Assembly (NCBI GenBank): GCA_037968615.1 | Contig: JBBKVX010000061.1 | Location: 25,126 to 89,125, forward strand | Reading direction: 5' to 3' | DNA from: Rickettsiales bacterium | Lineage (GTDB): Bacteria; Pseudomonadota; Alphaproteobacteria; Rickettsiales; UBA3002 | DNA: 64,000 nt | Shown here: positions 1-64,000 of the stretch, one piece after another | Numbering within the stretch: position 1 is the first letter of the stretch | Layout of the letters: each line of letters opens with the position of its first letter | The notes under the pieces: model-generated | The model's database searches: none | What the model saw: the letters and a program-made list of their open reading frames with translations, nothing else | What the model was told of the DNA's origin: nothing | Position numbers and translations under genes: made by a program

Positions 1-232
1 CGTCCAGATCCAGCGCATGCGCGATGGTATCCGCCGCATCACCCACGTGTCGGAAGTGGTGGGCATGGAAGGCGACGTCATCATCACGCAGGATCTCTAT
101 ACGTTCGTGTTTCAGGGCGAAGACGAAAATGGGCGGCTGATCGGCGAGTTCAAATCCTCCGGCCTGCGTCCCAATTTCACTCAGCAAGCAGCGTATTATG
201 GGCTCGACAAGGCTTTGTTGGAGTTGATCTGA
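1..232 (+). CDS. cpaF: CpaF/TadA-type Tad pilus ATPase, C-terminal fragment (gene begins upstream of window)
   Basis: Frame is open from the window edge. The tail ...RRITHVSEVVGMEGDVIITQDLYTF...GLRPNF matches the conserved CpaF C-terminus. tadB starts on its stop codon (TGATG). Confidence 0.8.
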   Translation, partial: VQIQRMRDGIRRITHVSEVVGMEGDVIITQDLYTFVFQGEDENGRLIGEFKSSGLRPNFTQQAAYYGLDKALLELI

Positions 233-1203
233 TGGGCCTGCTCACCATGCCGGAACTGTGGGTCGGGGCGGCGTTGTTCGCGCTCATCGCCTACCTGTTG
301 TTCGGCCGCGACCCCAACGCAAAAAAACGCAAAGCGCGGCTGGCACGCGTCACCATGCGCGGCCCTCAGGCGCGGGCATTGGGCACCGAGTCGCTGCGCC
401 GCCGCGACCCGAACGAGGGCAGCGCCATTGGCAAAAGACTGGCCGGGTACAGCAGCATCGCCAAGCTGCGCGCGCGCCTCGATATGGCGGGCCTCGCCAT
501 TACCCCGCAGAAGCTGTTGGCCTACGCGGCAACCATCGCGCTGGGCACGCTGTTCGTGCTTTCGGTGATGCTGGGAAAATCGCTGCTCATCGGTTTGCTG
601 GTGGGCGTGGTGTTGGGGCTGGGCCTGCCGAATTTTTACATCAAACGCAAATTGCGCAAACGCCAAATGGCGTTCCTGAAACTGTTCCCAGAAGCCATCG
701 AACTGATGGTGCGCGGCCTTCGGGCGGGCTTGCCCATCGGCGAATCGTTCAATGTGGTGTCGCGTGAATTGCCGCCACCGATGGGCGATACCTTCGCCGT
801 CATCAGCCAGCAAACGGCGCTCGGCGTGCCGATGGAAAAAGCGCTGTCCGACGCGGCTGGCAAAATCGACCTGACGGAGTTCAACTTCTTCGTCACCACC
901 ATCATCATGCAGCGTGAAACAGGTGGGAATTTGGGCGAGATCCTGAGCAACCTCTCGGAAATGCTGCGCGCCCGGCAGATGATGAAACTAAAAATCGGCG
1001 CGTTGTCGTCGGAGGCGCGGGCCTCGGCCTACATTGTTGGTTTCCTGCCGTTCTTTGTGTGGGGCGCGCTCAGCATCATCTCGCCAGAATATCTGCACCC
1101 GCTCTATTATGATTACCGGGGCAACATGTCGCTGGCCGCGGCGGGGGGCATGATGTTCTTTGGCGGGTTCATCATGAAACGCATGACGCAGTTGGAAATA
1201 TGA
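232..1203 (+). CDS. tadB: Tad pilus inner-membrane platform protein TadB (T2SS-F family)
   Basis: 323 aa with N- and C-terminal TM segments and a GspF-like cytoplasmic domain (FPEAIELMVRGLRAGLP...). Lies between cpaF and tadC and is start/stop coupled to both. Confidence 0.8.
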   Translation: MGLLTMPELWVGAALFALIAYLLFGRDPNAKKRKARLARVTMRGPQARALGTESLRRRDPNEGSAIGKRLAGYSSIAKLRARLDMAGLAITPQKLLAYAATIALGTLFVLSVMLGKSLLIGLLVGVVLGLGLPNFYIKRKLRKRQMAFLKLFPEAIELMVRGLRAGLPIGESFNVVSRELPPPMGDTFAVISQQTALGVPMEKALSDAAGKIDLTEFNFFVTTIIMQRETGGNLGEILSNLSEMLRARQMMKLKIGALSSEARASAYIVGFLPFFVWGALSIISPEYLHPLYYDYRGNMSLAAAGGMMFFGGFIMKRMTQLEI

Positions 1204-2198
1204 ATCAGGGAGAAGCATTGCAGCTCAGCAGCCTCTTGCCGTTCGGCATGACCTTCGACGACGTGATCGTGTTGGCGGCGGCGCTGGCCATGTTTCTCAT
1301 CACCTGGTCGGTGGGGCAAATATTCATTGAGCGCGACAAATTCGCGCCGCGCCTCAAAGCCATTCAAGAGCGCCGCGCCGAACTGAAAGGTGAGATGATG
1401 ACTGCGCGCCGCCGCAGTCGTCGCGTCGGCAATGCCGATACGATGAGTTTCGTGCGCGGTGTGGTAGCGCAACTAAAATTGCTGCAACAGCATCAGGTGG
1501 GCCAGTTGCAAAACAAGCTGACGCAGGCGGGCTATCGCTCGAAGGACGCGGTGGTGGTGTTCGCCTTCGCCAAACTGGTAATGCCGTTTGTTGGCCTGGC
1601 GATTGGTTTTCTGCTGGCGGGCATCGACTGGTCGGACCCGTTCGACACAAGTCAGGCCACGGGCTGGCTCATCCTTCTTGGGCTGGGCTATTTCTGCGCG
1701 CGGTTGCCCGAGATACTGGTGGCGAACACCCGCTCGAAGCGCCATCATTCCATTCGCAAAACATTGCCCGACGCGCTCGATCTGATGATGATCTGTGCCG
1801 AGGCTGGCTTGTCGCTGGCGGCCGCCCTCGACCGCGTGTCCAAGGAGCTGGGCCGCATGAGCCCCGAACTGGCGGAGGAGTTCAGCCTGACCTCGGTGGA
1901 GCTGGGCTTCCTTCCCGAGCGATCCACGGCGTTAAAACATCTCGGCGAACGCGTGGACATCAAAGAAATGCGCGGGCTGGTGAACGTGATCGTGCAGACC
2001 GAGAAATACGGCACACCCATCGCGCAAGCGCTGCGTGTGCTAGCCAAAGAGTACCGCACCGAACGCATGTTGCGCGCCGAACAAAAAGCCGCACGCCTGC
2101 CCGCGATGATGACCGTGCCGATGATCGTGTTCATTTTGCCGACGCTGTTCATCATCGTCATCGCACCCGCCGCGATCAATGTGCTCGATACGATGTAA
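1200..2198 (+). CDS. tadC: Tad pilus inner-membrane platform protein TadC (T2SS-F family)
   Basis: 332 aa, paralogous to tadB (LPDALDLMMICAEAGLSL..., C-terminal TM pair). ATGA overlap with tadB. Confidence 0.8.
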   Translation: MNQGEALQLSSLLPFGMTFDDVIVLAAALAMFLITWSVGQIFIERDKFAPRLKAIQERRAELKGEMMTARRRSRRVGNADTMSFVRGVVAQLKLLQQHQVGQLQNKLTQAGYRSKDAVVVFAFAKLVMPFVGLAIGFLLAGIDWSDPFDTSQATGWLILLGLGYFCARLPEILVANTRSKRHHSIRKTLPDALDLMMICAEAGLSLAAALDRVSKELGRMSPELAEEFSLTSVELGFLPERSTALKHLGERVDIKEMRGLVNVIVQTEKYGTPIAQALRVLAKEYRTERMLRAEQKAARLPAMMTVPMIVFILPTLFIIVIAPAAINVLDTM

Positions 2199-2200
2199 GG

Positions 2201-2218
2201 CGAAGCGTTAGCGCTTCG
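2201..2218. terminator. Hairpin between convergent tadC and the TPR gene
   Basis: CGAAGCG-TTAG-CGCTTCG perfect 7-bp stem that spans the TPR gene stop codon. No clear U-run. Confidence 0.3.
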
Positions 2219-3017
2219 GGCCGCCCGGCGTGTTGGGTTTCGGCGTGGGTGGCGGCTCGTAGGCGATGTAACGGCGCAGTCGCTCCAGAGCCATTTTACG
2301 TTCTTCTTCCGTCATTTCCTTAGCCACCAGCGGCTTGGCTTCGCCGTTCTTGCCCAGCATGCCGTAAGCCAGCGCAAGATTGTGGCGTGTCACGGGCGAA
2401 GCGTTCGGTTTCTTCGCTTCGTCTTTTAATTGCTCCACGGCTTTTTTCGGTTCGTTGCTCAGCAAGTACGACATCCCAAGATTGGTTTTGACCATCGCCA
2501 GATCAAGTTCCGAATGCAGCGCAATGGCGCGTTGGTAGTAGCTTTGCGCGCGGGCATGTTCGCGCAGCATATCGTGCGCAATGCCGGCCGCGTTCAGCAG
2601 GTCGAAGCTTGCGGGCGCGTTCTCCAGCCCATTGTCGAATGCTTCGGCGGCTTCCTTGGGCCGGTTGTTGGTGAGGTGGATTTTACCCAGCAGGTAATTC
2701 ACTTCCGGCTGGCGCGGCTGCAGCCCAAGCGCACGCTCCAGCACGGGCTGTGCAAGAGCCGGTTGTTTTTGTGCGAGGTAGAGTTTGGCGAGGCTGAGAT
2801 GCGCCTCGACATGGCCGTGGCTCTGCGCGATGGCGCTTTGGTAATCGCGGATGGCGTTGGCGGTTTCGCCCGTGCGCTCGGCGCCGTTGGCGGCAGCGAG
2901 CAGCGCCTGTTCCTTGCCCGACATGGGCGCCAGCGTGGCCGGATTGACCGGGCCCGACGCGCCTTCACCGCAGGCGGTGAGAGCCAGAAGAGGGAGCAAA
3001 AGCAACAGGTGGCGCAT
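2208..3017 (-). CDS. TPR-repeat lipoprotein, TadD-like
   Basis: Lipoprotein signal MRHLLLLLPLLALTAC (lipobox LTAC). The body is TPR-like repeats (AxxxYxxAL.. pattern). Sits inside the Tad locus. Confidence 0.7.
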   Translation of the reverse strand: MRHLLLLLPLLALTACGEGASGPVNPATLAPMSGKEQALLAAANGAERTGETANAIRDYQSAIAQSHGHVEAHLSLAKLYLAQKQPALAQPVLERALGLQPRQPEVNYLLGKIHLTNNRPKEAAEAFDNGLENAPASFDLLNAAGIAHDMLREHARAQSYYQRAIALHSELDLAMVKTNLGMSYLLSNEPKKAVEQLKDEAKKPNASPVTRHNLALAYGMLGKNGEAKPLVAKEMTEEERKMALERLRRYIAYEPPPTPKPNTPGGPKR

Positions 3018-3203
3018 GTTCTATCCTCGTAAGTGGTGCCTTCTTATGTACTCGCTTTGCGCCCTAAAAGCGAGCGCAATTGCAGAAGAATTGATACAGA
3101 TTCTACTAAAATTGCGCAAACATTTCAGCATCTTGGCATGAGGTTTCTACTGACCGAGCGGGCTTTTTCTGCTATAACAGGTGCTGAAATTCAGGGAAAC
3201 TCC

Positions 3204-3782
3204 ATGCATCCTCTCCCCCACCGTCCATCTGCTCTGCCGCGCTTCGCTCGCTGCCAAAGCGGGGTCACGGCCATCGAGTTCGCGGTGATTGCGCCGGTGC
3301 TGCTGCTGATGATGTTCAGCATCCTCGAATTTTCACTCATCATGCTCACCACCAACATCATGGAAAGTGCGACCTCGATCTCCTCGCGCCTCGGCAAGAC
3401 CGGCCACGCCGATGCGGGCGTCAGCCGCGAAGACACCATCCTTGCCGCCATCCGCGAGCGCGCGGGCGTGCTGATCAACACTGAGAACCTGTCCATCACC
3501 TCGAAATACTACGAACAGTTCGACGAGATCGGCGATGCCGAACCGTGGAACGACACCAACCATAACGGCGTACCCAATGCGGGCGAATGGACCGACATCA
3601 ATGGCAATGGGGTATACGACGCCGATCTCGGACAAGCCGGATACGGCAACGCCGACGACATCGTGGTCTACACCGTCACCTATCCATGGAGCGTCGCCAC
3701 CCCCATCATGCGCGAATTCATCGGCCATGATGGCATCTTCAACATCACCACCCATGCGGTCGTAAAAAATGAACCGTACTAA
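3204..3782 (+). CDS. TadE-like pseudopilin
   Basis: N-terminus GVTAIEFAVIAPVLLLMMFSILEFSL is the TadE/TadG-family motif. Start chosen at the ATG at 3204 (ORF opens at 3033). Has a D/N/G-rich insert DTNHNGVPNAGEWTDINGNGVYDADLG. Confidence 0.7.
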   Translation: MHPLPHRPSALPRFARCQSGVTAIEFAVIAPVLLLMMFSILEFSLIMLTTNIMESATSISSRLGKTGHADAGVSREDTILAAIRERAGVLINTENLSITSKYYEQFDEIGDAEPWNDTNHNGVPNAGEWTDINGNGVYDADLGQAGYGNADDIVVYTVTYPWSVATPIMREFIGHDGIFNITTHAVVKNEPY

Positions 3783-4413
3783 TACAATGCGTCCCGCTCG
3801 ACCTGCGGGCCTCGCAATGCTGCGCCGTTTCGCGGGCTCATGGCTGGTTCGCGCTGCTGCGCTTCCATCACGGGTTGCGCGCCATGAGGGCGGCTTGGCC
3901 GTGGTGGAATTCGCCATCATGCTGCCGGTACTGATGACATTGTTCTATGGTTGCATCGAAACCACGCGCTTCATTCTGGTGACACAAAAAGCCGAGAAGC
4001 TGGCCCATACCGTGGCCGACGTGACCGCGCAATCGGCGACGGTGACCACCGCCAACCTGGACCGGCTGATGGAAGCCACGAACGACATCATGCAGCCATT
4101 TCCGTTCCACGACGACGGCGTCGTGCTGATCAGTTCGTTGTACCGCACGCAGGGCAGCACCTCGGTGCCGCGCGTGAACTGGCGTTACGGCGGGGGCGGC
4201 GATCTCGTAGCCACCAGCGCGTTCGGTGCGGTAGGGTCTACGCCGGTCATGCCCGCCGGGTTCACCTTCGAGGAGCGCGAAAACGTGATCGTGGCCGAAG
4301 TGTTCTTCCGTTGGCGGCCCCTCATTTCGAACGATTTCTTCGGCACGCAAATCATCTATCGGCAAGCGTATTACAAACCGCGTTTCGGCGCGCTCATCAA
4401 CGCTCCGGTCTAG
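3769..4413 (+). CDS. TadE/TadF-like pseudopilin
   Basis: GGLAVVEFAIMLPVLMTLFYGCIETTRF TadE-type N-terminal segment. Overlaps the previous gene by 14 nt. An internal start is possible. Confidence 0.65.
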   Translation: MNRTNTMRPARPAGLAMLRRFAGSWLVRAAALPSRVARHEGGLAVVEFAIMLPVLMTLFYGCIETTRFILVTQKAEKLAHTVADVTAQSATVTTANLDRLMEATNDIMQPFPFHDDGVVLISSLYRTQGSTSVPRVNWRYGGGGDLVATSAFGAVGSTPVMPAGFTFEERENVIVAEVFFRWRPLISNDFFGTQIIYRQAYYKPRFGALINAPV

Positions 4414-4420
4414 GAGGCTT

Positions 4421-5965
4421 ATGCGACACAAAGGCAGTTTTCTGCGCCGCCTATGGCGCAACGAACAAGGCAGCGTCTTCGTGATGGCGGCGCTGGGCGC
4501 GCTCGCCGTTATCGGCTCGGTTGGGCTGGCGGTGGATGTGGGGCGCGCGCAAATGGCCGAGAACAAATTGCAGAACGCGGTCGATGCCGCCGGTCTGGCG
4601 GCGGGCGCCAGCATCAACAGCGCCGATCTCGATACGGTGGTGAACAAATACCTCGCGCTCAATTTCACGCAAGGCAATCTCGGTGCGGTCATCACCAGCG
4701 TGCATCCCGTCCTCAGCAGCGACGGCCAGTTGCTTAACGTGACCGCGACCGCGACGCTCGACACCACCTTTATGAAAATTTTTGGTTACAACACCGTGAC
4801 CCTGAGCGCGGAAACCGAGATCACTCGCACCAACAAAGGCATGGAGCTGGCCATGGTGCTGGACACGACCGGCTCCATGGGCGGCTCGAAAATCACCGCG
4901 CTGAAAGGCGCGGCGAACGACCTGCTCGACATTCTCTATGGCGACGCAGCGAACTCCGAAAACCTGTGGGTGGGGGTGGTGCCGTTCAGCCAGGCGGTGA
5001 ATGTGGGCAGCAGTCACACCAACTGGCTCGACAGCGCGCATTACGCCAGCCTGGATTGGGGCCCCACCAGCTGGGGAGGCTGTGTTGAAGCGCGTTATGC
5101 GAACGGTAACGACGTGACGGACGCGCCGCCCAATCCTGGCACGTTGCCCGGCAGCGAAAAATTCAAAGCCTATTACTGGGAGAACCATAACAGTTACAAT
5201 AAATGGATCGTCACGGGCACCAGCACCAACACCACCACCATCTGCAACCGCAACAACTCCTGCACCTGCAACAATTATGGCCCCTGCACCACCAGCAGCA
5301 GCGGCGCCGACACCATCACCATCGCCTGCAGCGGCTCGGGCAGCAACCGCAGCTGCACGAAGAAAACCGTATCGCCGACCACCAACTACGTGATCGACAG
5401 CGACCACGGCCCGAACAAATACTGCCCCAGCGCCCTGACGCAACTGAGCAGCCAGAAAGCAGACGCGGTGGCTGGCATCGATGCGCTGGTGGCGCGCGGC
5501 AACACGCATGTGAGCGAAGGCGCGGCATGGGGCTACCGCCTGCTGAGCCCCAACTGGCGCGGCCTATGGGGCGGCAGCATGGACAGCAACAGCCTGCCGC
5601 TCGATTTCAATACGCCGCTCATGGTGAAAGCCGCCATCATCATGACCGATGGCGAGAACACCATCAGCAGCTCGGTGGACGGCGCCTACGATTACCTGTC
5701 CGACGGGCGACTGGGCACCACCAACAGCTCAACGGCGGTGACCCGGCTGAACGACAGACTCTCCAGCGTCTGCACTTCCATGAAGGCGCAGGGCATTCTG
5801 GTCTATACCGTGGTGTTCGATCTCAACAGCAGTTCGGTAGCCACACTGATGCGCAACTGCGCCAGCAGCCCCGACCATTATTTCGATTCTCCCGACGAAG
5901 CGACGCTGAAGAAAGCCTTCCGCACCATTGGCGACAGCCTCGCCAACCTGCGCATCAGCCATTAA
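4421..5965 (+). CDS. TadG-like pilus assembly protein with vWA domain
   Basis: N-terminus GSVFVMAALGALAVIGSVGLAVDVGRA is TadG-like. MIDAS-like motif VLDTTGSMGG and a vWA-like C-terminal half. Has a T/S/N/C-rich insert (TSTNTTTICNRNNSCTCNNYGPCTTSSSG...). Confidence 0.7.
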   Translation: MRHKGSFLRRLWRNEQGSVFVMAALGALAVIGSVGLAVDVGRAQMAENKLQNAVDAAGLAAGASINSADLDTVVNKYLALNFTQGNLGAVITSVHPVLSSDGQLLNVTATATLDTTFMKIFGYNTVTLSAETEITRTNKGMELAMVLDTTGSMGGSKITALKGAANDLLDILYGDAANSENLWVGVVPFSQAVNVGSSHTNWLDSAHYASLDWGPTSWGGCVEARYANGNDVTDAPPNPGTLPGSEKFKAYYWENHNSYNKWIVTGTSTNTTTICNRNNSCTCNNYGPCTTSSSGADTITIACSGSGSNRSCTKKTVSPTTNYVIDSDHGPNKYCPSALTQLSSQKADAVAGIDALVARGNTHVSEGAAWGYRLLSPNWRGLWGGSMDSNSLPLDFNTPLMVKAAIIMTDGENTISSSVDGAYDYLSDGRLGTTNSSTAVTRLNDRLSSVCTSMKAQGILVYTVVFDLNSSSVATLMRNCASSPDHYFDSPDEATLKKAFRTIGDSLANLRISH

Positions 5966-6070
5966 TGCATCTATTTTTGGATAAGTTTTTGGGGATGGGA
6001 CGCGTTATCTTGTTGTCCAAACCCCCACGGGTTCATTATACGTGGGGCAGCCATCAGTGGGAGACAAGAT

Positions 6071-6844
6071 TTGAAACGCCGCGCATGCAGCTTGCATCGT
6101 ACCTTCGGGCTTCTCGGCGCCTGCGTCCTGCTTGCGGGATGTGAAGGAAATTTCGACACCGCCTCGTTGCGCAATAATCAAATGGTTGCTGCTTTGAGCA
6201 CGCTCCCGGCTGCTTTCACCAAAACCGAATTCGGCAGTGCGTTCCAGTGGCCCTCGCCGCCCGTACGCGTAGCGGGAGAGGGCGCGCCCTTGGATGCCGC
6301 GCCTGCGTCCGTGCTCGAAAGCAATACCACCGCTTCCGTGAGCGTGCCGCAAGCCGCCACTGTCGAGCCCGGCACCATCCTTTCCAAAACCACCGCCCCG
6401 AATGGCATTACCACCGAAGTGTCGCAATCCATCGCCGCGCCGGTGATCCCGGTGGCCGCCGACGCCAAAGATCTGCCGCAGGAAAAAATGGCGACCCCCG
6501 CCATACTCAAGAAATCCGAACCCGAGCCAAGCCTGCTCGACAAGCTTCACGATTTGCTGGTCGAAGCCAAGGTGGGGCAAACGGTGGCGGTCGCACCAAC
6601 GAGCCCCAATGCCCCGAACCCCAAACTCTCGGTGCTGGAAGAATACGATGCGGCGAGCGGCGAACGCTGCCGTCGCTTTGCTTGGTTCGAGGCCGATACG
6701 GAGCGCGGCATCATTCAAACGGCTTGCCGGGTGAACGATGAGGGCGAGTGGGTTGCATTGCGCTCGATGAGCCACGAAACCATGTCGCCGCTGGCTACTT
6801 TGCCGCCAAGCGCCACCGCGCTGCTGCATCAGGAACAAAAATAA
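6071..6844 (+). CDS. Lipoprotein of unknown function, translationally coupled to kpsD
   Basis: Signal peptide with lipobox LLAGC. Its stop overlaps the kpsD ATG (TAATG). The C-terminus ERCRRFAWFE...TACRVNDEGEWV resembles 17-kDa surface-antigen-type domains from memory. Confidence 0.55.
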   Translation: MKRRACSLHRTFGLLGACVLLAGCEGNFDTASLRNNQMVAALSTLPAAFTKTEFGSAFQWPSPPVRVAGEGAPLDAAPASVLESNTTASVSVPQAATVEPGTILSKTTAPNGITTEVSQSIAAPVIPVAADAKDLPQEKMATPAILKKSEPEPSLLDKLHDLLVEAKVGQTVAVAPTSPNAPNPKLSVLEEYDAASGERCRRFAWFEADTERGIIQTACRVNDEGEWVALRSMSHETMSPLATLPPSATALLHQEQK

Positions 6845-8526
6845 TGCGTGCGTTTGGCATGGCACTTGGGGCGGCGGTCTGCATGTTCGCCGCTGCTGCC
6901 TTCGCAGAAACCGCACCATCCACCACCATGTCGCCGCTGCAATCCCAACAGCCGGTGCCGCGCATGCCGCCCACTGCGAATGCTGCGCCCCTCGGCATGC
7001 CGTTCGCTGCGCCACCCGCTGCGCCGGTCGGCGCGCAGCCCGGCGATCCGTTCGGCGCCAATCTTTTTGCCGGCCAGTTCGCGGGCGCCAACCGTCTCGG
7101 CCTGAACCCCACATACAAGGTCCAGCCCGGCGACATCGTGTCGGTGTCGATGTGGGGCGGTGGCGATGCCGACGCAACTTCTAGCCTGCCAGTGGATGCG
7201 CAGGGCATGATCTTCATTCCCAGCGTTGGGCCGGTGAAAGTGGCGGGGGTGGAGCAGGGCAAACTGAACCAGACCATCTCTCATCAAGTCTCGAAATATT
7301 ACCAGGACACGGTAAAGGTTTACAGCACGCTGCAGGGCGCACAGGCCGTGGCGGTGTACGTGACGGGTGGCGTGTTCAGCCCCGGCCGCTATGGCGGCGA
7401 TGCCTCGGACAGCCTGTTGCAATATCTTGATCGTGCCATGGGCATCGACCGCGAACGCGGCAGCTACCGCACCATCGATGTGCTGCGCGACGACAAAAAA
7501 ATCGCCAGCGTCGATATCTACCAATTCTTGCTTTACGGCACGATCCCGCATGTGGATCTGAGAGAGAACGATGTGATCTTCGTGCATGGGCTGGCGCGCA
7601 CCGTGATGGTGAGTGGCGCAGTGCAGAACCCGTATCGGTTCGAATTCACTTCCCCCACCATCGGCGGTGCTGAATTGATCGAAATGGCGCGCCCGACGCC
7701 GCAAGCCACCAACGCCATCGTCACCGGTATTCGCGACGGGCAGGGCTTCGCCAGCTATCTCAGCCTCTCCGATCTCGCCAACACCGACATCTATGAGGGC
7801 GACGCCGTTGAGTTCAAGGCGGGTACGCTGACCGCTACGTTGAGCGTCACCATCGAAGGGGAGCATCTGGGCCCACAAGTAGTGGTGGCTCCCGCCGACG
7901 CGCACGTGACCGAAGTGCTGCGTCATGTGCGCATCGACAAAAAACTGGCCGACATCGATTCCATTTACCTACGCCGCAAGTCGGTAGCGGCGCGCCAGAA
8001 AATCGCGCTTCATGAATCGCTGCGGCGCCTCGAAGAATCAGTGCTCTCCGCACAGCCGACCACCGAGCTGGATTCCAGAATACTGAGCGAAGAATCCAAC
8101 CGCATCCAGCTGTTCGTGAAACGTGCAGCGGAGGTGGAGCCGGAAGGTCGCGTCGTTATTACCGAGGATGGCGAATTGCGCGATATCGCGCTGGAGGATG
8201 GCGACACCATCGTCATCCCGCGCAGCACCAACCTGGTGATGGTGAACGGCGAAGTGACCATGCCGAAGGCCGTGGTCTACAAAAAAGGCGAAGGGCCCGA
8301 TTATTACATCGAGCGCGCGGGCGGCTATACCGAACGCGCCGACGAAGGCCGCCTGGTGCTTGCCCGCCTCAACGGCGAAACGCTTGCCGACAGCTCTGAC
8401 GTGCAGCCCGGCGACGAGATCATCGTGATGCCGGAAGTGGGCTTCTCGCAATTGCAAGTGACGAAGGATGTCGTGGATATCCTTTACAAGGTGGCGATTG
8501 CGATTGCCATACCGTTGCGCTTCTAA
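6844..8526 (+). CDS. kpsD: Polysaccharide export protein, KpsD/Wza-like (OPX family)
   Basis: Signal peptide MRAFGMALGAAVCMFAAAAFA. Poly_export-like motif YKVQPGDIVSVSMWG plus repeated SLBB-like segments (GDTIVIP, GDEIIVMP). Heads the kps block. Start taken at the ATG at 6844. Confidence 0.7.
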   Translation: MRAFGMALGAAVCMFAAAAFAETAPSTTMSPLQSQQPVPRMPPTANAAPLGMPFAAPPAAPVGAQPGDPFGANLFAGQFAGANRLGLNPTYKVQPGDIVSVSMWGGGDADATSSLPVDAQGMIFIPSVGPVKVAGVEQGKLNQTISHQVSKYYQDTVKVYSTLQGAQAVAVYVTGGVFSPGRYGGDASDSLLQYLDRAMGIDRERGSYRTIDVLRDDKKIASVDIYQFLLYGTIPHVDLRENDVIFVHGLARTVMVSGAVQNPYRFEFTSPTIGGAELIEMARPTPQATNAIVTGIRDGQGFASYLSLSDLANTDIYEGDAVEFKAGTLTATLSVTIEGEHLGPQVVVAPADAHVTEVLRHVRIDKKLADIDSIYLRRKSVAARQKIALHESLRRLEESVLSAQPTTELDSRILSEESNRIQLFVKRAAEVEPEGRVVITEDGELRDIALEDGDTIVIPRSTNLVMVNGEVTMPKAVVYKKGEGPDYYIERAGGYTERADEGRLVLARLNGETLADSSDVQPGDEIIVMPEVGFSQLQVTKDVVDILYKVAIAIAIPLRF

Positions 8527-8527
8527 C

Positions 8528-10522
8528 ATGGCGCGTATTGGCATCCAGTCGGCGACGCTGTTTGCCCTTCCGCATCTTGCCCGTTTCTTTCCGCAGAGCA
8601 CACTTGTTCGATTGCCGTGGCTGTTCCCGTCTTTGCGGGGCGTTACGCAGCTGGCGGGCTGGGGGCACAAACGATGCGGCCGCGTGACCCGCGCGCTGGC
8701 GAAGCGCCACGGCCTGCACTATCTGGCGCTGGAGGATGGCTTTGTGCGTTCGTACGATCTCGCCGTGCGCGGTGCGTCTCCTTGGTCGATTGTCGCCGAC
8801 GATACCGGCATTTATTACGATGCAACCCGGCCCTCGCAATTGGAGCGGCTGATCGCGCAAGGCGTCGTACCGCCGGAGGCTGACGCGTTGATGGCCCGCA
8901 TGCGCGATCATCGCATCAGCAAATACAACGCCGCGCATTTCGATGCGCCGGCTTTGCCGGGATCCTATCTGCTGCTGATCGATCAATGCGCAGGCGATGC
9001 ATCGGTGCCGCTGGGCATGGCGAGCGCAGCGTCGTTTGATGCCATGCTGGCTGCCGCAAAGGCAAAGGGCCAGCCGTTGGTCATCAAGACGCATCCCGAT
9101 GTGGCGAGCGGAAAACGACGCGGCTTCCTCGCCGCGATGAACTTGCCCGACGATGCCGTGCGCATCAGCGAGGAGGTCAATCCGTACCAGCTGTTCGAGG
9201 GCGCCACGGAGGTGCACACCGTCACCAGTCTGCTGGGCATGGAGGCGCTAATTGCAGGCAAAAAAGTAGTCTGTTACGGCGCGCCATTCTACGCCGGATG
9301 GGGGCTGACGGAAGATCGCGCGCTGCCCGCCAGCGTAGCCGCGCGACGGGAAGCACGCCCTTCGCTGTTGCAGTTATTTGCTGCGGCGTACCTGCACTAT
9401 CCGCGCTACATCGATCCGTACAGCGGTGCGCCGTCGGACCTTGGGGCGTCCATCGATCGCATCCTTTGGTTGCGCGACCACTACCGCGACTGGCCACGAC
9501 GCCTGCATGGTTGGGGATTCCCGACATGGAAGCGCCCGCATGTGGTGCCGTTCCTTGCGCCACCGGGGGGAGCCATCACCTTCCATGACGAGATAAAAAC
9601 CGCAGTTACCGCGGCGCAGCGCGACGGCGTTCCGCTGGCGATTTGGGCGGCGAAGGAACCGCAGAATTTTTCGTCCGCCACGCCGTTGTTGCGCGTCGAG
9701 GACGGTTTCTTGCGCTCGCGCGGATTAGGCTCCGACCTCATCGCCGCCGACTCGCTGGCGGTGGATGCGCGCGGCATCTATTTCGATGGCGGCAACCCGT
9801 CGCACCTGGAGCAGCAACTTGAGGGAGGCGGGTTCGATGCGGCGTTGCTGACGCGTGCGGCCTTGTTGCGTGAAGCCGTCATCGCCGCCGCGCTCAGCAA
9901 GTACAATCTCGGTGGTGAAGCGCTGCCGGATTTCCCCAGCGACCGCCCCCTTCATTTGGTGGTAGGGCAGGTGGAAGACGATGCCTCCATTCAACGTGGC
10001 GGACGCGCCATCCGCACCAATGCGGAACTGTTGGCGCAGGTGCGCGCCGCGCACCCAGAGGCTTGGATTTTGTACAAGCCGCACCCCGATGTTTTGGCGG
10101 GCAACCGTCGCGCCGGGGCCGCCGACCGTGCGGCAACCGATGCCGACCAGTGGGTGGGCCATGTGGCGCTGCCTGCATTGTTGGCACGTGTGGATGCGCT
10201 GCATACCATCACCTCGTTGGCCGGGTTCGAGATGCTGCTGCGCGGTGGCCGCGTTATTACCTATGGCCAGCCGTTTTATGCTGGCTGGGGGCTGACGGAC
10301 GACAAAGCAGGCCCGTTCCCACGCCGCACTCGCCGCGCCACGCTCGACGAACTGGTCGCTGCCGCGCTCATTCTCTATCCACGCTATTATGACTGGCAGG
10401 CCCGCCTTCCCAGTAGTCCCGAACAGACCATCGCGCGTATGGCGCAGCCCGCGATTGCGCTGCGCACCAAAGCTTCGTGGCGGCGTCAGGCCGGGCGTTT
10501 GAAACGTTGGAGTGGGCTATGA
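8528..10522 (+). CDS. kpsC: Capsule beta-Kdo transferase KpsC
   Basis: 664 aa with a duplicated capsule-synthesis domain. The motif YG.PFYAGWGLT(E/D)D occurs twice (VVCYGAPFYAGWGLTEDRA and VITYGQPFYAGWGLTDDKA). Followed by kpsS. Confidence 0.8.
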   Translation: MARIGIQSATLFALPHLARFFPQSTLVRLPWLFPSLRGVTQLAGWGHKRCGRVTRALAKRHGLHYLALEDGFVRSYDLAVRGASPWSIVADDTGIYYDATRPSQLERLIAQGVVPPEADALMARMRDHRISKYNAAHFDAPALPGSYLLLIDQCAGDASVPLGMASAASFDAMLAAAKAKGQPLVIKTHPDVASGKRRGFLAAMNLPDDAVRISEEVNPYQLFEGATEVHTVTSLLGMEALIAGKKVVCYGAPFYAGWGLTEDRALPASVAARREARPSLLQLFAAAYLHYPRYIDPYSGAPSDLGASIDRILWLRDHYRDWPRRLHGWGFPTWKRPHVVPFLAPPGGAITFHDEIKTAVTAAQRDGVPLAIWAAKEPQNFSSATPLLRVEDGFLRSRGLGSDLIAADSLAVDARGIYFDGGNPSHLEQQLEGGGFDAALLTRAALLREAVIAAALSKYNLGGEALPDFPSDRPLHLVVGQVEDDASIQRGGRAIRTNAELLAQVRAAHPEAWILYKPHPDVLAGNRRAGAADRAATDADQWVGHVALPALLARVDALHTITSLAGFEMLLRGGRVITYGQPFYAGWGLTDDKAGPFPRRTRRATLDELVAAALILYPRYYDWQARLPSSPEQTIARMAQPAIALRTKASWRRQAGRLKRWSGL

Positions 10523-11730
10523 GCACGCGTCGCCAGTTCCTGCTGCTGCAAGGGCCGATGGGCTCGTTCTTCAAAAAGCTGGCAGCACATCTTCGGCGGA
10601 ATGGCCATGGCACGCTGCGTGTGAATTTCAATGGCGGCGACGCGTTGCATTTCTGTAGCAGCCATGCCGTGAATTTTTTCGGACGGCTGGAGGAATGGCC
10701 TGCCGAAGTTGTGCGCCTCGCCACCGTTCACGGCATCACCGATCTTATTCTCTACGGCGATTGCCGCCCGCTGCACCAACTGGCCATCGCAGCGCTGCAA
10801 CCGCTTGGCGTGCGCGTTCATGTGTACGAAGAAGGCTATTTCCGGCCCGACTGGGTGACGATGGAAGAAGGGGGCGTGAACGGTTTTTCGCCGTTGCCGC
10901 GCGACGCCGGATTTTATCGTGCGCTGCCTCCGGGCGAAAGCCCCGCGCGTGCGCCGATGCCGTTCGGCTCCAGTTTTCCTAGACTGGTGCGCCATACGAT
11001 GAGTTATTACATGGCGTCGGCATTGCTGGGCATACATTACCGCCACTACCGCACCCACCGCCCCCGCACCTACCAACGCGAGGGCTGGGCATGGTTCCTG
11101 CGGTTGACCGAGAATTATGTCATGAAATCCCTGATTCTTCGCCGACAGGCAAAGGCGCTGACCGCGCCCAATCCTTATTATCTGGTGCTGCTGCAATTGA
11201 TGGGCGATTCGCAGATCACGCATCATTCGCCCTACCACGACATGTACGAATTCCTGAACGAGGTGCTGAACGATTTTGCGCAGCATGCGCCTGAGGATAT
11301 GCGGTTGATCGTCAAAAACCATCCGCTCGATAATGGGTTGATGCGCTACACAAGTTTCTTGGAACAGAAGGCGATCAGCTTGGGGTTAAGCGACCGTTTG
11401 CTGTTCCTCGATGGCGGCCATTTACCCACGTTGTTGCACCATGCGCGCGGTGTGGTGGCGGTGAACAGCACGGCAGGTCTGTCGGCGTTGCATCACCATG
11501 TGCCGGTGCGGCTGATGGGCGATGCGGTCTACGCCATCCCCGGGTTGGTAAGCGCCCAGCCCCTCAAGGAATTCTGGCACCAGCCCGAGCAGCCCGATGC
11601 GGCGCTTTTCACGGCGTTCCGTAAGTATGTTCTGGATAATTCCCAGCTTTATGGCAGCTTCTATACACGGTTGGGCATCCGTGCGACGGTGCGCGCCAGC
11701 CTGAGTCGCCTGTTGGAGCCCGCCGCATGA
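10519..11730 (+). CDS. kpsS: Capsule beta-Kdo transferase KpsS
   Basis: N-terminus RRQFLLLQGPMGSFFKKLA... is typical of KpsS, with a single capsule-synthesis domain. 4-nt overlap with kpsC. Confidence 0.8.
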   Translation: MSTRRQFLLLQGPMGSFFKKLAAHLRRNGHGTLRVNFNGGDALHFCSSHAVNFFGRLEEWPAEVVRLATVHGITDLILYGDCRPLHQLAIAALQPLGVRVHVYEEGYFRPDWVTMEEGGVNGFSPLPRDAGFYRALPPGESPARAPMPFGSSFPRLVRHTMSYYMASALLGIHYRHYRTHRPRTYQREGWAWFLRLTENYVMKSLILRRQAKALTAPNPYYLVLLQLMGDSQITHHSPYHDMYEFLNEVLNDFAQHAPEDMRLIVKNHPLDNGLMRYTSFLEQKAISLGLSDRLLFLDGGHLPTLLHHARGVVAVNSTAGLSALHHHVPVRLMGDAVYAIPGLVSAQPLKEFWHQPEQPDAALFTAFRKYVLDNSQLYGSFYTRLGIRATVRASLSRLLEPAA

Positions 11731-12524
11731 CGCATGCTGTCACGATACGCGCTGCTTTCGCCGAACAAGGCAGGGTGCTGCATGCCTTGTTGCTGCGTGA
11801 AATTCGCACGCGCTTCGGCAGCCGCCGCATTGGCTACGCCTGGGCGCTGGTCGAACCAGCGCTGCATGTCAGCGTAATGTATGCATTGCGCAGCGTCACG
11901 GGCGGGCTAACGCCTGCGCATGTCCCGCTTTTATTGTGGTTGATTACCGGCATTGTTCCCTTCTTCATGTTCCGAAGCATTGTGCTGCGCATGGTGAATG
12001 CAGTGAGCACCAACCAAACAACCCTAGCCCTGCCACCCGTGAAGCTGATGGATGTTCTCTGGGCACGAGTGCTGCTGGAAATCGCCACTTATTCGGGCAT
12101 TCTGATTGTTTTCCTGATGCTCGCTGGGCTCCTCATCGAACCAGTCGCCGTCAGCCAGCCGCTGGAGGTGATGGGCTGCATGTTCATGCTGGCTGCTTTG
12201 GGCATGGGCTACGGTATGATCGCCATGACTTTTATCGCAGTTTTCCCCTCAACGAAGCCCTTGCTCAGCGGAATATTGCGCATGTTGTATTTCATGTCGG
12301 GCACGATTTTCTCCGTATCGCGCCTGCACCCCGATCTCTATCCCTACCTGACATGGAACCCGTTGCTGCATGTGTTTGAATCGCTGCACGCGGCGTTCTT
12401 CATAGAGTACACGCCGGTGCCATTTGCCTCCGACCTAAGCTATGCGGGTGCCTTTGCTTTGCTCATGCTGCTGTTGGGCAAACTGCTGGTGCAGCGTTTC
12501 AAACGCCAGGTGATGGAGGTGTGA
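11727..12524 (+). CDS. kpsM: Capsule export ABC transporter permease KpsM (ABC-2 type)
   Basis: 265 aa and about 6 TM segments. N-terminus LLLREIRTRFGSRRIGYAWALVEPAL is typical of KpsM. Coupled to kpsS and kpsT. Confidence 0.85.
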   Translation: MTHAVTIRAAFAEQGRVLHALLLREIRTRFGSRRIGYAWALVEPALHVSVMYALRSVTGGLTPAHVPLLLWLITGIVPFFMFRSIVLRMVNAVSTNQTTLALPPVKLMDVLWARVLLEIATYSGILIVFLMLAGLLIEPVAVSQPLEVMGCMFMLAALGMGYGMIAMTFIAVFPSTKPLLSGILRMLYFMSGTIFSVSRLHPDLYPYLTWNPLLHVFESLHAAFFIEYTPVPFASDLSYAGAFALLMLLLGKLLVQRFKRQVMEV

Positions 12525-12525
12525 G

Positions 12526-13173
12526 GTGATCGTACTCGACAACGTCCATAAAAGTTACCGCACCTTCTTCGGTCGAAAAAAAGTGCTCGATGGCATTAAC
12601 CTGATTATTCCGCGCGATGTAAGTATGGGCATATTGGGCCGCAATGGTGCGGGCAAATCCACCCTCATCCGCATCCTCTCCGGCATCGATACGCCCGATG
12701 TGGGTTCGGTGTCGCATCCCGGCATTCGCATGTCGTGGCCAATTGGGCGCGGTGGCATCCAATCCACGCTCACCGGGCGCGACAACGTGCGTTTTGTCAG
12801 CCGCGTCTACGGACTGGATATGCAGGCCACCTTTGATTTCGTGGAAGAGTTTGCCGAGCTTGGCCGCTATCTCGACATGCCGGTGACCACCTACTCGGCG
12901 GGCATGCGCTCGCGTCTTGCGTTCGCCCTAAGCATGGTCGCCGATTACGATTGCTACTTGGTGGATGAAGGATTCAGTGCCGGGGATGCCCGCTTCACAC
13001 AGCGCATGTCCGATTTGTTCGATGCTCGCCGAGAGCGTTCGAATATGATCGTGGTGTCGCACAGCGCTTCGGTTATCAAGCGTTTCTGCAATAAGGCGGC
13101 AATCCTTGAGAAGGGCCGCCTTACCGTGTATGAGGACATTAACGAAGCCATCGCCATATACAGGGACCTATGA
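12526..13173 (+). CDS. kpsT: Capsule export ABC transporter ATP-binding protein KpsT
   Basis: Walker A GRNGAGKST, signature YSAGMRSRLAFA, Walker B YLVDEG. GTG start. Confidence 0.85.
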   Translation: MIVLDNVHKSYRTFFGRKKVLDGINLIIPRDVSMGILGRNGAGKSTLIRILSGIDTPDVGSVSHPGIRMSWPIGRGGIQSTLTGRDNVRFVSRVYGLDMQATFDFVEEFAELGRYLDMPVTTYSAGMRSRLAFALSMVADYDCYLVDEGFSAGDARFTQRMSDLFDARRERSNMIVVSHSASVIKRFCNKAAILEKGRLTVYEDINEAIAIYRDL

Positions 13174-14330
13174 CAACCGTTGCACCGATACGCGATCAGC
13201 GCATTTCTTATTTTTGGCGCTTTCTTACCTGGCTGGTCATGCTTTTTGCACCGCTGCGCGGCGGGTTGCTGCTTTGTGTGGCTGTGCCGACGCTGCTGGC
13301 TACATTGTACCAAGGGCTCATTGCATCCGATATTTATGTTTCGGAAAGCGCTTTCAGTATCCGACAGGAGAAATCCACCGGCGGGCTGACCGAACTGGGC
13401 ATGGCCATCCCCGCGTTGCAAGGCGCCGGTCAGCAAGACCTGCTGACGGTCAACACGTACATTCTCTCCCGTTCGATGGTGGATGAGTTGGATAAGAAGC
13501 TCGATCTGCAAGCGATCTATCGACATGCCGATGCCGACCGCCTCGCGCGCCTGAAGATCGACGCCAATCAGGAAGAGCTACTGAATTATTACCGCTCACG
13601 CGTGCTTATTCATTACGACGAGCGGGCGCAGATTTCGACGCTGAATGTGCAGGCCTTTACATCGGAAGATGCGAAGCTGCTCAACGAAACCATATTGGAG
13701 CTGGCGGAAACATTTGTGAACCAGCTGTCCGCAGCGATGCGGGAGGACAGCATTTCGTTCGCACGCAGCCAAGTGACAATGGCCGAAAAAGAGATGATCT
13801 CCGCGAACAAAGCGTTGAGCGGTTTCCGCGAAGAGAATCGTAATTTTGACCCCGCACTGGCCTCCCAAGGCGTCGGCAGCCTGCTGCTCGGCTTGGAAAC
13901 CAAGATCGCGGAAAAACGCGCCGAACTCGATGCGGCGCGCGGCACCATGACCAGCCGCAACCAGAATTTGCGCAATCTCGAGCGCGAAGTGGCGGCGCTG
14001 GAGCGTCAGGTGACCAGTCAGAACCGTCGTCTGACCGGCGGCACAAGCGATACGTTGGGCCGACAGCTCGAAAATTTCACCAGCGTTTCGTTGCTTCAAG
14101 ATTTTGCGGTAAAACGTTATGGGTTGGCGCTGGTGTCGTTGGAAGCGGCGCAGGCAGAGGCGGCACGAAAAAATATTTATCTCGCCCGCATCGTTGCTCC
14201 CTCTTTGCCCGACATTGCGACGGAGCCGCGCCGTTTTTATCGCGTTATGTCGGTTTTCTTCCTTACATTGGCGGGCTACGCCATGCTGCTCCTGATCGCG
14301 GCTTCCATTGGCGATCACATCCGCAAATAA
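13170..14330 (+). CDS. kpsE: Capsule export inner-membrane co-polymerase KpsE
   Basis: N- and C-terminal TM helices around a long coiled-coil periplasmic region. [12 protein letters not shown] motif near the N-terminus. Follows kpsT with an ATGA overlap. Confidence 0.75.
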
Positions 14331-14385
14331 CCATAATTTTTTTAGCAATAGTGTGTTGCCCGGCGCTAACCGGGCTGCTATTGCT

Positions 14386-15549
14386 ATGGAACATATGGTC
14401 AAACCTAACATTCTTGTGGTTTTCGGCACTCGTCCCGAAGCGATTAAAATGGCTCCCGTGGTGCACGCATTGCGTATGTCAGGCGCTAATTTGCGCGTCT
14501 GCGTCACGGCTCAGCATCGGCAAATGCTCGATCAGGTATTGAAGCTGTTCGAGATCGCGCCTGATTATGACCTCGACCTGATGCAGCCCGGCCAGACTCT
14601 GCCGGAACTGACCGCCCATATCCTGCGCGGAATGACCGCGGTGTTCGACGATTTCATGCCCGATCGCGTAATGGTGCATGGCGACACCACGACCACCATG
14701 GCCGTGGCGCTGGCTGCGTATTATCGCCGCATTCCGGTGGCGCATGTCGAGGCGGGGCTGCGCACGGGCGACCTGTATTCCCCTTGGCCGGAAGAGGCCA
14801 ACCGCAAGCTCACCGGTGCATTGACGCATTGGCATTTTGCACCCACCGAGTCGGCGCGCGCCAACCTGCTGGCCGAAGGGGTGGATGAAAAATACATCTA
14901 CGTGACCGGCAATACAGTGATCGACGCGCTGCATATGGCCAACGAAAAACTTACCCGCAACGCTTCGTGGAAGACCGCGCTCGATAAAGAATTTTCTTTC
15001 CTGCGCCCTGAAGCACGGTTGGTGTTAATGACCGGCCATCGCCGCGAGAATTTCGGTGAAGGGTTCGAGCGCATCTGTGCGGCACTGCGCATATTGGCCA
15101 CCACCTATCCGGATGTCGATTTTCTCTATCCCGTGCATTTGAATCCCGCAGTGCAGGAGCCGGTGAATCGGTTGCTGGCGGCCCTACCAAACATCCATCT
15201 CGTGACACCGCAGGAATACATCGCGTTCGTATATCTTATGCAGCGCGCGACGTTGATCCTCACCGATTCGGGCGGCATTCAGGAAGAAGCCCCTTCACTT
15301 GGCAAGCCTGTGCTGGTGATGCGTGATACGACCGAACGCCCGGAAGCTGTAAACGCTGGCACCGTGATGCTGGTGGGTACGGATACAAGCCGCATCGTTG
15401 CCGGCGTACGCAACCTGCTTGATGATCCCCGCGAATACCAGCGCATGGCGCAAGCCCATAATCCCTATGGCGATGGGCGCGCCGCCGCCCGCATTGCCGA
15501 GATCATGCAGCCCGCCGAATCCGCACGTATGGGGAAGACCACTGCCTAG
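14386..15549 (+). CDS. wecB: UDP-N-acetylglucosamine 2-epimerase
   Basis: [17 protein letters not shown]...HVEAGLRT...DSGGIQEE motifs. Start chosen at the ATG at 14386 (ORF opens at 14308). Confidence 0.85.
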
Positions 15550-16804
15550 TCATTTCCAGCGCGTCTCTGTCATTGGCCTCGGTTATATTGGTTTGCCGAC
15601 GGCGGCGGCCTTTGCCGCGCGTCGCATCGAAGTGATCGGCGTCGACATCAACCAGCACGCGGTCGACACCATCAACAGTGGTGCCATCCATATCGTGGAA
15701 CCCGATCTCGACATCATCGTGCATGCGGCGGTCACCGAAGGCTATTTGCGCGCCACCACCACACCCGAACCGGCGGATGCTTTTCTCATTGCCGTGCCCA
15801 CTCCTTTCATCGGCGATCATGAGCCGGATTTGAGTTATGTGCGCGCGGCGGCAGAAGCCATCGCCCCCGTGCTGGTGCCCGGCAATCTCGTCATTCTGGA
15901 ATCCACTTCACCCGTGGGCAGCACCGAAAAAATGGCCGAATGGTTGGCGCTGGCGCGCCCTGATCTTCGCTTCCCGCAGCACGCAGGCGAAGCTTCCGAC
16001 ATACGCATCGCGCATTGCCCCGAGCGTGTATTGCCCGGCCATGTGATGCGCGAGTTGGTGGCGAACGACCGCGTTATCGGCGGTATGACGCCCGCCTGCG
16101 CCGCGGCTGCTGTGGCGCTCTATAAATTGTTCGTTGAGGGGGAATGCATTACAACTGGCGTGCGCACCGCCGAAATGTGTAAGCTCACCGAGAATGCATT
16201 TCGCGATGTGAACATTGCATTTGCCAACGAGCTTTCCATGATCTGCGATCGGCTCAGCGTTCCTGTCTGGGAGCTTATTCGCCTCGCCAACCACCATCCG
16301 CGGGTGAATATTTTGGAACCGGGCTGTGGGGTGGGCGGGCATTGCATTGCCGTCGATCCGTGGTTCATCGTGCATGAAACACCGGAGGAGGCGCGCCTCA
16401 TCCACACCGCCCGAAAAGTGAACGACAGCAAACCGCAATGGGTGATCGCCAAAGTGGAGGCGGCCGTGAAAGCCCTTGGGCGCGACATATCGGATATGCG
16501 CATCGCGTGCTTTGGTCTCGCCTTCAAACCAGACATCGACGACCTGCGCGAAAGCCCGGCGCTGGAGATCACCGCGCGGCTCGCCGCATTGTATCCCGGC
16601 CGCGTGCTGGCGGTGGAACCGCATATCCAGCAATTGCCGCCAGCGCTCGCCAAGGCAGGCGTGACCCTTCTTTCAGCGGAAGCGGCAGTCTCGCAGGCGG
16701 ATATTCTGGTGCTGTTGGTCAGCCACAGTGCATTTATGGTGCCCGAACTAAGCGTCAGTGCGCGCAATAAACCAATGGTTGACACGAAAGGCATATGGGC
16801 CTGA
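15473..16804 (+). CDS. wecC: UDP-N-acetyl-D-mannosamine dehydrogenase (start uncertain)
   Basis: Rossmann motif [17 protein letters not shown], catalytic-region [15 protein letters not shown]. There is no ATG/GTG/TTG between the wecB stop and the Rossmann motif. Candidate starts at 15467, 15473 and 15494 all overlap wecB. Confidence 0.75.
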
Positions 16805-16830
16805 GTCGGCCCGCATAAATCAGGAACAGT

Positions 16831-18798
16831 ATGACACAGGAACAGACAGCGATTCCAGCAGAAGCCAAAGGAAGCATGAGCAAACCTCAAGATGCAAAAC
16901 TGAAGCTGGCCCAACGGCGCGTGGTCGAGTTGGAGAAGAAATTGAAGCTGCAGGTGCTCGCCGCCAAAACAGCCGAACAAAGAATAAAAAACCATCTTTC
17001 CTATCGTCTGGGCACAGTGGTGATCCAAAATAGTAATCCTCTGAAATGGCCATTACTGGTCTTCCGGCTTTACGCCGAGCGCCGCGCATTTTATGTGATG
17101 AAATATGAGTTGAAGACGAAGAGTCCGCTGGCCGGAGACCCGCTTCGTCGCTGGGCTAGGCTGCATAAAAGAAAGGGAATGCCCGCGCTGCTCGATGCGA
17201 TTGCCGACCCCAAACTTGGGCTGCCTGCTCGCGTAAAACTTTGGCTGCAAGCGGCAAGCCAGCTTGGCCTAAAAAATGAAAAACTCGCATTGGAAGTATC
17301 GGAGGCCGTCCTGCCGTTCGAAGAAAGCGGACGCACCTTGCGCAGCTGTTTCTGGATGTCGCTCAAGAACCAACAAGTGGTGTTAGCCAAGGAATATGCG
17401 GTGCGTATAGTTGGTACGGTTCGCGCAGATTCCAGCAACGAGGAACGCGAGCGTATTGAAAAAATTAAAGCGAATCCTGTCTTTCAGCTAACGCTGCTCG
17501 ATGCGGTGCCTCCGCGCACGAAACTGCAGATTGAATCGATTCCAAAACGTATCTGCTATGTGCTGCACAACAGCTTACCTTTCTGCTCTGGCGGCTACGC
17601 AGCCCGTGCACAGGGTGTGGCCGATGGAATGCAGCAGGCGGGTTACGATGTGGTCGTTATTACGCGACCTGGGTTTCCTTACGATATCAGGCCTGATGTT
17701 CTTCCGAGTGCGGTGCCGATACCGAACATGGTGCACGGCATTCCGCATTACCATATGGCCACGCCAGTGCGCGACAGAACGCGCCCCACCTTCGAATACA
17801 TGGTGGCCTCGGCCGATGCCATGGAGGCGCAACTGCGCGAACATCGCCCATCGTTGGTAATGGCGGCTTCCAACTATATGACTGCCCTGCCGGTTCTTAT
17901 CGCTGCGCGGCGGCTCGGCATCCCCTTTATCTACGAAGTGCGCGGTTTGTGGGAAATTACCCGCGTATCGCGGGAGAAGAGTTTCGAAAATACCCTCGGA
18001 TACCACGTATTGAAAATCATGGAATCGGCAACGGCCATGCAAGCCGACCGTGTGTTCACCCTCACCGAACCGATGCGCGAAGAACTGATGGCGCGTGGTG
18101 TTGCGCCTGAGCAAATCGATCTGTTGCCCAATTCCTGCGACCCCTTGCGGTTCTTGCCACAGCCGCGCGATGCGGCGCTGGCGGCCGAACTTGGTATCCC
18201 GGAAGGCGTGGCCGTGATTGGTTATGTTGGCACCTTCGTGGGTTATGAGGGGCTGGACGATTTAGCCAAAGCCTGTGGTATGTTGAAAAAACAAGGCGTT
18301 GCCTTCCGTTTGTTATTGGTCGGTAACGAGAACACCGCCGATAATTCGCGCGGCTCCATCACCGATGAAATCGTCACCATGGCCGAGAAGGGCGGGTTCA
18401 CCGATTGGCTCATCATGCCCGGGCGGGTGCCGCACGAGCAGGTCGAGCGTTATTACTCGTTGATCGACATCGCACCGTTCCCGCGCAAGCCATGGCCGGT
18501 CTGCGAAATGGTGTCGCCGATGAAGCCGCTGGAGGCATTGGCGATGGAGAAGGCAGTGGTGGTGTCGAACGTGCGCGCACTGGCGGAAATGATCGCCGAT
18601 CAAAAAACCGGCCTGCTGTTCGAGAAGGGGAATGTTGGCAGCTTAGCGCAGGTGCTGCGCCAACTGATTGAAAACCCCGCACTCCGTCGCACGCTCGGTC
18701 AGCAAGGTCGCCAATGGGTAGAGAGCGAGCGCACCTGGAAAAAAATCGGTCTCAAAATGTCCGAAATCGTAACGCGGTCCCCCGAATTGATGGTGTGA
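16831..18798 (+). CDS. Two-domain glycosyltransferase: unknown N-terminal domain of about 250 aa plus a GT4/GT1-type domain
   Basis: C-terminal half has GT4 features (CYVLHNSLPFCSGGYAARA..., E..G..LLEA-like PLEALAMEKAVVVS). The N-terminal part has a coiled-coil (KLKLAQRRVVELEKKLKLQ). GC is lower than in the kps genes. Confidence 0.7.
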   Translation: MTQEQTAIPAEAKGSMSKPQDAKLKLAQRRVVELEKKLKLQVLAAKTAEQRIKNHLSYRLGTVVIQNSNPLKWPLLVFRLYAERRAFYVMKYELKTKSPLAGDPLRRWARLHKRKGMPALLDAIADPKLGLPARVKLWLQAASQLGLKNEKLALEVSEAVLPFEESGRTLRSCFWMSLKNQQVVLAKEYAVRIVGTVRADSSNEERERIEKIKANPVFQLTLLDAVPPRTKLQIESIPKRICYVLHNSLPFCSGGYAARAQGVADGMQQAGYDVVVITRPGFPYDIRPDVLPSAVPIPNMVHGIPHYHMATPVRDRTRPTFEYMVASADAMEAQLREHRPSLVMAASNYMTALPVLIAARRLGIPFIYEVRGLWEITRVSREKSFENTLGYHVLKIMESATAMQADRVFTLTEPMREELMARGVAPEQIDLLPNSCDPLRFLPQPRDAALAAELGIPEGVAVIGYVGTFVGYEGLDDLAKACGMLKKQGVAFRLLLVGNENTADNSRGSITDEIVTMAEKGGFTDWLIMPGRVPHEQVERYYSLIDIAPFPRKPWPVCEMVSPMKPLEALAMEKAVVVSNVRALAEMIADQKTGLLFEKGNVGSLAQVLRQLIENPALRRTLGQQGRQWVESERTWKKIGLKMSEIVTRSPELMV

Positions 18799-18799
18799 T

Positions 18800-19642
18800 A
18801 TGGAAACGCCGCCACTGATACAGTATGCGGGCTTGGATGCATTTTTGCAGGCGAGCGATTACCCGTCGGGCCATCACCGCTGCACAATGAATGGCATGCA
18901 TTACGACCTGCTCATTAAGCGCCGTGCTGGCACACACACGATCTTCATGTTCCATGGCGCAAATAAGCGAGAAAGGCCCTTGCCCTACTTCATCGGACTG
19001 GGCGTCACAGGTTCTCTTGATGCGGATATTATTTATGTTTCGGATCCCTCTTTACAGCAATCAGATACGTTACGCATCGGATGGTATGCGGGTGGCGGTC
19101 ACCCGCCAGTGCAGCAGACGCTTGTGCCCATGATTCGGGCTATTCTGGACTGCACGGGGCGCCCTGCACTGTTTTTTGGCGCTTCAGGAGGTGGGTTTGC
19201 AGCGCTTTACTACAGCTGGTTTGTACCAGAGAGCTGGTGTCTCCCAATCAATCCGCAGTCTATTTTGCATAACTATAGTGCACGTATTTATCAGGCCTTC
19301 CTTCTTGCGTGCCATGACGGCAGAGATAAAGGGCAAGAGATAGTTAGCCAAGCAACGTTCGATTTAAGAAAACTATATCAAGGTGGTTATAAGAACCGTA
19401 TTCTTTATCTTCAGAATGCAAGTGACCATCATGTTGGTCAGCACATGCTGCCTTTTTTAAATGGGTTGCCGACGTTCGAGAATATTCGAGTGCTAATGGG
19501 TAACTGGGGTGTGGGACATCACGTCGCGCCCAAAGAGTTGATAGTCCGGCTTTTAGAGCAAGCCCTTGTCGGTTCCTTGGCCAACGAAGGCGAGCCCGCG
19601 ATCGATGTCCTGCGTCGGCTCGATAGCGAGCCCGCTGCTTAG
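18800..19642 (+). CDS. Alpha/beta-hydrolase-like protein (possible polysaccharide O-acyl transferase or esterase)
   Basis: G-x-S-x-G-type motif FFGASGGGFAALYY with downstream ASDHHVGQH. Begins 2 nt after the glycosyltransferase stop. GC is markedly low, roughly 40-45% by eye over 19260-19500. Confidence 0.5.
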   Translation: METPPLIQYAGLDAFLQASDYPSGHHRCTMNGMHYDLLIKRRAGTHTIFMFHGANKRERPLPYFIGLGVTGSLDADIIYVSDPSLQQSDTLRIGWYAGGGHPPVQQTLVPMIRAILDCTGRPALFFGASGGGFAALYYSWFVPESWCLPINPQSILHNYSARIYQAFLLACHDGRDKGQEIVSQATFDLRKLYQGGYKNRILYLQNASDHHVGQHMLPFLNGLPTFENIRVLMGNWGVGHHVAPKELIVRLLEQALVGSLANEGEPAIDVLRRLDSEPAA

Positions 19643-21048
19643 AGCCCGCTCAAATAAGCGGCGAGGGCCGTGTGCAATGCGGCCGCTTCCGTGGAAGTAA
19701 GGCTGGCACCGATGCCCGCGCAGGCGAGGCGATAATCCGCATAGATGGAGGTGTGTTTTAACAACGTGACGTTCTGGCTGGCGAAGCCCGTGGTGGTATC
19801 GCTCGTGGTGCCCGCCGCAACACCATTTTTGTATGCTTCCGACGCGGTTGGCCCCGAGCGGTTGATATGGGTGAGGCCCATGATGGTCGCCTGTGCGGCG
19901 AAACTGGAGGTGTTGCCGTTAAGGTTTCCGCGAATGGTGCCGCCGGACACAGCGCTTCGCGGCGCCAGTGAGTGGCGCGTCGTTCCGGAGGCCTGCCCCA
20001 CGGCGTACACTGAGGCGGCGCTGTCGGTGCCGTCATTGACCCAGGCGAAGATGCTGGCGCTGTCCAGCGACATTTGGCTCAGGCTGTTCCATGCGATGCC
20101 GGAATCCAGGTAAGAGGAAGCGCCGTTGCCCTGATAACCCGCGTTGGCGGCAAAGCTGGGCGCGCTGATGGGCGTGAGTGCGTTGGCTGGGTTTTTCCAG
20201 TTCAAACAGGCGGCCTGCGCATCGGCGGCCGCCATGATCCATAGCAGGTCCAGCTTCGCCCAGATGCCGGCATCAATCAGCGCGCCGATCAGGTCATCGA
20301 TGAGGAAACTGCGTTTGCGTTTCGGGGCATTGGTCATCGCTTCGATGACCAGCTGCGTTTGGGGCAGCACCAGTCCGCGCAGAATATTGAACCCAATGCG
20401 GGTGGCGGAAGGCTGGCCCGGCGTCATCGCGCCGGTGCTACGATTGATGACCAGCGCCTCCTGCCAACTGCTGCCATCGGGCGATACTTTGATGTGGAAA
20501 TTATCGTCGCCGGTCAATCCGAATTCGGCGCGGCCCGAGTAATTGGTCTGGAACAAATGCGACGCATTATTGGCGGCCGCCAGTTTATTCACCTTCACCT
20601 GGGCGCTGCTGCCATCGTGATCGAACAATACGGCGTCGGATTTAACGGCCAGCTTGTTGGTGCTGTCGGCGCTGCTGTTCACGCCAAGTTTCGCCACGCT
20701 TTCGGCGCTGCCCGCATTCACCCATGCGCTGCCGTTGTAGGCGCAGAGCTTGTCTTCATCGGCCACCCACAAGGTGAGTCCTTCGTTGGGCGCCACGAAC
20801 ACCCAGCCCTTGCTGCTGTGGTAATAGCTGCATGCACCGGCATGGCCGCTCCATGCACCGCTCGCGCCCACAGGCAATATATAGAGATCGCCATCGGCGG
20901 GCAGGGCGGGGGGCGTGGTGATGCTGCGGCTGAGAGCGGCGGTGTTGCAGAAGGCATCCAGTGCCAGCAGACCCTCGTTCATCACAATTTCTTTGGCGGC
21001 CATATTCTGGTCCAGAAATTGTAAGCCCAGATTTGGGGTGGTGGTCAT
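19639..21048 (-). CDS. DUF2793-type phage/GTA tail-fibre-like protein
   Basis: N-terminus TPNLGLQFLDQNMAAKEIVMNEGLLALDA...PPALPADGDLYILPVGASGAWSGHAG...GWVFVAPNEGLTLWVADEDKL..YNGSAW matches the DUF2793 pattern as I recall it. It is followed by KLGVNSSADSTNKLAVKSDAVLF...NYSGRAEFGLTGDDNFHIKVSPDGSSW. Confidence 0.65.
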   Translation of the reverse strand: MTTTPNLGLQFLDQNMAAKEIVMNEGLLALDAFCNTAALSRSITTPPALPADGDLYILPVGASGAWSGHAGACSYYHSSKGWVFVAPNEGLTLWVADEDKLCAYNGSAWVNAGSAESVAKLGVNSSADSTNKLAVKSDAVLFDHDGSSAQVKVNKLAAANNASHLFQTNYSGRAEFGLTGDDNFHIKVSPDGSSWQEALVINRSTGAMTPGQPSATRIGFNILRGLVLPQTQLVIEAMTNAPKRKRSFLIDDLIGALIDAGIWAKLDLLWIMAAADAQAACLNWKNPANALTPISAPSFAANAGYQGNGASSYLDSGIAWNSLSQMSLDSASIFAWVNDGTDSAASVYAVGQASGTTRHSLAPRSAVSGGTIRGNLNGNTSSFAAQATIMGLTHINRSGPTASEAYKNGVAAGTTSDTTTGFASQNVTLLKHTSIYADYRLACAGIGASLTSTEAAALHTALAAYLSGL

Positions 21049-21160
21049 CGCATCCTCCTATGTCGTTGCTGTTCGCTGGTTGTAACCCTGCTCCCTGCTA
21101 CCCGGAAGCGGGGTACAGAAAACATTTCCCACAGCACAGATCAGCGATTAAGCCATCAGC

Positions 21161-22159
21161 ATGTCCACACGCCCGTCCATCGCCCGCCCGCTGCGCATTG
21201 CCCTTGTGGCCGATGCATTGACGCGTGCGGCTTTGGCGGCCGAGGCGAACATCACCCATATCACCCCGCGCAATTACCGCTGGGCGCTGCGGCTGGCTCG
21301 GCCCGATTTTCTGCTCGTCGAATCGGCGTGGGAAGGGCGTGGCGTGTGTTGGAAATATAAAATCGCTTCCTATCCTGACGTGCCCAAACGCAGCAATATC
21401 CTGCTGCAACGAATGATCGCCTGCGCACGCGGCCTCGGTATTCCCACCGTGTTCTGGAATAAAGAGGACGGCGTACATTTCGATCGTTTCATCGACAGCG
21501 CGCTGTTGTGCGAGCATATCCTCACCGTGGATGCGAACTGCATTGAGGCATACCGCGCGCGGGGTGCGACGTCGGTGCATAGCATGATGTTCGCGGTGCA
21601 GCCTCGTCTGCACCACCCCATCGCCTCCGTGCCAACGCAGGCCAGCGCTAGCTTTGTTGGCAGCTACAGCCACCATGTGCATGATGGCCGCCGTGTGCGG
21701 CAGGATATGCTGTTCGCTGCCTGCGCCGAAGCGGGGTTTGGTCTCACGGTCTACGACCGAAATTCCTGCCGCCGGTCGCCCAATTACCGCTACCCGACCG
21801 GCATCGACGTGCGAGCTGCCGTGCCGTACGAAGCGACCGCCGATATCTATCGCGACCATCTCGTATCGTTGAACGTCAACACCGTCGAGGATTCGCCCAC
21901 CATGTGTTCGCGGCGCTTATTGGAAATCATTGCCAGCGGCGGGCTGTGCGTGACCACGCCCGCCCTGTCCGTAGCGCAGCATTTTGCTCCCTATTGCCAC
22001 ACGGTGTCTACGCAGGCGGAGGCGGTGGAATTACTGGCCCGTTTAAAGCGCGACGGCCATTCGGGCGCCGACCGCGCCATGATGGCGGCAGGCGCCGCCT
22101 GCATCGCCGAGCAGCATAGCTGGGCAGTGCGGATGCAGCAGATCACTGCTTTGATTTAA
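21161..22159 (+). CDS. CgeB-like glycosyltransferase family protein
   Basis: N-terminal pattern RIALVAD...ARPDFLLVESAWEG..G.W.YKI and a C-terminal Glyco_trans_1_2-like region (MCSRRLLEIIASGG). Assigned from motif recall only. Confidence 0.5.
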   Translation: MSTRPSIARPLRIALVADALTRAALAAEANITHITPRNYRWALRLARPDFLLVESAWEGRGVCWKYKIASYPDVPKRSNILLQRMIACARGLGIPTVFWNKEDGVHFDRFIDSALLCEHILTVDANCIEAYRARGATSVHSMMFAVQPRLHHPIASVPTQASASFVGSYSHHVHDGRRVRQDMLFAACAEAGFGLTVYDRNSCRRSPNYRYPTGIDVRAAVPYEATADIYRDHLVSLNVNTVEDSPTMCSRRLLEIIASGGLCVTTPALSVAQHFAPYCHTVSTQAEAVELLARLKRDGHSGADRAMMAAGAACIAEQHSWAVRMQQITALI

Positions 22160-22433
22160 CGAAGCGCCGAAGCAATTGCCCGCGCCATAAGCCGCGATGG
22201 TAGTTGAAAAAGAACCATCCATAAAACCGTACAAAACCGTAGGCGACGAACGCCATCGGGTCGCCCTCGTTGCGCATGTGCTGCAGCAGGGCGCGGTCTG
22301 CGGCGCAACGCTCGCGCTCGCCACCACCACCGCGCACCCCGTAGGCATTGTCGTGCGCCTTGCACCCGACGTTGCGGTTGTATTTGCTGCCATCAAGGAA
22401 AACACAATAGGCGCGCTGGGGAGGGCGAGGCAT
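22143..22433 (-). CDS. Small hypothetical protein with PLA2-like HD..Y/CxxD motifs and a hydrophobic C-terminal segment
   Basis: 96 aa. GCKAHDNAYG parallels the secreted-PLA2 CCxxHDxCY motif and RCAADRAL parallels CxCDxxA. Aromatic hydrophobic segment MAFVAYGFVRFYGWFFFNY. Competing overlapping ORFs look like noise. Confidence 0.45.
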   Translation of the reverse strand: MPRPPQRAYCVFLDGSKYNRNVGCKAHDNAYGVRGGGGERERCAADRALLQHMRNEGDPMAFVAYGFVRFYGWFFFNYHRGLWRGQLLRRFVKSKQ

Positions 22434-22470
22434 CTTTCCGGTTCCGTTCGGGTGATTTTCTGCCTAGATA

Positions 22471-23520
22471 ATGCGCATGGCAGTCCATAAGCGCAAAGTA
22501 TTTTATCTCAGCGGGTTCGATCCGCGTGGCGCGCGGCATTACCATCAGCTGTGCCAGGAAGCCGCCCGAACCTATGATGCCGAGGTCACGCCCCGAACGG
22601 CGGAGGGATGGCAGATTCGCAAAGACGCCACCACGACCGATTACCGTTTCCTGAGCTGGGACGACATCGTGCGCCGCGCTTGGGTACGCCAGCCGTTGAC
22701 GCTGGTGTGGCGTGCATTGCGCATGTACGCGACCTACGCACGCCACCTGCAATGGCGCGACACGTTCGCGCTGCCGCAGGCGCCGCTCATCACCCTGCTG
22801 TATCCACTGGCGTTCATGGTGCTGTTGCCCGTGGTGCTTTTTGGCCTGGGCGCATGGCTGATGCCATGGCCATTGGCGCTGGCCATGGCCGCGCTGTTGT
22901 CGGTGGCGGCGTTACAGCTTAGCAAGGGGCTGTGGCTGTTGCGCTTTTTTGTGTTCAACCACCGCGCCGCGAGTGATCATGAACTCGATGCGCGGCTCGA
23001 TCGTTTTGCGCAGGAAATCCATGCCAGTTTTAGCGAACCTTACGACGAAATTTTGCTCTTGGCGCACAGCAACGGCAGCATTCTTTCCGTGCCGTTAATG
23101 GAAAAACTATCCGCGCTCGGCGGCTGGCCTGAGCATTTCCGACTCGTGACGTTGGGTCAGTGCATTCCGCTCGTCAGCCTGTTGCGCAGCGCCGTTGGTT
23201 TCCGACAGCAGCTCGCCCAGCTTGCAACGCGTCGCTTCTACTGGTGCGACATCGGCTTCCCGCCGGATGGCGCTGCCTACGGCCGCACCAATACGTTCGC
23301 GCCCTTGCAGTCGGGGCCGGATGTGACGCTTAAACTCTTGTCCCCACGCTTCTTCCAATATTACGAACCCGCGCGTTATCAGCGTCTGCGCCGCAACAAA
23401 TACCAACTGCATTTTGCCTACCTGCATACGGGCGATCACCACTCACCCATCGATTTCATGGCGCTGGTGGCCGGGCCACACAGCCTGCCCGAATCGGTGC
23501 AGCTGTACGAGGCCGCATGA
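22471..23520 (+). CDS. Membrane protein with a lipase-like AHSNG motif, function unknown
   Basis: 349 aa. Central TM pair (LITLLYPLAFMVLLPVVLFGLGAWLMPWPLALAMAALLSVAAL). ILLLAHSNGS resembles a nucleophile elbow. ATGA coupling to the downstream P450. Confidence 0.55.
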   Translation: MRMAVHKRKVFYLSGFDPRGARHYHQLCQEAARTYDAEVTPRTAEGWQIRKDATTTDYRFLSWDDIVRRAWVRQPLTLVWRALRMYATYARHLQWRDTFALPQAPLITLLYPLAFMVLLPVVLFGLGAWLMPWPLALAMAALLSVAALQLSKGLWLLRFFVFNHRAASDHELDARLDRFAQEIHASFSEPYDEILLLAHSNGSILSVPLMEKLSALGGWPEHFRLVTLGQCIPLVSLLRSAVGFRQQLAQLATRRFYWCDIGFPPDGAAYGRTNTFAPLQSGPDVTLKLLSPRFFQYYEPARYQRLRRNKYQLHFAYLHTGDHHSPIDFMALVAGPHSLPESVQLYEAA

Positions 23521-24872
23521 TGGAACATTTCGTGCCGCCCTATCCCAAACCTCACCGCAGCAAGCTGGGGCGCCTCGCGCGTTTCGGTGTGGGCTGGGGC
23601 TCGTGGATCCATACGCTGTACGAGAAAAGCTACCGCATGAAAATGGGCGAGGTGAAGCTGCCCGGCATGCATTTCTTCCTGCCCAACGAAGTGTCGTTGG
23701 TGGCGCAGGTGATGGACGACCCGAAGCAATTTCCCAAACATGCCTTCCTGCATGAGATACTGGAACCGCTGATCGGTGACAGCGTGTTCTCCATCAACGG
23801 CGATGCGTGGAAACATGCCCGCGCTATGGTGAACCCGGCTTTCGCCCACACCCATCTCAGCAAAGCCTTCGGCACCATGGACGAAGCCGCGCGCGAAATG
23901 GTGGCACGTATTCGTACCCGCGATCTGTCGAAAAAACTTCATATCGATCCGCTGATGACGCATGTCACGGCGGATATTATTTTCCGCACCATCCTCTCGG
24001 AAAAACTCACCGAAGAAGAAGCGCTGCGCATTTTTGCTTCGTTCGAGCGTTACCAAAAATACGTGCAGCCGAGCATGATCCTGCGCAGCTATGGCCTGCC
24101 CATGGGTTACTACAAACGCAAGCTGCTGAAGGCAGCGGCAGAGATCCATGCCGTGTTCGCGCCCCCCATTAAAGCCCGCCACGCCGCCTTCCATGCGGGC
24201 GAGGAGGGGCCGGACGATATTTTGAAAGCGCTGCTCGAAGCCAAACACCCCATCACCGGCGCACCGTTCACCTACAAGGAACTGGTGGATCAGGTGGCGA
24301 TCATTTTCCTCGCTGGGCATGAAACTTCGGCGGGGGCGCTCACTTGGGCATTGTACCTCACCGCCAGCTGTCCGCATGTGCAAGCGACCATGGTGGCCGA
24401 AGCCCACGCCGCCAACCTCGACGATTCCGGCAGCATCCGGCACATGGAACAGACGAAAAACGTCTTCCGCGAAACGTTGCGCCTTTACCCTCCGGTGAGT
24501 TTTCTGATGCGTGAAGTGGCCGAGCCAATGACCATGCGCGGCAAAGCCTTGAAGCCCGACGACTTGCTGGTCGTATCCCCTTGGCTGGTGCAACGGAACG
24601 AAGACAACTTCCCTTGCCCCCACGCGTTCCAACCCGAGCGTTTCACCGACCCTGCGCAGCAGGATGCCTGCAAAAATGCGTACCTGCCGTTCGGCAAAGG
24701 CCCGCGCATCTGCATTGGCGCAGGCTTCGCGCAGCAAGAAGCGGTCATCATCCTTGCGCGTATGGTGGAAGCGTTCGAGCTCAGCGTGCCCCAAGGCGAA
24801 CGCCCCGAACCCACCTACCGCCTCACGCTGCGCCCGAAGCACGGCATACGGTTGAAACTAACACCAAGATAA
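23517..24872 (+). CDS. Cytochrome P450
   Basis: Haem-binding loop FGKGPRICIGAGFA, ExxR motif ETLRLYPP, I-helix AGHETSA. Confidence 0.9.
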   Translation: MMEHFVPPYPKPHRSKLGRLARFGVGWGSWIHTLYEKSYRMKMGEVKLPGMHFFLPNEVSLVAQVMDDPKQFPKHAFLHEILEPLIGDSVFSINGDAWKHARAMVNPAFAHTHLSKAFGTMDEAAREMVARIRTRDLSKKLHIDPLMTHVTADIIFRTILSEKLTEEEALRIFASFERYQKYVQPSMILRSYGLPMGYYKRKLLKAAAEIHAVFAPPIKARHAAFHAGEEGPDDILKALLEAKHPITGAPFTYKELVDQVAIIFLAGHETSAGALTWALYLTASCPHVQATMVAEAHAANLDDSGSIRHMEQTKNVFRETLRLYPPVSFLMREVAEPMTMRGKALKPDDLLVVSPWLVQRNEDNFPCPHAFQPERFTDPAQQDACKNAYLPFGKGPRICIGAGFAQQEAVIILARMVEAFELSVPQGERPEPTYRLTLRPKHGIRLKLTPR

Positions 24873-24895
24873 AACAGGAAAACACCCGTAGGGTG
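24871..24895 (-). terminator. Rho-independent terminator after tRNA-Thr (also closes the convergent P450 gene)
   Basis: Minus strand reads CACCC-TAC-GGGTG followed by TTTTCCTGTTTT, immediately 3' of the tRNA CCA end. Confidence 0.5.
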
Positions 24896-24970
24896 TGGTG
24901 CCGGTTGCAGGAATTGAACCCGCGACCTTCGGTTTACAAAACCGCTGCTCTACCCCTGAGCTAAACCGGC
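24896..24970 (-). tRNA. tRNA-Thr (anticodon TGT)
   Basis: Manual cloverleaf, 75 nt: acceptor GCCGGTT/AACCGGC, D-arm GCTC-AGGGGTA-GAGC, anticodon loop TTTGTAA, T-arm GCGGG-TTCAATT-CCTGC, encoded CCA. Confidence 0.85.
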
Positions 24971-25020
24971 ACATATCGTGGGGTGTAATGGATTTGGTGG
25001 CACAGTGCAAGATGCGGCGT

Positions 25021-26316
25021 TTAGACGCCGTATTCGCCCTCTTTGAGCCACGGACGGTGGTTGAGCGGCTTGGCGAAATAGTAGCCTTGCAGCATGTCGA
25101 CGCCCAATTCCATTAGCATTTTGGCGATTTCTCCGGTCTCGACGAATTCGGCCACGGATTTCAGGCCGAAGCCACGGGTGAAATCGAGCAGGGTCTTGAC
25201 AAAGAAGCGGCTGTCGGAATTGTCAGTGAGATCTTTGATGAACGCGCCATCGATTTTTACCATATCGACCGACAGGGCTTTCAACTGGCGGAAGCTGGTA
25301 TAACCCGCGCCGAAATCGTCGAGCGCGACGAGGCAGCCCAGCGCCTGCACTTCGGCGCAGAAGCGGGCCATGTGTTTCAGGTCGCCATGAATGGCGGTCT
25401 CGGTGAGCTCGACAATCAGGCGCGGCCCGATCTCGGGGGTTTCTTCGATCAGTTTGCTCAGCAGCGCGTAGTAGCTGTGGTCCTGCGTCGTCAGGTTCGA
25501 GACATTGAGGGCGAGGGTGACATGTGGGTCGTTGCGCAATTCGTCGACCACTTTGGAGAGCACCAATTTGTCGATCATCGGAATGAAGCCCATGCGCTCG
25601 GCGATAGGGATAAGCGTGCCCGCGGAGCTGATCTTGCCGTCCTCGCCGAACAGGCGCAGCAGGCCTTCGTAATGCGCCACTTCGCCGGTCTTGCTGTCGA
25701 TGATCGGTTGCCAGGCCAGCTTGATGCGGCCTTCCTGCACGGCTTGGCCGAGGAAGTTGGCCATGCCCATTTCCTCGCGCGATTCGGCGCCGGAAATATC
25801 AGCACGGAATTTCTCCTCGCCTTCGCTGTCGGTCAGGCTGACGATGGCGCGGCCGAGAATTTCTTCCGGGCTCGACAGGCGGTCGGGCACCATTTGGTAG
25901 CTGGCGGAGATGATGCAATGCAGTTCGCCGTAGCGCGAGCTGTAGCTGTAGGAACGAATGGCGGCCTCTACCTCTTCGCACCATTTGGCGACGTCGGTTT
26001 CACCTTTTTTGGGTAGCAGCACGCCGAACTGGTCGCGCTGCACGCGGGCGGTGATGCCGGCGGGGTTGTGGCTGGAAATCACCGCGAACAATTCATTCAT
26101 CACCGCTTCGGCCACGGCCATGCTGTAGCCCGACATGATCATCGCAAGGTTGTCGACGGACACGATGACCAGCGCCCCGGGCTGCGACAACTGGCGCGCC
26201 TCGGCATCCAATGTGCCCAATGCCTCGATGAACGATTGCGGATAGCCGCACGCGCCAAGCGTGGTGGGGGGTGATTCAGGATGGTGCTTACGGAACATAG
26301 GCATGCACTGTGCCAT
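25021..26316 (-). CDS. EAL-domain c-di-GMP phosphodiesterase with a degenerate GGDEF-like N-terminal domain
   Basis: EAL-domain motifs (QPIID...HYEGLLR, IVELTET, DDFGAGYTS, KIDGAFI). QRDQF sits where GGDEF would be. Start set at the ATG at 26316 because the longer ORF would overlap ubiA. Confidence 0.75.
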   Translation of the reverse strand: MAQCMPMFRKHHPESPPTTLGACGYPQSFIEALGTLDAEARQLSQPGALVIVSVDNLAMIMSGYSMAVAEAVMNELFAVISSHNPAGITARVQRDQFGVLLPKKGETDVAKWCEEVEAAIRSYSYSSRYGELHCIISASYQMVPDRLSSPEEILGRAIVSLTDSEGEEKFRADISGAESREEMGMANFLGQAVQEGRIKLAWQPIIDSKTGEVAHYEGLLRLFGEDGKISSAGTLIPIAERMGFIPMIDKLVLSKVVDELRNDPHVTLALNVSNLTTQDHSYYALLSKLIEETPEIGPRLIVELTETAIHGDLKHMARFCAEVQALGCLVALDDFGAGYTSFRQLKALSVDMVKIDGAFIKDLTDNSDSRFFVKTLLDFTRGFGLKSVAEFVETGEIAKMLMELGVDMLQGYYFAKPLNHRPWLKEGEYGV

Positions 26317-26341
26317 CAGAATAAAACAGTAGCAATAGGAA

Positions 26342-27232
26342 CTAGTTAGTAGGAACGCCGAGGATTCCGCCGCTGTCCATAAGCCGATCGAAATAAATGG
26401 CGCCAAAAAGCACCAATCCAAGCCATTGATTGCTGTGGAACAGCGTGCCTGCACGGTGCTCGGCCTTGGCGAATGGCACCTCGCGCACTTGCCAGCGCAC
26501 ATGCAGCGCCACCAGCACGATGCCCAGCAGATATATGGGGCCAGTGTTTGCCATAAGCCCTGCAAAAATAAGGCAAAGCAGCATGATGGCGTACCAGCCC
26601 GACACAAACCGCACAATGCTGCGACCCAAGCGCAACGCGCTGGATTTGATGCCCGCCATTCGGTCGTCGTCCATATCCTGCATGGCGTAGATCGTGTCGT
26701 AACCCAGCGTCCAGAAAATGCAGGCGCCGTACAGCAGCACCGTGGCGCTGGTGAAGCTGGCGCCGGTGGCGGCCCAGCCGATCAGCACGCCGAAATTGAA
26801 GGTCAGGCCCAAAAACAGTTGCGGCCACCATGTCAGACGCTTCATCCACGGATAGATCACGATCATCGGTAGGGCGAGGAACGCCAATCCGATGACGATG
26901 GATGGCAGGAACATGAGCAGCAGCAATGCGGCAAAGCCGAGCGCGAACAAAAGCACCAGTGCATGCTGCACGGGAATAGCGCCCGAAGCGATGGGGCGGT
27001 TCTTGGTGCGTTCGACCTGCGCATCGAGTTTGCGGTCGGTCAGATCGTTGATGACGCAGCCCGCCGAACGCGTGATGAGCGCACCCACGAACAGCAGGAT
27101 AAGCAGGTTGATGTCGGGCTCCGAGCGCTCGGCCATGCAGGCCGCCACACCCGCCGGGAAATAGAGCAGCCAAATGCCGATCGGCTTGTCGAGTCGCATC
27201 AGCCGCACGTAATGATGTAGGGTCGCTAGCAC
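26342..27232 (-). CDS. ubiA: 4-hydroxybenzoate polyprenyltransferase
   Basis: VRLMRLDKPIG, NDLTDRKLDAQVERTKNRP (NDxxDxxxD), second Asp-rich motif YAMQDMDDD. Polytopic membrane protein. Confidence 0.85.
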   Translation of the reverse strand: MLATLHHYVRLMRLDKPIGIWLLYFPAGVAACMAERSEPDINLLILLFVGALITRSAGCVINDLTDRKLDAQVERTKNRPIASGAIPVQHALVLLFALGFAALLLLMFLPSIVIGLAFLALPMIVIYPWMKRLTWWPQLFLGLTFNFGVLIGWAATGASFTSATVLLYGACIFWTLGYDTIYAMQDMDDDRMAGIKSSALRLGRSIVRFVSGWYAIMLLCLIFAGLMANTGPIYLLGIVLVALHVRWQVREVPFAKAEHRAGTLFHSNQWLGLVLFGAIYFDRLMDSGGILGVPTN

Positions 27233-27342
27233 AGTTTCGATCTTTTTATGTTCCCGCGTGGCCGGGAATCTGGTTTAGATATGTCCGGCTTGCCGATACA
27301 CGAAGCCCGCTTGCCAGAGGCTTCCATTGGAATAAATTATCG

Positions 27343-28116
27343 ATGCGTAATCAACCTCGTTACCGTCTTGCGACTGCAGAAACGCTGGCTTCGGGCATCC
27401 AACTGAAGCTTTCGGGCAACGCTGCGCATTATCTTGGCCATGTGTTGCGGCTGAAGCCCGGCGCGCGGCTGGCCCTGTTCAACGGGCGCGACGGCGAATA
27501 CGCCGCCAGCATCGGCATGGTCGGCAAGAAAGAATTGGACGTCATGGTGGAGGAGCAACTGCGCGCACCCTCGGCGGACACAGGGCTCACTGTGTGTTTC
27601 GCGCCCATCAAGGGCGGCCGCATGGAGACCATTGTTGAGAAGGCCACCGAGCTGGGGGCCGATGTGCTGCAGCCCGTGCTCACCCAGCGCAGTGTGGTCG
27701 ATAAGGTGAATCTCGAACGCGCCGAATCCATTGCTCGCGAGGCCGCCGAACAATGCGAACGCACCAGCTGGCCCGAAATCCGCGAACCGTTGAAACTACT
27801 GAAACTGCTGGGCGACTGGCCCGCCGACCTGCCGCTGATCTACGGCGACGAATCGGGTGCGGGCATCCCCGTCACCACCTTGGCGCAACAGCTGCCTTCC
27901 CCCGCACGTTGGGCGGTGCTGGTGGGCCCGGAGGGCGGGTTCGCGCCCGAAGAGTTCTCCGCACTTAAAAAAGTAAAAAGTGCCTTGGGCGTCGGTTTGG
28001 GCCCACGCATCTTGCGCGCGGACACGGCGGTCATTACATTGTGCGCTGCAACGTTGATGGCGTGGGGTGATTGGCACCACGCGCCACGCTTCACCGGGGG
28101 AGATACCCAAGCATGA
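27343..28116 (+). CDS. rsmE: 16S rRNA (uracil1498-N3)-methyltransferase RsmE
   Basis: 257 aa. HYLGHVLRLKPG N-terminal PUA-like region and VLVGPEGGFAPEE..LGPRILRADTA C-terminal SPOUT motif. Confidence 0.8.
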   Translation: MRNQPRYRLATAETLASGIQLKLSGNAAHYLGHVLRLKPGARLALFNGRDGEYAASIGMVGKKELDVMVEEQLRAPSADTGLTVCFAPIKGGRMETIVEKATELGADVLQPVLTQRSVVDKVNLERAESIAREAAEQCERTSWPEIREPLKLLKLLGDWPADLPLIYGDESGAGIPVTTLAQQLPSPARWAVLVGPEGGFAPEEFSALKKVKSALGVGLGPRILRADTAVITLCAATLMAWGDWHHAPRFTGGDTQA

Positions 28117-29390
28117 CCACCGTCGCCTTCGCCGCTCCCAGCGGCCTGCCCCCCGTGCTCGATCAATTTCGCGCTTTATTCGCCGCGCGCGGCGACGACA
28201 TCGCGCAGTGGGTGGCCACCCGCCGCAAAACGCTCGGCGCACCGTTCTACTCCTCAGTCGATATTCGCCATGCCGGTTTCAAGATGGCGCCGGTCGATAC
28301 CAACCTGTTCCCGGCGGGGTTCAACAACCTCTCCACTGCTGCGCGCGAACGCGCGGCCGAGCGCATCAAAAAGCGCTTGCAGGAATACGACGCCGAAACG
28401 CAGCGCGTGCTTATCGTGCCCGAGAACCACACGCGCAACATCGGCTACATCAACAACCTCACCGCGCTGCGCGACATCCTACGCGCTGCGGGTTGCGAAG
28501 TGGTCATCGGCAGCCTCATCGCCACCGCCGAAGCACCGATCCAAGTGATCAACGGCGAAGGCGAAGTGATCGACGAGGAAATGCTGGTGCGCGCAGGCAG
28601 CACGCTTAAAACCGCCAGTGGCTTCACGCCGCAGCTCATCGTGTTGAACAACGATCTCACCGCGGGCATGCCCGATATGCTGCGCGGCCTGAGTGGCGCG
28701 CAGCCCATCGTGCCGCGCCCGGCGCAAGGCTGGCACCGCCGCCGCAAATCCATTTACTTCGACGCTTACGATGCGCTTGCCCGCGAGTTCGCGCACACGT
28801 TCGCGCTCGATCCCTGGCTGCTCACCACCGAGTTCCATAAATGCGGCATGGTCAATTTCGGTGAAAAGAAAGGCCTCGATTGCGTCGCCATGGGCGTCGA
28901 AAAAGTGCTGCATAAAATTCGCACCCATTACGCGCGTTACGGCATCACGCAGGAACCGTACGTCTACGTCAAATCCGATTCCGGCACCTACGGCATGGGC
29001 ATCATGACCGTGCGTTCGGGCGACGAGGTGATCGACATCAATAAAAAGATCCGCAACAAAATGAACGTGGTGAAGGACGGCGTGCAATCCACCGAAGTCA
29101 TCATTCAAGAGGGCGTGCCCACCGCCGATCTCATCGACGGTGCCCCCGCCGAACCGATGGTGTACGCGGTCGATGGCTTCGCCGTCGGCGGCGCCTACCG
29201 TGTCAATGCCGAGCGCGACGCGCTCAACAACCTCAACGCCACCGGCATGAAATTCGTCGGCATGTGCGACGAAAAAGAAAGCAGCGGCATCTCCGTTCCC
29301 GACTGTAATTTCGGCGCGCTGGGTTTGGTGGCAAGCCTCGCTTCTCTCGCTGCCCGTCGCGAAGAATACGGCGAGCAATACAGCATCTAA
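28113..29390 (+). CDS. gshA: Glutamate--cysteine ligase (GshA-type family)
   Basis: FYSSVDIRHAGFKMAPVDTNLFPAGFNNLS and the overall length match the short proteobacterial GshA family as I recall it. ATGA overlap with rsmE. Confidence 0.7.
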   Translation: MTTVAFAAPSGLPPVLDQFRALFAARGDDIAQWVATRRKTLGAPFYSSVDIRHAGFKMAPVDTNLFPAGFNNLSTAARERAAERIKKRLQEYDAETQRVLIVPENHTRNIGYINNLTALRDILRAAGCEVVIGSLIATAEAPIQVINGEGEVIDEEMLVRAGSTLKTASGFTPQLIVLNNDLTAGMPDMLRGLSGAQPIVPRPAQGWHRRRKSIYFDAYDALAREFAHTFALDPWLLTTEFHKCGMVNFGEKKGLDCVAMGVEKVLHKIRTHYARYGITQEPYVYVKSDSGTYGMGIMTVRSGDEVIDINKKIRNKMNVVKDGVQSTEVIIQEGVPTADLIDGAPAEPMVYAVDGFAVGGAYRVNAERDALNNLNATGMKFVGMCDEKESSGISVPDCNFGALGLVASLASLAARREEYGEQYSI

Positions 29391-29442
29391 CTGGCACTAA
29401 ACTTGCTTCTATGCGTGCGTGTTTTACGTACGGAGAAGTCGC

Positions 29443-29865
29443 ATGCTCATTACCTCAGCCAACCCTTACGCCAGCGCCAGTGCGGCTAGCACGGGGCTAA
29501 ACCCCGCCACCATCCGTAAAACCGACAGCGCCTTCGCGGCACTTTTTGCCGAAACCACCCCGGAAGAAATGATCCAAAAGATCACCGAAGGCGGCGTGGA
29601 AGGCATGATGAAATGGAAGATCGATCAAATGAGGAAAGAGGCGGCGGAACAAGCGCTGGCCGCGCGCGGCCTCAGCCTTGCCGATGTCGCCGCGCTGCCG
29701 CCGACCGAGCGCATCGCGCTTGAGAACCAGATCATGGACGAAGTGGCGCAGAAGGTAAAACACGCCATCAACGAACAAATGAAACGCGAACGCCATGCCG
29801 GCCAACTCGATACGTACGATCCGTCGCAATTGAAGGAAGGCCAAAGCGTCGATCTGCTGGCCTAA
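29443..29865 (+). CDS. Hypothetical protein
   Basis: 140 aa, charged and helical. GGAG Shine-Dalgarno sequence 7 nt upstream of the ATG at 29443. No motif recognised. Confidence 0.5.
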   Translation: MLITSANPYASASAASTGLNPATIRKTDSAFAALFAETTPEEMIQKITEGGVEGMMKWKIDQMRKEAAEQALAARGLSLADVAALPPTERIALENQIMDEVAQKVKHAINEQMKRERHAGQLDTYDPSQLKEGQSVDLLA

Positions 29866-31394
29866 GCGGCGTCGAGCCATTTGCCCGTAGGCTGTGTGCG
29901 GTAGCCAAGCGCTTCCGCCAGATGCGTGCGGCTCACCAATTCTGAACCTTCCAAGTCCGCAATGGTTCGTGCAACGCGCATCACGCGGGTGAGGCCGCGC
30001 ATGGAGAGTTGCAAACGGGCATTCGCCTCTTCCAAAAGTTTTCTTCCATCGGCATTCAACGCCACGATGTTCTGCAGCGCGTCGCCACTCACTTCGGCGT
30101 TGGTGCGGGCGGTGATGCCAGCGCGTGCGAAGCGGGCTTGCTGCCGTTGGCGCGCAGCGGCCACGCGGGCGGCAACGGTGGCGGTGGATTCGCCCTCGGC
30201 AGGTGCCAGCATCGCGAACGTATCGACGGCGGGCACATCGACATGCAAATCGATGCGATCGAGCAGCGGGCCGGAAATTTTGCTTTGGTAATCACCCGCG
30301 CAGCGCGGCGCTTTGTTGCAAGCGCGGTTGGCGTCGTCGAGGTAGCCACATTTGCACGGGTTCATCGCCGCGATAAGCTGGAAGCGCGCGGGATACGTGA
30401 CATGCGCTTCAACACGCGCCACGGAAATGCTTCCGGTTTCCAGCGGTTGGCGCAGCGACTCCAGCACCCCGCGCGGATATTCCGGCAGCTCGTCGAGGAA
30501 CAGCACGCCGTGATGCGCCAGCGAAATTTCGCCCGGCACCGCGCGACGCCCGCCACCGACCATGGCGGGCATGGAGCTGGAATGGTGCGGGTCGCGGAAT
30601 GGCCGCGTGCCGCTGAACCCATCCTTCAAAAGCTTGCCCGCTACCGATGCGATGAGATTCGTTTCAAGCATTTCCTCCGGCGCCATATCGGGCAGAATGC
30701 CGGGCAGGCATGCCGCCAACATCGATTTGCCCGAACCGGGCGGGCCGATCATCAGCAGGTTGTGGCCGCCCGCCGCCGCAATTTCCAACGCACGCTTGGC
30801 CACGGCCTGCCCGCGCACTTCCGCGAGGTCGGGGCCCTGAAAGCGTGTCGAGCGCACCCGCGCTTCCGGGCGGCTCATCACCTGCTGGCCCTTGATATGG
30901 TTCACCAGCGCCAGCAGCGAGGAGGGGGCAAGAATGTCGATATGCTCACCCGCGAAAGCGGCTTCCGCCCCATTCTCGGCGGGGCAGATGATGCCTTTGT
31001 TCTGGCTCGCGGCGGCCAGCGCGGCGGGCAGAACCCCCGCCACTGGCTGCAACCGACCATCGAGCGCCACTTCACCCAGCGCTACATATTGCTCCATCGC
31101 GTCGGCGGGAATGAACCCCAGCGCCACCAGCAGGGCCAGCGCGATCGGCACATCGAAATGCGAACCTTCCTTCGCCACATCGGCGGGGGCAAGGTTCACC
31201 AATATGCGTTTGGGAGGCAGCAGAATGCCCATCGATTGCAAGGCCGCCCGCACCCGCTCGCGCGATTCGCGTACGGTATTATCCGGCAGCCCCACAATGG
31301 TAAAGGCGGGCAGCCCCGCCCCCAGATGCACCTGCACCTCGACCGGAAGCGTCTCGATGCCTTGGAAGGCGACGGTGTGAATGCGGCTGACCAT
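29862..31394 (-). CDS. YifB/ComM family Mg-chelatase-like AAA+ ATPase
   Basis: N-terminal Lon-protease-like ChlI domain, Walker A LMIGPPGSGKSM, GVLFLDELPE Walker B, C-terminal Mg_chelatase_C region. Start at 31394 or 31400. Confidence 0.85.
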   Translation of the reverse strand: MVSRIHTVAFQGIETLPVEVQVHLGAGLPAFTIVGLPDNTVRESRERVRAALQSMGILLPPKRILVNLAPADVAKEGSHFDVPIALALLVALGFIPADAMEQYVALGEVALDGRLQPVAGVLPAALAAASQNKGIICPAENGAEAAFAGEHIDILAPSSLLALVNHIKGQQVMSRPEARVRSTRFQGPDLAEVRGQAVAKRALEIAAAGGHNLLMIGPPGSGKSMLAACLPGILPDMAPEEMLETNLIASVAGKLLKDGFSGTRPFRDPHHSSSMPAMVGGGRRAVPGEISLAHHGVLFLDELPEYPRGVLESLRQPLETGSISVARVEAHVTYPARFQLIAAMNPCKCGYLDDANRACNKAPRCAGDYQSKISGPLLDRIDLHVDVPAVDTFAMLAPAEGESTATVAARVAAARQRQQARFARAGITARTNAEVSGDALQNIVALNADGRKLLEEANARLQLSMRGLTRVMRVARTIADLEGSELVSRTHLAEALGYRTQPTGKWLDAA

Positions 31395-31550
31395 AGACAT
31401 AAGAATTATGGAATTTTTCTTGGTTTTTCTAGCTTTTTCTCGTGAGTGGGCGTTCCATACCCATGCCATGCCCGCGATCAGGAAAGAATTGTGCACTAAA
31501 TCGCTATCCTAACGGTTCTATAAGTCTTTCTTAGCGTTTCCTTAACCGGA

Positions 31551-33338
31551 TTGGGGCAGGGTAACGAGACTACCAAAAGGATGCCAAAAGCAAAAATGGA
31601 CGACCTCGCTACAGATACGAAGGTGCCGCTGATTCGCAAAGAATCGATGCGCGCCCGCTCGCCGAAGGCCAAAACGCTGATCGCGTTTTCGGCGCTCATC
31701 ATGCTGTTGTTCTGCGTGTTCGTCGCCTATCAGGCCAGCAAGGCCTACGAGAACGCCGTGGAGGAGGGCAAGGCCAACGCCACCCGCCTCACGCAGATCT
31801 TATCCGATCAGGTCGAGCTCACCTTCCTCGCCGTCGACCTGACGCTGCGTCGGGCGGTGGAGCGGCAATATTTCAACATGCTGTTCGGTGGCAACCTGCC
31901 GCGCGACATCGAGAACAACTTTCGCCTCTGGGTGGAGGAAACCCCGCAGATCGCGGCGCTGATGCTGGTGAACGACCGCGGCGTTATCGAAGTGGCGGCC
32001 AACAAGCCCGGTTACGACCGCTGGTACAATTACAGCGACAATCTGCGCGAGGACCCGGCTTTCACCGCCATGAAGGACGAGAACGACCGCAATTATTACA
32101 TCGGCCAGAAACGCACCAACAACAAAGAGCACCCGCAGCTCATCGTGATGAGCCGCCGCCTGAACAAGCTCGATGGTAGCTTCGGCGGCGTGGTCATGGC
32201 GGCGCTCGATCCCAAATTCTTCAGCGACTTCTTCACCTCCGTCGATGGCGGCACCGAGCGGTTCATGTCACTGATGCTGGATTCCGGCGAGGTGCTCTAT
32301 GCCGGGCCCGACGACGCCACCGACCACGACGTGGTGCTCGATTTCATCGGCGACCAGGCGACCGAACGCAAGGCCAGTTACAACGTGATCACCAACACGC
32401 AGACTTTCAACAGCGCCATCAAAATTTACTCCTATATCAAGCTGCGCAACCTGCCGGTCATCACCGCCATTGTCATCGATGAGGAGGATTTCCTCAGCGG
32501 CTGGCGCAGCGCACGGTTGAAGGATATCTCGTTCCTCGCCATCTTCACCATTTTCGGTTCGGTGCTCAGTTTCTTCGCACTCACCATGGCCAAACAGATC
32601 ATGCGGGTGGAGGAATCCGAATCGGCTGCCATTCTCGCCAGCCAGGCAAAATCCGAGTTCCTTGCCAACATGTCGCACGAGTTGCGCACGCCGCTGAACG
32701 CCGTCATCGGCTTCTCGGAAATGCTGGGCGCGGGCTATTTCGGCCCGATGAACGACAAACAGAAAGAGCGCGTACAGGACATTAATTTATGCGGCACGCA
32801 TTTGCTGCAGCTCATTTCCGACATCCTCGAATTCAGCAAAGGCGAAGCCGGGAAGCTGGAGCTTCAGGAAGAAGAAGTCGACATGAAACGCACCATCGAC
32901 GAATGCGTACGCATCGTCGCCGACCGCGCCAAGGCGAAGCACATCACTGTGGTGGTGGAAGTGGCCGAAGGCCTGCCGAACCTGCTGGCCGACAAACGTA
33001 AGATCCGCCAGATCCTGCTCAACCTGCTCACCAACGCCGCCAAATTTACGCCCAGCCATGGCACCATCACCGTCGCCGCGCGCCTCGATCACCATAAGCA
33101 GATGCATCTGATGGTCACCGACACGGGCATTGGCATCGCCGAGGACGACATCCCCACCGCACTGGCCGTGTTCGGGCAGGTGCATCGCAGCCAGTCGCAC
33201 GAGGGCACGGGCCTCGGCCTTCCGCTGTGCAAAATGTTCGCCGAATTGCATGGCGGCAAACTGCAACTTACCAGTATCGTGGGCGAGGGCACCACCGTGC
33301 GTATCATCTTCCCCGAAAGCCGGATTTACGCGGCTTAG
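31551..33338 (+). CDS. Sensor histidine kinase with a periplasmic Cache-like domain
   Basis: Two TM segments flank a domain of about 270 aa. HisKA H-box SHELRTPLNAVIGFSEML, N-box LLNLLTNAAKF, G-box GTGLGLPLCK. Exact start is uncertain (31551, 31581 or 31596). Confidence 0.85.
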   Translation: MGQGNETTKRMPKAKMDDLATDTKVPLIRKESMRARSPKAKTLIAFSALIMLLFCVFVAYQASKAYENAVEEGKANATRLTQILSDQVELTFLAVDLTLRRAVERQYFNMLFGGNLPRDIENNFRLWVEETPQIAALMLVNDRGVIEVAANKPGYDRWYNYSDNLREDPAFTAMKDENDRNYYIGQKRTNNKEHPQLIVMSRRLNKLDGSFGGVVMAALDPKFFSDFFTSVDGGTERFMSLMLDSGEVLYAGPDDATDHDVVLDFIGDQATERKASYNVITNTQTFNSAIKIYSYIKLRNLPVITAIVIDEEDFLSGWRSARLKDISFLAIFTIFGSVLSFFALTMAKQIMRVEESESAAILASQAKSEFLANMSHELRTPLNAVIGFSEMLGAGYFGPMNDKQKERVQDINLCGTHLLQLISDILEFSKGEAGKLELQEEEVDMKRTIDECVRIVADRAKAKHITVVVEVAEGLPNLLADKRKIRQILLNLLTNAAKFTPSHGTITVAARLDHHKQMHLMVTDTGIGIAEDDIPTALAVFGQVHRSQSHEGTGLGLPLCKMFAELHGGKLQLTSIVGEGTTVRIIFPESRIYAA

Positions 33339-33352
33339 TCCTTGCCCCAACC

Positions 33353-33366
33353 TACTATATATAGTA
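33353..33366. promoter_or_regulatory. Perfect 14-bp AT-rich palindrome upstream of the J-domain gene
   Basis: TACTATATATAGTA lies in the 52-nt gap between the kinase stop and the ATG at 33391. Confidence 0.3.
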
Positions 33367-33390
33367 AGAGCCTAGCCAATAACCCCACTA

Positions 33391-34140
33391 ATGGTAGTTA
33401 TGGCGGCGCGCTTCCAGTACAGCACATCCCAACGCTTTTCCTCGCCCCTAGAGGAGCGCGCCGCACGACAACAGGACATGTACTGGCGCATCCGCGCTAA
33501 AAAAACGCTGGAGCGGCTGGAGCGCGAAGCGCGTCGCATGCTGCAGCTGGAAGCCGAACTCACGCAATTCGCCAGCGGCTATTACGCGCAGGTGGGTAAA
33601 TATGTGGAGCGCCTCACGGATTTGGAGGCGCAATTGCTCACCGCTACGCCGCAGGAAGCGTCGAGCAGCACGATCAACGAAGTGATCGCTCAGGTGGAAA
33701 TGAAAGAGACACGGCAGGTGGAGCTGAAAAGCCGCTACCGGATGCTGGCCAAGGAGATACATCCCGACCGCGCCATGATGGTGGATGGCATGGGCGACCG
33801 CGCCAGCCAAATGCAAACCTTGAACGAGGCCTACCAGCAAGGCGACCTCGCCACCCTGCTGCGCATCGAAGCCGACATGCTGCTCACCGCCGTCGATAAA
33901 TCGCTGCCCGCATTGGAAGAGCGCCTGCGCGCCGTCGAGCGCGCCGCCGATACGTATGCGAGCGGTTACCGTGAGCTGCTGAACTCACCGCTCAACGAAT
34001 TGATGCTGCGCGCCCTAAGCGCCCGCCTCGCCGGATGGGACTGGATGGAAGCCGTGGTCAAACGCGTGCAACGCGCCATCGAATCCAGCGAACGCGCCCT
34101 CGCCGAAGCCAGCATCGCCGCGACAAGCGATTGGCGATAA
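33391..34140 (+). CDS. J-domain-containing protein
   Basis: YRMLAKEIHPDR...LNEAYQQGDL contains the HPD tripeptide in a J-domain-like context. Flanking regions are coiled-coil. Confidence 0.55.
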   Translation: MVVMAARFQYSTSQRFSSPLEERAARQQDMYWRIRAKKTLERLEREARRMLQLEAELTQFASGYYAQVGKYVERLTDLEAQLLTATPQEASSSTINEVIAQVEMKETRQVELKSRYRMLAKEIHPDRAMMVDGMGDRASQMQTLNEAYQQGDLATLLRIEADMLLTAVDKSLPALEERLRAVERAADTYASGYRELLNSPLNELMLRALSARLAGWDWMEAVVKRVQRAIESSERALAEASIAATSDWR

Positions 34141-34170
34141 GCGGCGGGAGCCTGACACACTCGTATTAAA

Positions 34171-35082
34171 TTACGCCGCGTTCTTCGGCGCAGGCAGCGC
34201 CGGTTTGCTGGCGGCAGCCATCACGTGCTGGGTCATTTTCTCCAGAGCACGCGCTTCGATCTGGCGCACGCGCTCGCGGCTGATGCTGTAGCGCTTCGAC
34301 AGTTCTTCCAGCGTGATCGGGTCTTCCGACAAGCGGCGATGCATGATGATGTCTTTTTCGCGTTCGTTCAGCGCGTCCATGGCGTCCATCAGCATTTCGT
34401 GCTTCTGCTGGAACTCCTGATGGTCGCCGAGCGTGGCCTCGTGGGTCTCGCGCGGGTCGGCCAGCAGGTCCATCCACTCGCCGCCTTCACCGTCGCGGGT
34501 GATGGGTGCGTCGAGCCGTTGGTCGCTGGCGCTCATGCGCTGGTCCATGTCCACTACGTCCTGCTCGTTCACGTTCAGTTCGCGAGCGATGGTGCTGATT
34601 TCATCGGGCGTCAATTGCGCGGTGTCGTCCATGCGCTGCAGGCCCTTCTTCACTTTCTTGAGGTTGAAGAACAGACGCTTTTGCGCCGCGCTGGTGCCCA
34701 TTTTCACAAGGCTCCACGAGCGCAGCACGAATTCCTGAATCGACGCGCGAATCCACCACATCGCGTAGGTGGAAAGGCGGAAGCCCTTCTCGGGATCGAA
34801 TTTTTTTACGGCTTGCATCAGGCCGATATTGCCTTCGGAAATCAGCTCGGCAACCGGTAGGCCATAGCCGCGATAGCCCGACGCAATTTTCGCCACGAGG
34901 CGCAAATGCGACGTGACGAGTTTATGCGCGGCTTCGTAATCGCCGTCTTCCGTCCAGCGCTTGGCCAGCATGTATTCTTCGTCGGCGGCGAGGAGGGGGA
35001 ATTTTTGGATTTCCTGCATGTAGCTGCGCAGCCCGGTATCGGCGGACAGGCTAGGGATAGCGATCGCTTTGCGAACGGCCAT
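34171..35082 (-). CDS. rpoH: RNA polymerase sigma-32 (heat-shock sigma factor)
   Basis: Regions 2-4 of the sigma-70 family plus an RpoH-box-like AQKRLFFNLKKVK. Confidence 0.9.
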   Translation of the reverse strand: MAVRKAIAIPSLSADTGLRSYMQEIQKFPLLAADEEYMLAKRWTEDGDYEAAHKLVTSHLRLVAKIASGYRGYGLPVAELISEGNIGLMQAVKKFDPEKGFRLSTYAMWWIRASIQEFVLRSWSLVKMGTSAAQKRLFFNLKKVKKGLQRMDDTAQLTPDEISTIARELNVNEQDVVDMDQRMSASDQRLDAPITRDGEGGEWMDLLADPRETHEATLGDHQEFQQKHEMLMDAMDALNEREKDIIMHRRLSEDPITLEELSKRYSISRERVRQIEARALEKMTQHVMAAASKPALPAPKNAA

Positions 35083-35200
35083 GATGAATACTCCCGTAGT
35101 AACTTTGTTGCGCGAATCGCGCGGTAGCCATGTGACGAAAGAGGCTGAATGCTGCCGTGGTTTTCACGTTGTTCTTGTGCACAGCAATACGGCGAAATGG

Positions 35201-36211
35201 CTATTTTGTCAAGGTAGCGAGGGCTTCCTCAAGCGCCACCATGTCGGCGGGAAGGGGGCATTCAAACAGCATTTCTTCGTTCGTTTCCGGGTGGTTAAGC
35301 ATCAGCTCCGCCGCGTGCAATGCCTGACGATTAAAAGAAAGTAATGCTTCCTTAATGCCGTCGCCGAGGTTCATGCCTTGCGACTTCAAGCGGTTGAGGC
35401 GCGTGGTGGTGGTGGCGCCGTACAGCGCATCGCCTATCAGCGGGCATTTGATATGCGCCATATGCACGCGGATCTGGTGCGTGCGGCCCGTATCCAGCTC
35501 GCAATGAATTTTGGCGGCCAGCGGCGTGATGAAGCCGGGGGCGTTGTAACGCGATTCGGTCTCGTAACGAGTGAGCGCGTAGCGGCCCTTATCCGTCACC
35601 GACATTTGTTTGCGGTGGCGCTGGTGCCGCGCGATGGGCGCTTCCACTTCGCCCATGGTCGGCGAAGGCCCGCTCCAGCAGAACGCAACGTAATGGCGCT
35701 TCAATGTGCGCTCTTTCAACTGCGCGGATAGGTTCTGATGCGCGGCATCGGTTTTCGCCACCACCAGCAGGCCCGACGTGTCCTTGTCGATGCGATGCAC
35801 GATGCCGGGGCGCGCCACGCCGCCAATGCCCGAGAGGCTGTCGCCGCAATGGGCCAGCAGCGCATGCACGAGCGTGCCGGTATGCGCGCCGGGGGCGGGA
35901 TGCACCGTCATGCCCGACGCTTTGTTGATGACGAGGAAATGCTCGTCCTCATACACGATATCGAGATCGATCTTCTCGGCCGTGATGGTCATGGCCTTCA
36001 CTTCCGGCTCGGTGAGCGTGAACTGCTCGCCCACGCGCACCTTGGCGGCGGGGTTCAGAATGACCACGCCGTTGCGCGTCACCATGCTCTGCTCCACCAG
36101 CCGCTGCACATGCGATCGGGTGATCTGCGGCAGCTGCGCGCTGAGGAATTTATCGAGGCGGACGCCGGCGTAGCCGTCATCCACTGTGAAGGCGTGTGGG
36201 GTGCTGCTCAT
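35201..36211 (-). CDS. rluD: 23S rRNA pseudouridine synthase, RluD-like (RluA family)
   Basis: S4 domain (GVRLDKFLS), catalytic motif VHRIDKDTSGLLVVAK. The start ATG at 36211 overlaps the upstream peptidase stop (ATGA). Confidence 0.85.
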   Translation of the reverse strand: MSSTPHAFTVDDGYAGVRLDKFLSAQLPQITRSHVQRLVEQSMVTRNGVVILNPAAKVRVGEQFTLTEPEVKAMTITAEKIDLDIVYEDEHFLVINKASGMTVHPAPGAHTGTLVHALLAHCGDSLSGIGGVARPGIVHRIDKDTSGLLVVAKTDAAHQNLSAQLKERTLKRHYVAFCWSGPSPTMGEVEAPIARHQRHRKQMSVTDKGRYALTRYETESRYNAPGFITPLAAKIHCELDTGRTHQIRVHMAHIKCPLIGDALYGATTTTRLNRLKSQGMNLGDGIKEALLSFNRQALHAAELMLNHPETNEEMLFECPLPADMVALEEALATLTK

Positions 36212-37470
36212 GCGGCGAATTTCTGGGTGAGGGCGGCATTGTTCACGCTGCCCTCCGGCCCAAGCGCCACGATGGTGGGGGTGGCGGCCTGGAAGCAATG
36301 CGCTGCGGCGCGCTGCATATCGGGAATGGTCACTGCATCGAGCATGCCGACGATTTCTTCTGCCGTTTTGTAGCGGCCATAGACCAGCAAATGCCGTGCG
36401 ATCCATTCCGACACCGCGCCGCAATTCTCTCGGGTCATCACCACGCCGGCTTTCAGTTGGTTCTTGGCGCGCAGCAATTCCGCGTCGCTGATGTCGTTCA
36501 GCGCCCCGGCCACTACTTCCTTGATGGCCACGGTCAACTCGCCCAGATGCTCCGCCGTGGTGCCGGCATAAATACCCAGCGTGCCCGTGTCGTTGTATCC
36601 CGTAGCAAAGGCCGAGACCGAATAGGCCAGCCCACGCTTCTCGCGGATCTCTTGGAACAGGCGCGACGACATGCCGCCGCCCAGCACCGTGGCGAACATT
36701 TGCAGCGGGAAATAATCGTCGTGGTGAATGGCAACGCCGGGGTAGCCCACCACCAGTTGCACTTGTTCGAGGTCTTTCTCCTGCGTCTTTTCGCCACCGA
36801 CATAGAACCCGGTCTCTTCTTTATGATCTTCCGGCCCGCGCGCGGCGTCACCGAAGAATTTCTTCGCGATGCTGAGCGTCTCGGCATGGTCGACATGGCC
36901 GGTGCCCACCACCACCATGCGCTGCGGAATATAGTGTTTCGCGGTGTAGGCGATCAGGTCGTCGCGGGTAAAACTTTTCACGCGTTCAGGCGTGCCGAGG
37001 ATGCTGCGGCCCAGCGGTTGCTTGGCGTAGGCGGTTTCCTGGAACAAGTCGAACACCAGATCGTCGGGCGAATCCTGGTGCATGGCGATCTCTTGCAAAA
37101 TCACCTGTCGCTCGCGCTCCAGCTCCTGCTGGTCGAAGGCGAAATCCGACACGATCTCGCATAGCAGTTTCAGCGCGTCGCTGGCGTATTCCTTCAGCAC
37201 CTTGGCGTAGTACACCGTGTGCTCGTGGCTGGTGTAGGCGTTCACGTTGCCGCCCATCAAATCGAATGCTTCGGCGATCTGGCGCGCATTCAAATTGCTG
37301 CTGCCTTTGAAGGCCATATGTTCCAGCAAATGCGACAGCCCGCCTTCGGAAACCGATTCATGCCGCGCGCCCACATCCACCGCGATGGCGAAGGAGGCGC
37401 AATGCGACTCGGCTTGCGATTCACTGGCGATGCGAAGGCCGTTATCCAGCTGCGTTACCTGATAGGTCAT
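36208..37470 (-). CDS. M16 family zinc peptidase (insulinase/processing-protease-like)
   Basis: Inverted zinc motif HLLEHMAFKG (HxxEH) and a two-domain length of 420 aa. Confidence 0.85.
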   Translation of the reverse strand: MTYQVTQLDNGLRIASESQAESHCASFAIAVDVGARHESVSEGGLSHLLEHMAFKGSSNLNARQIAEAFDLMGGNVNAYTSHEHTVYYAKVLKEYASDALKLLCEIVSDFAFDQQELERERQVILQEIAMHQDSPDDLVFDLFQETAYAKQPLGRSILGTPERVKSFTRDDLIAYTAKHYIPQRMVVVGTGHVDHAETLSIAKKFFGDAARGPEDHKEETGFYVGGEKTQEKDLEQVQLVVGYPGVAIHHDDYFPLQMFATVLGGGMSSRLFQEIREKRGLAYSVSAFATGYNDTGTLGIYAGTTAEHLGELTVAIKEVVAGALNDISDAELLRAKNQLKAGVVMTRENCGAVSEWIARHLLVYGRYKTAEEIVGMLDAVTIPDMQRAAAHCFQAATPTIVALGPEGSVNNAALTQKFAA

Positions 37471-38858
37471 AGGGCTCCGATGAATGTTTTGAGTGCCTCG
37501 GCGTTGGAGGCGAGGGGGGTGATGCGTTCTGTGCGTTCGAATAGGTCGGCCATGTGCGGGGGCAATGCCGGGTGCATTCCGGTGGCTTTGGTAACCGCTT
37601 CCGGGAACTTGGCGGGGTGCGCGGTGGCCAGCGTCACGATGGCATGGTCGCCCGCGAAATGCTGCGCGGCTTTCACCCCCACGGCGGTGTGCGGGTCAAG
37701 CAGGTATCCGGTGGTCTCAAACGCATGTTTGATGGTGGCGAGCGTCGTCGCGTCATCCACCGCATGGGCGCCGAACAGCGCTTTCAAATTCGCATGCGCG
37801 GCGGGCGGCAGCGTCAGCGTTTTGCTGCTGCGGAACTCAGCCATGCGTTGCGCCAACTGCGCGCCATCGCGACCATAGAGGTCGAACAGCAGCCGCTCGA
37901 AGTTGCTGGAAATTTCGATGTCCATGCTCGGGCTCAGCGACGGCGATACGCCGTTCATGCTGTAGGTGCCGGTTTCCACGCAGCGTGTCAGAATGTCGTT
38001 GCGGTTGGAGGCGATGATGAGTTTCTCGATCGGCAGGCCCATGCTGCGCGCAATGTAGCCCGCATAGATGTCGCCGAAATTGCCAGTCGGTACGCTGAAC
38101 GAAATGCGGCGCGCCGGAGCACCCAACGAAAGCGCCGCGTAAAAGTAGTACACCACCTGCGCCAGCACCCGCGCGAAGTTGATGGAATTGACCGCCAGCA
38201 GGTTAACGCCCGTGCGGTATTCCGCGTCGGAGAACATGGCTTTCACCAGATCCTGGCAATCGTCGAACGTGCCTTTCACGGCCAGCGCATGCACGTTGGC
38301 GTCGGCCACCGTGGTCATCTGCTTGCGCTGCACATCGGAGGTGCGGCCTTCGGGATAGAGGATCACGATGTCGATGCCCTCGCGGCCGCTAAGGCCCGCA
38401 ATGGCGGCGGAGCCTGTGTCGCCCGACGTGGCGCCCAGCACCACCGATTTCTGTTTCTTATCCTTCAGTGCCGCTTCCATTAAATGGCCGAGCAATTGCA
38501 GCGCGAAATCCTTGAACGCCAGCGTCGGGCCGTGGAACAGTTCCAGCACGAAATGATCGCGCTCCAACTGAACCAGTGGCGCAATAGCGGTGTGGCGGAA
38601 ACTGCCATAGGCCGCGTCGATCATGGTTTTCAGTTCTGCCTGCGTGAAGCTGTCGCCCACGAACGGCGCAAGAATTTTCAGCGCCAGTTCCTGATACGAC
38701 AAACCCGCCAGCGCCGCGATGTCGCGCGTCGAGAATTGCGGGATGGATTCGGGCACATACAGTCCGCCATCGGGCGCAAGGCCCGCCAGCATGGCGTCAC
38801 GGAAAGCAATGGCGCTGCCGCCGCCGCGTGTGGAGATGTATTTCATAGGGGTGTTCAC
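37467..38858 (-). CDS. thrC: Threonine synthase
   Basis: 463 aa long-form ThrC. PLP-lysine context HGPTLAFKDFALQ, GATSGDTGSAA. Confidence 0.85.
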   Translation of the reverse strand: MNTPMKYISTRGGGSAIAFRDAMLAGLAPDGGLYVPESIPQFSTRDIAALAGLSYQELALKILAPFVGDSFTQAELKTMIDAAYGSFRHTAIAPLVQLERDHFVLELFHGPTLAFKDFALQLLGHLMEAALKDKKQKSVVLGATSGDTGSAAIAGLSGREGIDIVILYPEGRTSDVQRKQMTTVADANVHALAVKGTFDDCQDLVKAMFSDAEYRTGVNLLAVNSINFARVLAQVVYYFYAALSLGAPARRISFSVPTGNFGDIYAGYIARSMGLPIEKLIIASNRNDILTRCVETGTYSMNGVSPSLSPSMDIEISSNFERLLFDLYGRDGAQLAQRMAEFRSSKTLTLPPAAHANLKALFGAHAVDDATTLATIKHAFETTGYLLDPHTAVGVKAAQHFAGDHAIVTLATAHPAKFPEAVTKATGMHPALPPHMADLFERTERITPLASNAEALKTFIGAL

Positions 38859-38909
38859 TAACGGAGTTGCCCCGCCCGCGCAAGTATCGCCTCCCCCGCC
38901 AAACGCGGC

Positions 38910-40391
38910 TTAGGAAAGGTAGCGGGCCCGCACATGCGCCTGGTAAATGGCCGGGTTCAGGCCTTGCCCGGTCGCCTGGGCGATGAGTTCGGGGGTGGAA
39001 AGCAAGCTGGCATGGCGATGCACATTCACTCGCAACCAATTGACCAACGGGGCAAAATCGCCTTTTCGGATGCTGGCGTCCAGCTCCGGCAGGGCCTTGC
39101 GGGCCGCGTCCATCAGCTGCGCGGCGGTCATCGCGCCGAGCGTGTAGGTGGGGAAATAGCCGAACATGCCCTCCGGCCAGTGAATGTCCTGCAGGCAGCC
39201 ATTTTCATGGTCGGGCGGGGTGATGCCAAGGTAGGTCTGCATTTTCTCGGCCCATGCGCCGGGCAGATCGTCGGGCGTCAGGTCGCCAGTCAGCAGCGCC
39301 TGTTCCAACTCCCAGCGCAAAATTACATGCAACGGGTAGGTCACTTCGTCGGCGTTTACGCGGATAAAGCTGCGCTCCACTTTGGTAAGCGCGCGCTGCA
39401 CGTTCGGCAGTTCCCACGCCGCACCGCTGACGCCGAATTCGGCTTTCAGTTTCGGCAGCAGATATTCGAGGAACGCGGCCGAGCGGCAGAGCTGCATTTC
39501 GATCAGCAGCGATTGGCTTTCATGCATCGCCATGCCGCGCGCATCGCCGATGGGCAGGCCGCGCCATTCGCCGGGCAGGCCCTGCTCGTACAGCGCGTGG
39601 CCGGTTTCGTGCAGCACGCCGTACAGCGCATCGGTGAAGCGGTCTTCTTTGTAACGCGTGGTGATGCGGCAATCGCCGGGCGCGCCGCCGCAGAACGGGT
39701 GCACCGACACATCGATGCGGCCACGCGTGCTGTCGAAGCCGAGCGCCGCCATCATCTGCCGCCCAAGCTGTTCCTGCTGCGCGATGGGCACCGATGCGGT
39801 GAGCGGCAAGGTGGCTTGTTTGCTCTGCGCTTCGATGGCCTCGCCGACAAAATCAGGCAACCAGCGTTTCACATCGGCGAATACCGGCTCGATGTAGGCG
39901 TTGCGCAAACCGGGATCGTAGCTGTCGAGCAGCGCGTCGTAGGGGCTGAGGCCGAGGGCGGCAGCTTTAGCGTCAGCCACCTCGCGCGACAGGGCAATGA
40001 TCTCGCGGAAGATGGGGAGGAAGCTGGCGTAGTCGCTGGTCGCCTTCGCCTCGCGCCATTGATGCTCCGACGTGATGCGCAGTTTGGTGAGCGCCGACAC
40101 CAACGCTTGCGGCACGGCGGTGGCGTGCGCGTAGCGGTGTTTCATTTCGCGCAGGTTCGCGGCGCGCCAACCGTTCGGCTTCTCGCCTTCGGCGTCAGCG
40201 AACAGGGGGCTCAGTGCAGGATCGGTGAGTTTTTCATGCGCCACTTCGGCCAGCGCCGCCAGCTGTTCGCCGCGCGCATCGCCCGCGTTTTCTGGCAGCA
40301 TCGTGGCGGCGTCCCAATGCAAAATACCAGAGGCGCTGTCGAGCGCCGCGATCTGGCGGAAGCGGCCTTCCAGCTGGTCGAGTGCGCTCAT
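38910..40391 (-). CDS. M32 family carboxypeptidase (Taq-type)
   Basis: HETGHALYEQG zinc motif, MHESQSLL, IRVNADEVTYPLH. The start ATG at 40391 overlaps the SURF1 stop (ATGA). Confidence 0.85.
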   Translation of the reverse strand: MSALDQLEGRFRQIAALDSASGILHWDAATMLPENAGDARGEQLAALAEVAHEKLTDPALSPLFADAEGEKPNGWRAANLREMKHRYAHATAVPQALVSALTKLRITSEHQWREAKATSDYASFLPIFREIIALSREVADAKAAALGLSPYDALLDSYDPGLRNAYIEPVFADVKRWLPDFVGEAIEAQSKQATLPLTASVPIAQQEQLGRQMMAALGFDSTRGRIDVSVHPFCGGAPGDCRITTRYKEDRFTDALYGVLHETGHALYEQGLPGEWRGLPIGDARGMAMHESQSLLIEMQLCRSAAFLEYLLPKLKAEFGVSGAAWELPNVQRALTKVERSFIRVNADEVTYPLHVILRWELEQALLTGDLTPDDLPGAWAEKMQTYLGITPPDHENGCLQDIHWPEGMFGYFPTYTLGAMTAAQLMDAARKALPELDASIRKGDFAPLVNWLRVNVHRHASLLSTPELIAQATGQGLNPAIYQAHVRARYLS

Positions 40392-41092
40392 CGGGGTTTC
40401 CGGTGATAGACGATGAAGATGACGAGGATGCCCAGCGCAATGCCGTACCACGTAAGGATGTAGCTCAGATGATCGTTGCGCAGACGGATGGTGCCGTCGG
40501 AGGGTACGGGAAGTGTCGTGGCGTCTTGCGTGCCAACAATGTCGAGCATCGCGGGGATGGTGTTGGGCAGTTGCGCGTACTCGCCCATCGCCACCGCATC
40601 GCGCCCGAACCAGATGTTTTTCTCGGGGCTGTTCTCGGGCGTCAGGCCGTTGCGGTCGTCGCCCACGCGCAGCAGACCGGTAAGCGTGGCGCGGCCTTTC
40701 ACGGCAGTTTCAGGGCGGCTGAGGGGGTTCTTGCTCGCGGCGGGTATCCAGCCGCGATTCACCAGCAGCGTGCGGCCATCGGTGAGGGTCATTGGGGTGA
40801 TGACGAAGTAGCCGAGCTTGCCGTTGAAGAAGCGTGGGCTGACATGGAATTCGCGGTCGCCGGTCCATGTGCCGGTGGCTTGGGCGGGGTAGAAATTCTT
40901 GGCGTCCAGCTCGGCGTCGGTGGTGGGGATTGTCGTCAGCGGTTCGCCGATTTTTGCCGACTCGATCTCGGCGATCAGGCTTTCTTTCCATTGCATGCGC
41001 TGCACCTGCCACGTGCCGAGGCCGACCGTGGTGGCGAGCGCGGCGAGGAAGAAGAACCATGCGACAGGGCGGGGACGAACGAACGTGCTCAT
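40388..41092 (-). CDS. SURF1 family cytochrome oxidase assembly protein
   Basis: TM-LGTWQVQRMQWKESLI motif, C-terminal TM helix, position after ctaE. The start with an AAGGA Shine-Dalgarno sequence is at 41092 (alternative 41119). Confidence 0.8.
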   Translation of the reverse strand: MSTFVRPRPVAWFFFLAALATTVGLGTWQVQRMQWKESLIAEIESAKIGEPLTTIPTTDAELDAKNFYPAQATGTWTGDREFHVSPRFFNGKLGYFVITPMTLTDGRTLLVNRGWIPAASKNPLSRPETAVKGRATLTGLLRVGDDRNGLTPENSPEKNIWFGRDAVAMGEYAQLPNTIPAMLDIVGTQDATTLPVPSDGTIRLRNDHLSYILTWYGIALGILVIFIVYHRKPR

Positions 41093-41242
41093 GCGGATAT
41101 CCTTTGTTTTACCGAGCATTCATAGTGCGATTGCCGCAGCGAGTCGAGGCTGAATAGCCATTAGGTTCAGCGCGAAGGCGACTGCCGTAGCCGGAGCGTT
41201 AGCGAACGAGGGGGGCGGAGCGAGGGTGGCTTGGCCCCACGC

Positions 41243-42055
41243 TTACGAAGTAAGCCAATAGATTCCAGCGAACAGGAACAGCCAGACCACATCCACGAAG
41301 TGCCAGTACCACGCAGCGAACTCGAAACCGAGATGCTGCTCGGAATTCAGCGTGCCGCGATGGGCGCGCACCAGGTTCACAGCAAGGAAGATGGTGCCGA
41401 TGATGACGTGCAGGCCATGGAAGCCGGTGGCGAGGTAGAAGGTGGCGGCGTATTTGCCATCCGCCAAGCCGAAGGCGGCGTGGCTGTACTCGTAGGCCTG
41501 GCACAGGCTGAACAGCACGCCAAGGCACACGGTGATGGTCAGGGCGGTTTTCACGTCCTTCAGGTTGTTCTGTAGCAGCGCGGCATGTGCCCAAGTGACC
41601 GTGGTGCCCGAGAGCAGCAGAATGAGGGTGTTCATGAACGGCAGGTCGAACGCGTCGAAGGTGATGATGCCTTCCGGCGGCCACACGCCTTCCTTGATGG
41701 CCCACACATCGGCCAAGGGCGCATGCGGGAACATGGCCGCGCCGAAATAGGCCCAGAAGAAACCGAAGAAGAACATCACTTCGGATAGGATGAACAACGC
41801 CATGCCGAGGCGCAGGCCTTTTTGTACGGCGGGGGTATGGTCGTGGTGCATGCCTTCGCGGATCGTGTCGCGCCACCAGAAGAAGCAGCAAGTGGCGGTA
41901 GCGGCGAGGCCAGCGAACATCACCACCGGGCCGATGCCCATTTTATGCATCCACATCGCGCTGCCGACCAGCATCGCCATGATGGCGAAGGAAGTGAGCA
42001 GGGGCCACGGGCTCGGATTAACGAGGTGGTAGGGATGGGTTTGTGTGCCGCTCAT
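41243..42055 (-). CDS. ctaE: Cytochrome c oxidase subunit III
   Basis: HPYHLVNPSPWP N-terminus, 7-TM pattern, FYLATGFHGLHVIIG, WYWHFVDVVWLFLF. Confidence 0.9.
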   Translation of the reverse strand: MSGTQTHPYHLVNPSPWPLLTSFAIMAMLVGSAMWMHKMGIGPVVMFAGLAATATCCFFWWRDTIREGMHHDHTPAVQKGLRLGMALFILSEVMFFFGFFWAYFGAAMFPHAPLADVWAIKEGVWPPEGIITFDAFDLPFMNTLILLLSGTTVTWAHAALLQNNLKDVKTALTITVCLGVLFSLCQAYEYSHAAFGLADGKYAATFYLATGFHGLHVIIGTIFLAVNLVRAHRGTLNSEQHLGFEFAAWYWHFVDVVWLFLFAGIYWLTS

Positions 42056-42147
42056 AAATACTCTCTCAGTCGCGTGCTACTTCGTTTTGTTAGCCGAGTC
42101 ATAGCTAAAAAACGCGTAAGATAAAGGGAAAAATACCGTATCCAACG

Positions 42148-42927
42148 CTAGTAGGTGAAGATGAGCGCGCACTGCAGCGAATTGGTCGAGAGCGCATAGG
42201 CGGCGGTGCCGGCCAGCGCCACGGTGGTTGAGGTGCCGGCATTGTGGCATCCCCCCTGATCCTCGCGCACGCGAACGATACCGGTGCCGGGTTTTCCATC
42301 ATCGAGCTTGGTGTCGATGTTCCACGCTTCCTCGGGTTTCAGTGCTGCTCCAAAGGTTTGAGAAGTCGATACGGCGGCGCCATAGAAATAGAACTGCGAG
42401 TAATCGCCCTCAAAAAATACGGTGGTGGAGATCGCGGCGACTCCCTGTGCGTAGACGGTCCAGCCCGCACTGCTGAGTTTACTGCGCGGCACGTTGGTGG
42501 CGATGACGGATTCATAAGCGCTGGCGCCACCTAATCCTGTATAAGCGCCCTCCACTAAGCCTGCGAGGTTCAGCTGCTTCCAGAACTGGTAGTTCTCCGA
42601 CGGGCAAGCGGCACCACCGCACGCAATGTCGGCGATCCCGTTGCCATTGCCATTGCAGGTACCGTTTGCCGCCGCAGTGCCGGTATGGCCGGAGCAATTC
42701 GTATTATCCTTGCCCCAGAAACTCGTGGCGTTTGTCATATCGCCCGGCACGGCAAAATATTTATCACGGAATGCTTGGGTGACGGTGCGGTAGCCAGCAT
42801 ACTCGGTTGATGCACTACGTAGTTCCGCCGCGCGGATCAGCGATTGTCCGGCAAGGATGCCGCCGACCAACAGGCCAAGGATAACCAAGACAATGGAAAG
42901 CTCGACCAGTGAAAAACCGTGTCTCAC
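42148..42927 (-). CDS. Prepilin-type N-terminal cleavage/methylation domain protein (type IV pilin or pseudopilin-like), embedded in the cox operon
   Basis: GTG start with a GAGG Shine-Dalgarno sequence. MRHG|FSLVELSIVLVILGLLVGGIL is a canonical class III signal with Glu5. Starts 3 nt after the ctaG stop. The body is G/A/T-rich with 6 Cys and a NIDTKLDDGKPGTG motif. Confidence 0.75.
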   Translation of the reverse strand: MRHGFSLVELSIVLVILGLLVGGILAGQSLIRAAELRSASTEYAGYRTVTQAFRDKYFAVPGDMTNATSFWGKDNTNCSGHTGTAAANGTCNGNGNGIADIACGGAACPSENYQFWKQLNLAGLVEGAYTGLGGASAYESVIATNVPRSKLSSAGWTVYAQGVAAISTTVFFEGDYSQFYFYGAAVSTSQTFGAALKPEEAWNIDTKLDDGKPGTGIVRVREDQGGCHNAGTSTTVALAGTAAYALSTNSLQCALIFTY

Positions 42928-42930
42928 GTG

Positions 42931-43479
42931 CTACCTCAAATCGTTGCGGCTATCATAACTGAAAAACGTATACGATAAAGTGATGTTTGTTAATCCTTTG
43001 AGGTCTGGGTCGTCGAGAATGGCCGGATCGATGAAAAAGGACACAGGCATCGTCACTTCTTCACCCGGATGCAGCTTTTGTTCTTCGAAGCAGAAACACT
43101 GGATTTTGTTGAAATATTTTCCTGCCAGATTCGGCGTGACGTTGTAGGTGGCGGTGCCGCGCGTTTCCTGTGTGGATTGGTTCACCACTTTGTACGCCAC
43201 CAAGCGGTTCTCGCCGACATGCACGGTCACTTCCGGCTCCAGCGGCGTAAAATTCCACGGCAGGCTCGGGTCGGTGTCGGCATTGAAGCGGATATGTAGC
43301 GTTTCTTTCGACACGCCTGCCGAGAAGTTTGCATCGGCGCGGCGGGTGGTGCCGCCAAACCCGGTCACTTGGCAGAACAGGCGGTATAGCGGCACAGAAG
43401 CATACGCCAGCATAAGCATGCCGACAGCGACAGCGACCAACGTGAGAGCGGTCGTGCGGTGGCGGTTATCAGGCGCCAC
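42931..43479 (-). CDS. ctaG: Cytochrome c oxidase assembly protein CtaG/Cox11
   Basis: TM-anchored. LFCQVTGFGGTT, CFCFEEQ motifs. GTG start. Confidence 0.9.
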   Translation of the reverse strand: MAPDNRHRTTALTLVAVAVGMLMLAYASVPLYRLFCQVTGFGGTTRRADANFSAGVSKETLHIRFNADTDPSLPWNFTPLEPEVTVHVGENRLVAYKVVNQSTQETRGTATYNVTPNLAGKYFNKIQCFCFEEQKLHPGEEVTMPVSFFIDPAILDDPDLKGLTNITLSYTFFSYDSRNDLR

Positions 43480-43588
43480 GGATCTTCAGCATGGTGAGGT
43501 AGTAGAACAAGGCAACCAGCGTCAGCAAAATGCCGAGAAGGAAAAGATTCTTGCCGCGTTGGCGTTTATGGGCGGGGCCGATGGGCAT
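43469..43588 (-). CDS. Small single-TM protein (39 aa) in the cox operon
   Basis: MPIGPAHKRQRGKNLFLLGILLTLVALFYYLTMLKIRGA. Overlaps the ctaG start by 11 nt. The longer 64-aa ORF would overlap the upstream small ORF. Confidence 0.45.
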   Translation of the reverse strand: MPIGPAHKRQRGKNLFLLGILLTLVALFYYLTMLKIRGA

Positions 43589-43589
43589 G

Positions 43590-43745
43590 CTAAAGTGCTT
43601 TCTTGCTGCGCGATAATTCGAGCAATACGAGGATGAAAATAGTGAACAGGCTTCCCAAAACAAAGCTGATGCCCATCAAGTAGATGACGCTCTCGCTGAG
43701 GTTGGAAAGGTCATGCTGCTGCGCAATGGTCAGGGTATTTTCCAT
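43590..43745 (-). CDS. Small single-TM protein (51 aa) in the cox operon (below the ORF-track cutoff)
   Basis: Hand-translated: MENTLTIAQQHDLSNLSESVIYLMGISFVLGSLFTIFILVLLELSRSKKAL. Its stop lies 1 nt before the next start. Sits between ctaB and ctaG. Confidence 0.4.
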   Translation of the reverse strand: MENTLTIAQQHDLSNLSESVIYLMGISFVLGSLFTIFILVLLELSRSKKAL

Positions 43746-43787
43746 GGGGCTCTCATGTGCTGGAGGAGTAGGCAGCCTACTCCGATG

Positions 43788-44684
43788 TTAGAAATTTGCA
43801 ACCAAATGGTCGGCCAGAAGCGCCGCGAACAGCGCGAATAAATAAACAATGGAGTAGCCGAACATGCGCATGGCGAGTTTCGGGTCGTCGCTGCGCAGCA
43901 CGATCACGGCGTGGCGCAGGAAGTTGACGCCCAGAATCACCGCGATGGCGCCATACAGCAGATGGCTGCCCACCAGCAACGGCGCCAACGACGCCGCCAC
44001 CAGCAGCAGGCTGTAGAACAGCATCTGTTTTTTGGTGGCGGGTATGCCGGCGGTCACCGGAAGCATGGGCACGTTGGCTTTTTTGTAATCGTCGTGGCGG
44101 TACACGGCCAGCGCCCAGAAATGCGGCGGCGTCCACAGGAACACGATGGCGAAGAGAATCCATGGCATGGCGGCGACGGGCGAGGGGCTGGCGGCCACCC
44201 AGCCGATGACGGCGGGGAACGCCCCGGCCGCACCACCAATGACGATGTTGTGCGGGGTCCAACGTTTCAGCAGCATCGTGTAGATCACCGCGTAGTAGAA
44301 AATGGCGAAGGCAAGCCATGCCGCGGCCACGGCATTTACGGCCAGCCCCAACAGCGCCACCGAAAGCCCGCTTAGAATAATGCCCATGAACAACGCGTCG
44401 TCGGCGGCGATGCGGCCCGCGGGAATAGGACGGTTGGCGGTGCGTTTCATCACGGCGTCGATGTCGCGGTCGTACCACATATTGATGGCCGCGCCCGCGC
44501 CTGAACCAAGTGCAATGGAGAGAATGGTGAGGAACTGCAGGAACGGGTGCAGATGCCCCGGCGCCATCCACATGCCCACCGCGCCAGTGAACACCACCAG
44601 TGTCATCACGCCCGGTTTCAGCAGCGTGAAATAGTCTTTGATGGAGGCGTCATTCGTCGCCCCGACTGGTGCGGCCAATGCCAT
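43788..44684 (-). CDS. ctaB: Protohaem IX farnesyltransferase (haem O synthase)
   Basis: UbiA-superfamily polytopic protein. YFTLLKPGVMTLVVFT, NMWYDRDIDAVMKRTANRP. Start at 44684, just after the ctaD stop. Confidence 0.85.
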   Translation of the reverse strand: MALAAPVGATNDASIKDYFTLLKPGVMTLVVFTGAVGMWMAPGHLHPFLQFLTILSIALGSGAGAAINMWYDRDIDAVMKRTANRPIPAGRIAADDALFMGIILSGLSVALLGLAVNAVAAAWLAFAIFYYAVIYTMLLKRWTPHNIVIGGAAGAFPAVIGWVAASPSPVAAMPWILFAIVFLWTPPHFWALAVYRHDDYKKANVPMLPVTAGIPATKKQMLFYSLLLVAASLAPLLVGSHLLYGAIAVILGVNFLRHAVIVLRSDDPKLAMRMFGYSIVYLFALFAALLADHLVANF

Positions 44685-44686
44685 GT

Positions 44687-46372
<1,686 letters not shown>

Positions 46373-47386
46373 TTATTGGTTCAGGGCCAGTTGCAGATGG
46401 TCACCCGCGGCGAATTTCTGTTTCGCGCCGGCAACCCAGGTTTCGTACTCTTCTTCCGACACCACTTTTACCATGATCGGCATGTAGCCGTGGAACTTGC
46501 CGCACAGCTCCGAGCATTGGCCGAAAAAGATGCCGGTCTCGGTGGCTTTGAACCATGTTTCGCTCAGTTTGCCGGGAACGGCATCCTGTTTGATGGCGAA
46601 GGCGGGCATGGCCCAGTCATGAATCACATCGGCGGAGGTGAGCTGGATGCGCACGACTTTGTTCACGGGCACCACCACGGCGTTATCGACCATCAGCAAG
46701 CGCGGCTCGCCTTCTTTCAGGTCGGCGTCCTTCACGATGTTGCTGTCGAACTTGATGCCCGAATCCGGGTATTCATACGTCCAGTACCACTGATTGCCGA
46801 CGACTTTCAGCGTCATGTCCGGGTTGTTGATGATGTTTTCGTTGTTGGTGTACTGGAAATGCGCGCGTACCGACGGAATGCCGATGGCCACCAGAATCAC
46901 GATGGGCAGTACCGTCCACAGCACTTCGATGAGCGTGTTATGCGCGAAGCGGTGCGGCACCGGGTTGCGCTTCTCGCGGAAACGTACGCAGGCGTAAAGA
47001 AGCAGCCCTGTCACCACAATGGTGATGATGGTGATGATGATCATCACATAATCATGCAGCCATTCCAGATGCGCCATCACCGGCGAAGCGGCTGGCTGGT
47101 AGTACATTTGCCACGGCTTGGCGTGGCCTTTTACCAGCGCGGGGTCGAACGCAGCGATGGCGTCGGAGGCCAGAATGGCTTCTTCGGCAGGCAGTTCCGC
47201 CTTAGGTGCGGCTTGCGCACCCGGCTCGGTGGTGGCGTTGGCGGCGTCGCTCGCCTCGATCATTTCCGCGCGGGTCACCGCGGGTGTGTTCTGGGCTTCC
47301 TGCGCTGCCGATTGCTGCGGTAAGGCAAGCATCAGGCCCATGAAGCCGGTGAGGATGAGAGAACGGAAAAAGCTGCGCTGTGTCAT
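46373..47386 (-). CDS. ctaC: Cytochrome c oxidase subunit II
   Basis: Signal peptide, two TM helices, CuA site SADVIHDWAMP...GQCSELCGKFHGYMP. Start chosen at 47386 (ORF opens at 47518). Confidence 0.9.
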   Translation of the reverse strand: MTQRSFFRSLILTGFMGLMLALPQQSAAQEAQNTPAVTRAEMIEASDAANATTEPGAQAAPKAELPAEEAILASDAIAAFDPALVKGHAKPWQMYYQPAASPVMAHLEWLHDYVMIIITIITIVVTGLLLYACVRFREKRNPVPHRFAHNTLIEVLWTVLPIVILVAIGIPSVRAHFQYTNNENIINNPDMTLKVVGNQWYWTYEYPDSGIKFDSNIVKDADLKEGEPRLLMVDNAVVVPVNKVVRIQLTSADVIHDWAMPAFAIKQDAVPGKLSETWFKATETGIFFGQCSELCGKFHGYMPIMVKVVSEEEYETWVAGAKQKFAAGDHLQLALNQ

Positions 47387-47462
47387 AAGTCTTTTTATCG
47401 TTGGGTTTTGGTTACGTTGCGGGTAGCCCAACGTGCGCACGGATGCAAGCCGATTTCGAAGA

Positions 47463-47561
47463 AGTCGTGAGTTCTTAGTCATTAGTCGTGAGTTAAAGGT
47501 AGTAGATGGGTCTTCCATACCCTATATTGCTCTAAACTCACGACTAACGACTGACAACTCA
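47463..47561. repeat. Composite direct/inverted repeat in the ctaC-tldD divergent intergenic region
   Basis: AGTCGTGAGTT at 47463-47473 and 47484-47494. The inverted copy AACTCACGACT is at 47535-47545, with a partial AACTCAC at 47555-47561. The 20-nt arms TTAGTCATTAGTCGTGAGTT / AACTCACGACTAACGACTGA have 2 mismatches and are 40 nt apart. Confidence 0.6.
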
Positions 47562-47564
47562 CTT

Positions 47565-48989
47565 ATGCAGCACGAATCCGAACGATTTTTTGGCACCGGC
47601 GCACTCGATCGCGCCGCCACCACCCGCACCCTCGAGAACGCGCTTGGCGCGGCGGATGACGGCGAGCTGTACCTCGAATACCGCGCCAGCGAATCTTATC
47701 TGTTCGACGATGGCCGCCTCAAATCCGCCAGTGGCGATACGTCGCAAGGCTTCGGCCTGCGCGCGGTGAAGGGCGAAGCCGCCGCCTACGCCCACAGCGC
47801 CGAGATCACCGATGCTTCGCTCACCCGCGCCAGCGCCACCGTAAAAACCGTCGATTTTGGGCAAGGCGCTGTCAGCACTGCGCTCGAGCCCGCCTTTGGT
47901 GCAAACCACGCGCTGTATAGTAGCGAAAACCCGCTCTCCCTCGTGCCGTTCGAGGACAAGTTAAAGCTGCTGCAGCAAATCGATGCCTATGTGCGTGCTA
48001 AGGAATCCAAAGTAAAACAAGTGTCCGTCAGCTTGGCTGGCAGCTGGCAGGTGGTGCATATCCAAAGAGTCGATGGCCGCGCCGCCACCGATGTTCGCCC
48101 GCTCGTGCGCCTGTCCATCAGCGTCATCGTCGAGAAAGACGGACGCATGGAAAATGGCTCCAGCGGCGCCGGTGGCCGCACCATGTATGAAGGTCTGTTC
48201 GAGAACTGGAAGCCGGTGGCCGACGAAGCCTTGCGCCAAGCCCTCGTGAATCTCGAATCGCGCCCTGCTCCGGCGGGCGAACTGCCCGTCGTGCTTGGCG
48301 GTGGCTGGTGTGGCGTGCTGCTGCACGAGGCCGTGGGCCATGGTTTGGAAGGCGATTTTAACCGGAAAGGCAGCTCCACCTTTAGTGGCCGCATCGGCGA
48401 GCAAGTGGCCGCCAAAGGCGTCACCGTGGTCGATGACGGCACCTTCACCGACCGTCGCGGTTCGCTCACGATTGATGACGAAGGCACCCCGACCCAGCGC
48501 AACGTACTCATCGAAGACGGAATCTTAAAAGGCTACATCCAAGACCGCATGAACTCGCGGCTGATGGGCGTGGCCGCCACCGGCAACGGCCGCCGCGAAA
48601 GCTACGGCCATCTGCCCATGCCGCGCATGACCAACACCTTCATGCTCGGCGGCAAAACCCCGCAGGCGGAAATGATCGAAGGCGTGAAACGCGGCATTTA
48701 CGCGGCCTATCTGGGCGGCGGGCAGGTGGATATCACCTCCGGCAAGTTCGTGTTCAACGCCACCGAAGCCTACATGATCGAGGACGGGAAGATCACCCAT
48801 CCCATTAAAGGCGCTACTCTTATCGGCTCCGGCCCCGAGATCATGGGTCGCATCACCGCCATCGGCGACGACATGGCGATGGATCCCGGCATCGGCACCT
48901 GCGGCAAAGCGGGGCAGAGCGTCCCCGTCGGCGTCGGCCAGCCCAGCCTGCTCATCAGCGCCATGACGGTCGGCGGCACCGAGCTTTAA
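47565..48989 (+). CDS. tldD: Metalloprotease TldD
   Basis: LLHEAVGHGLEGD zinc motif and C-terminal GxC...G motif region. Start chosen at the ATG at 47565. Confidence 0.85.
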   Translation: MQHESERFFGTGALDRAATTRTLENALGAADDGELYLEYRASESYLFDDGRLKSASGDTSQGFGLRAVKGEAAAYAHSAEITDASLTRASATVKTVDFGQGAVSTALEPAFGANHALYSSENPLSLVPFEDKLKLLQQIDAYVRAKESKVKQVSVSLAGSWQVVHIQRVDGRAATDVRPLVRLSISVIVEKDGRMENGSSGAGGRTMYEGLFENWKPVADEALRQALVNLESRPAPAGELPVVLGGGWCGVLLHEAVGHGLEGDFNRKGSSTFSGRIGEQVAAKGVTVVDDGTFTDRRGSLTIDDEGTPTQRNVLIEDGILKGYIQDRMNSRLMGVAATGNGRRESYGHLPMPRMTNTFMLGGKTPQAEMIEGVKRGIYAAYLGGGQVDITSGKFVFNATEAYMIEDGKITHPIKGATLIGSGPEIMGRITAIGDDMAMDPGIGTCGKAGQSVPVGVGQPSLLISAMTVGGTEL

Positions 48990-49061
48990 CCGTTGTGCGG
49001 CGCAGCAGGCGCAAAGGCCGACTGTTTTACTTATTGTTTATGCGTGCTGCCCACGCCCCGA

Positions 49062-49234
49062 CCAATTGTGACAGTTTGATGAAGATTGGCGAGAAACCAA
49101 CGGTTATGGTTGCTGCGCACCCCTCGCAAGCGTAGGATTGGGCGGCGAAGTGGTTTTCAATAAGTTAATGTCGACTGTCACAAAACCTTCACAAAAACCG
49201 TTAATACGTTAACCAATTGTTAGTGAAGATGGCG
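49062..49234. repeat. Imperfect direct repeat in an AT-rich intergenic region
   Basis: CCAATTGTGACAGTTTGATGAAGATTGGCG (49062-49091) versus CCAATTGTTAGTGAAGATGGCG (49213-49234). Also TGTGACAG/CTGTCACA (49067 and 49175) and tandem CACAAAA(A)CC. Confidence 0.4.
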
Positions 49235-49290
49235 TACATTTGGATGAAGCGGGAAGAAAACCCGACGCACGAAGAACATGGAGCGGAATA

Positions 49291-49482
49291 ATGAGTGACA
49301 CGTTGATTAAGTTTACGGGGAATGTGGAGTGCTCATCCATTGGTGGCAACCCAGTCGCCGCCTCCATTGCCCGCATGATGATGTCACAGGATACTGCACT
49401 TAATGTCGAACATGCGCAGGATGTTAATTCGCAGGCAATGTCTGCGGTTGCGGGCTTGAACTTGGGTGGCTTTGGTCGCTAA
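49291..49482 (+). CDS. Small hypothetical protein (63 aa)
   Basis: GGAG Shine-Dalgarno sequence 7 nt upstream. MSDTLIKFTGNVECSSIGGNPVAASIARMMMSQDTALNVEHAQDV...GLNLGGFGR. No motif recognised. Confidence 0.4.
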   Translation: MSDTLIKFTGNVECSSIGGNPVAASIARMMMSQDTALNVEHAQDVNSQAMSAVAGLNLGGFGR

Positions 49483-49572
49483 GGCCACGCCCACGCCACA
49501 ATCAGGCGAAAAACCTTCCACACCCGACGATTCGACTTTATAATCCGCGACCTGATAGGTTAAGGTTCGCCG

Positions 49573-49935
49573 ATGAACACCACATGGAAAACCAGTGCTT
49601 TCAGCAAGAACTCGACTCCGGTCGAGATCGACGAAGCATTGCTGCTTGAGAAAGTGGTGATCCTGCTGCAGGGAAAGAACGTCTACGCCGATCAGATCTA
49701 CACCTATTTGCAGCTCACTCTCAAAAGCCTCCAGCAGCTGCGCGACAAAATGCGCAAGCAGGAGGATTTCATGCCCGCCGAATACGGCACCGTGCTGGCC
49801 GCGGGCAAGGGCGAACCCAGCGCCGAGCTGCGTTCCGAGATGGCCGTCACCCATAACATGATCGATGTGCCCAAGCCCAAAACGGTGGCCGCCCCGGCCT
49901 ACGCCGTGCCCCAGCCCAAATTGTGGGACGACTAG
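49573..49935 (+). CDS. Hypothetical protein (120 aa)
   Basis: Clean ORF with a plausible composition. No motif recognised. Confidence 0.45.
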   Translation: MNTTWKTSAFSKNSTPVEIDEALLLEKVVILLQGKNVYADQIYTYLQLTLKSLQQLRDKMRKQEDFMPAEYGTVLAAGKGEPSAELRSEMAVTHNMIDVPKPKTVAAPAYAVPQPKLWDD

Positions 49936-50005
49936 AAACCTGCTCCCCCTTTAACGCATTGTTAACGGCTCTCAGCGTATGCTGCATTCATACAGGGAGA
50001 GTCCA

Positions 50006-50305
50006 ATGACCCGTTTAGAAGAATTCAGCAGCATCCACGCCATGGTCGAAGGCCAAGTGTTCGGCGCGCGCGGCGAGTGGGAGAAACACGAATCCGGCGA
50101 CGGCAACAGCGTGTACGTGAAAGCCATCCATACCCGCGATGTGGAGCTGAAAGCTCGCATCGCCAACCGTTTTGATGAGTTGGGCTTCGTGCCCAAATTC
50201 TTCCGCGAATCCGGCAAGGAATTCGTGGCGCTCGAAAGCGTGAAACAAACGCGCTACAAAACCGTAGAAGAAGCGTTCATCAGCCAAATTCTCGGCAAGC
50301 TCTAA
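50006..50305 (+). CDS. Hypothetical protein (99 aa)
   Basis: GGGAGAG Shine-Dalgarno sequence upstream of the ATG at 50006. Converges on dapB with a 4-nt overlap. No motif recognised. Confidence 0.45.
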   Translation: MTRLEEFSSIHAMVEGQVFGARGEWEKHESGDGNSVYVKAIHTRDVELKARIANRFDELGFVPKFFRESGKEFVALESVKQTRYKTVEEAFISQILGKL

Positions 50306-51111
50306 AGCTTCACCACATCCCGCATCGTATAAAAACCGTTCGGCTTCTTGGCCACCCATTCGGTCGCCACCAGTGCGCCTTTGGCGAAGATGTCGCGGGA
50401 GCTGGCTTTGTGGCTGAGTTCCAGCCGCTCGCCCATGCTGGCGAACAGGACGGTATGGTCGCCGATCACGTCGCCGCCGCGCAGCGTTGCAAAGCCAATG
50501 TCGCCCGGATGCCGTGCGCCGGTATGGCCATCGCGCGAGCGCACGCTCACATCGTTCAGGTTCACGCCACGCCCACGCGCCGCGGCTTCGCCCAGCGCCA
50601 GCGCCGTGCCTGAAGGCGCATCCACCTTATGTTTGTGATGCATCTCGACGATCTCGATGTCGGTCTCCACGCCCAGCTTGGCGCTCGTATGTTCCACCAG
50701 CGCCATCAACAGGTTCACGCCCACCGACATGTTCGCCGACCACACCACGCGGGTATCTTCCCCCGCGCGGATCAGCGCTTCCTTTTGCGTGGAATTGAGG
50801 CCCGTAGTGCCGCTCACCAGAATTTTTTTGCTGCTGGCGGCAAGGCCTGCCAGCCCGATCGCATGTTCCGGGGCCGAAAAATCAATCACCGCATCGGCGC
50901 GCTCGAACAGCTCCGCCGGATGCTCGCATACCATGTCGTGGGCGTAACTCAGCCCGGCCTGCTCAAGCTGGCTGAGCGCCAACGTGCGGCTGCCCGGGCG
51001 AATGCCCGCCGCCACCAGCTCCAGCGTCGTATGCGTCGACAGCGCCCGGATCAGCGCAATGCCCATGCGCCCGCCCGCTCCCGAAATCGCTACCCGTAAT
51101 GAAGCTGTCAT
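50302..51111 (-). CDS. dapB: 4-hydroxy-tetrahydrodipicolinate reductase
   Basis: N-terminal Rossmann motif VAISGAGGRMG, EIVEMHHKHKVDAPSGTA motif. Confidence 0.9.
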   Translation of the reverse strand: MTASLRVAISGAGGRMGIALIRALSTHTTLELVAAGIRPGSRTLALSQLEQAGLSYAHDMVCEHPAELFERADAVIDFSAPEHAIGLAGLAASSKKILVSGTTGLNSTQKEALIRAGEDTRVVWSANMSVGVNLLMALVEHTSAKLGVETDIEIVEMHHKHKVDAPSGTALALGEAAARGRGVNLNDVSVRSRDGHTGARHPGDIGFATLRGGDVIGDHTVLFASMGERLELSHKASSRDIFAKGALVATEWVAKKPNGFYTMRDVVKL

Positions 51112-51158
51112 AATCTTCCCTTATACTTGAACATGATACATATCGCAGGAACAGAAAA

Positions 51159-51545
51159 ATGGAAGCAGCAAAGCATACAGGAATCGTGGCCAGTTTTGGC
51201 GAAGCCTACGAAAAACGCGCCAAAGCGCTGCTTTTCGGCGGCGGCAGCCAGCGCTGGGGCACGCGTGATATGCATACGCTGTGCGAAACCGAGCAGGATC
51301 CCGGCCATACCGAAACCACCACCAGCCGCATGTTGATCCTGCATCATGTGTCGCCACTGAACGATGCGCTGCGCGACGCGATTTTTAAAGTACTGGGCGC
51401 GCTCGGCGTGCGCCGCATCGGCATCGCGCAGGACAAAGACCAGAACGTCACTGTCGACATCGACAACGAGGATTACGAAGCACACATCGCGCCACGCATC
51501 GAATTGTTCGGGCCCGGTACCCTGCAAGAAGGGCGGCAAAAATGA
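51159..51545 (+). CDS. Hypothetical protein, gene 1 of a four-gene operon
   Basis: 128 aa with AGGAA upstream. ATGA overlap with gene 2. No motif recognised. The start could be internal. Confidence 0.45.
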   Translation: MEAAKHTGIVASFGEAYEKRAKALLFGGGSQRWGTRDMHTLCETEQDPGHTETTTSRMLILHHVSPLNDALRDAIFKVLGALGVRRIGIAQDKDQNVTVDIDNEDYEAHIAPRIELFGPGTLQEGRQK

Positions 51546-51937
51546 GTGAGTGCCCCAAACGCTGGACCCCCGCCGTGAAATGCGGCAACGACCCACGCGC
51601 CATTGTCGAAGAAAAACTCAAGCACGGCATGTTCGATGCGGGCTGGGGCGCATGGAAAAAAGATTATTCGCAGGTCAGCATGCGCTACCGCGTGCATGCG
51701 CCGGTCTCGTGCATCGAGTCCTACAGCAATGCGGAATTGAAGCGCATGGTTTTGTCGATCCTCGGCGATTCGGCAGGCATCGAAAACGCGGATGTCTACA
51801 AAGACCTCGCCACGGAGACTCTCAGCATCGGCATTCTCCCGGCCGAGATGGACAAGCTTCAGGACGCCATCGATGAGGACGGCCCGGGCAGTCAGAAACG
51901 GAACATCGTAACCTTGCCGCTCGGGCGGCATGCATGA
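51542..51937 (+). CDS. Hypothetical protein, gene 2 of a four-gene operon
   Basis: 131 aa. Coupled to gene 1 (ATGA). No motif recognised. Confidence 0.5.
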   Translation: MSECPKRWTPAVKCGNDPRAIVEEKLKHGMFDAGWGAWKKDYSQVSMRYRVHAPVSCIESYSNAELKRMVLSILGDSAGIENADVYKDLATETLSIGILPAEMDKLQDAIDEDGPGSQKRNIVTLPLGRHA

Positions 51938-51953
51938 ACCAAGGAGCGAACCA

Positions 51954-52136
51954 ATGAGCTACATTAAAAAAGACCGTCCGGCATCCTATCCGAGCCACCC
52001 TGCCGACCATATGTCGCCCGTTGAAAGCCGTCCCACGCGCACGTTGCGCGCACACGACGCCTACAAAAAGGTAGGGCGCTGGACGGGCCTCGAGCAGGAA
52101 GAACCCGGCGCCGCACCCAAGACGAAGCAACGCTGA
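51954..52136 (+). CDS. Small hypothetical protein, gene 3 of a four-gene operon
   Basis: 60 aa from the ATG at 51954, preceded by AAGGAG. Basic, proline-rich and probably disordered. Its stop overlaps the gene 4 start (TGATG). Confidence 0.4.
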   Translation: MSYIKKDRPASYPSHPADHMSPVESRPTRTLRAHDAYKKVGRWTGLEQEEPGAAPKTKQR

Positions 52137-52588
52137 TGCTGCCTTCGCACGCCAACGATAACAGCCGCGAGCGGCCACAATTTAGTGGGCTGAATATTGC
52201 AACGCTGCGGCAGCTTCAATGGTTGGTGAACGAAAACCCGACATTGCTGCGCCGATTGGCACAGGTAGAACATTTCCTGCTCGCGCGGCAGACCTCGCCG
52301 GTGGTGATTACCGAAACGGAGGTCGCGCAAGATTTCCTTAAACCTTACAATGAGATTATCTTCGAGATTGGCATGCAGGAAACGCAGTTGGAGCGCCAAC
52401 TGGCACCGTGGGTCCTGGGCACGGAGAATCAGCAAGTGGCGGGCCAGTTGAAAGGATTGCGCGACACGCGCACGTCTTTCATCAGACAATGCGCGGATGG
52501 GCTTGAGAGCGCGGATTTTCCACGCGCTGCCAGCAAGCTTCGGGAAGCTATTCCTTCAAATCTTCCCAGAACTCCTTCACGCGGGTGA
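52136..52588 (+). CDS. Hypothetical protein, gene 4 of a four-gene operon
   Basis: 150 aa and helical-looking. Its 3' end overlaps the convergent dnaJ 3' end by about 40 nt. Confidence 0.45.
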
Positions 52589-53714
52589 AGAAGCTTTCGG
52601 CCGCCGGGCTGGTGGTCTTGTCGCCTTTGGCGCCGTCGAATTCTTTGAGCAGTTCTTTTTGTTTTTTGCTCAGGTTCACTGGCGTTTCCACCGCGACTTC
52701 GATGTACATGTCGCCCTTGGCTTGGCTGCGCAGCACGCTCATGCCTTTGCCTTTGAGGCGGAACTGGTGACCGCTTTGCGTGCCTTCAGGAATGGTCACT
52801 TTCACGCGGCCGCCATCGATGGTCGGAACTTCGATATGCCCGCCCATGGTGGCGGTGGTAAACGGAATGGGCGCGTTGCAGAAAATATTTGCGCCGTCAC
52901 GGCGGAAGATCTTATGCGGCTTGATGCTGAGAAAAATATACAGATCGCCCGCAGGCCCGCCACGGAACCCGGCTTCGCCTTCGCCCGCCAACCGAATGCG
53001 GGTGCCTTCTTCCACGCCCGCCGGAATGGTAACGCTGAGCGATTTCTCGCGGCGCACGCGGCCCGAACCCGCGCAGGTCTTGCACGGGTTTTTGATGACT
53101 TTGCCGGTGCCCTGGCAGTTGGCGCAGGGGCGTTCGACGGTGAAGAAGCCCTGTTGCGCACGCACCGCGCCGCGGCCGTTGCAGGTGCTGCAGGTTTCGG
53201 GCTTGGTGCCTTTTTCGGCGCCCGAGCCATCGCACGTATCGCATTGGCCGGAGGTGGTGACCTTGATGGTCTGCTGTTTGCCGCGGAACGCTTCTTCCAG
53301 TTGGATATCGAGGTTGTAGCGCAGGTCGGAGCCACGCGCGGCGGAGGATTGCTGCTGCGCTTCCGCGCCACCACGGCCACGACCGCCCCGGCCGCCGGTG
53401 AATTCCGAGAACAGGTCTTCGAAAATGTCCGAGAAGCTGCCGCTGTATTCGAAGCCACCTGGCGCTCCACCGGCATTACCGCCGCCGCTTTGCGTGAAGG
53501 CGTCGTGGCCGTAACGGTCGTAGGCCGCGCGCTTCTGCGGATCTTTTAGCGTGTCGTAAGCTTCGCTGACGATCTTGAATTTCTTTTCCGCCTCGGCGTT
53601 GCCGTGGTTGCGGTCGGGATGGTACTGCATGGCGAGCTTGCGGTACGCCTTCTTCAGTTCATCCTCGGAGGCACCTTTAGCGACGCCTAATGTTGTGTAA
53701 TAATCTTCAGCCAT
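52548..53714 (-). CDS. dnaJ: Chaperone DnaJ
   Basis: J-domain DYYTTLGV...YHPDRN, G/F region, four CxxCxGxG zinc-finger repeats. Confidence 0.95.
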
Positions 53715-53792
53715 GGCGGGTGTGTAAGCGATTCAATAAAAAGAGTCGAGCGATGAGTTTCATCGCCCGACTCGTTTGGTTACAGGGTCAAA

Positions 53793-55724
53793 CTACGAAG
53801 CCTTCTTATCGTCGTCCGAAACATCTTCGAACTGCGCATCGACCACTTCGGCGTTATCCGGGGTCTCGTCCTGCGTGGTGTCGGAGGTCGGGGCTTCCGG
53901 TGCGCCTTCGCCGCTCGATTGCTGCGCCTTGTAGATGGCCTCGCCCAGCTTCATCATCGATTGCGTCAGCGCTTCCGCTTTGGCGTCGATTTCGGCTTTG
54001 TCGGACGATTCCAGTACGTCGCGCACGGCTTTCACGTCGGCTTCGATGGTGGCTTTGTCCGAGTCGCTTACTAAGGAGGCATGCTCCTTCAGGTTCTTCT
54101 CGGCTTCGTGGGCCAGCGCTTCTGCTTTGTTGCGCGATTCGATCACGGCGCGTTTTTCTTTATCCGCGCTCGCGTTCGCTTCGGCTTCCTTCACCATTTT
54201 GTCGATGTCGGCATCCGAAAGGCCACCGCTCGCTTGAATGCGGATCTGCTGTTCCTTGTTGGTCGCCTTGTCCTTCGCGCTCACATTCACGATGCCGTTG
54301 GCGTCGATGTCGAAGGTCACTTCCACCTGCGGCATGCCGCGCGGTGCCGGGGGCAGGCCGACGAGGTCGAACTGGCCGAGCACTTTGTTGTCAGCAGCCA
54401 TTTCGCGCTCACCTTGGAACACGCGGATGGTCACGGCCGTCTGGTTGTCATCGGCCGTCGAGAAGGTCTGCGATTTCTTGGTGGGGATGGTGGTGTTGCG
54501 GTCGATCAGGCGGGTGAACACGCCACCCAGCGTTTCGATGCCCAGCGACAGCGGGGTCACGTCGAGCAGCAATACATCCTTCACTTCGCCTTTCAGCACG
54601 CCCGCTTGAATGGCGGCGCCGATGGCGACCACCTCATCCGGGTTCACGCCGCGATGCGGCTCTTTGCCGAAGAAGCTCTTCACCAGCTCGATCACTTTCG
54701 GCATGCGGGTCATGCCGCCTACCAGCACCACTTCGTCGATGTCGGCGGCGTTCACGCCGGCATCTTTCAGTGCTTTTTTGCACGGTTCGAGCGTGCGTTG
54801 CAGCAGGTCGTCGACCAGTTGCTCCAGCTTAGCGCGGGTGAGTTTGATGTTGAGGTGTTTCGGGCCGTTCGCATCCGCCGTGATGAACGGCAGGTTGATG
54901 TCGGTCTGTTGCGTGCTGGACAGCTCGATCTTGGCCTTCTCAGCGGCTTCTTTCAGGCGCTGCAGGGCGAGTTTGTCTTTGCGCAGATCGATGGCGTCGG
55001 ATTTTTTGAATTCGTCCGCGAGGTAATCGAGGATGCGCATGTCGAAATCTTCGCCGCCGAGGAACGTGTCGCCGTTGGTCGATTTCACTTCGAACACGCC
55101 GTCGCCGATTTCCAGCACGGATACGTCGAACGTGCCGCCGCCGAGATCGTACACGGCGATGGTCTGGCCGTCCTTCTTCTCGAAGCCGTAAGCCAGCGCC
55201 GCAGCGGTCGGCTCGTTGATGATGCGCAGCACGTTAAGGCCGGCGATTTTACCGGCATCCTTCGTGGCTTGGCGTTGGGCGTCGTTGAAGTAGGCGGGAA
55301 CCGTAATCACGGCGTCCGATACTTTCTCACCGAGATAATTCTCAGCGGTCTCTTTCATTTTTTGCAGAATGAAAGCGCTGACTTGCGACGGCGAGAATTT
55401 CTCGTTGTGCGCTTCCACCCATGCGTCGCCGTTCTCGGCTTTGACGATTTTATAGGGAACCATTTTCAGGTCTTTTTGCGTCGTCGGGTCGTCGAACGTG
55501 CGGCCGATGAGGCGCTTGATCGCGAACAGTGTGTTCTCGGGGTTGGTCACCGCTTGGCGCTTGGCCGTTTGGCCCACGAGGCGCTCGCCGTCGCCGGTAA
55601 AGGCAACGATGGAGGGGGTGGTGCGTGCACCTTCCGAGTTTTCAATGACCTTAGCGGCGCCGCTTTCCATGATGGAGATGCAGCTGTTGGTGGTGCCCAG
55701 ATCGATACCAATTACTTTTGCCAT
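53793..55724 (-). CDS. dnaK: Chaperone DnaK (Hsp70)
   Basis: [14 protein letters not shown]..., [21 protein letters not shown] at 55724 (the ORF track starts at a TTG at 55733). Confidence 0.95.
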
Positions 55725-55755
55725 ATTTTTCAATTCCCTTTTTTATTATCTCTGT

Positions 55756-55784
55756 AAAAAACCCACAGTGAATCAGTGGGTTTT
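55756..55784 (-). terminator. Terminator-type hairpin downstream of the pilin-like operon, inside the apparent dnaK leader
   Basis: Minus strand reads AAAACCCAC-(9 nt loop)-GTGGGTTTTTT. Confidence 0.5.
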
Positions 55785-55807
55785 CTGCCGTTTGTGCGGC
55801 TGTGGGA

Positions 55808-55838
55808 GGTAAATAAGTCACTTTGCAGTAAGTGCAAG
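55808..55838 (-). promoter_or_regulatory. Candidate sigma-32-type promoter of dnaK
   Basis: Minus strand reads CTTG (55838-55835), 17-nt spacer, CTTATTT (55817-55811). This fits the alphaproteobacterial RpoH consensus CTTG-N17/18-CYTATNT as I recall it. Confidence 0.35.
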
Positions 55839-55854
55839 GGGGAAAAATGCATTT

Positions 55855-57024
55855 TTACGGACAACTGGCCAAACCCGGCAAATCCACCAACGGGCAGGGG
55901 AAAATGCTTGATACCCTGATGGTGCCGCTGCAGCAGGAGTATTTCTTGCAGACGCCCAGGCCATAATTCATCGAAATCCCTGTCAACAGCACCAATGGGC
56001 CGCCGCGTGGGCTGGTGGCCGAACAGGTGCCGATGGGAAGGCAGGTGCCGACGGTGGTGCGGCTGCCGCCATGGCAGGTGGACACCGCCACCCCAGTATA
56101 ACCGGAATGGGTGTTGGTGAGCGTGACCGAAAGCCCCAGCAGCGTTACCAATGCCGGTGCCGAACAGTTGCCGCCCCAACTTACCACTTCCGCCGAGCAA
56201 CTGCTGCTGGGCGGCGCTTCCTCATCCGGCGCGATGCTGGGATCGATGACCTGCAGCGGTGGCTTCGTACCATAGATCACGGCATCGTCGAAGAACGTGG
56301 CCTGCTGATCGCCATCCTGCAAGGAAGCGGCAAAGAAAATACGGTTTTGCGTGTCGCAATTTTCCTTGTCGATGCGGGTGACGGCGGCATCTGCCCATTG
56401 GCTGTTGCAGTTCTTTTTCGCGCCGCCGTAATTATGCGCACTGGCGCCCAGCGCATCGGGGCCGTGGCTCAGCACCGCATAGGCGGCGTCACTGACCAGC
56501 ACGGTCGGTGCGGCCAGTGTTCCGTCGCGCATTTCCAGCCTGCCTTGCTGCAACGGATTGGCGAAATGCGCGGCGTCGGTCAGCGCTTCGGTTACGGCGT
56601 AGCTGTATTTATTGCCCCAGCAATCGCTTGCCTGTTCGGGCGACAGCCCCATGGCTTCGAATGGCAGGGCGCCGATAAGCACGGCGGTGTCTCCCGCGAT
56701 GCGATCGATGCGGCTGTCGGTGCCGCTGGGCATTTCACGCCCGGCCATCGGGTCGTGCGCATTCAGGCTGCGTCCGGCGGGCAGCGGGTAGCGCGTGCGA
56801 GCGGCAAGAAACCGTTCGAACGCCTGCCGAATCTCGGTTAGTTCCTGCACGGTCTCGTTCCCGCAATCATGCTGCGTGGCCATGGCGTTGAACCGCATGC
56901 CGTATCCAGCCATCAACGCGGTGATGGCCAGCACAATGGCCAGCTCTAGCAAGCTGAAGCCGCGCGTAAGGGGTCCTGATGGCACAGGTCGCTCCATGGT
57001 AGCTGGCGGCTCCAAGGCGACCAT
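55855..57024 (-). CDS. Modular prepilin-type protein A: GspG-like core plus a Cys-rich C-terminal module
   Basis: TRG|FSLLELAIVLAITALMAG class III signal. Core motifs RYPLPAG, IGALPFEAMGL, SDCWGNKYSY, AYAVLSHGPDALGA, ENCD, FFDD. Tail has a C-x10-C-x29-C-x10-C module and ends in Cys-Pro. Start at 57024 or 56997. Confidence 0.75.
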   Translation of the reverse strand: MVALEPPATMERPVPSGPLTRGFSLLELAIVLAITALMAGYGMRFNAMATQHDCGNETVQELTEIRQAFERFLAARTRYPLPAGRSLNAHDPMAGREMPSGTDSRIDRIAGDTAVLIGALPFEAMGLSPEQASDCWGNKYSYAVTEALTDAAHFANPLQQGRLEMRDGTLAAPTVLVSDAAYAVLSHGPDALGASAHNYGGAKKNCNSQWADAAVTRIDKENCDTQNRIFFAASLQDGDQQATFFDDAVIYGTKPPLQVIDPSIAPDEEAPPSSSCSAEVVSWGGNCSAPALVTLLGLSVTLTNTHSGYTGVAVSTCHGGSRTTVGTCLPIGTCSATSPRGGPLVLLTGISMNYGLGVCKKYSCCSGTIRVSSIFPCPLVDLPGLASCP

Positions 57025-57080
57025 ACCATAGGCAAGGAATAAAACAACCTAAGGTTGTTGATATGTAATGAACTCAACCC

Positions 57081-58688
57081 TTAGGGGCAGACGGGCGCTC
57101 CGCCACCATCGCACCCGATACCACTCGAACCCGAGGAGGAAATGTTTCCATTATCGCAGCGGTTGGTCAGTACCATGCCCCCCCCAGAACCAGCGGCACA
57201 CCATTGTTCGCCATGCGCGCGGGTCGTGCCGCATTCATCCATGCAGCTTGCATTGGCGACAGCTACACACGTGCCCGAACTGTCCACTTGGCCGCTGCAG
57301 CAGCGCGAGGCCAACGCTGCCCCGTTAGCTTGCGTGGCGCTGGTTCCGTTGCTCAGGCATCCGCAATCGCGTGCATAGACCGAGCAGGTGGCGGCGCCCT
57401 GAATTCGGCTCACGCATTTGCCAATCTGGTTGCGGCTGTTGGGCTCTGTGCCGCCCTCTTGGCCGCCAGCTCCTGCAGCGCAATAGCCTATGTTATTGGC
57501 GGTATTTACGCAGTCTGCGTACACACCTTCCATCGTGAACACATATTCCACGCCCCAGCCCGCGGCGCAGGTAGCGGTGTTGCCGCAGGTGGGCGATGTT
57601 TGCTGCAGCACGCCGTTCACACAATTTATCGTCACGGTGCCGGTTTTGCCCGAAACGGTATTGGTCACTTGCTGCGACGTGTTGTTGTTCAACAAGGTGC
57701 TAGTGCCGCTGCAACTGCTCCAGTTCACCGTCTGCCCGTTGCAGGAATAGGCGCCCGTGGGCGAGCAGTTCGTATTCGTCAGTTGCAAGGTGCCGTTATT
57801 GCAGGTGACCGTGGCCGTACCCGTGTAGCTGGCGGCGGTATTCGTGATTGGCGAGGCATCGCCATGCTGCATCGCTCCCACGTTGGCCGTGCAGGAAGTG
57901 CCCCACGTCACGGCCGCAGCATTGCAGCCGGTGTAGCCCGTGCGGCCAGCATAGACGACAAGGTCGTCGAAGTAATGAACGGCGCTTTCGCCATCGTTGA
58001 ATTCGCTGATATAGAGCGTTTTGTTGCTGAGGTCGCAGTTCTCTTTATCGACCCGCGTGATGCTGCCGTTGGCATATTCGCTCACGCAGTAGCCGTGGTT
58101 GCCGCTGTTGTTGTTGCGCGACATCGCGCCCAACGATTTTTTGCCGTGGCTGATGACGGCATACGCGGCGTTCGCCGTGACGACGGAGGAGCTGGAAAGC
58201 GTGCCGTTACGCACCGTAATTTGCCCGCTTGCGCTGTTGCTCATGTAGCTGACGCTGTCGGTCAGTTGCTTGCTGATGAGATAGGTAAATTTATTGCCCC
58301 AGCAATCGCTGCCATAGCCCGCATTCAGGCCCAGCGTTGCATACGGCAAGGCGCCGATCAGCACCGCGGTCGGGTCGCTGCCGATCGTGTCGATCGTAGA
58401 GGAGCCGGCGCTGGTAGCGGATACACCGGAGGTCGCGGTGTTGATGCCGATGCCGCGTCCGGCGGGCATGGGGTAACGGTTGTTCGCGCGCACATACGCG
58501 TCGAGACTGGCGACGATCACCTCTTGCTGTGCGCGTGTTTCAGCGTAGCAATCGCGTTGCGGCGCGATCTTGACGGCGAAGCCCGCCATCATCGCCACCA
58601 GCGCGAGCACGATGGCCAGTTCCAGTAAGGTAAACGCCTGTTGCGGTGTTCTGATAATAAGTGGCCCCTCTGTATAAATATATAACAT
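57081..58688 (-). CDS. Modular prepilin-type protein B: GspG-like core, two tandem 4-Cys modules and a long Cys-rich tail
   Basis: QQA|FTLLELAIVLALVAMMAG (Ala at position -1). Core motifs RYPMPAG, IGALPYATLGL, SDCWGNKFTY, AYAVISHGKKSLGA, ENCD, YFDD. 28 Cys by my count. Ends in Cys-Pro. Confidence 0.75.
   Translation of the reverse strand: MLYIYTEGPLIIRTPQQAFTLLELAIVLALVAMMAGFAVKIAPQRDCYAETRAQQEVIVASLDAYVRANNRYPMPAGRGIGINTATSGVSATSAGSSTIDTIGSDPTAVLIGALPYATLGLNAGYGSDCWGNKFTYLISKQLTDSVSYMSNSASGQITVRNGTLSSSSVVTANAAYAVISHGKKSLGAMSRNNNSGNHGYCVSEYANGSITRVDKENCDLSNKTLYISEFNDGESAVHYFDDLVVYAGRTGYTGCNAAAVTWGTSCTANVGAMQHGDASPITNTAASYTGTATVTCNNGTLQLTNTNCSPTGAYSCNGQTVNWSSCSGTSTLLNNNTSQQVTNTVSGKTGTVTINCVNGVLQQTSPTCGNTATCAAGWGVEYVFTMEGVYADCVNTANNIGYCAAGAGGQEGGTEPNSRNQIGKCVSRIQGAATCSVYARDCGCLSNGTSATQANGAALASRCCSGQVDSSGTCVAVANASCMDECGTTRAHGEQWCAAGSGGGMVLTNRCDNGNISSSGSSGIGCDGGGAPVCP
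57585..57926 (-). repeat. Tandem coding repeat: two copies of a ~54-aa four-cysteine module in protein B
   Basis: Residues C255-x10-C-x29-C-x11-C308 and C316-x9-C-x29-C-x11-C368. Shared core (Y/K)TGT(A/V)T(V/I)xCxNG. Confidence 0.7.
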
Positions 58689-58718
58689 CGCTATCGGAAC
58701 GGAAACAGAATTATAGTT

Positions 58719-59960
58719 CTAAGTACATTCCGCTGCTGCACTGCACAGCGCTGCCGGACCTTGATCCACCACATTTCCATTGACGCATTTGTATTGACGG
58801 CAGCCTGATCCAAGAGATTCCCATGTATCACCATTCGTTGCGCAACCCCCACAAGGGGCGCCTTTCACCATGCTGTTGTTAACCGCACATTCCGTAGGGC
58901 CGCAAACTCCGCTTCCCCCGCCACCGCCACTGCAGCATTGCACAATGTTCGGCTCTCCCGGCCCGGGCGCGCCGCTGGGCGAAACGCAGCTGGGTGTGGA
59001 GTAGTCGTCCCAATTAGTGCCGTTCCACGCCCAATGGCCTTGGCAGCCAGTGCAAACGGGCGACGAAGTTGTTAGCGCACCATTGTTACAAGTAACGGTA
59101 GCCGTACCCGTGTAACTGGTGCCTTGACTGGCCAGAATGGCGCTGGTGCCATTGCCCATATAATTGCTTCTCGCCATGCAATTGCCACTGCTCCAGGATA
59201 CGTCACGCGCCGTGCAGGCACCATTGGTGGTGGCCGAGGTCAGGATGTCGTCGAAATAGGCGCTGATGCTGGCATTGCTCGGGGTAAAGCTCGCGCCCTT
59301 CAGAAAGTCGAGGTCGGTATCGCAGTTCTCGTTGCGGATCTCGCTGCCGGTGCAGGCAACGCTTGGTGCCGTCAGATCTTGCTGGCTGCGTAGGTATCCG
59401 CCGCGCCTGTCCTTGCCGTAGCTGATCAGCAAAAACGGCTCCGAGGGCAGCACCAGATCAAGCGTGTTCTCACGCACCACCGGATAGGCGGTGCTGATGC
59501 CGGTGCCCGCATCCGTTAGGTTGCGGTTCACCACATACATAATGCGGCTGTTCCATGGGTCGAACGCATCGTCGATGGAGACGCCGAACTTCACCAGCGA
59601 ACGCACCGGCACCATGCCGCGTACGTTCTGGGAGCCGGTCAGTAAGGTGAGGCCGCTGGGCGTGCCGGTATGGCAATTCGCCACCGGGGCACCGAAATCG
59701 ATCTCGAGCGGGATGCGGTCGAACCGCGCAGGGCAGGGGTAGCGACCATAATAATATTGGTACTGTGCCAGCGCGTTCGCCAGTTTCGCCAGTTTGGTGT
59801 GCGCCTGTTCGTTGCGCACCAGCTGCTGGGTCACCGCGTCGCGGTCGAGATACGCCGCCACCGAGATCGCCATGGCCGCGAACAGCGCCGCCACCACCAC
59901 CAGCGTATAGCCGTCGGAACGGGTGAGGAATCTGTTCAAACATTGCCGGAGACGCGTCAT
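58719..59960 (-). CDS. Modular pilin-like protein C with a degenerate signal (no Glu5): core, 4-Cys module and Cys-rich tail
   Basis: N-terminus RSDG|YTLVVVAALFAAMAISVAAYL. Core motifs RYPCPAR, GMVPVRSL, FDPWNSRIMY, FLLISYGKDRRGG, ENCD, YFDD. Module C249-x11-C-x29-C-x11-C303. The start ATG at 59960 overlaps the upstream stop (ATGA). Confidence 0.65.
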   Translation of the reverse strand: MTRLRQCLNRFLTRSDGYTLVVVAALFAAMAISVAAYLDRDAVTQQLVRNEQAHTKLAKLANALAQYQYYYGRYPCPARFDRIPLEIDFGAPVANCHTGTPSGLTLLTGSQNVRGMVPVRSLVKFGVSIDDAFDPWNSRIMYVVNRNLTDAGTGISTAYPVVRENTLDLVLPSEPFLLISYGKDRRGGYLRSQQDLTAPSVACTGSEIRNENCDTDLDFLKGASFTPSNASISAYFDDILTSATTNGACTARDVSWSSGNCMARSNYMGNGTSAILASQGTSYTGTATVTCNNGALTTSSPVCTGCQGHWAWNGTNWDDYSTPSCVSPSGAPGPGEPNIVQCCSGGGGGSGVCGPTECAVNNSMVKGAPCGGCATNGDTWESLGSGCRQYKCVNGNVVDQGPAALCSAAAECT

Positions 59961-60925
59961 GGGCAGCTCACATTCGAAGAGGGATAAGCATATTCGCACA
60001 GCATTTTACAGGGCGAAGTGGAGGTGATGGTGCGCGTGCATACTGCATAGGGCAAGCTGGTCGGAGGGAAATTCGGGTCGCACGGCGCGCACCAGCGTTC
60101 GCAGGGGCCGGTGCCGCAGCCAATGCCCACGCCGCCCAGCACGGTCGGCATACGATCCAACAGGTTGCTGCCCCAGACAATGTAATCGTCGAAATGCAAC
60201 GCGGCGTTGTCGCCGTCGTTGAAAGGGTTGTCCCAGAAGGTGACGTCGCTGTCGTCGCAATTACCGCGATCGGCGGCGGTGGCGCTGCAGGCCGCCACGC
60301 GTGTGGCGCTGTTCATGGGCCAGGCATTGCCTGCATCCTTGCCTTGGCTGACGACCACATAGGTCGCGCTCGGCCCCGGCGCATTGGTGCCATCGCTCTC
60401 GCGTTGGGTAGTGATGGTGTAATTAGTGCCCGAAGGGTTGCCGGTGGAAATGCTGATGGGCCCATCGACCGAAACATAGCTGCTCAGCGAACCGATATGC
60501 GACGCACTCACGCCGTAGGTGAATTTATTGCCCCAGGCATCGCTCGCGTAATGGTCGGGCAGGCCCAAGGTGCGCACGGGCACGGCGCCAATATAAATGA
60601 ACGGTGAGCCCGTCGCGGGGGCGCGCACCAATGCCGTTCCGCTGGTGGTGCACTCCAGGCGATTGGCTTTGCGCGCTTCAACGCCGAAGCCCGCTGCCGA
60701 GGTTAGGTTCGCGCGGCTGGAGGGACAGGGCAAATGCCCATGCACGCGCGCATAGGCGTCGAGCGTGCGCTGGATGGCGGTGAGGCGTGTCTGGGTGGTG
60801 ATGCGGTCGGAACCTTTCAGCGCCGAGTTGGCGATGTTGAGCCCGAACGCCAGCACCACGGCAATGATGACCAGCACGACACTGAGTTCCAACAGGCTGA
60901 ATCCTGTATGCGCGCGGCGGCTCAT
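59957..60925 (-). CDS. Modular prepilin-type protein D: GspG-like core plus a short Cys-rich tail
   Basis: HTG|FSLLELSVVLVIIAVVLAFG. Core motifs HLPCPSS, IGAVPVRTLGL, SDAWGNKFTY, ATYVVVSQGKDAGNA, GNCDD, HFDD. The tail has 10 Cys and ends in Cys-Pro. Confidence 0.75.
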   Translation of the reverse strand: MSRRAHTGFSLLELSVVLVIIAVVLAFGLNIANSALKGSDRITTQTRLTAIQRTLDAYARVHGHLPCPSSRANLTSAAGFGVEARKANRLECTTSGTALVRAPATGSPFIYIGAVPVRTLGLPDHYASDAWGNKFTYGVSASHIGSLSSYVSVDGPISISTGNPSGTNYTITTQRESDGTNAPGPSATYVVVSQGKDAGNAWPMNSATRVAACSATAADRGNCDDSDVTFWDNPFNDGDNAALHFDDYIVWGSNLLDRMPTVLGGVGIGCGTGPCERWCAPCDPNFPPTSLPYAVCTRTITSTSPCKMLCEYAYPSSNVSCP

Positions 60926-61710
60926 AGCTGCCCCTTGGTCTGCCAGATGACGAGATCGTCGAAATGCATCTGCTCCACTCGGCCATTATTGAAACGGCTG
61001 TCGTAGAATACGTTGTTGGGAATGGTCACCTGCGAGCCGGAGCCGTTGATGCGCACTTTCGTCGCGCCGCCGAAGCGGCAATTCACCGTATCGATCATGC
61101 CATCGATGACGGTATTGGCGTTCGGCAAGCACTGGGTGGCGCTGGCTCCGCGCTTGTCGGCGCCGGGGCTGAAGATCATATAGGCCGCGTCGGCGATGGT
61201 TTGGCAGACGGTGCTGCACGGCTGCTGGATCCTGCCCGTGCGCACGGAGATGGCGCCCGCCGAAGCGCCGTTGCTGAACTGGCCTGCAGCCGTGCCGGGT
61301 TTGTTGAGGTTGGCGCTTACTATGTAATTCATTTCCGAGCCGTAGCCGTCTTTCATGAACCCGAGCGGCAGGTTCAGGTCGCGCACCGGTATCAGCCCGT
61401 AATACACACCCGTCATGAGGGTGGTGCCGCAATCGCTGCCGACCCGATATTCTTTGCCGTAGCTAGCGTCCGACGTTCCCACCGCCCGTGCCGGGCAGGG
61501 CAGGTAACCATACACGAACCGATGTTTTTCCATCGCCGCCTTGATCACTGTCAGCTTCTCTTTGGTGGTGCTGTAAGCGGTTCGGTTCATGTACAAAGCC
61601 GCCGATTCGAGCCCCATCACCGCCACCACACTCACGATGGCCATGACGATGGAAAGCTCAAGCAGGCTAAAGCCATTTCTGGTGCGGGGGTGTGGACGGG
61701 CTGGACGCAT
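60922..61710 (-). CDS. Prepilin-type protein E: core-only member, first gene of the operon
   Basis: RNG|FSLLELSIVMAIVSVVAVMG. Core motifs YLPCPAR, YGLIPVRDLNL, KDGYGSEMNY, AAYMIFSPGADKRGA, HFDDLVIW. The protein ends 11 residues after FDD. ATGA overlap with D. Confidence 0.75.
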   Translation of the reverse strand: MRPARPHPRTRNGFSLLELSIVMAIVSVVAVMGLESAALYMNRTAYSTTKEKLTVIKAAMEKHRFVYGYLPCPARAVGTSDASYGKEYRVGSDCGTTLMTGVYYGLIPVRDLNLPLGFMKDGYGSEMNYIVSANLNKPGTAAGQFSNGASAGAISVRTGRIQQPCSTVCQTIADAAYMIFSPGADKRGASATQCLPNANTVIDGMIDTVNCRFGGATKVRINGSGSQVTIPNNVFYDSRFNNGRVEQMHFDDLVIWQTKGQL

Positions 61711-61819
61711 AAAGAAACCCTATCACAATTCGCTTAAGGGGTGGTTAATAGGTGGTATTTTAGCGAATGATGGGTTTATTCTTCCTGCGTTGCGGTTTTT
61801 TTGTTACGCCCGCTTCCAT

Positions 61820-61895
61820 GGGGGGTTAGCTCAGCGGTTAGAGCAGGGCGCTCATAACGCCTTGGTCGTCGGTTCAAATCCGGCACCCCCTACCA
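61820..61895 (+). tRNA. tRNA with CAT anticodon (elongator Met, or Ile2 if lysidinylated)
   Basis: Manual cloverleaf, 76 nt: acceptor GGGGGGT/ACCCCCT, D-arm GCTC-AGCGGTTA-GAGC, anticodon arm GGGCG-CTCATAA-CGCCT, T-arm GTCGG-TTCAAAT-CCGGC, encoded CCA. Lacks initiator features. Confidence 0.8.
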
Positions 61896-61909
61896 TGTAA
61901 GGAAGCACG

Positions 61910-62830
61910 ATGAGCACTGGCCTGTTAGCCCTCCTCGACGACGTTGCCGCGCTGGTAAAGCTCAGCGCCGCCAGCCTCGACGACATTCCGTCGCAGATCG
62001 CAAAAACCAGCGGCAAGGTCTCCGGCCTCATCATCGACGACGCGGCCGTGACCCCGAAATATGTGGTTGGCCTCGACCCGGCGCGTGAGCTCGCCATCAT
62101 CTACCGCATCGCGCGCAGTTCACTCGTCAACAAGCTGCTGTTCGTTGGCCCTGCTGCGTTATTTCTTGGCTATGTCGCGCCGTGGTTGATCCAGCCCATC
62201 CTGATGCTGGGTGGAGGGTATCTCTGCTACGAGGGGTACGAAAAACTCCATTCCATGTTCGCACATCGGGTGGCGGCACCTGTCCAAAAACCCGTCGAAA
62301 TCATTACTCCTGAAGCACTCGAGAAAAAGCGCATCGCCAGCGCCGTGAGCACCGATTTCATCCTCTCCGCCGAGATCATCGCCATCACGTACTCCACTGT
62401 CGCCGACAAAGATCTGCTCACGCAGATCGTGGTGGTCTACGCCATTGCAGTGGGCATCACTGCGCTGGTCTATGGGGTGGTCGGGCTCATCGTGAAGCTC
62501 GATGATATCGGAGTGCATATCGCAAAATTCGCGCGCCATGCATTCCTACGCAAACTGGGCCGGGGGCTGGTGAAAGCCATGCCGGGTTTCCTTCAGGTGC
62601 TTGGCACGATCGGCACCGCCGCCATGCTGTGGGTGGGCGCGGGCATCATCGCGCACGGCATCCCGTTCCTGCATCATGCGTTACAGGAACTGGAACATTC
62701 CCTCACCCCCCCTATCTTGGGCTGGTCGGTTGCGGCATTGATGAGCGCCATCGGCGGCGTGGCCGTGGGTGCGGTGATCGACATCGTGCTGCGGCGCGTG
62801 TTCATGGTTTGGAAAAGAATGCGCGCTTAG
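61910..62830 (+). CDS. DUF808 family inner-membrane protein (YedI-like)
   Basis: N-terminus LLALLDDVAALVKLSAASLDDI...AAVTPKYV matches the DUF808 pattern as I recall it. Several TM helices. Confidence 0.7.
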   Translation: MSTGLLALLDDVAALVKLSAASLDDIPSQIAKTSGKVSGLIIDDAAVTPKYVVGLDPARELAIIYRIARSSLVNKLLFVGPAALFLGYVAPWLIQPILMLGGGYLCYEGYEKLHSMFAHRVAAPVQKPVEIITPEALEKKRIASAVSTDFILSAEIIAITYSTVADKDLLTQIVVVYAIAVGITALVYGVVGLIVKLDDIGVHIAKFARHAFLRKLGRGLVKAMPGFLQVLGTIGTAAMLWVGAGIIAHGIPFLHHALQELEHSLTPPILGWSVAALMSAIGGVAVGAVIDIVLRRVFMVWKRMRA

Positions 62831-63477
62831 CGCAGGCAGCTCGTATCGGCATGGCCCATGCGCGCGCCAATGCTGCTCGCATAGCCTTGCATGTAACTAT
62901 CCGGCCGAGCGGGATTGCGTTTTTTCGGGCTGGGCAACGCAGCGGCCAGCAGCGCTGATTGCGAAGCGCTTAAGCCCGCCGCCGACACACCAAAATAATG
63001 CCGCGCCGCCGCTTCCGCCCCGAAAATGCCGGGCCCGAATTCGGCGATGTTCAGGTAGGTCTCCATGATGCGCCGCTTCGGCCATATCGCGTCGATGCCC
63101 ATAGCCAGCGGTGCCTCCAGCGCTTTGCGAACATACGAACGCCCGTTCCATAGGAACAGGTTCTTTGCCGTTTGCATGGTGATGGTGGAGGCGCCATTCG
63201 CGCCGTCCGCATCGCGCGCGGCACGTTCCACGGCGCTCTGCATCGCTTTCCAATCGATGCCGTGATGGCGACAGAATTTCCCATCCTCGGCGGCGATGCT
63301 GGCGCGCACCAGCGACGGCGCGATGCGCGACAGTGGCACGAACCGCCGTTCCATTTTTTCGCCACGCACCCAATGCGCCACCATCAGCGTCGATACCGGG
63401 GGCAACGCCGTGTCGTAGGCCAGCACGGCGAGCAGCAGTACCAGCAGGTACGCGAGCGTTCTCATCAGGAATTTCAT
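62827..63477 (-). CDS. mtgA: Monofunctional peptidoglycan glycosyltransferase
   Basis: N-terminal TM anchor and GT51 motifs IAAEDGKFCRHHGIDW, GASTITMQTAKNLFL, RKALEA...YLNIAEFG. Confidence 0.85.
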   Translation of the reverse strand: MKFLMRTLAYLLVLLLAVLAYDTALPPVSTLMVAHWVRGEKMERRFVPLSRIAPSLVRASIAAEDGKFCRHHGIDWKAMQSAVERAARDADGANGASTITMQTAKNLFLWNGRSYVRKALEAPLAMGIDAIWPKRRIMETYLNIAEFGPGIFGAEAAARHYFGVSAAGLSASQSALLAAALPSPKKRNPARPDSYMQGYASSIGARMGHADTSCLR

Positions 63478-63519
63478 GTCGGGTTGGTACGCGCACGCAA
63501 CGCAAAAAGCAATCGCGGC

Positions 63520-63825
63520 TTAGTCGAACCAGCTGCCTTTATCGACCGGGTCGGTGGCGAAGCGGCAATAGGTGAAGCCTTCGTTCCACGCGGTCTTGTA
63601 CAAATCATTATCGCCCAGCTCGGGGCGTTTTTTGAAACCGTACACCATACGATCCAGCAGCGAACCCGCCGCTGCAAGGCCGGTATCGCAGCCATCCTCC
63701 CAGCCCAGTTTGTACTCGGGCGGGCCCGAGGGCTGCACCATATACAACGACGGCGGCCGGCACGAGGCCAGCAGCGTTACGCTGAGCAGGGCAGAAATAG
63801 CCAGGAACGGGATAGGGTTCTTCAT
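63520..63825 (-). CDS. Small lipoprotein of unknown function
   Basis: MKNPIPFLAISALLSVTLLASC lipobox. 101 aa from the ATG at 63825 (ORF opens at 63942). Confidence 0.5.
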   Translation of the reverse strand: MKNPIPFLAISALLSVTLLASCRPPSLYMVQPSGPPEYKLGWEDGCDTGLAAAGSLLDRMVYGFKKRPELGDNDLYKTAWNEGFTYCRFATDPVDKGSWFD

Positions 63826-64000
63826 GCTGTAACTATAGCATTTTTTCGGGCGAGCTTTGTGAAATATTTGTGAAGCCCTGCACCCCCCTAAAAAAGCGGG
63901 CGCAACTGTCAGACGTTGCGCCCCTATTGCGGGGAGTATCAATGCGTAATTCGATGCCGGGGTTTAGGCCGGGCAGGCAGCGAGCATGCGGTCGAGTTGG

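What the first reader, a model, noticed from the sequence alone, without database searches (positions are those of the whole stretch)
19639..21048. Orphan DUF2793 tail-fibre-like gene abutting the capsule locus
A 469-aa minus-strand ORF converges on the last capsule-region gene, and their stop codons overlap. Its N-terminal 110 residues fit the DUF2793 pattern (TPNL.L..L.......HNE.L..LD...PP..P..GD.Y......GAW.G.......GW.F..P.EG...WV.DE......G..W). The following block fits too (LGVNSSADSTNKLAVKSDAVLF...SGRAEFGLTGDDNFHIKVSPDGSSW). As I recall, this family is found in phage and gene-transfer-agent tail-fibre or spike-type proteins of alphaproteobacteria.

A C-terminal region of about 230 aa is different and could be a receptor-binding or lectin-like domain. 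No other phage gene (capsid, terminase, integrase, tape measure) is present within at least 20 kb on either side.

A lone fibre-type protein next to capsule genes is notable because capsule is a known receptor for GTA and phage fibres.
Basis: partly seen in the sequence, partly recalled or inferred. Interest (0 to 1): 0.55.

Follow-up and report, generated by a model that had tools for sequence, protein, structure and literature searches.

The report
Lone tail-fibre gene inside capsule locus
An intact gene for a phage-type tail fibre of the family used by gene transfer agents sits alone inside the strain-specific part of a capsule-sugar gene cluster, and in related bacteria the fibre and the capsule genes differ together, which suggests the fibre recognises the cell's own capsule.

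Summary
ORF 19639-21048(-) is an intact 469-aa DUF2793 protein (Pfam E 6e-25) whose stop overlaps that of the convergent 280-aa gene. No other phage or GTA structural gene lies in the 64-kb window.

DUF2793 is the family of the Rhodobacter capsulatus GTA tail fibre Rcc00171 and of the roseophage R4C fibre (PDB 8GTC, E 2.7e-8). The protein has three modules:
- an N-terminal rod and knob (residues 1-115);
- a beta-rich middle module (116-214);
- a C-terminal ConA/LamG-like jelly roll (about 222-469; block means mostly above 90), from a large family with no Pfam model that also occurs in phage tail modules and in one RcGTA-like cluster.

The gene is embedded in the capsule locus rather than abutting it. 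It lies in a 7.9-kb block (14324-22176) that shows no DNA-level match to relatives except in part of the fibre gene. Conserved kpsDCSMTE lies on one side and a conserved small-ORF/unknown/P450 triad on the other. Three relatives carry a DUF2793 gene at this site. The two whose flanks can be read have different fibre tips and different capsule genes.

Most likely this is the receptor-binding fibre of a GTA encoded elsewhere, matched to the cell's own capsule. No GTA cluster could be checked. A precedent exists in R. capsulatus, so I rate it a new member of a known kind, with a testable kin-recognition twist.

The parts
19639..21048 (-). Intact 469-aa DUF2793 tail-fibre-type gene
   Evidence: ORF. 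Pfam PF10983, E 6e-25. PHROG hits on both halves. End-to-end alignment with 468-477-aa homologues P0002, P0003, P0004 and P0023. GC3 0.755, like the conserved flanks.
20704..21048 (-). Residues 1-115: N-terminal helix (rod, 18-34) and beta knob (38-111); predicted baseplate-attachment part
   Evidence: Pfam DUF2793 on residues 24-110. phmmer hit to the R4C phage fibre, 8GTC chain S, residues 4-116, E 2.7e-8. AF2 block means above 90 for residues 31-110. In R4C the N-terminal extension of the rod binds the megatron fibre-binding domain (PMC10276861).
20407..20703 (-). Residues 116-214: conserved beta-rich middle module, optional in the family
   Evidence: Covered by phrog_15388 and phrog_25093. 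69-71% identical to P0002 and P0003. Absent from P0005 and from the 245-aa fibre of L027. AF2 pLDDT only 55-84 as a monomer.
19639..20406 (-). Residues 215-469 and stop: linker, three helices, beta-sandwich (266-447) and C-terminal helix; predicted ConA/LamG-like carbohydrate-binding tip
   Evidence: AF2 block means mostly above 90 from residue 231, dipping to 79-85 around 341-360. Foldseek PDB: AbnA domain 4, trans-sialidase, tetanus and botulinum toxin binding fragments, PilC. BFVD: phiN3 'YapH', Rhizobium phage 259-278-aa proteins with TM 0.8, LamG-like phage proteins. 5,972 cluster representatives at E<=1e-3, and no Pfam model.
21054..21058 (-). GGAGG ribosome-binding site 5 nt upstream of the ATG
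   Evidence: Read directly from the sequence.
6748..14330 (+). Conserved capsule export and initiation genes: kpsD-like, kpsC, kpsS, kpsM, kpsT, kpsE
   Evidence: Pfam Poly_export/SLBB, Capsule_synth (two genes), ABC2_membrane, ABC_tran. NCBIfam BexC/CtrB/KpsE hit, E 2e-82 but below the curated cut-off. Proteins 58-71% identical in relative L002.
14324..22176 (.). Block that differs between relatives: wecB, wecC, GT4, unknown 280 aa, fibre gene, second glycosyltransferase
   Evidence: blastn homology to L002 stops at 14323 and resumes at 22177, apart from a weak match inside the fibre gene. Homology to L027 starts at 22177. WecB and UDP-ManNAc dehydrogenase pass NCBIfam cut-offs. The capsule genes of the block have lower GC3 (0.53-0.69) than the flanks.
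18800..19642 (+). Unknown 280-aa gene that converges on the fibre gene with overlapping stop codons
   Evidence: ORF. No Pfam or NCBIfam family. GC3 0.53, the lowest in the locus.
21161..22159 (+). Glycosyltransferase (Glyco_trans_1_2/DUF3880), divergent from the fibre gene
   Evidence: Pfam. No homologue in L002 or L027.
22143..24872 (.). Conserved right border: 96-aa ORF (22143-22433, -), unknown 349 aa (22471-23520, +), cytochrome P450 (23517-24872, +)
   Evidence: The triad is present in about 80 loci. A DUF2793 gene directly follows the small ORF only in L027, L029 and L002/L003.

Best explanation
The gene encodes a modular tail fibre of the RcGTA/roseophage type, presumably trimeric.

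Proposed mechanism:
- The N-terminal helix and knob (DUF2793) would dock three fibres onto the fibre-binding domain of a megatron (g15-type) baseplate protein.
- The C-terminal ConA-like jelly roll would bind a surface sugar.
- Because the gene lies away from any head-tail cluster, as rcc00171 does in Rhodobacter capsulatus, I infer it supplies the receptor-binding fibre of a gene transfer agent encoded elsewhere in this genome.
- Because it lies inside the strain-specific block of a kps-type capsule locus, and differs in relatives where that block differs, I infer its ligand is the capsule made by the neighbouring genes (here a ManNAcA-containing polymer). Particles would then adsorb preferentially to cells of the same capsule type.

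Shown: family membership, domain architecture, predicted fold, orphan position, and conserved placement with differing content in relatives.
Inferred: incorporation into a GTA particle, trimer formation, and capsule as the ligand.
For: Family and fold:
- DUF2793, E 6e-25; homology to the solved R4C fibre 8GTC_S.
- The literature identifies DUF2793/Rcc00171 as the RcGTA tail fibre. It is essential for gene transfer, encoded outside the cluster directly downstream of EPS genes, and binds capsular polysaccharide (PMC5026251; PMC7296036; PMC10218006).
- DUF2793 is present in 225 of 293 GTA-bearing alphaproteobacteria (PMC10883770).
- In L006 and L010-L015 the DUF2793 gene directly follows the megatron gene of an RcGTA-like cluster.
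- AF2 model: helix plus knob, then a confident C-terminal beta-sandwich that matches lectin and CBM jelly rolls.

Links of this architecture to GTA elements:
- A stand-alone homologue of the C-domain (P0136) is encoded inside an RcGTA-like cluster, which also has a 167-aa DUF2793 stub after the megatron gene.
- The full-length homologue P0004 is followed, after one intervening 113-aa gene, by a GTA_holin_3TM gene.

The gene looks native and functional:
- Intact ORF, strong RBS, and GC3 equal to that of the conserved flanks.
- The homologue's GC matches the host locus in each of the five other loci checked, from 41.5% to 64% GC.

Placement and variation in relatives:
- L027 (P450 85% identical) has a 245-aa fibre with an unrelated tip, next to NeuB-type capsule genes.
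- L002/L003 has the same architecture, but the C-domain is only 39% identical and the capsule genes are different.
- L029 also has a DUF2793 gene after the small ORF; the contig ends before the gene does.

Recurrence elsewhere: orphan DUF2793 genes sit among surface-polysaccharide or sugar-nucleotide genes in L004, L008 and L016, and next to a sugar-nucleotide epimerase/dehydratase-type gene in L017.
Against: - No GTA head-tail cluster, megatron, GafA or holin gene is visible in the 64 kb. The rest of the genome could not be reached.
- The source organism is unidentified. It resembles Sphingomonadales only through the conserved triad.
- A 49%-identical full-length homologue occurs in a 46%-GC MAG labelled Rickettsiales. 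Large RcGTA-like clusters were not found in that order (PMC5721377), so the protein may have a role that needs no GTA.
- No full CtrA box lies upstream, and there is no expression data.
- Purified Rcc00171 showed no capsule lyase activity, and its exact ligand is unresolved (PMC5026251).
- The case that fibre and capsule genes vary together rests on three genomes with readable flanks.
- In L108, the second-closest relative by P450 identity, the small ORF is followed by a glycosyltransferase gene and the contig ends, so the fibre is unconfirmed there.
Confidence: 0.6

Rival explanations
1. Relic: the last surviving gene of a decayed prophage, or of phage-mediated capsule-locus transfer, which persists by hitch-hiking in a recombination-prone locus and has no current function.
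For: Both halves have phage homologues. Capsule loci are recombination hot spots (general knowledge). A tRNA-Thr gene lies 3.8 kb away. No partner phage or GTA genes are visible.
Against: The ORF is intact and has a strong RBS. Its composition is fully ameliorated here and in the five other loci checked, from 41.5% to 64% GC. Intact genes occupy the same site in L002/L003 and L027, and a DUF2793 gene cut by the contig end sits there in L029. The docking domain is conserved. No integrase, att-like repeat or IS element flanks the block. The conserved triad separates the block from the tRNA gene.
Confidence: 0.13
2. Domesticated fibre-lectin with a capsule-related role that needs no GTA. Examples: a capsule-binding protein released on lysis that blocks phage or GTA adsorption, or a capsule-modifying enzyme that uses the jelly-roll fold.
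For: Conserved placement inside capsule loci, including a MAG labelled Rickettsiales, an order in which large GTA clusters were not found. In L002 and L027 the fibre gene is co-directional with downstream capsule genes, with gaps of 52 and 91 bp. Free Rcc00171 protein blocks RcGTA transfer in vitro (PMC5026251). Some ConA-like folds are glycanases or lyases (general knowledge).
Against: By inspection of residues 1-40 there is no signal peptide or membrane anchor. Keeping the baseplate-docking rod and knob is hard to explain without a particle. The top structural matches are non-catalytic lectin and CBM domains. No such role is known for any DUF2793 protein.
Confidence: 0.15
3. A fibre supplied in trans to a resident prophage that has an RcGTA-like baseplate, rather than to a GTA.
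For: Many Rhodobacter, Paracoccus and Roseobacter siphophages carry DUF2793 fibres on RcGTA-like baseplates.
Against: In the records checked (H16-H18, RDJL Phi 1, L021) the phage fibre gene sits next to the tail genes. A chromosomal copy conserved at one host locus across related genomes does not fit a mobile prophage.
Confidence: 0.08

Closest known systems
[quoted passage not shown]
   Same: DUF2793 N-terminus. Encoded as a lone gene outside the head-tail cluster and next to polysaccharide genes. Rod, knob and sugar-binding foot layout. Binds capsular polysaccharide (PMC5026251, PMC7296036, PMC10218006).
   Different: Rcc00171 is 371 aa, and its foot was described as beta-propeller-like and compared with the R1-pyocin lectin. 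The protein here is 469 aa, with an extra middle module and a predicted ConA-like jelly roll. Here the neighbours are a kps (ABC-transporter) capsule locus, and the gene is inside the block that differs between relatives.
Fibre protein vBDshSR4C_017 of roseophage R4C (PDB 8GTC chain S, deposited as 'Ribonuclease III')
   Same: Sequence homology over residues 4-116 (E 2.7e-8). [quoted passage not shown]
   Different: The R4C fibre is 230 aa, has an 8-stranded lectin-like foot, and is encoded directly after the megatron gene in a phage genome.
GhsA/GhsB (Rcc01079/Rcc01080), RcGTA head spikes
   Same: Receptor-binding proteins of a GTA whose genes lie immediately upstream of, and are co-regulated with, the capsule genes that make their receptor (PMC5026251).
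   Different: They are unrelated in sequence (the paper reports no conserved domains) and attach to the head, not the tail.
C-terminal domain of 'YapH-like' proteins of Sinorhizobium phages phiN3 and phiM12, and stand-alone 250-280-aa proteins in phage tail modules
   Same: Homologous to residues about 234-447 (tblastn E 3e-16; Foldseek E 2e-24). In phage contig L021 the homologue sits at the end of the tail module, just before a lysis gene.
   Different: Those proteins have other N-terminal anchors or none. No phage record or viral contig searched carries the same DUF2793 plus C-domain fusion.

Membership tests
Pfam DUF2793 (PF10983) | HMM match above the gathering score | tested here: met
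   87.3 bits against a cut-off of 27, E 6.2e-25, residues 24-110, profile positions 2-87 of 87.
RcGTA-type tail fibre (Rcc00171 / R4C gp17) | N-terminal helix (rod) followed by a beta knob, homologous to a fibre seen on a baseplate | tested here: met
   phmmer hit to 8GTC chain S, E 2.7e-8. AF2 helix 18-34 and strands 38-111, with pLDDT block means above 90 from residue 31.
RcGTA-type tail fibre (Rcc00171 / R4C gp17) | Sugar-binding distal (foot) domain | tested here: inconclusive
   The predicted ConA-like jelly roll matches lectin and CBM domains. It is a different fold from the described feet of Rcc00171 and R4C, and binding was not measured.
RcGTA-type tail fibre (Rcc00171 / R4C gp17) | Homotrimer | not testable with these tools
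   Only a monomer could be predicted. The middle module has low monomer confidence (pLDDT 55-84), as could be expected if it folds only in an oligomer.
RcGTA-type tail fibre (Rcc00171 / R4C gp17) | A partner baseplate protein (megatron, g15, with a fibre-binding domain) in the same genome | not testable with these tools
   None in the 64-kb window. The rest of the 103.7-kb contig and the genome could not be fetched.
RcGTA-type tail fibre (Rcc00171 / R4C gp17) | Co-regulation with GTA production (CtrA, GafA, quorum sensing) | tested here: inconclusive
   No TTAA-N7-TTAA site in the 112-bp upstream region; the two sites in the window are elsewhere. No expression data.
Prophage tail fibre | Sits within a phage genome next to tail, capsid, terminase or integrase genes | tested here: not met
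   All scanned neighbours are cellular genes. tblastn with a head-tail gene set hits only the fibre. No flanking repeats.
Capsule-depolymerase tailspike (beta-helix type) | Right-handed beta-helix catalytic domain (pectate-lyase-like, Peptidase_G2 and similar) | tested here: not met
   No such Pfam domain. The model shows a beta-sandwich, and the top matches are non-catalytic lectin domains.
ABC-transporter-dependent (group 2-like, kps) capsule locus (the surroundings) | KpsM/KpsT transporter, KpsE, KpsD-type exporter, KpsC and KpsS, plus a strain-specific biosynthesis block | tested here: met
   Pfam and NCBIfam hits for all six; the KpsE hit (E 2e-82) is below NCBIfam's curated cut-off. The biosynthesis block differs between relatives.

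The most novel reading that the evidence does not exclude
The fibre gene and the genes that build its capsule receptor form a single exchangeable cassette. When the capsule type is swapped by recombination between the conserved kpsE and small-ORF borders, the matching GTA fibre tip travels with it. That would make the locus a 'greenbeard'-like device: one linked block encodes both the surface tag and the means of recognising it, so GTA-delivered DNA goes to cells carrying the same block. The same linkage seems to recur in several alphaproteobacterial lineages (this clade, L004, L008, L016, L017, and R. capsulatus).
Probability: 0.3. Interest if true: 0.75.

Novelty: new member of a known kind. 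Interest (0 to 1): 0.5.

Why it matters
GTA producers lyse, so the trait can persist only if the DNA reaches close kin. Kogay et al. 2024 (PMC10883770) argue that specific polysaccharide receptors could provide this restriction. A locus where the fibre gene is physically tied to the capsule-type genes, and differs where they differ, would be a concrete genetic mechanism for that restriction. It can be tested with capsule-swap and fibre-swap strains.

There are two practical gains:
- The C-terminal domain belongs to a large phage receptor-binding family that has no Pfam model (5,972 cluster representatives).
- The conserved borders (kpsE and the small ORF) give handles for mining paired fibre and capsule types from metagenomes.

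Tried and rejected
- **Small ORF as a fibre partner or chaperone.** The 96-aa ORF (22143-22433) directly precedes the fibre gene in L002 and L027, and weakly hits a 'tail assembly chaperone' PHROG. Rejected: it belongs to a P450/unknown/small-ORF triad found in about 80 loci. In Sphingomonas and Sphingobium it is followed by kdsA, with no DUF2793 gene.
- **PLA2-like reading of the small ORF** (invariant C..HDN.YG and a downstream D). No Pfam hit even at E 10, no PDB sequence hit, and the AF2 pLDDT of 58.8 is too low for a fold search. Left open.
- **CtrA-type regulation.** No TTAA-N7-TTAA site upstream of the fibre gene. The promoter scan found nothing in the 112-bp intergenic region.
- **Island borders.** No att-like or IS repeats around 13000-25500.
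- **Organism identity and the rest of the genome.** The source genome is not among the species representatives. The cluster tables carry no names. Only short Logan contigs of run SRR28403172 were retrievable.
- **Same fusion in phages.** None in 50,697 phage records. The IMG/VR scan returned only two viral contigs, both matching the N-terminal half.
- **NCBIfam.** It has no model for the fibre.
Full report
**1. The observation**

The window has a 469-aa ORF at 19639-21048 on the minus strand. It starts with ATG, and a GGAGG box sits 5 nt upstream. Its TAA stop (19639-19641, reverse strand) overlaps the TAG stop (19640-19642) of a convergent 280-aa ORF.

Pfam places DUF2793 (PF10983) on residues 24-110, at E 6.2e-25 and 87.3 bits against a cut-off of 27. 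PHROG families cover residues 1-209 (E about 1e-41 to 1e-43) and, separately, residues 230-468 (E 6e-24 and 1e-19). One N-terminal hit is annotated 'tail fiber protein'.

The gene has GC3 of 0.755, like the conserved flanking genes. It aligns end to end with 468-477-aa homologues. It is therefore an intact, compositionally native gene.

**2. The surroundings**

Upstream on the plus strand lies a kps-type, ABC-transporter-dependent capsule locus:

| Gene | Coordinates |
|---|---|
| KpsD-like exporter | 6748-8526 |
| KpsC | 8468-10522 |
| KpsS | 10477-11730 |
| KpsM | 11727-12524 |
| KpsT | 12526-13173 |
| KpsE | 13170-14330 |
| WecB | 14308-15549 |
| UDP-ManNAc dehydrogenase (WecC) | 15398-16804 |
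| GT4 glycosyltransferase | 16831-18798 |
| unknown, 280 aa | 18800-19642 |

On the other side of the fibre gene is a second glycosyltransferase (21161-22159). Next come a 96-aa ORF (22143-22433, minus strand), an unknown 349-aa protein, a cytochrome P450 and a tRNA-Thr gene.

The remaining ORFs that I scanned are housekeeping genes: Tad pilus, EAL, UbiA, RsmE, GshA, ComM, a histidine kinase, RpoH, threonine synthase and cytochrome oxidase. tblastn with 14 proteins of an RcGTA-like head-tail cluster hits only the fibre gene in the window. The gene really is an orphan. It is embedded in the capsule locus rather than abutting it.

**3. What the protein is**

*Literature.* Hynes et al. 2016 showed several things about Rcc00171 (PMC5026251):
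- It carries DUF2793 and is essential for RcGTA gene transfer.
- It is encoded outside the head-tail cluster, directly downstream of three EPS genes.
- The purified protein blocks transfer.

Bárdy et al. 2020 located it as the tail fibre on the megatron (g15) protein and described rod, knob and foot domains (PMC7296036). Alim et al. 2023 showed that the fibre binds capsular polysaccharide (PMC10218006). Kogay et al. 2024 found DUF2793 in 225 of 293 GTA-bearing alphaproteobacteria (PMC10883770).

*Tests run here.*
- The protein hits the fibre chain of roseophage R4C (8GTC_S, mislabelled 'Ribonuclease III') over residues 4-116 at E 2.7e-8. In R4C, three fibre trimers attach to the megatron through the N-terminal extension of the rod (PMC10276861).
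- Of 15 loci recovered from species-representative genomes, seven (L006, L010-L015) have the DUF2793 gene directly after the megatron gene of an RcGTA-like cluster. Shakya et al. 2017 reported the same arrangement.

**4. Architecture**

An AlphaFold2 model built on 67 sequences has mean pLDDT 86.5. It shows:
- a helix at 18-34 and a beta knob at 38-111, with block means above 90 from residue 31;
- a beta-rich middle module (112-210) with only 55-84 as a monomer;
- a low-confidence linker at 215-220;
- a confident C-terminal domain, with block means mostly above 90: three short helices, a beta-sandwich (266-447) and a terminal helix (452-468).

Foldseek against the PDB returns non-catalytic jelly rolls of the ConA-like lectin/CBM type: AbnA domain 4, trans-sialidase, the tetanus and botulinum toxin binding fragments, and pilin PilC (E 1e-6 to 1e-3). 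Against viral models it returns the following:
- the Sinorhizobium phage phiN3 'YapH' protein (E 2e-24);
- 259-278-aa Rhizobium phage proteins (TM about 0.8);
- the RDJL Phi 1 'Ribonuclease III' protein, a documented Rcc00171 homologue;
- many 'LamG-like jellyroll' phage proteins.

An exhaustive HMMER search finds 5,972 cluster representatives with this C-domain at E<=1e-3. Among the best 150, most are stand-alone proteins of 250-280 aa. Others carry it at the C-terminus of longer proteins or in two to six matched stretches. Pfam has no model for it.

The modules recombine:
- P0005 joins the knob directly to the C-domain.
- Other DUF2793 proteins carry collagen repeats or Pfam domains PF13884, PF02839, PF21722 and PF26209 in place of this C-domain.
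- No phage record or viral contig searched has this exact fusion.

Both halves have GTA links:
- A stand-alone C-domain protein (P0136) is encoded inside an RcGTA-like cluster. That cluster also has a 167-aa DUF2793 stub after the megatron gene.
- The full-length homologue P0004 is followed, after one 113-aa gene, by a GTA_holin_3TM gene.

**5. Conserved placement, differing content**

The relatives show this pattern:

| Locus | Flank identity to the window | Fibre | Capsule genes next to it |
|---|---|---|---|
| L002/L003 | KpsS 63%, KpsM 58%, KpsT 71%, KpsE 59%, P450 64%, unknown 51%, small ORF 62.5% | 468 aa; 49% overall, 52% knob, 69% middle, 39% C-domain | three 328-aa proteins, an MptE-like protein and others; all different |
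| L027 | P450 85%, unknown 64%, small ORF 79% | 245 aa; knob 58%; unrelated 130-aa tip | 1,278-aa Capsule_synth protein, hexapeptide transferases, NeuB, PIG-L; a nonulosonic-acid type |
| L029 | unknown 59%, small ORF 69% | DUF2793 gene after the small ORF; contig ends within it | not visible |

DNA homology between the window and L027 covers only 22177-24850 (74.8%). Homology with L002 covers 11225-14323 and 22177-24745, plus a weak match inside the fibre gene. The block with no DNA match apart from that is therefore 14324-22176, and it contains the fibre gene.

An anchor survey with the small ORF recovered 79 metagenome loci that carry the small ORF, nearly all with its two partner genes. 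Outside this clade, the small ORF is followed by kdsA or by other genes, not by a DUF2793 gene. One relative, L108 (P450 75%), has a glycosyltransferase gene after the small ORF before the contig ends, so it is undetermined. No repeats or mobile-element genes bound the block.

**6. Recurrence elsewhere**

The eight other DUF2793 loci that are not attached to a GTA cluster fall into two groups.

Next to surface-polysaccharide or sugar-nucleotide genes (four):
- L004, a 46%-GC MAG labelled Rickettsiales, has a full-length 49% homologue that converges with overlapping stop codons on a KpsC/S-like gene.
- L016 (Robiginitomaculum) sits between an ABC transporter ATPase, an oxidoreductase, a UDP-sugar dehydrogenase and a GT4 on one side, and an acyltransferase on the other.
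- L008 (Rhodobacteraceae) sits between a GNVR/AAA_31 protein of the polysaccharide co-polymerase kinase type and a hexapeptide transferase.
- L017 follows a sugar-nucleotide epimerase/dehydratase-type gene.

No such neighbour (four): L005, L007, L009 and L019.

With R. capsulatus, the linkage looks recurrent. The sample is small, and I ran no formal control. In the five other loci checked, the fibre gene's GC matches that of its host locus, which suggests long residence.

**7. Mechanism proposed**

- Shown: family, folds, orphan status, and the conserved site with differing tips and capsule genes.
- Inferred: three trimers dock by residues about 1-35 on a megatron baseplate of a GTA encoded elsewhere. 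The ConA-like tip binds the ManNAcA-containing capsule specified by the adjacent wecB, wecC and glycosyltransferase genes. Particles therefore adsorb to cells of the same capsule type.

Confidence is about 0.6. The main gap is that no GTA cluster could be examined. The source genome is absent from the species representatives, and only short contigs were retrievable.

**8. Rivals**

- An inert prophage relic: 0.13.
- A GTA-independent, capsule-related lectin or enzyme: 0.15. The 'Rickettsiales' homologue and the possible co-transcription with capsule genes in L002 and L027 keep this alive.
- A fibre supplied in trans to a prophage: 0.08.

**9. Novelty and verdict**

A lone DUF2793 fibre gene next to polysaccharide genes is documented for R. 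capsulatus. So is the placement of the GhsA/GhsB head-spike genes beside capsule genes. The protein is a new member of a known kind, with a domain combination not found in the phage collections searched.

The papers I read do not describe a conserved position inside the strain-specific block of a kps locus, with fibre tips and capsule genes differing together. If that pattern holds, it gives a genetic basis for the kin-restricted GTA exchange that Kogay et al. discuss. Interest: 0.5.

Noticed in passing
window 22143-24872 (96-aa ORF on the minus strand, 349-aa unknown, P450); also L023, L026 and L029-L109: A conserved three-gene set occurs in about 80 loci, including Sphingomonas and Sphingobium: a P450, an unknown protein of about 350-375 aa, and a divergent 94-101-aa protein. 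The small protein has invariant C10, C24, H27-D28-N29, Y31-G32, G35-G37 and D46, and an aromatic C-terminal half. This is reminiscent of secreted phospholipase A2 catalytic motifs, but it has no Pfam, NCBIfam or PDB match. It hits phrog_6098 (E 6e-13). The AF2 model was too poor (pLDDT 58.8) to test the fold.
   Followed up: partly
window 19639-20406 (residues 215-469 of the fibre): The C-terminal ConA-like domain belongs to a very large family with no Pfam model: 5,972 cluster representatives at E<=1e-3 and 2,840 at E<=1e-10. Among the best 150, most are stand-alone 250-280-aa proteins. The domain also occurs at the C-terminus of proteins of up to about 2,200 aa, and in two to six matched stretches per protein.
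   Followed up: partly
L022 1-15428 (JGI metagenome contig Ga0620847_0001848): An RcGTA-like cluster encodes a stand-alone homologue of the fibre's C-domain (256 aa) between the capsid gene and the tail genes, and only a 167-aa DUF2793 stub after the megatron gene. This could be a split fibre or a head-associated lectin.
   Followed up: no
window 18800-19642: The 280-aa gene that converges on the fibre gene has the lowest GC3 in the locus (0.53) and belongs to no known family. It contains a GASGGG motif that resembles a hydrolase nucleophile elbow, so it may be a capsule-modifying esterase acquired with the strain-specific block.
   Followed up: no
L007 8826-9875, L009 4386-5288, L019 11673-12191: Genes with YkuD or Tlde1-type L,D-transpeptidase-like domains lie next to orphan DUF2793 fibre genes in three unrelated loci. 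They may be cell-wall enzymes that work with the fibre.
   Followed up: no
window 49951-49965 and 61734-61748: Two perfect TTAA-N7-TTAA (CtrA-box-like) sites occur where 0.19 are expected by chance (2 of 100 shuffles reach two). Neither is near the fibre gene; the second lies just upstream of the tRNA-Met gene.
   Followed up: no
window 29862-31496: A ComM-type (Mg-chelatase-like) gene lies about 9 kb from the fibre gene. ComM is listed among the competence proteins needed to take up RcGTA-delivered DNA (PMC10883770). The gene is widespread, so the proximity may be coincidence.
   Followed up: no
window 14308-16804: The longest ORF for the UDP-ManNAc dehydrogenase starts at a TTG at 15398 and overlaps wecB by 150 nt. 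The Pfam match begins at residue 55, so the true start is probably near 15550.
   Followed up: no
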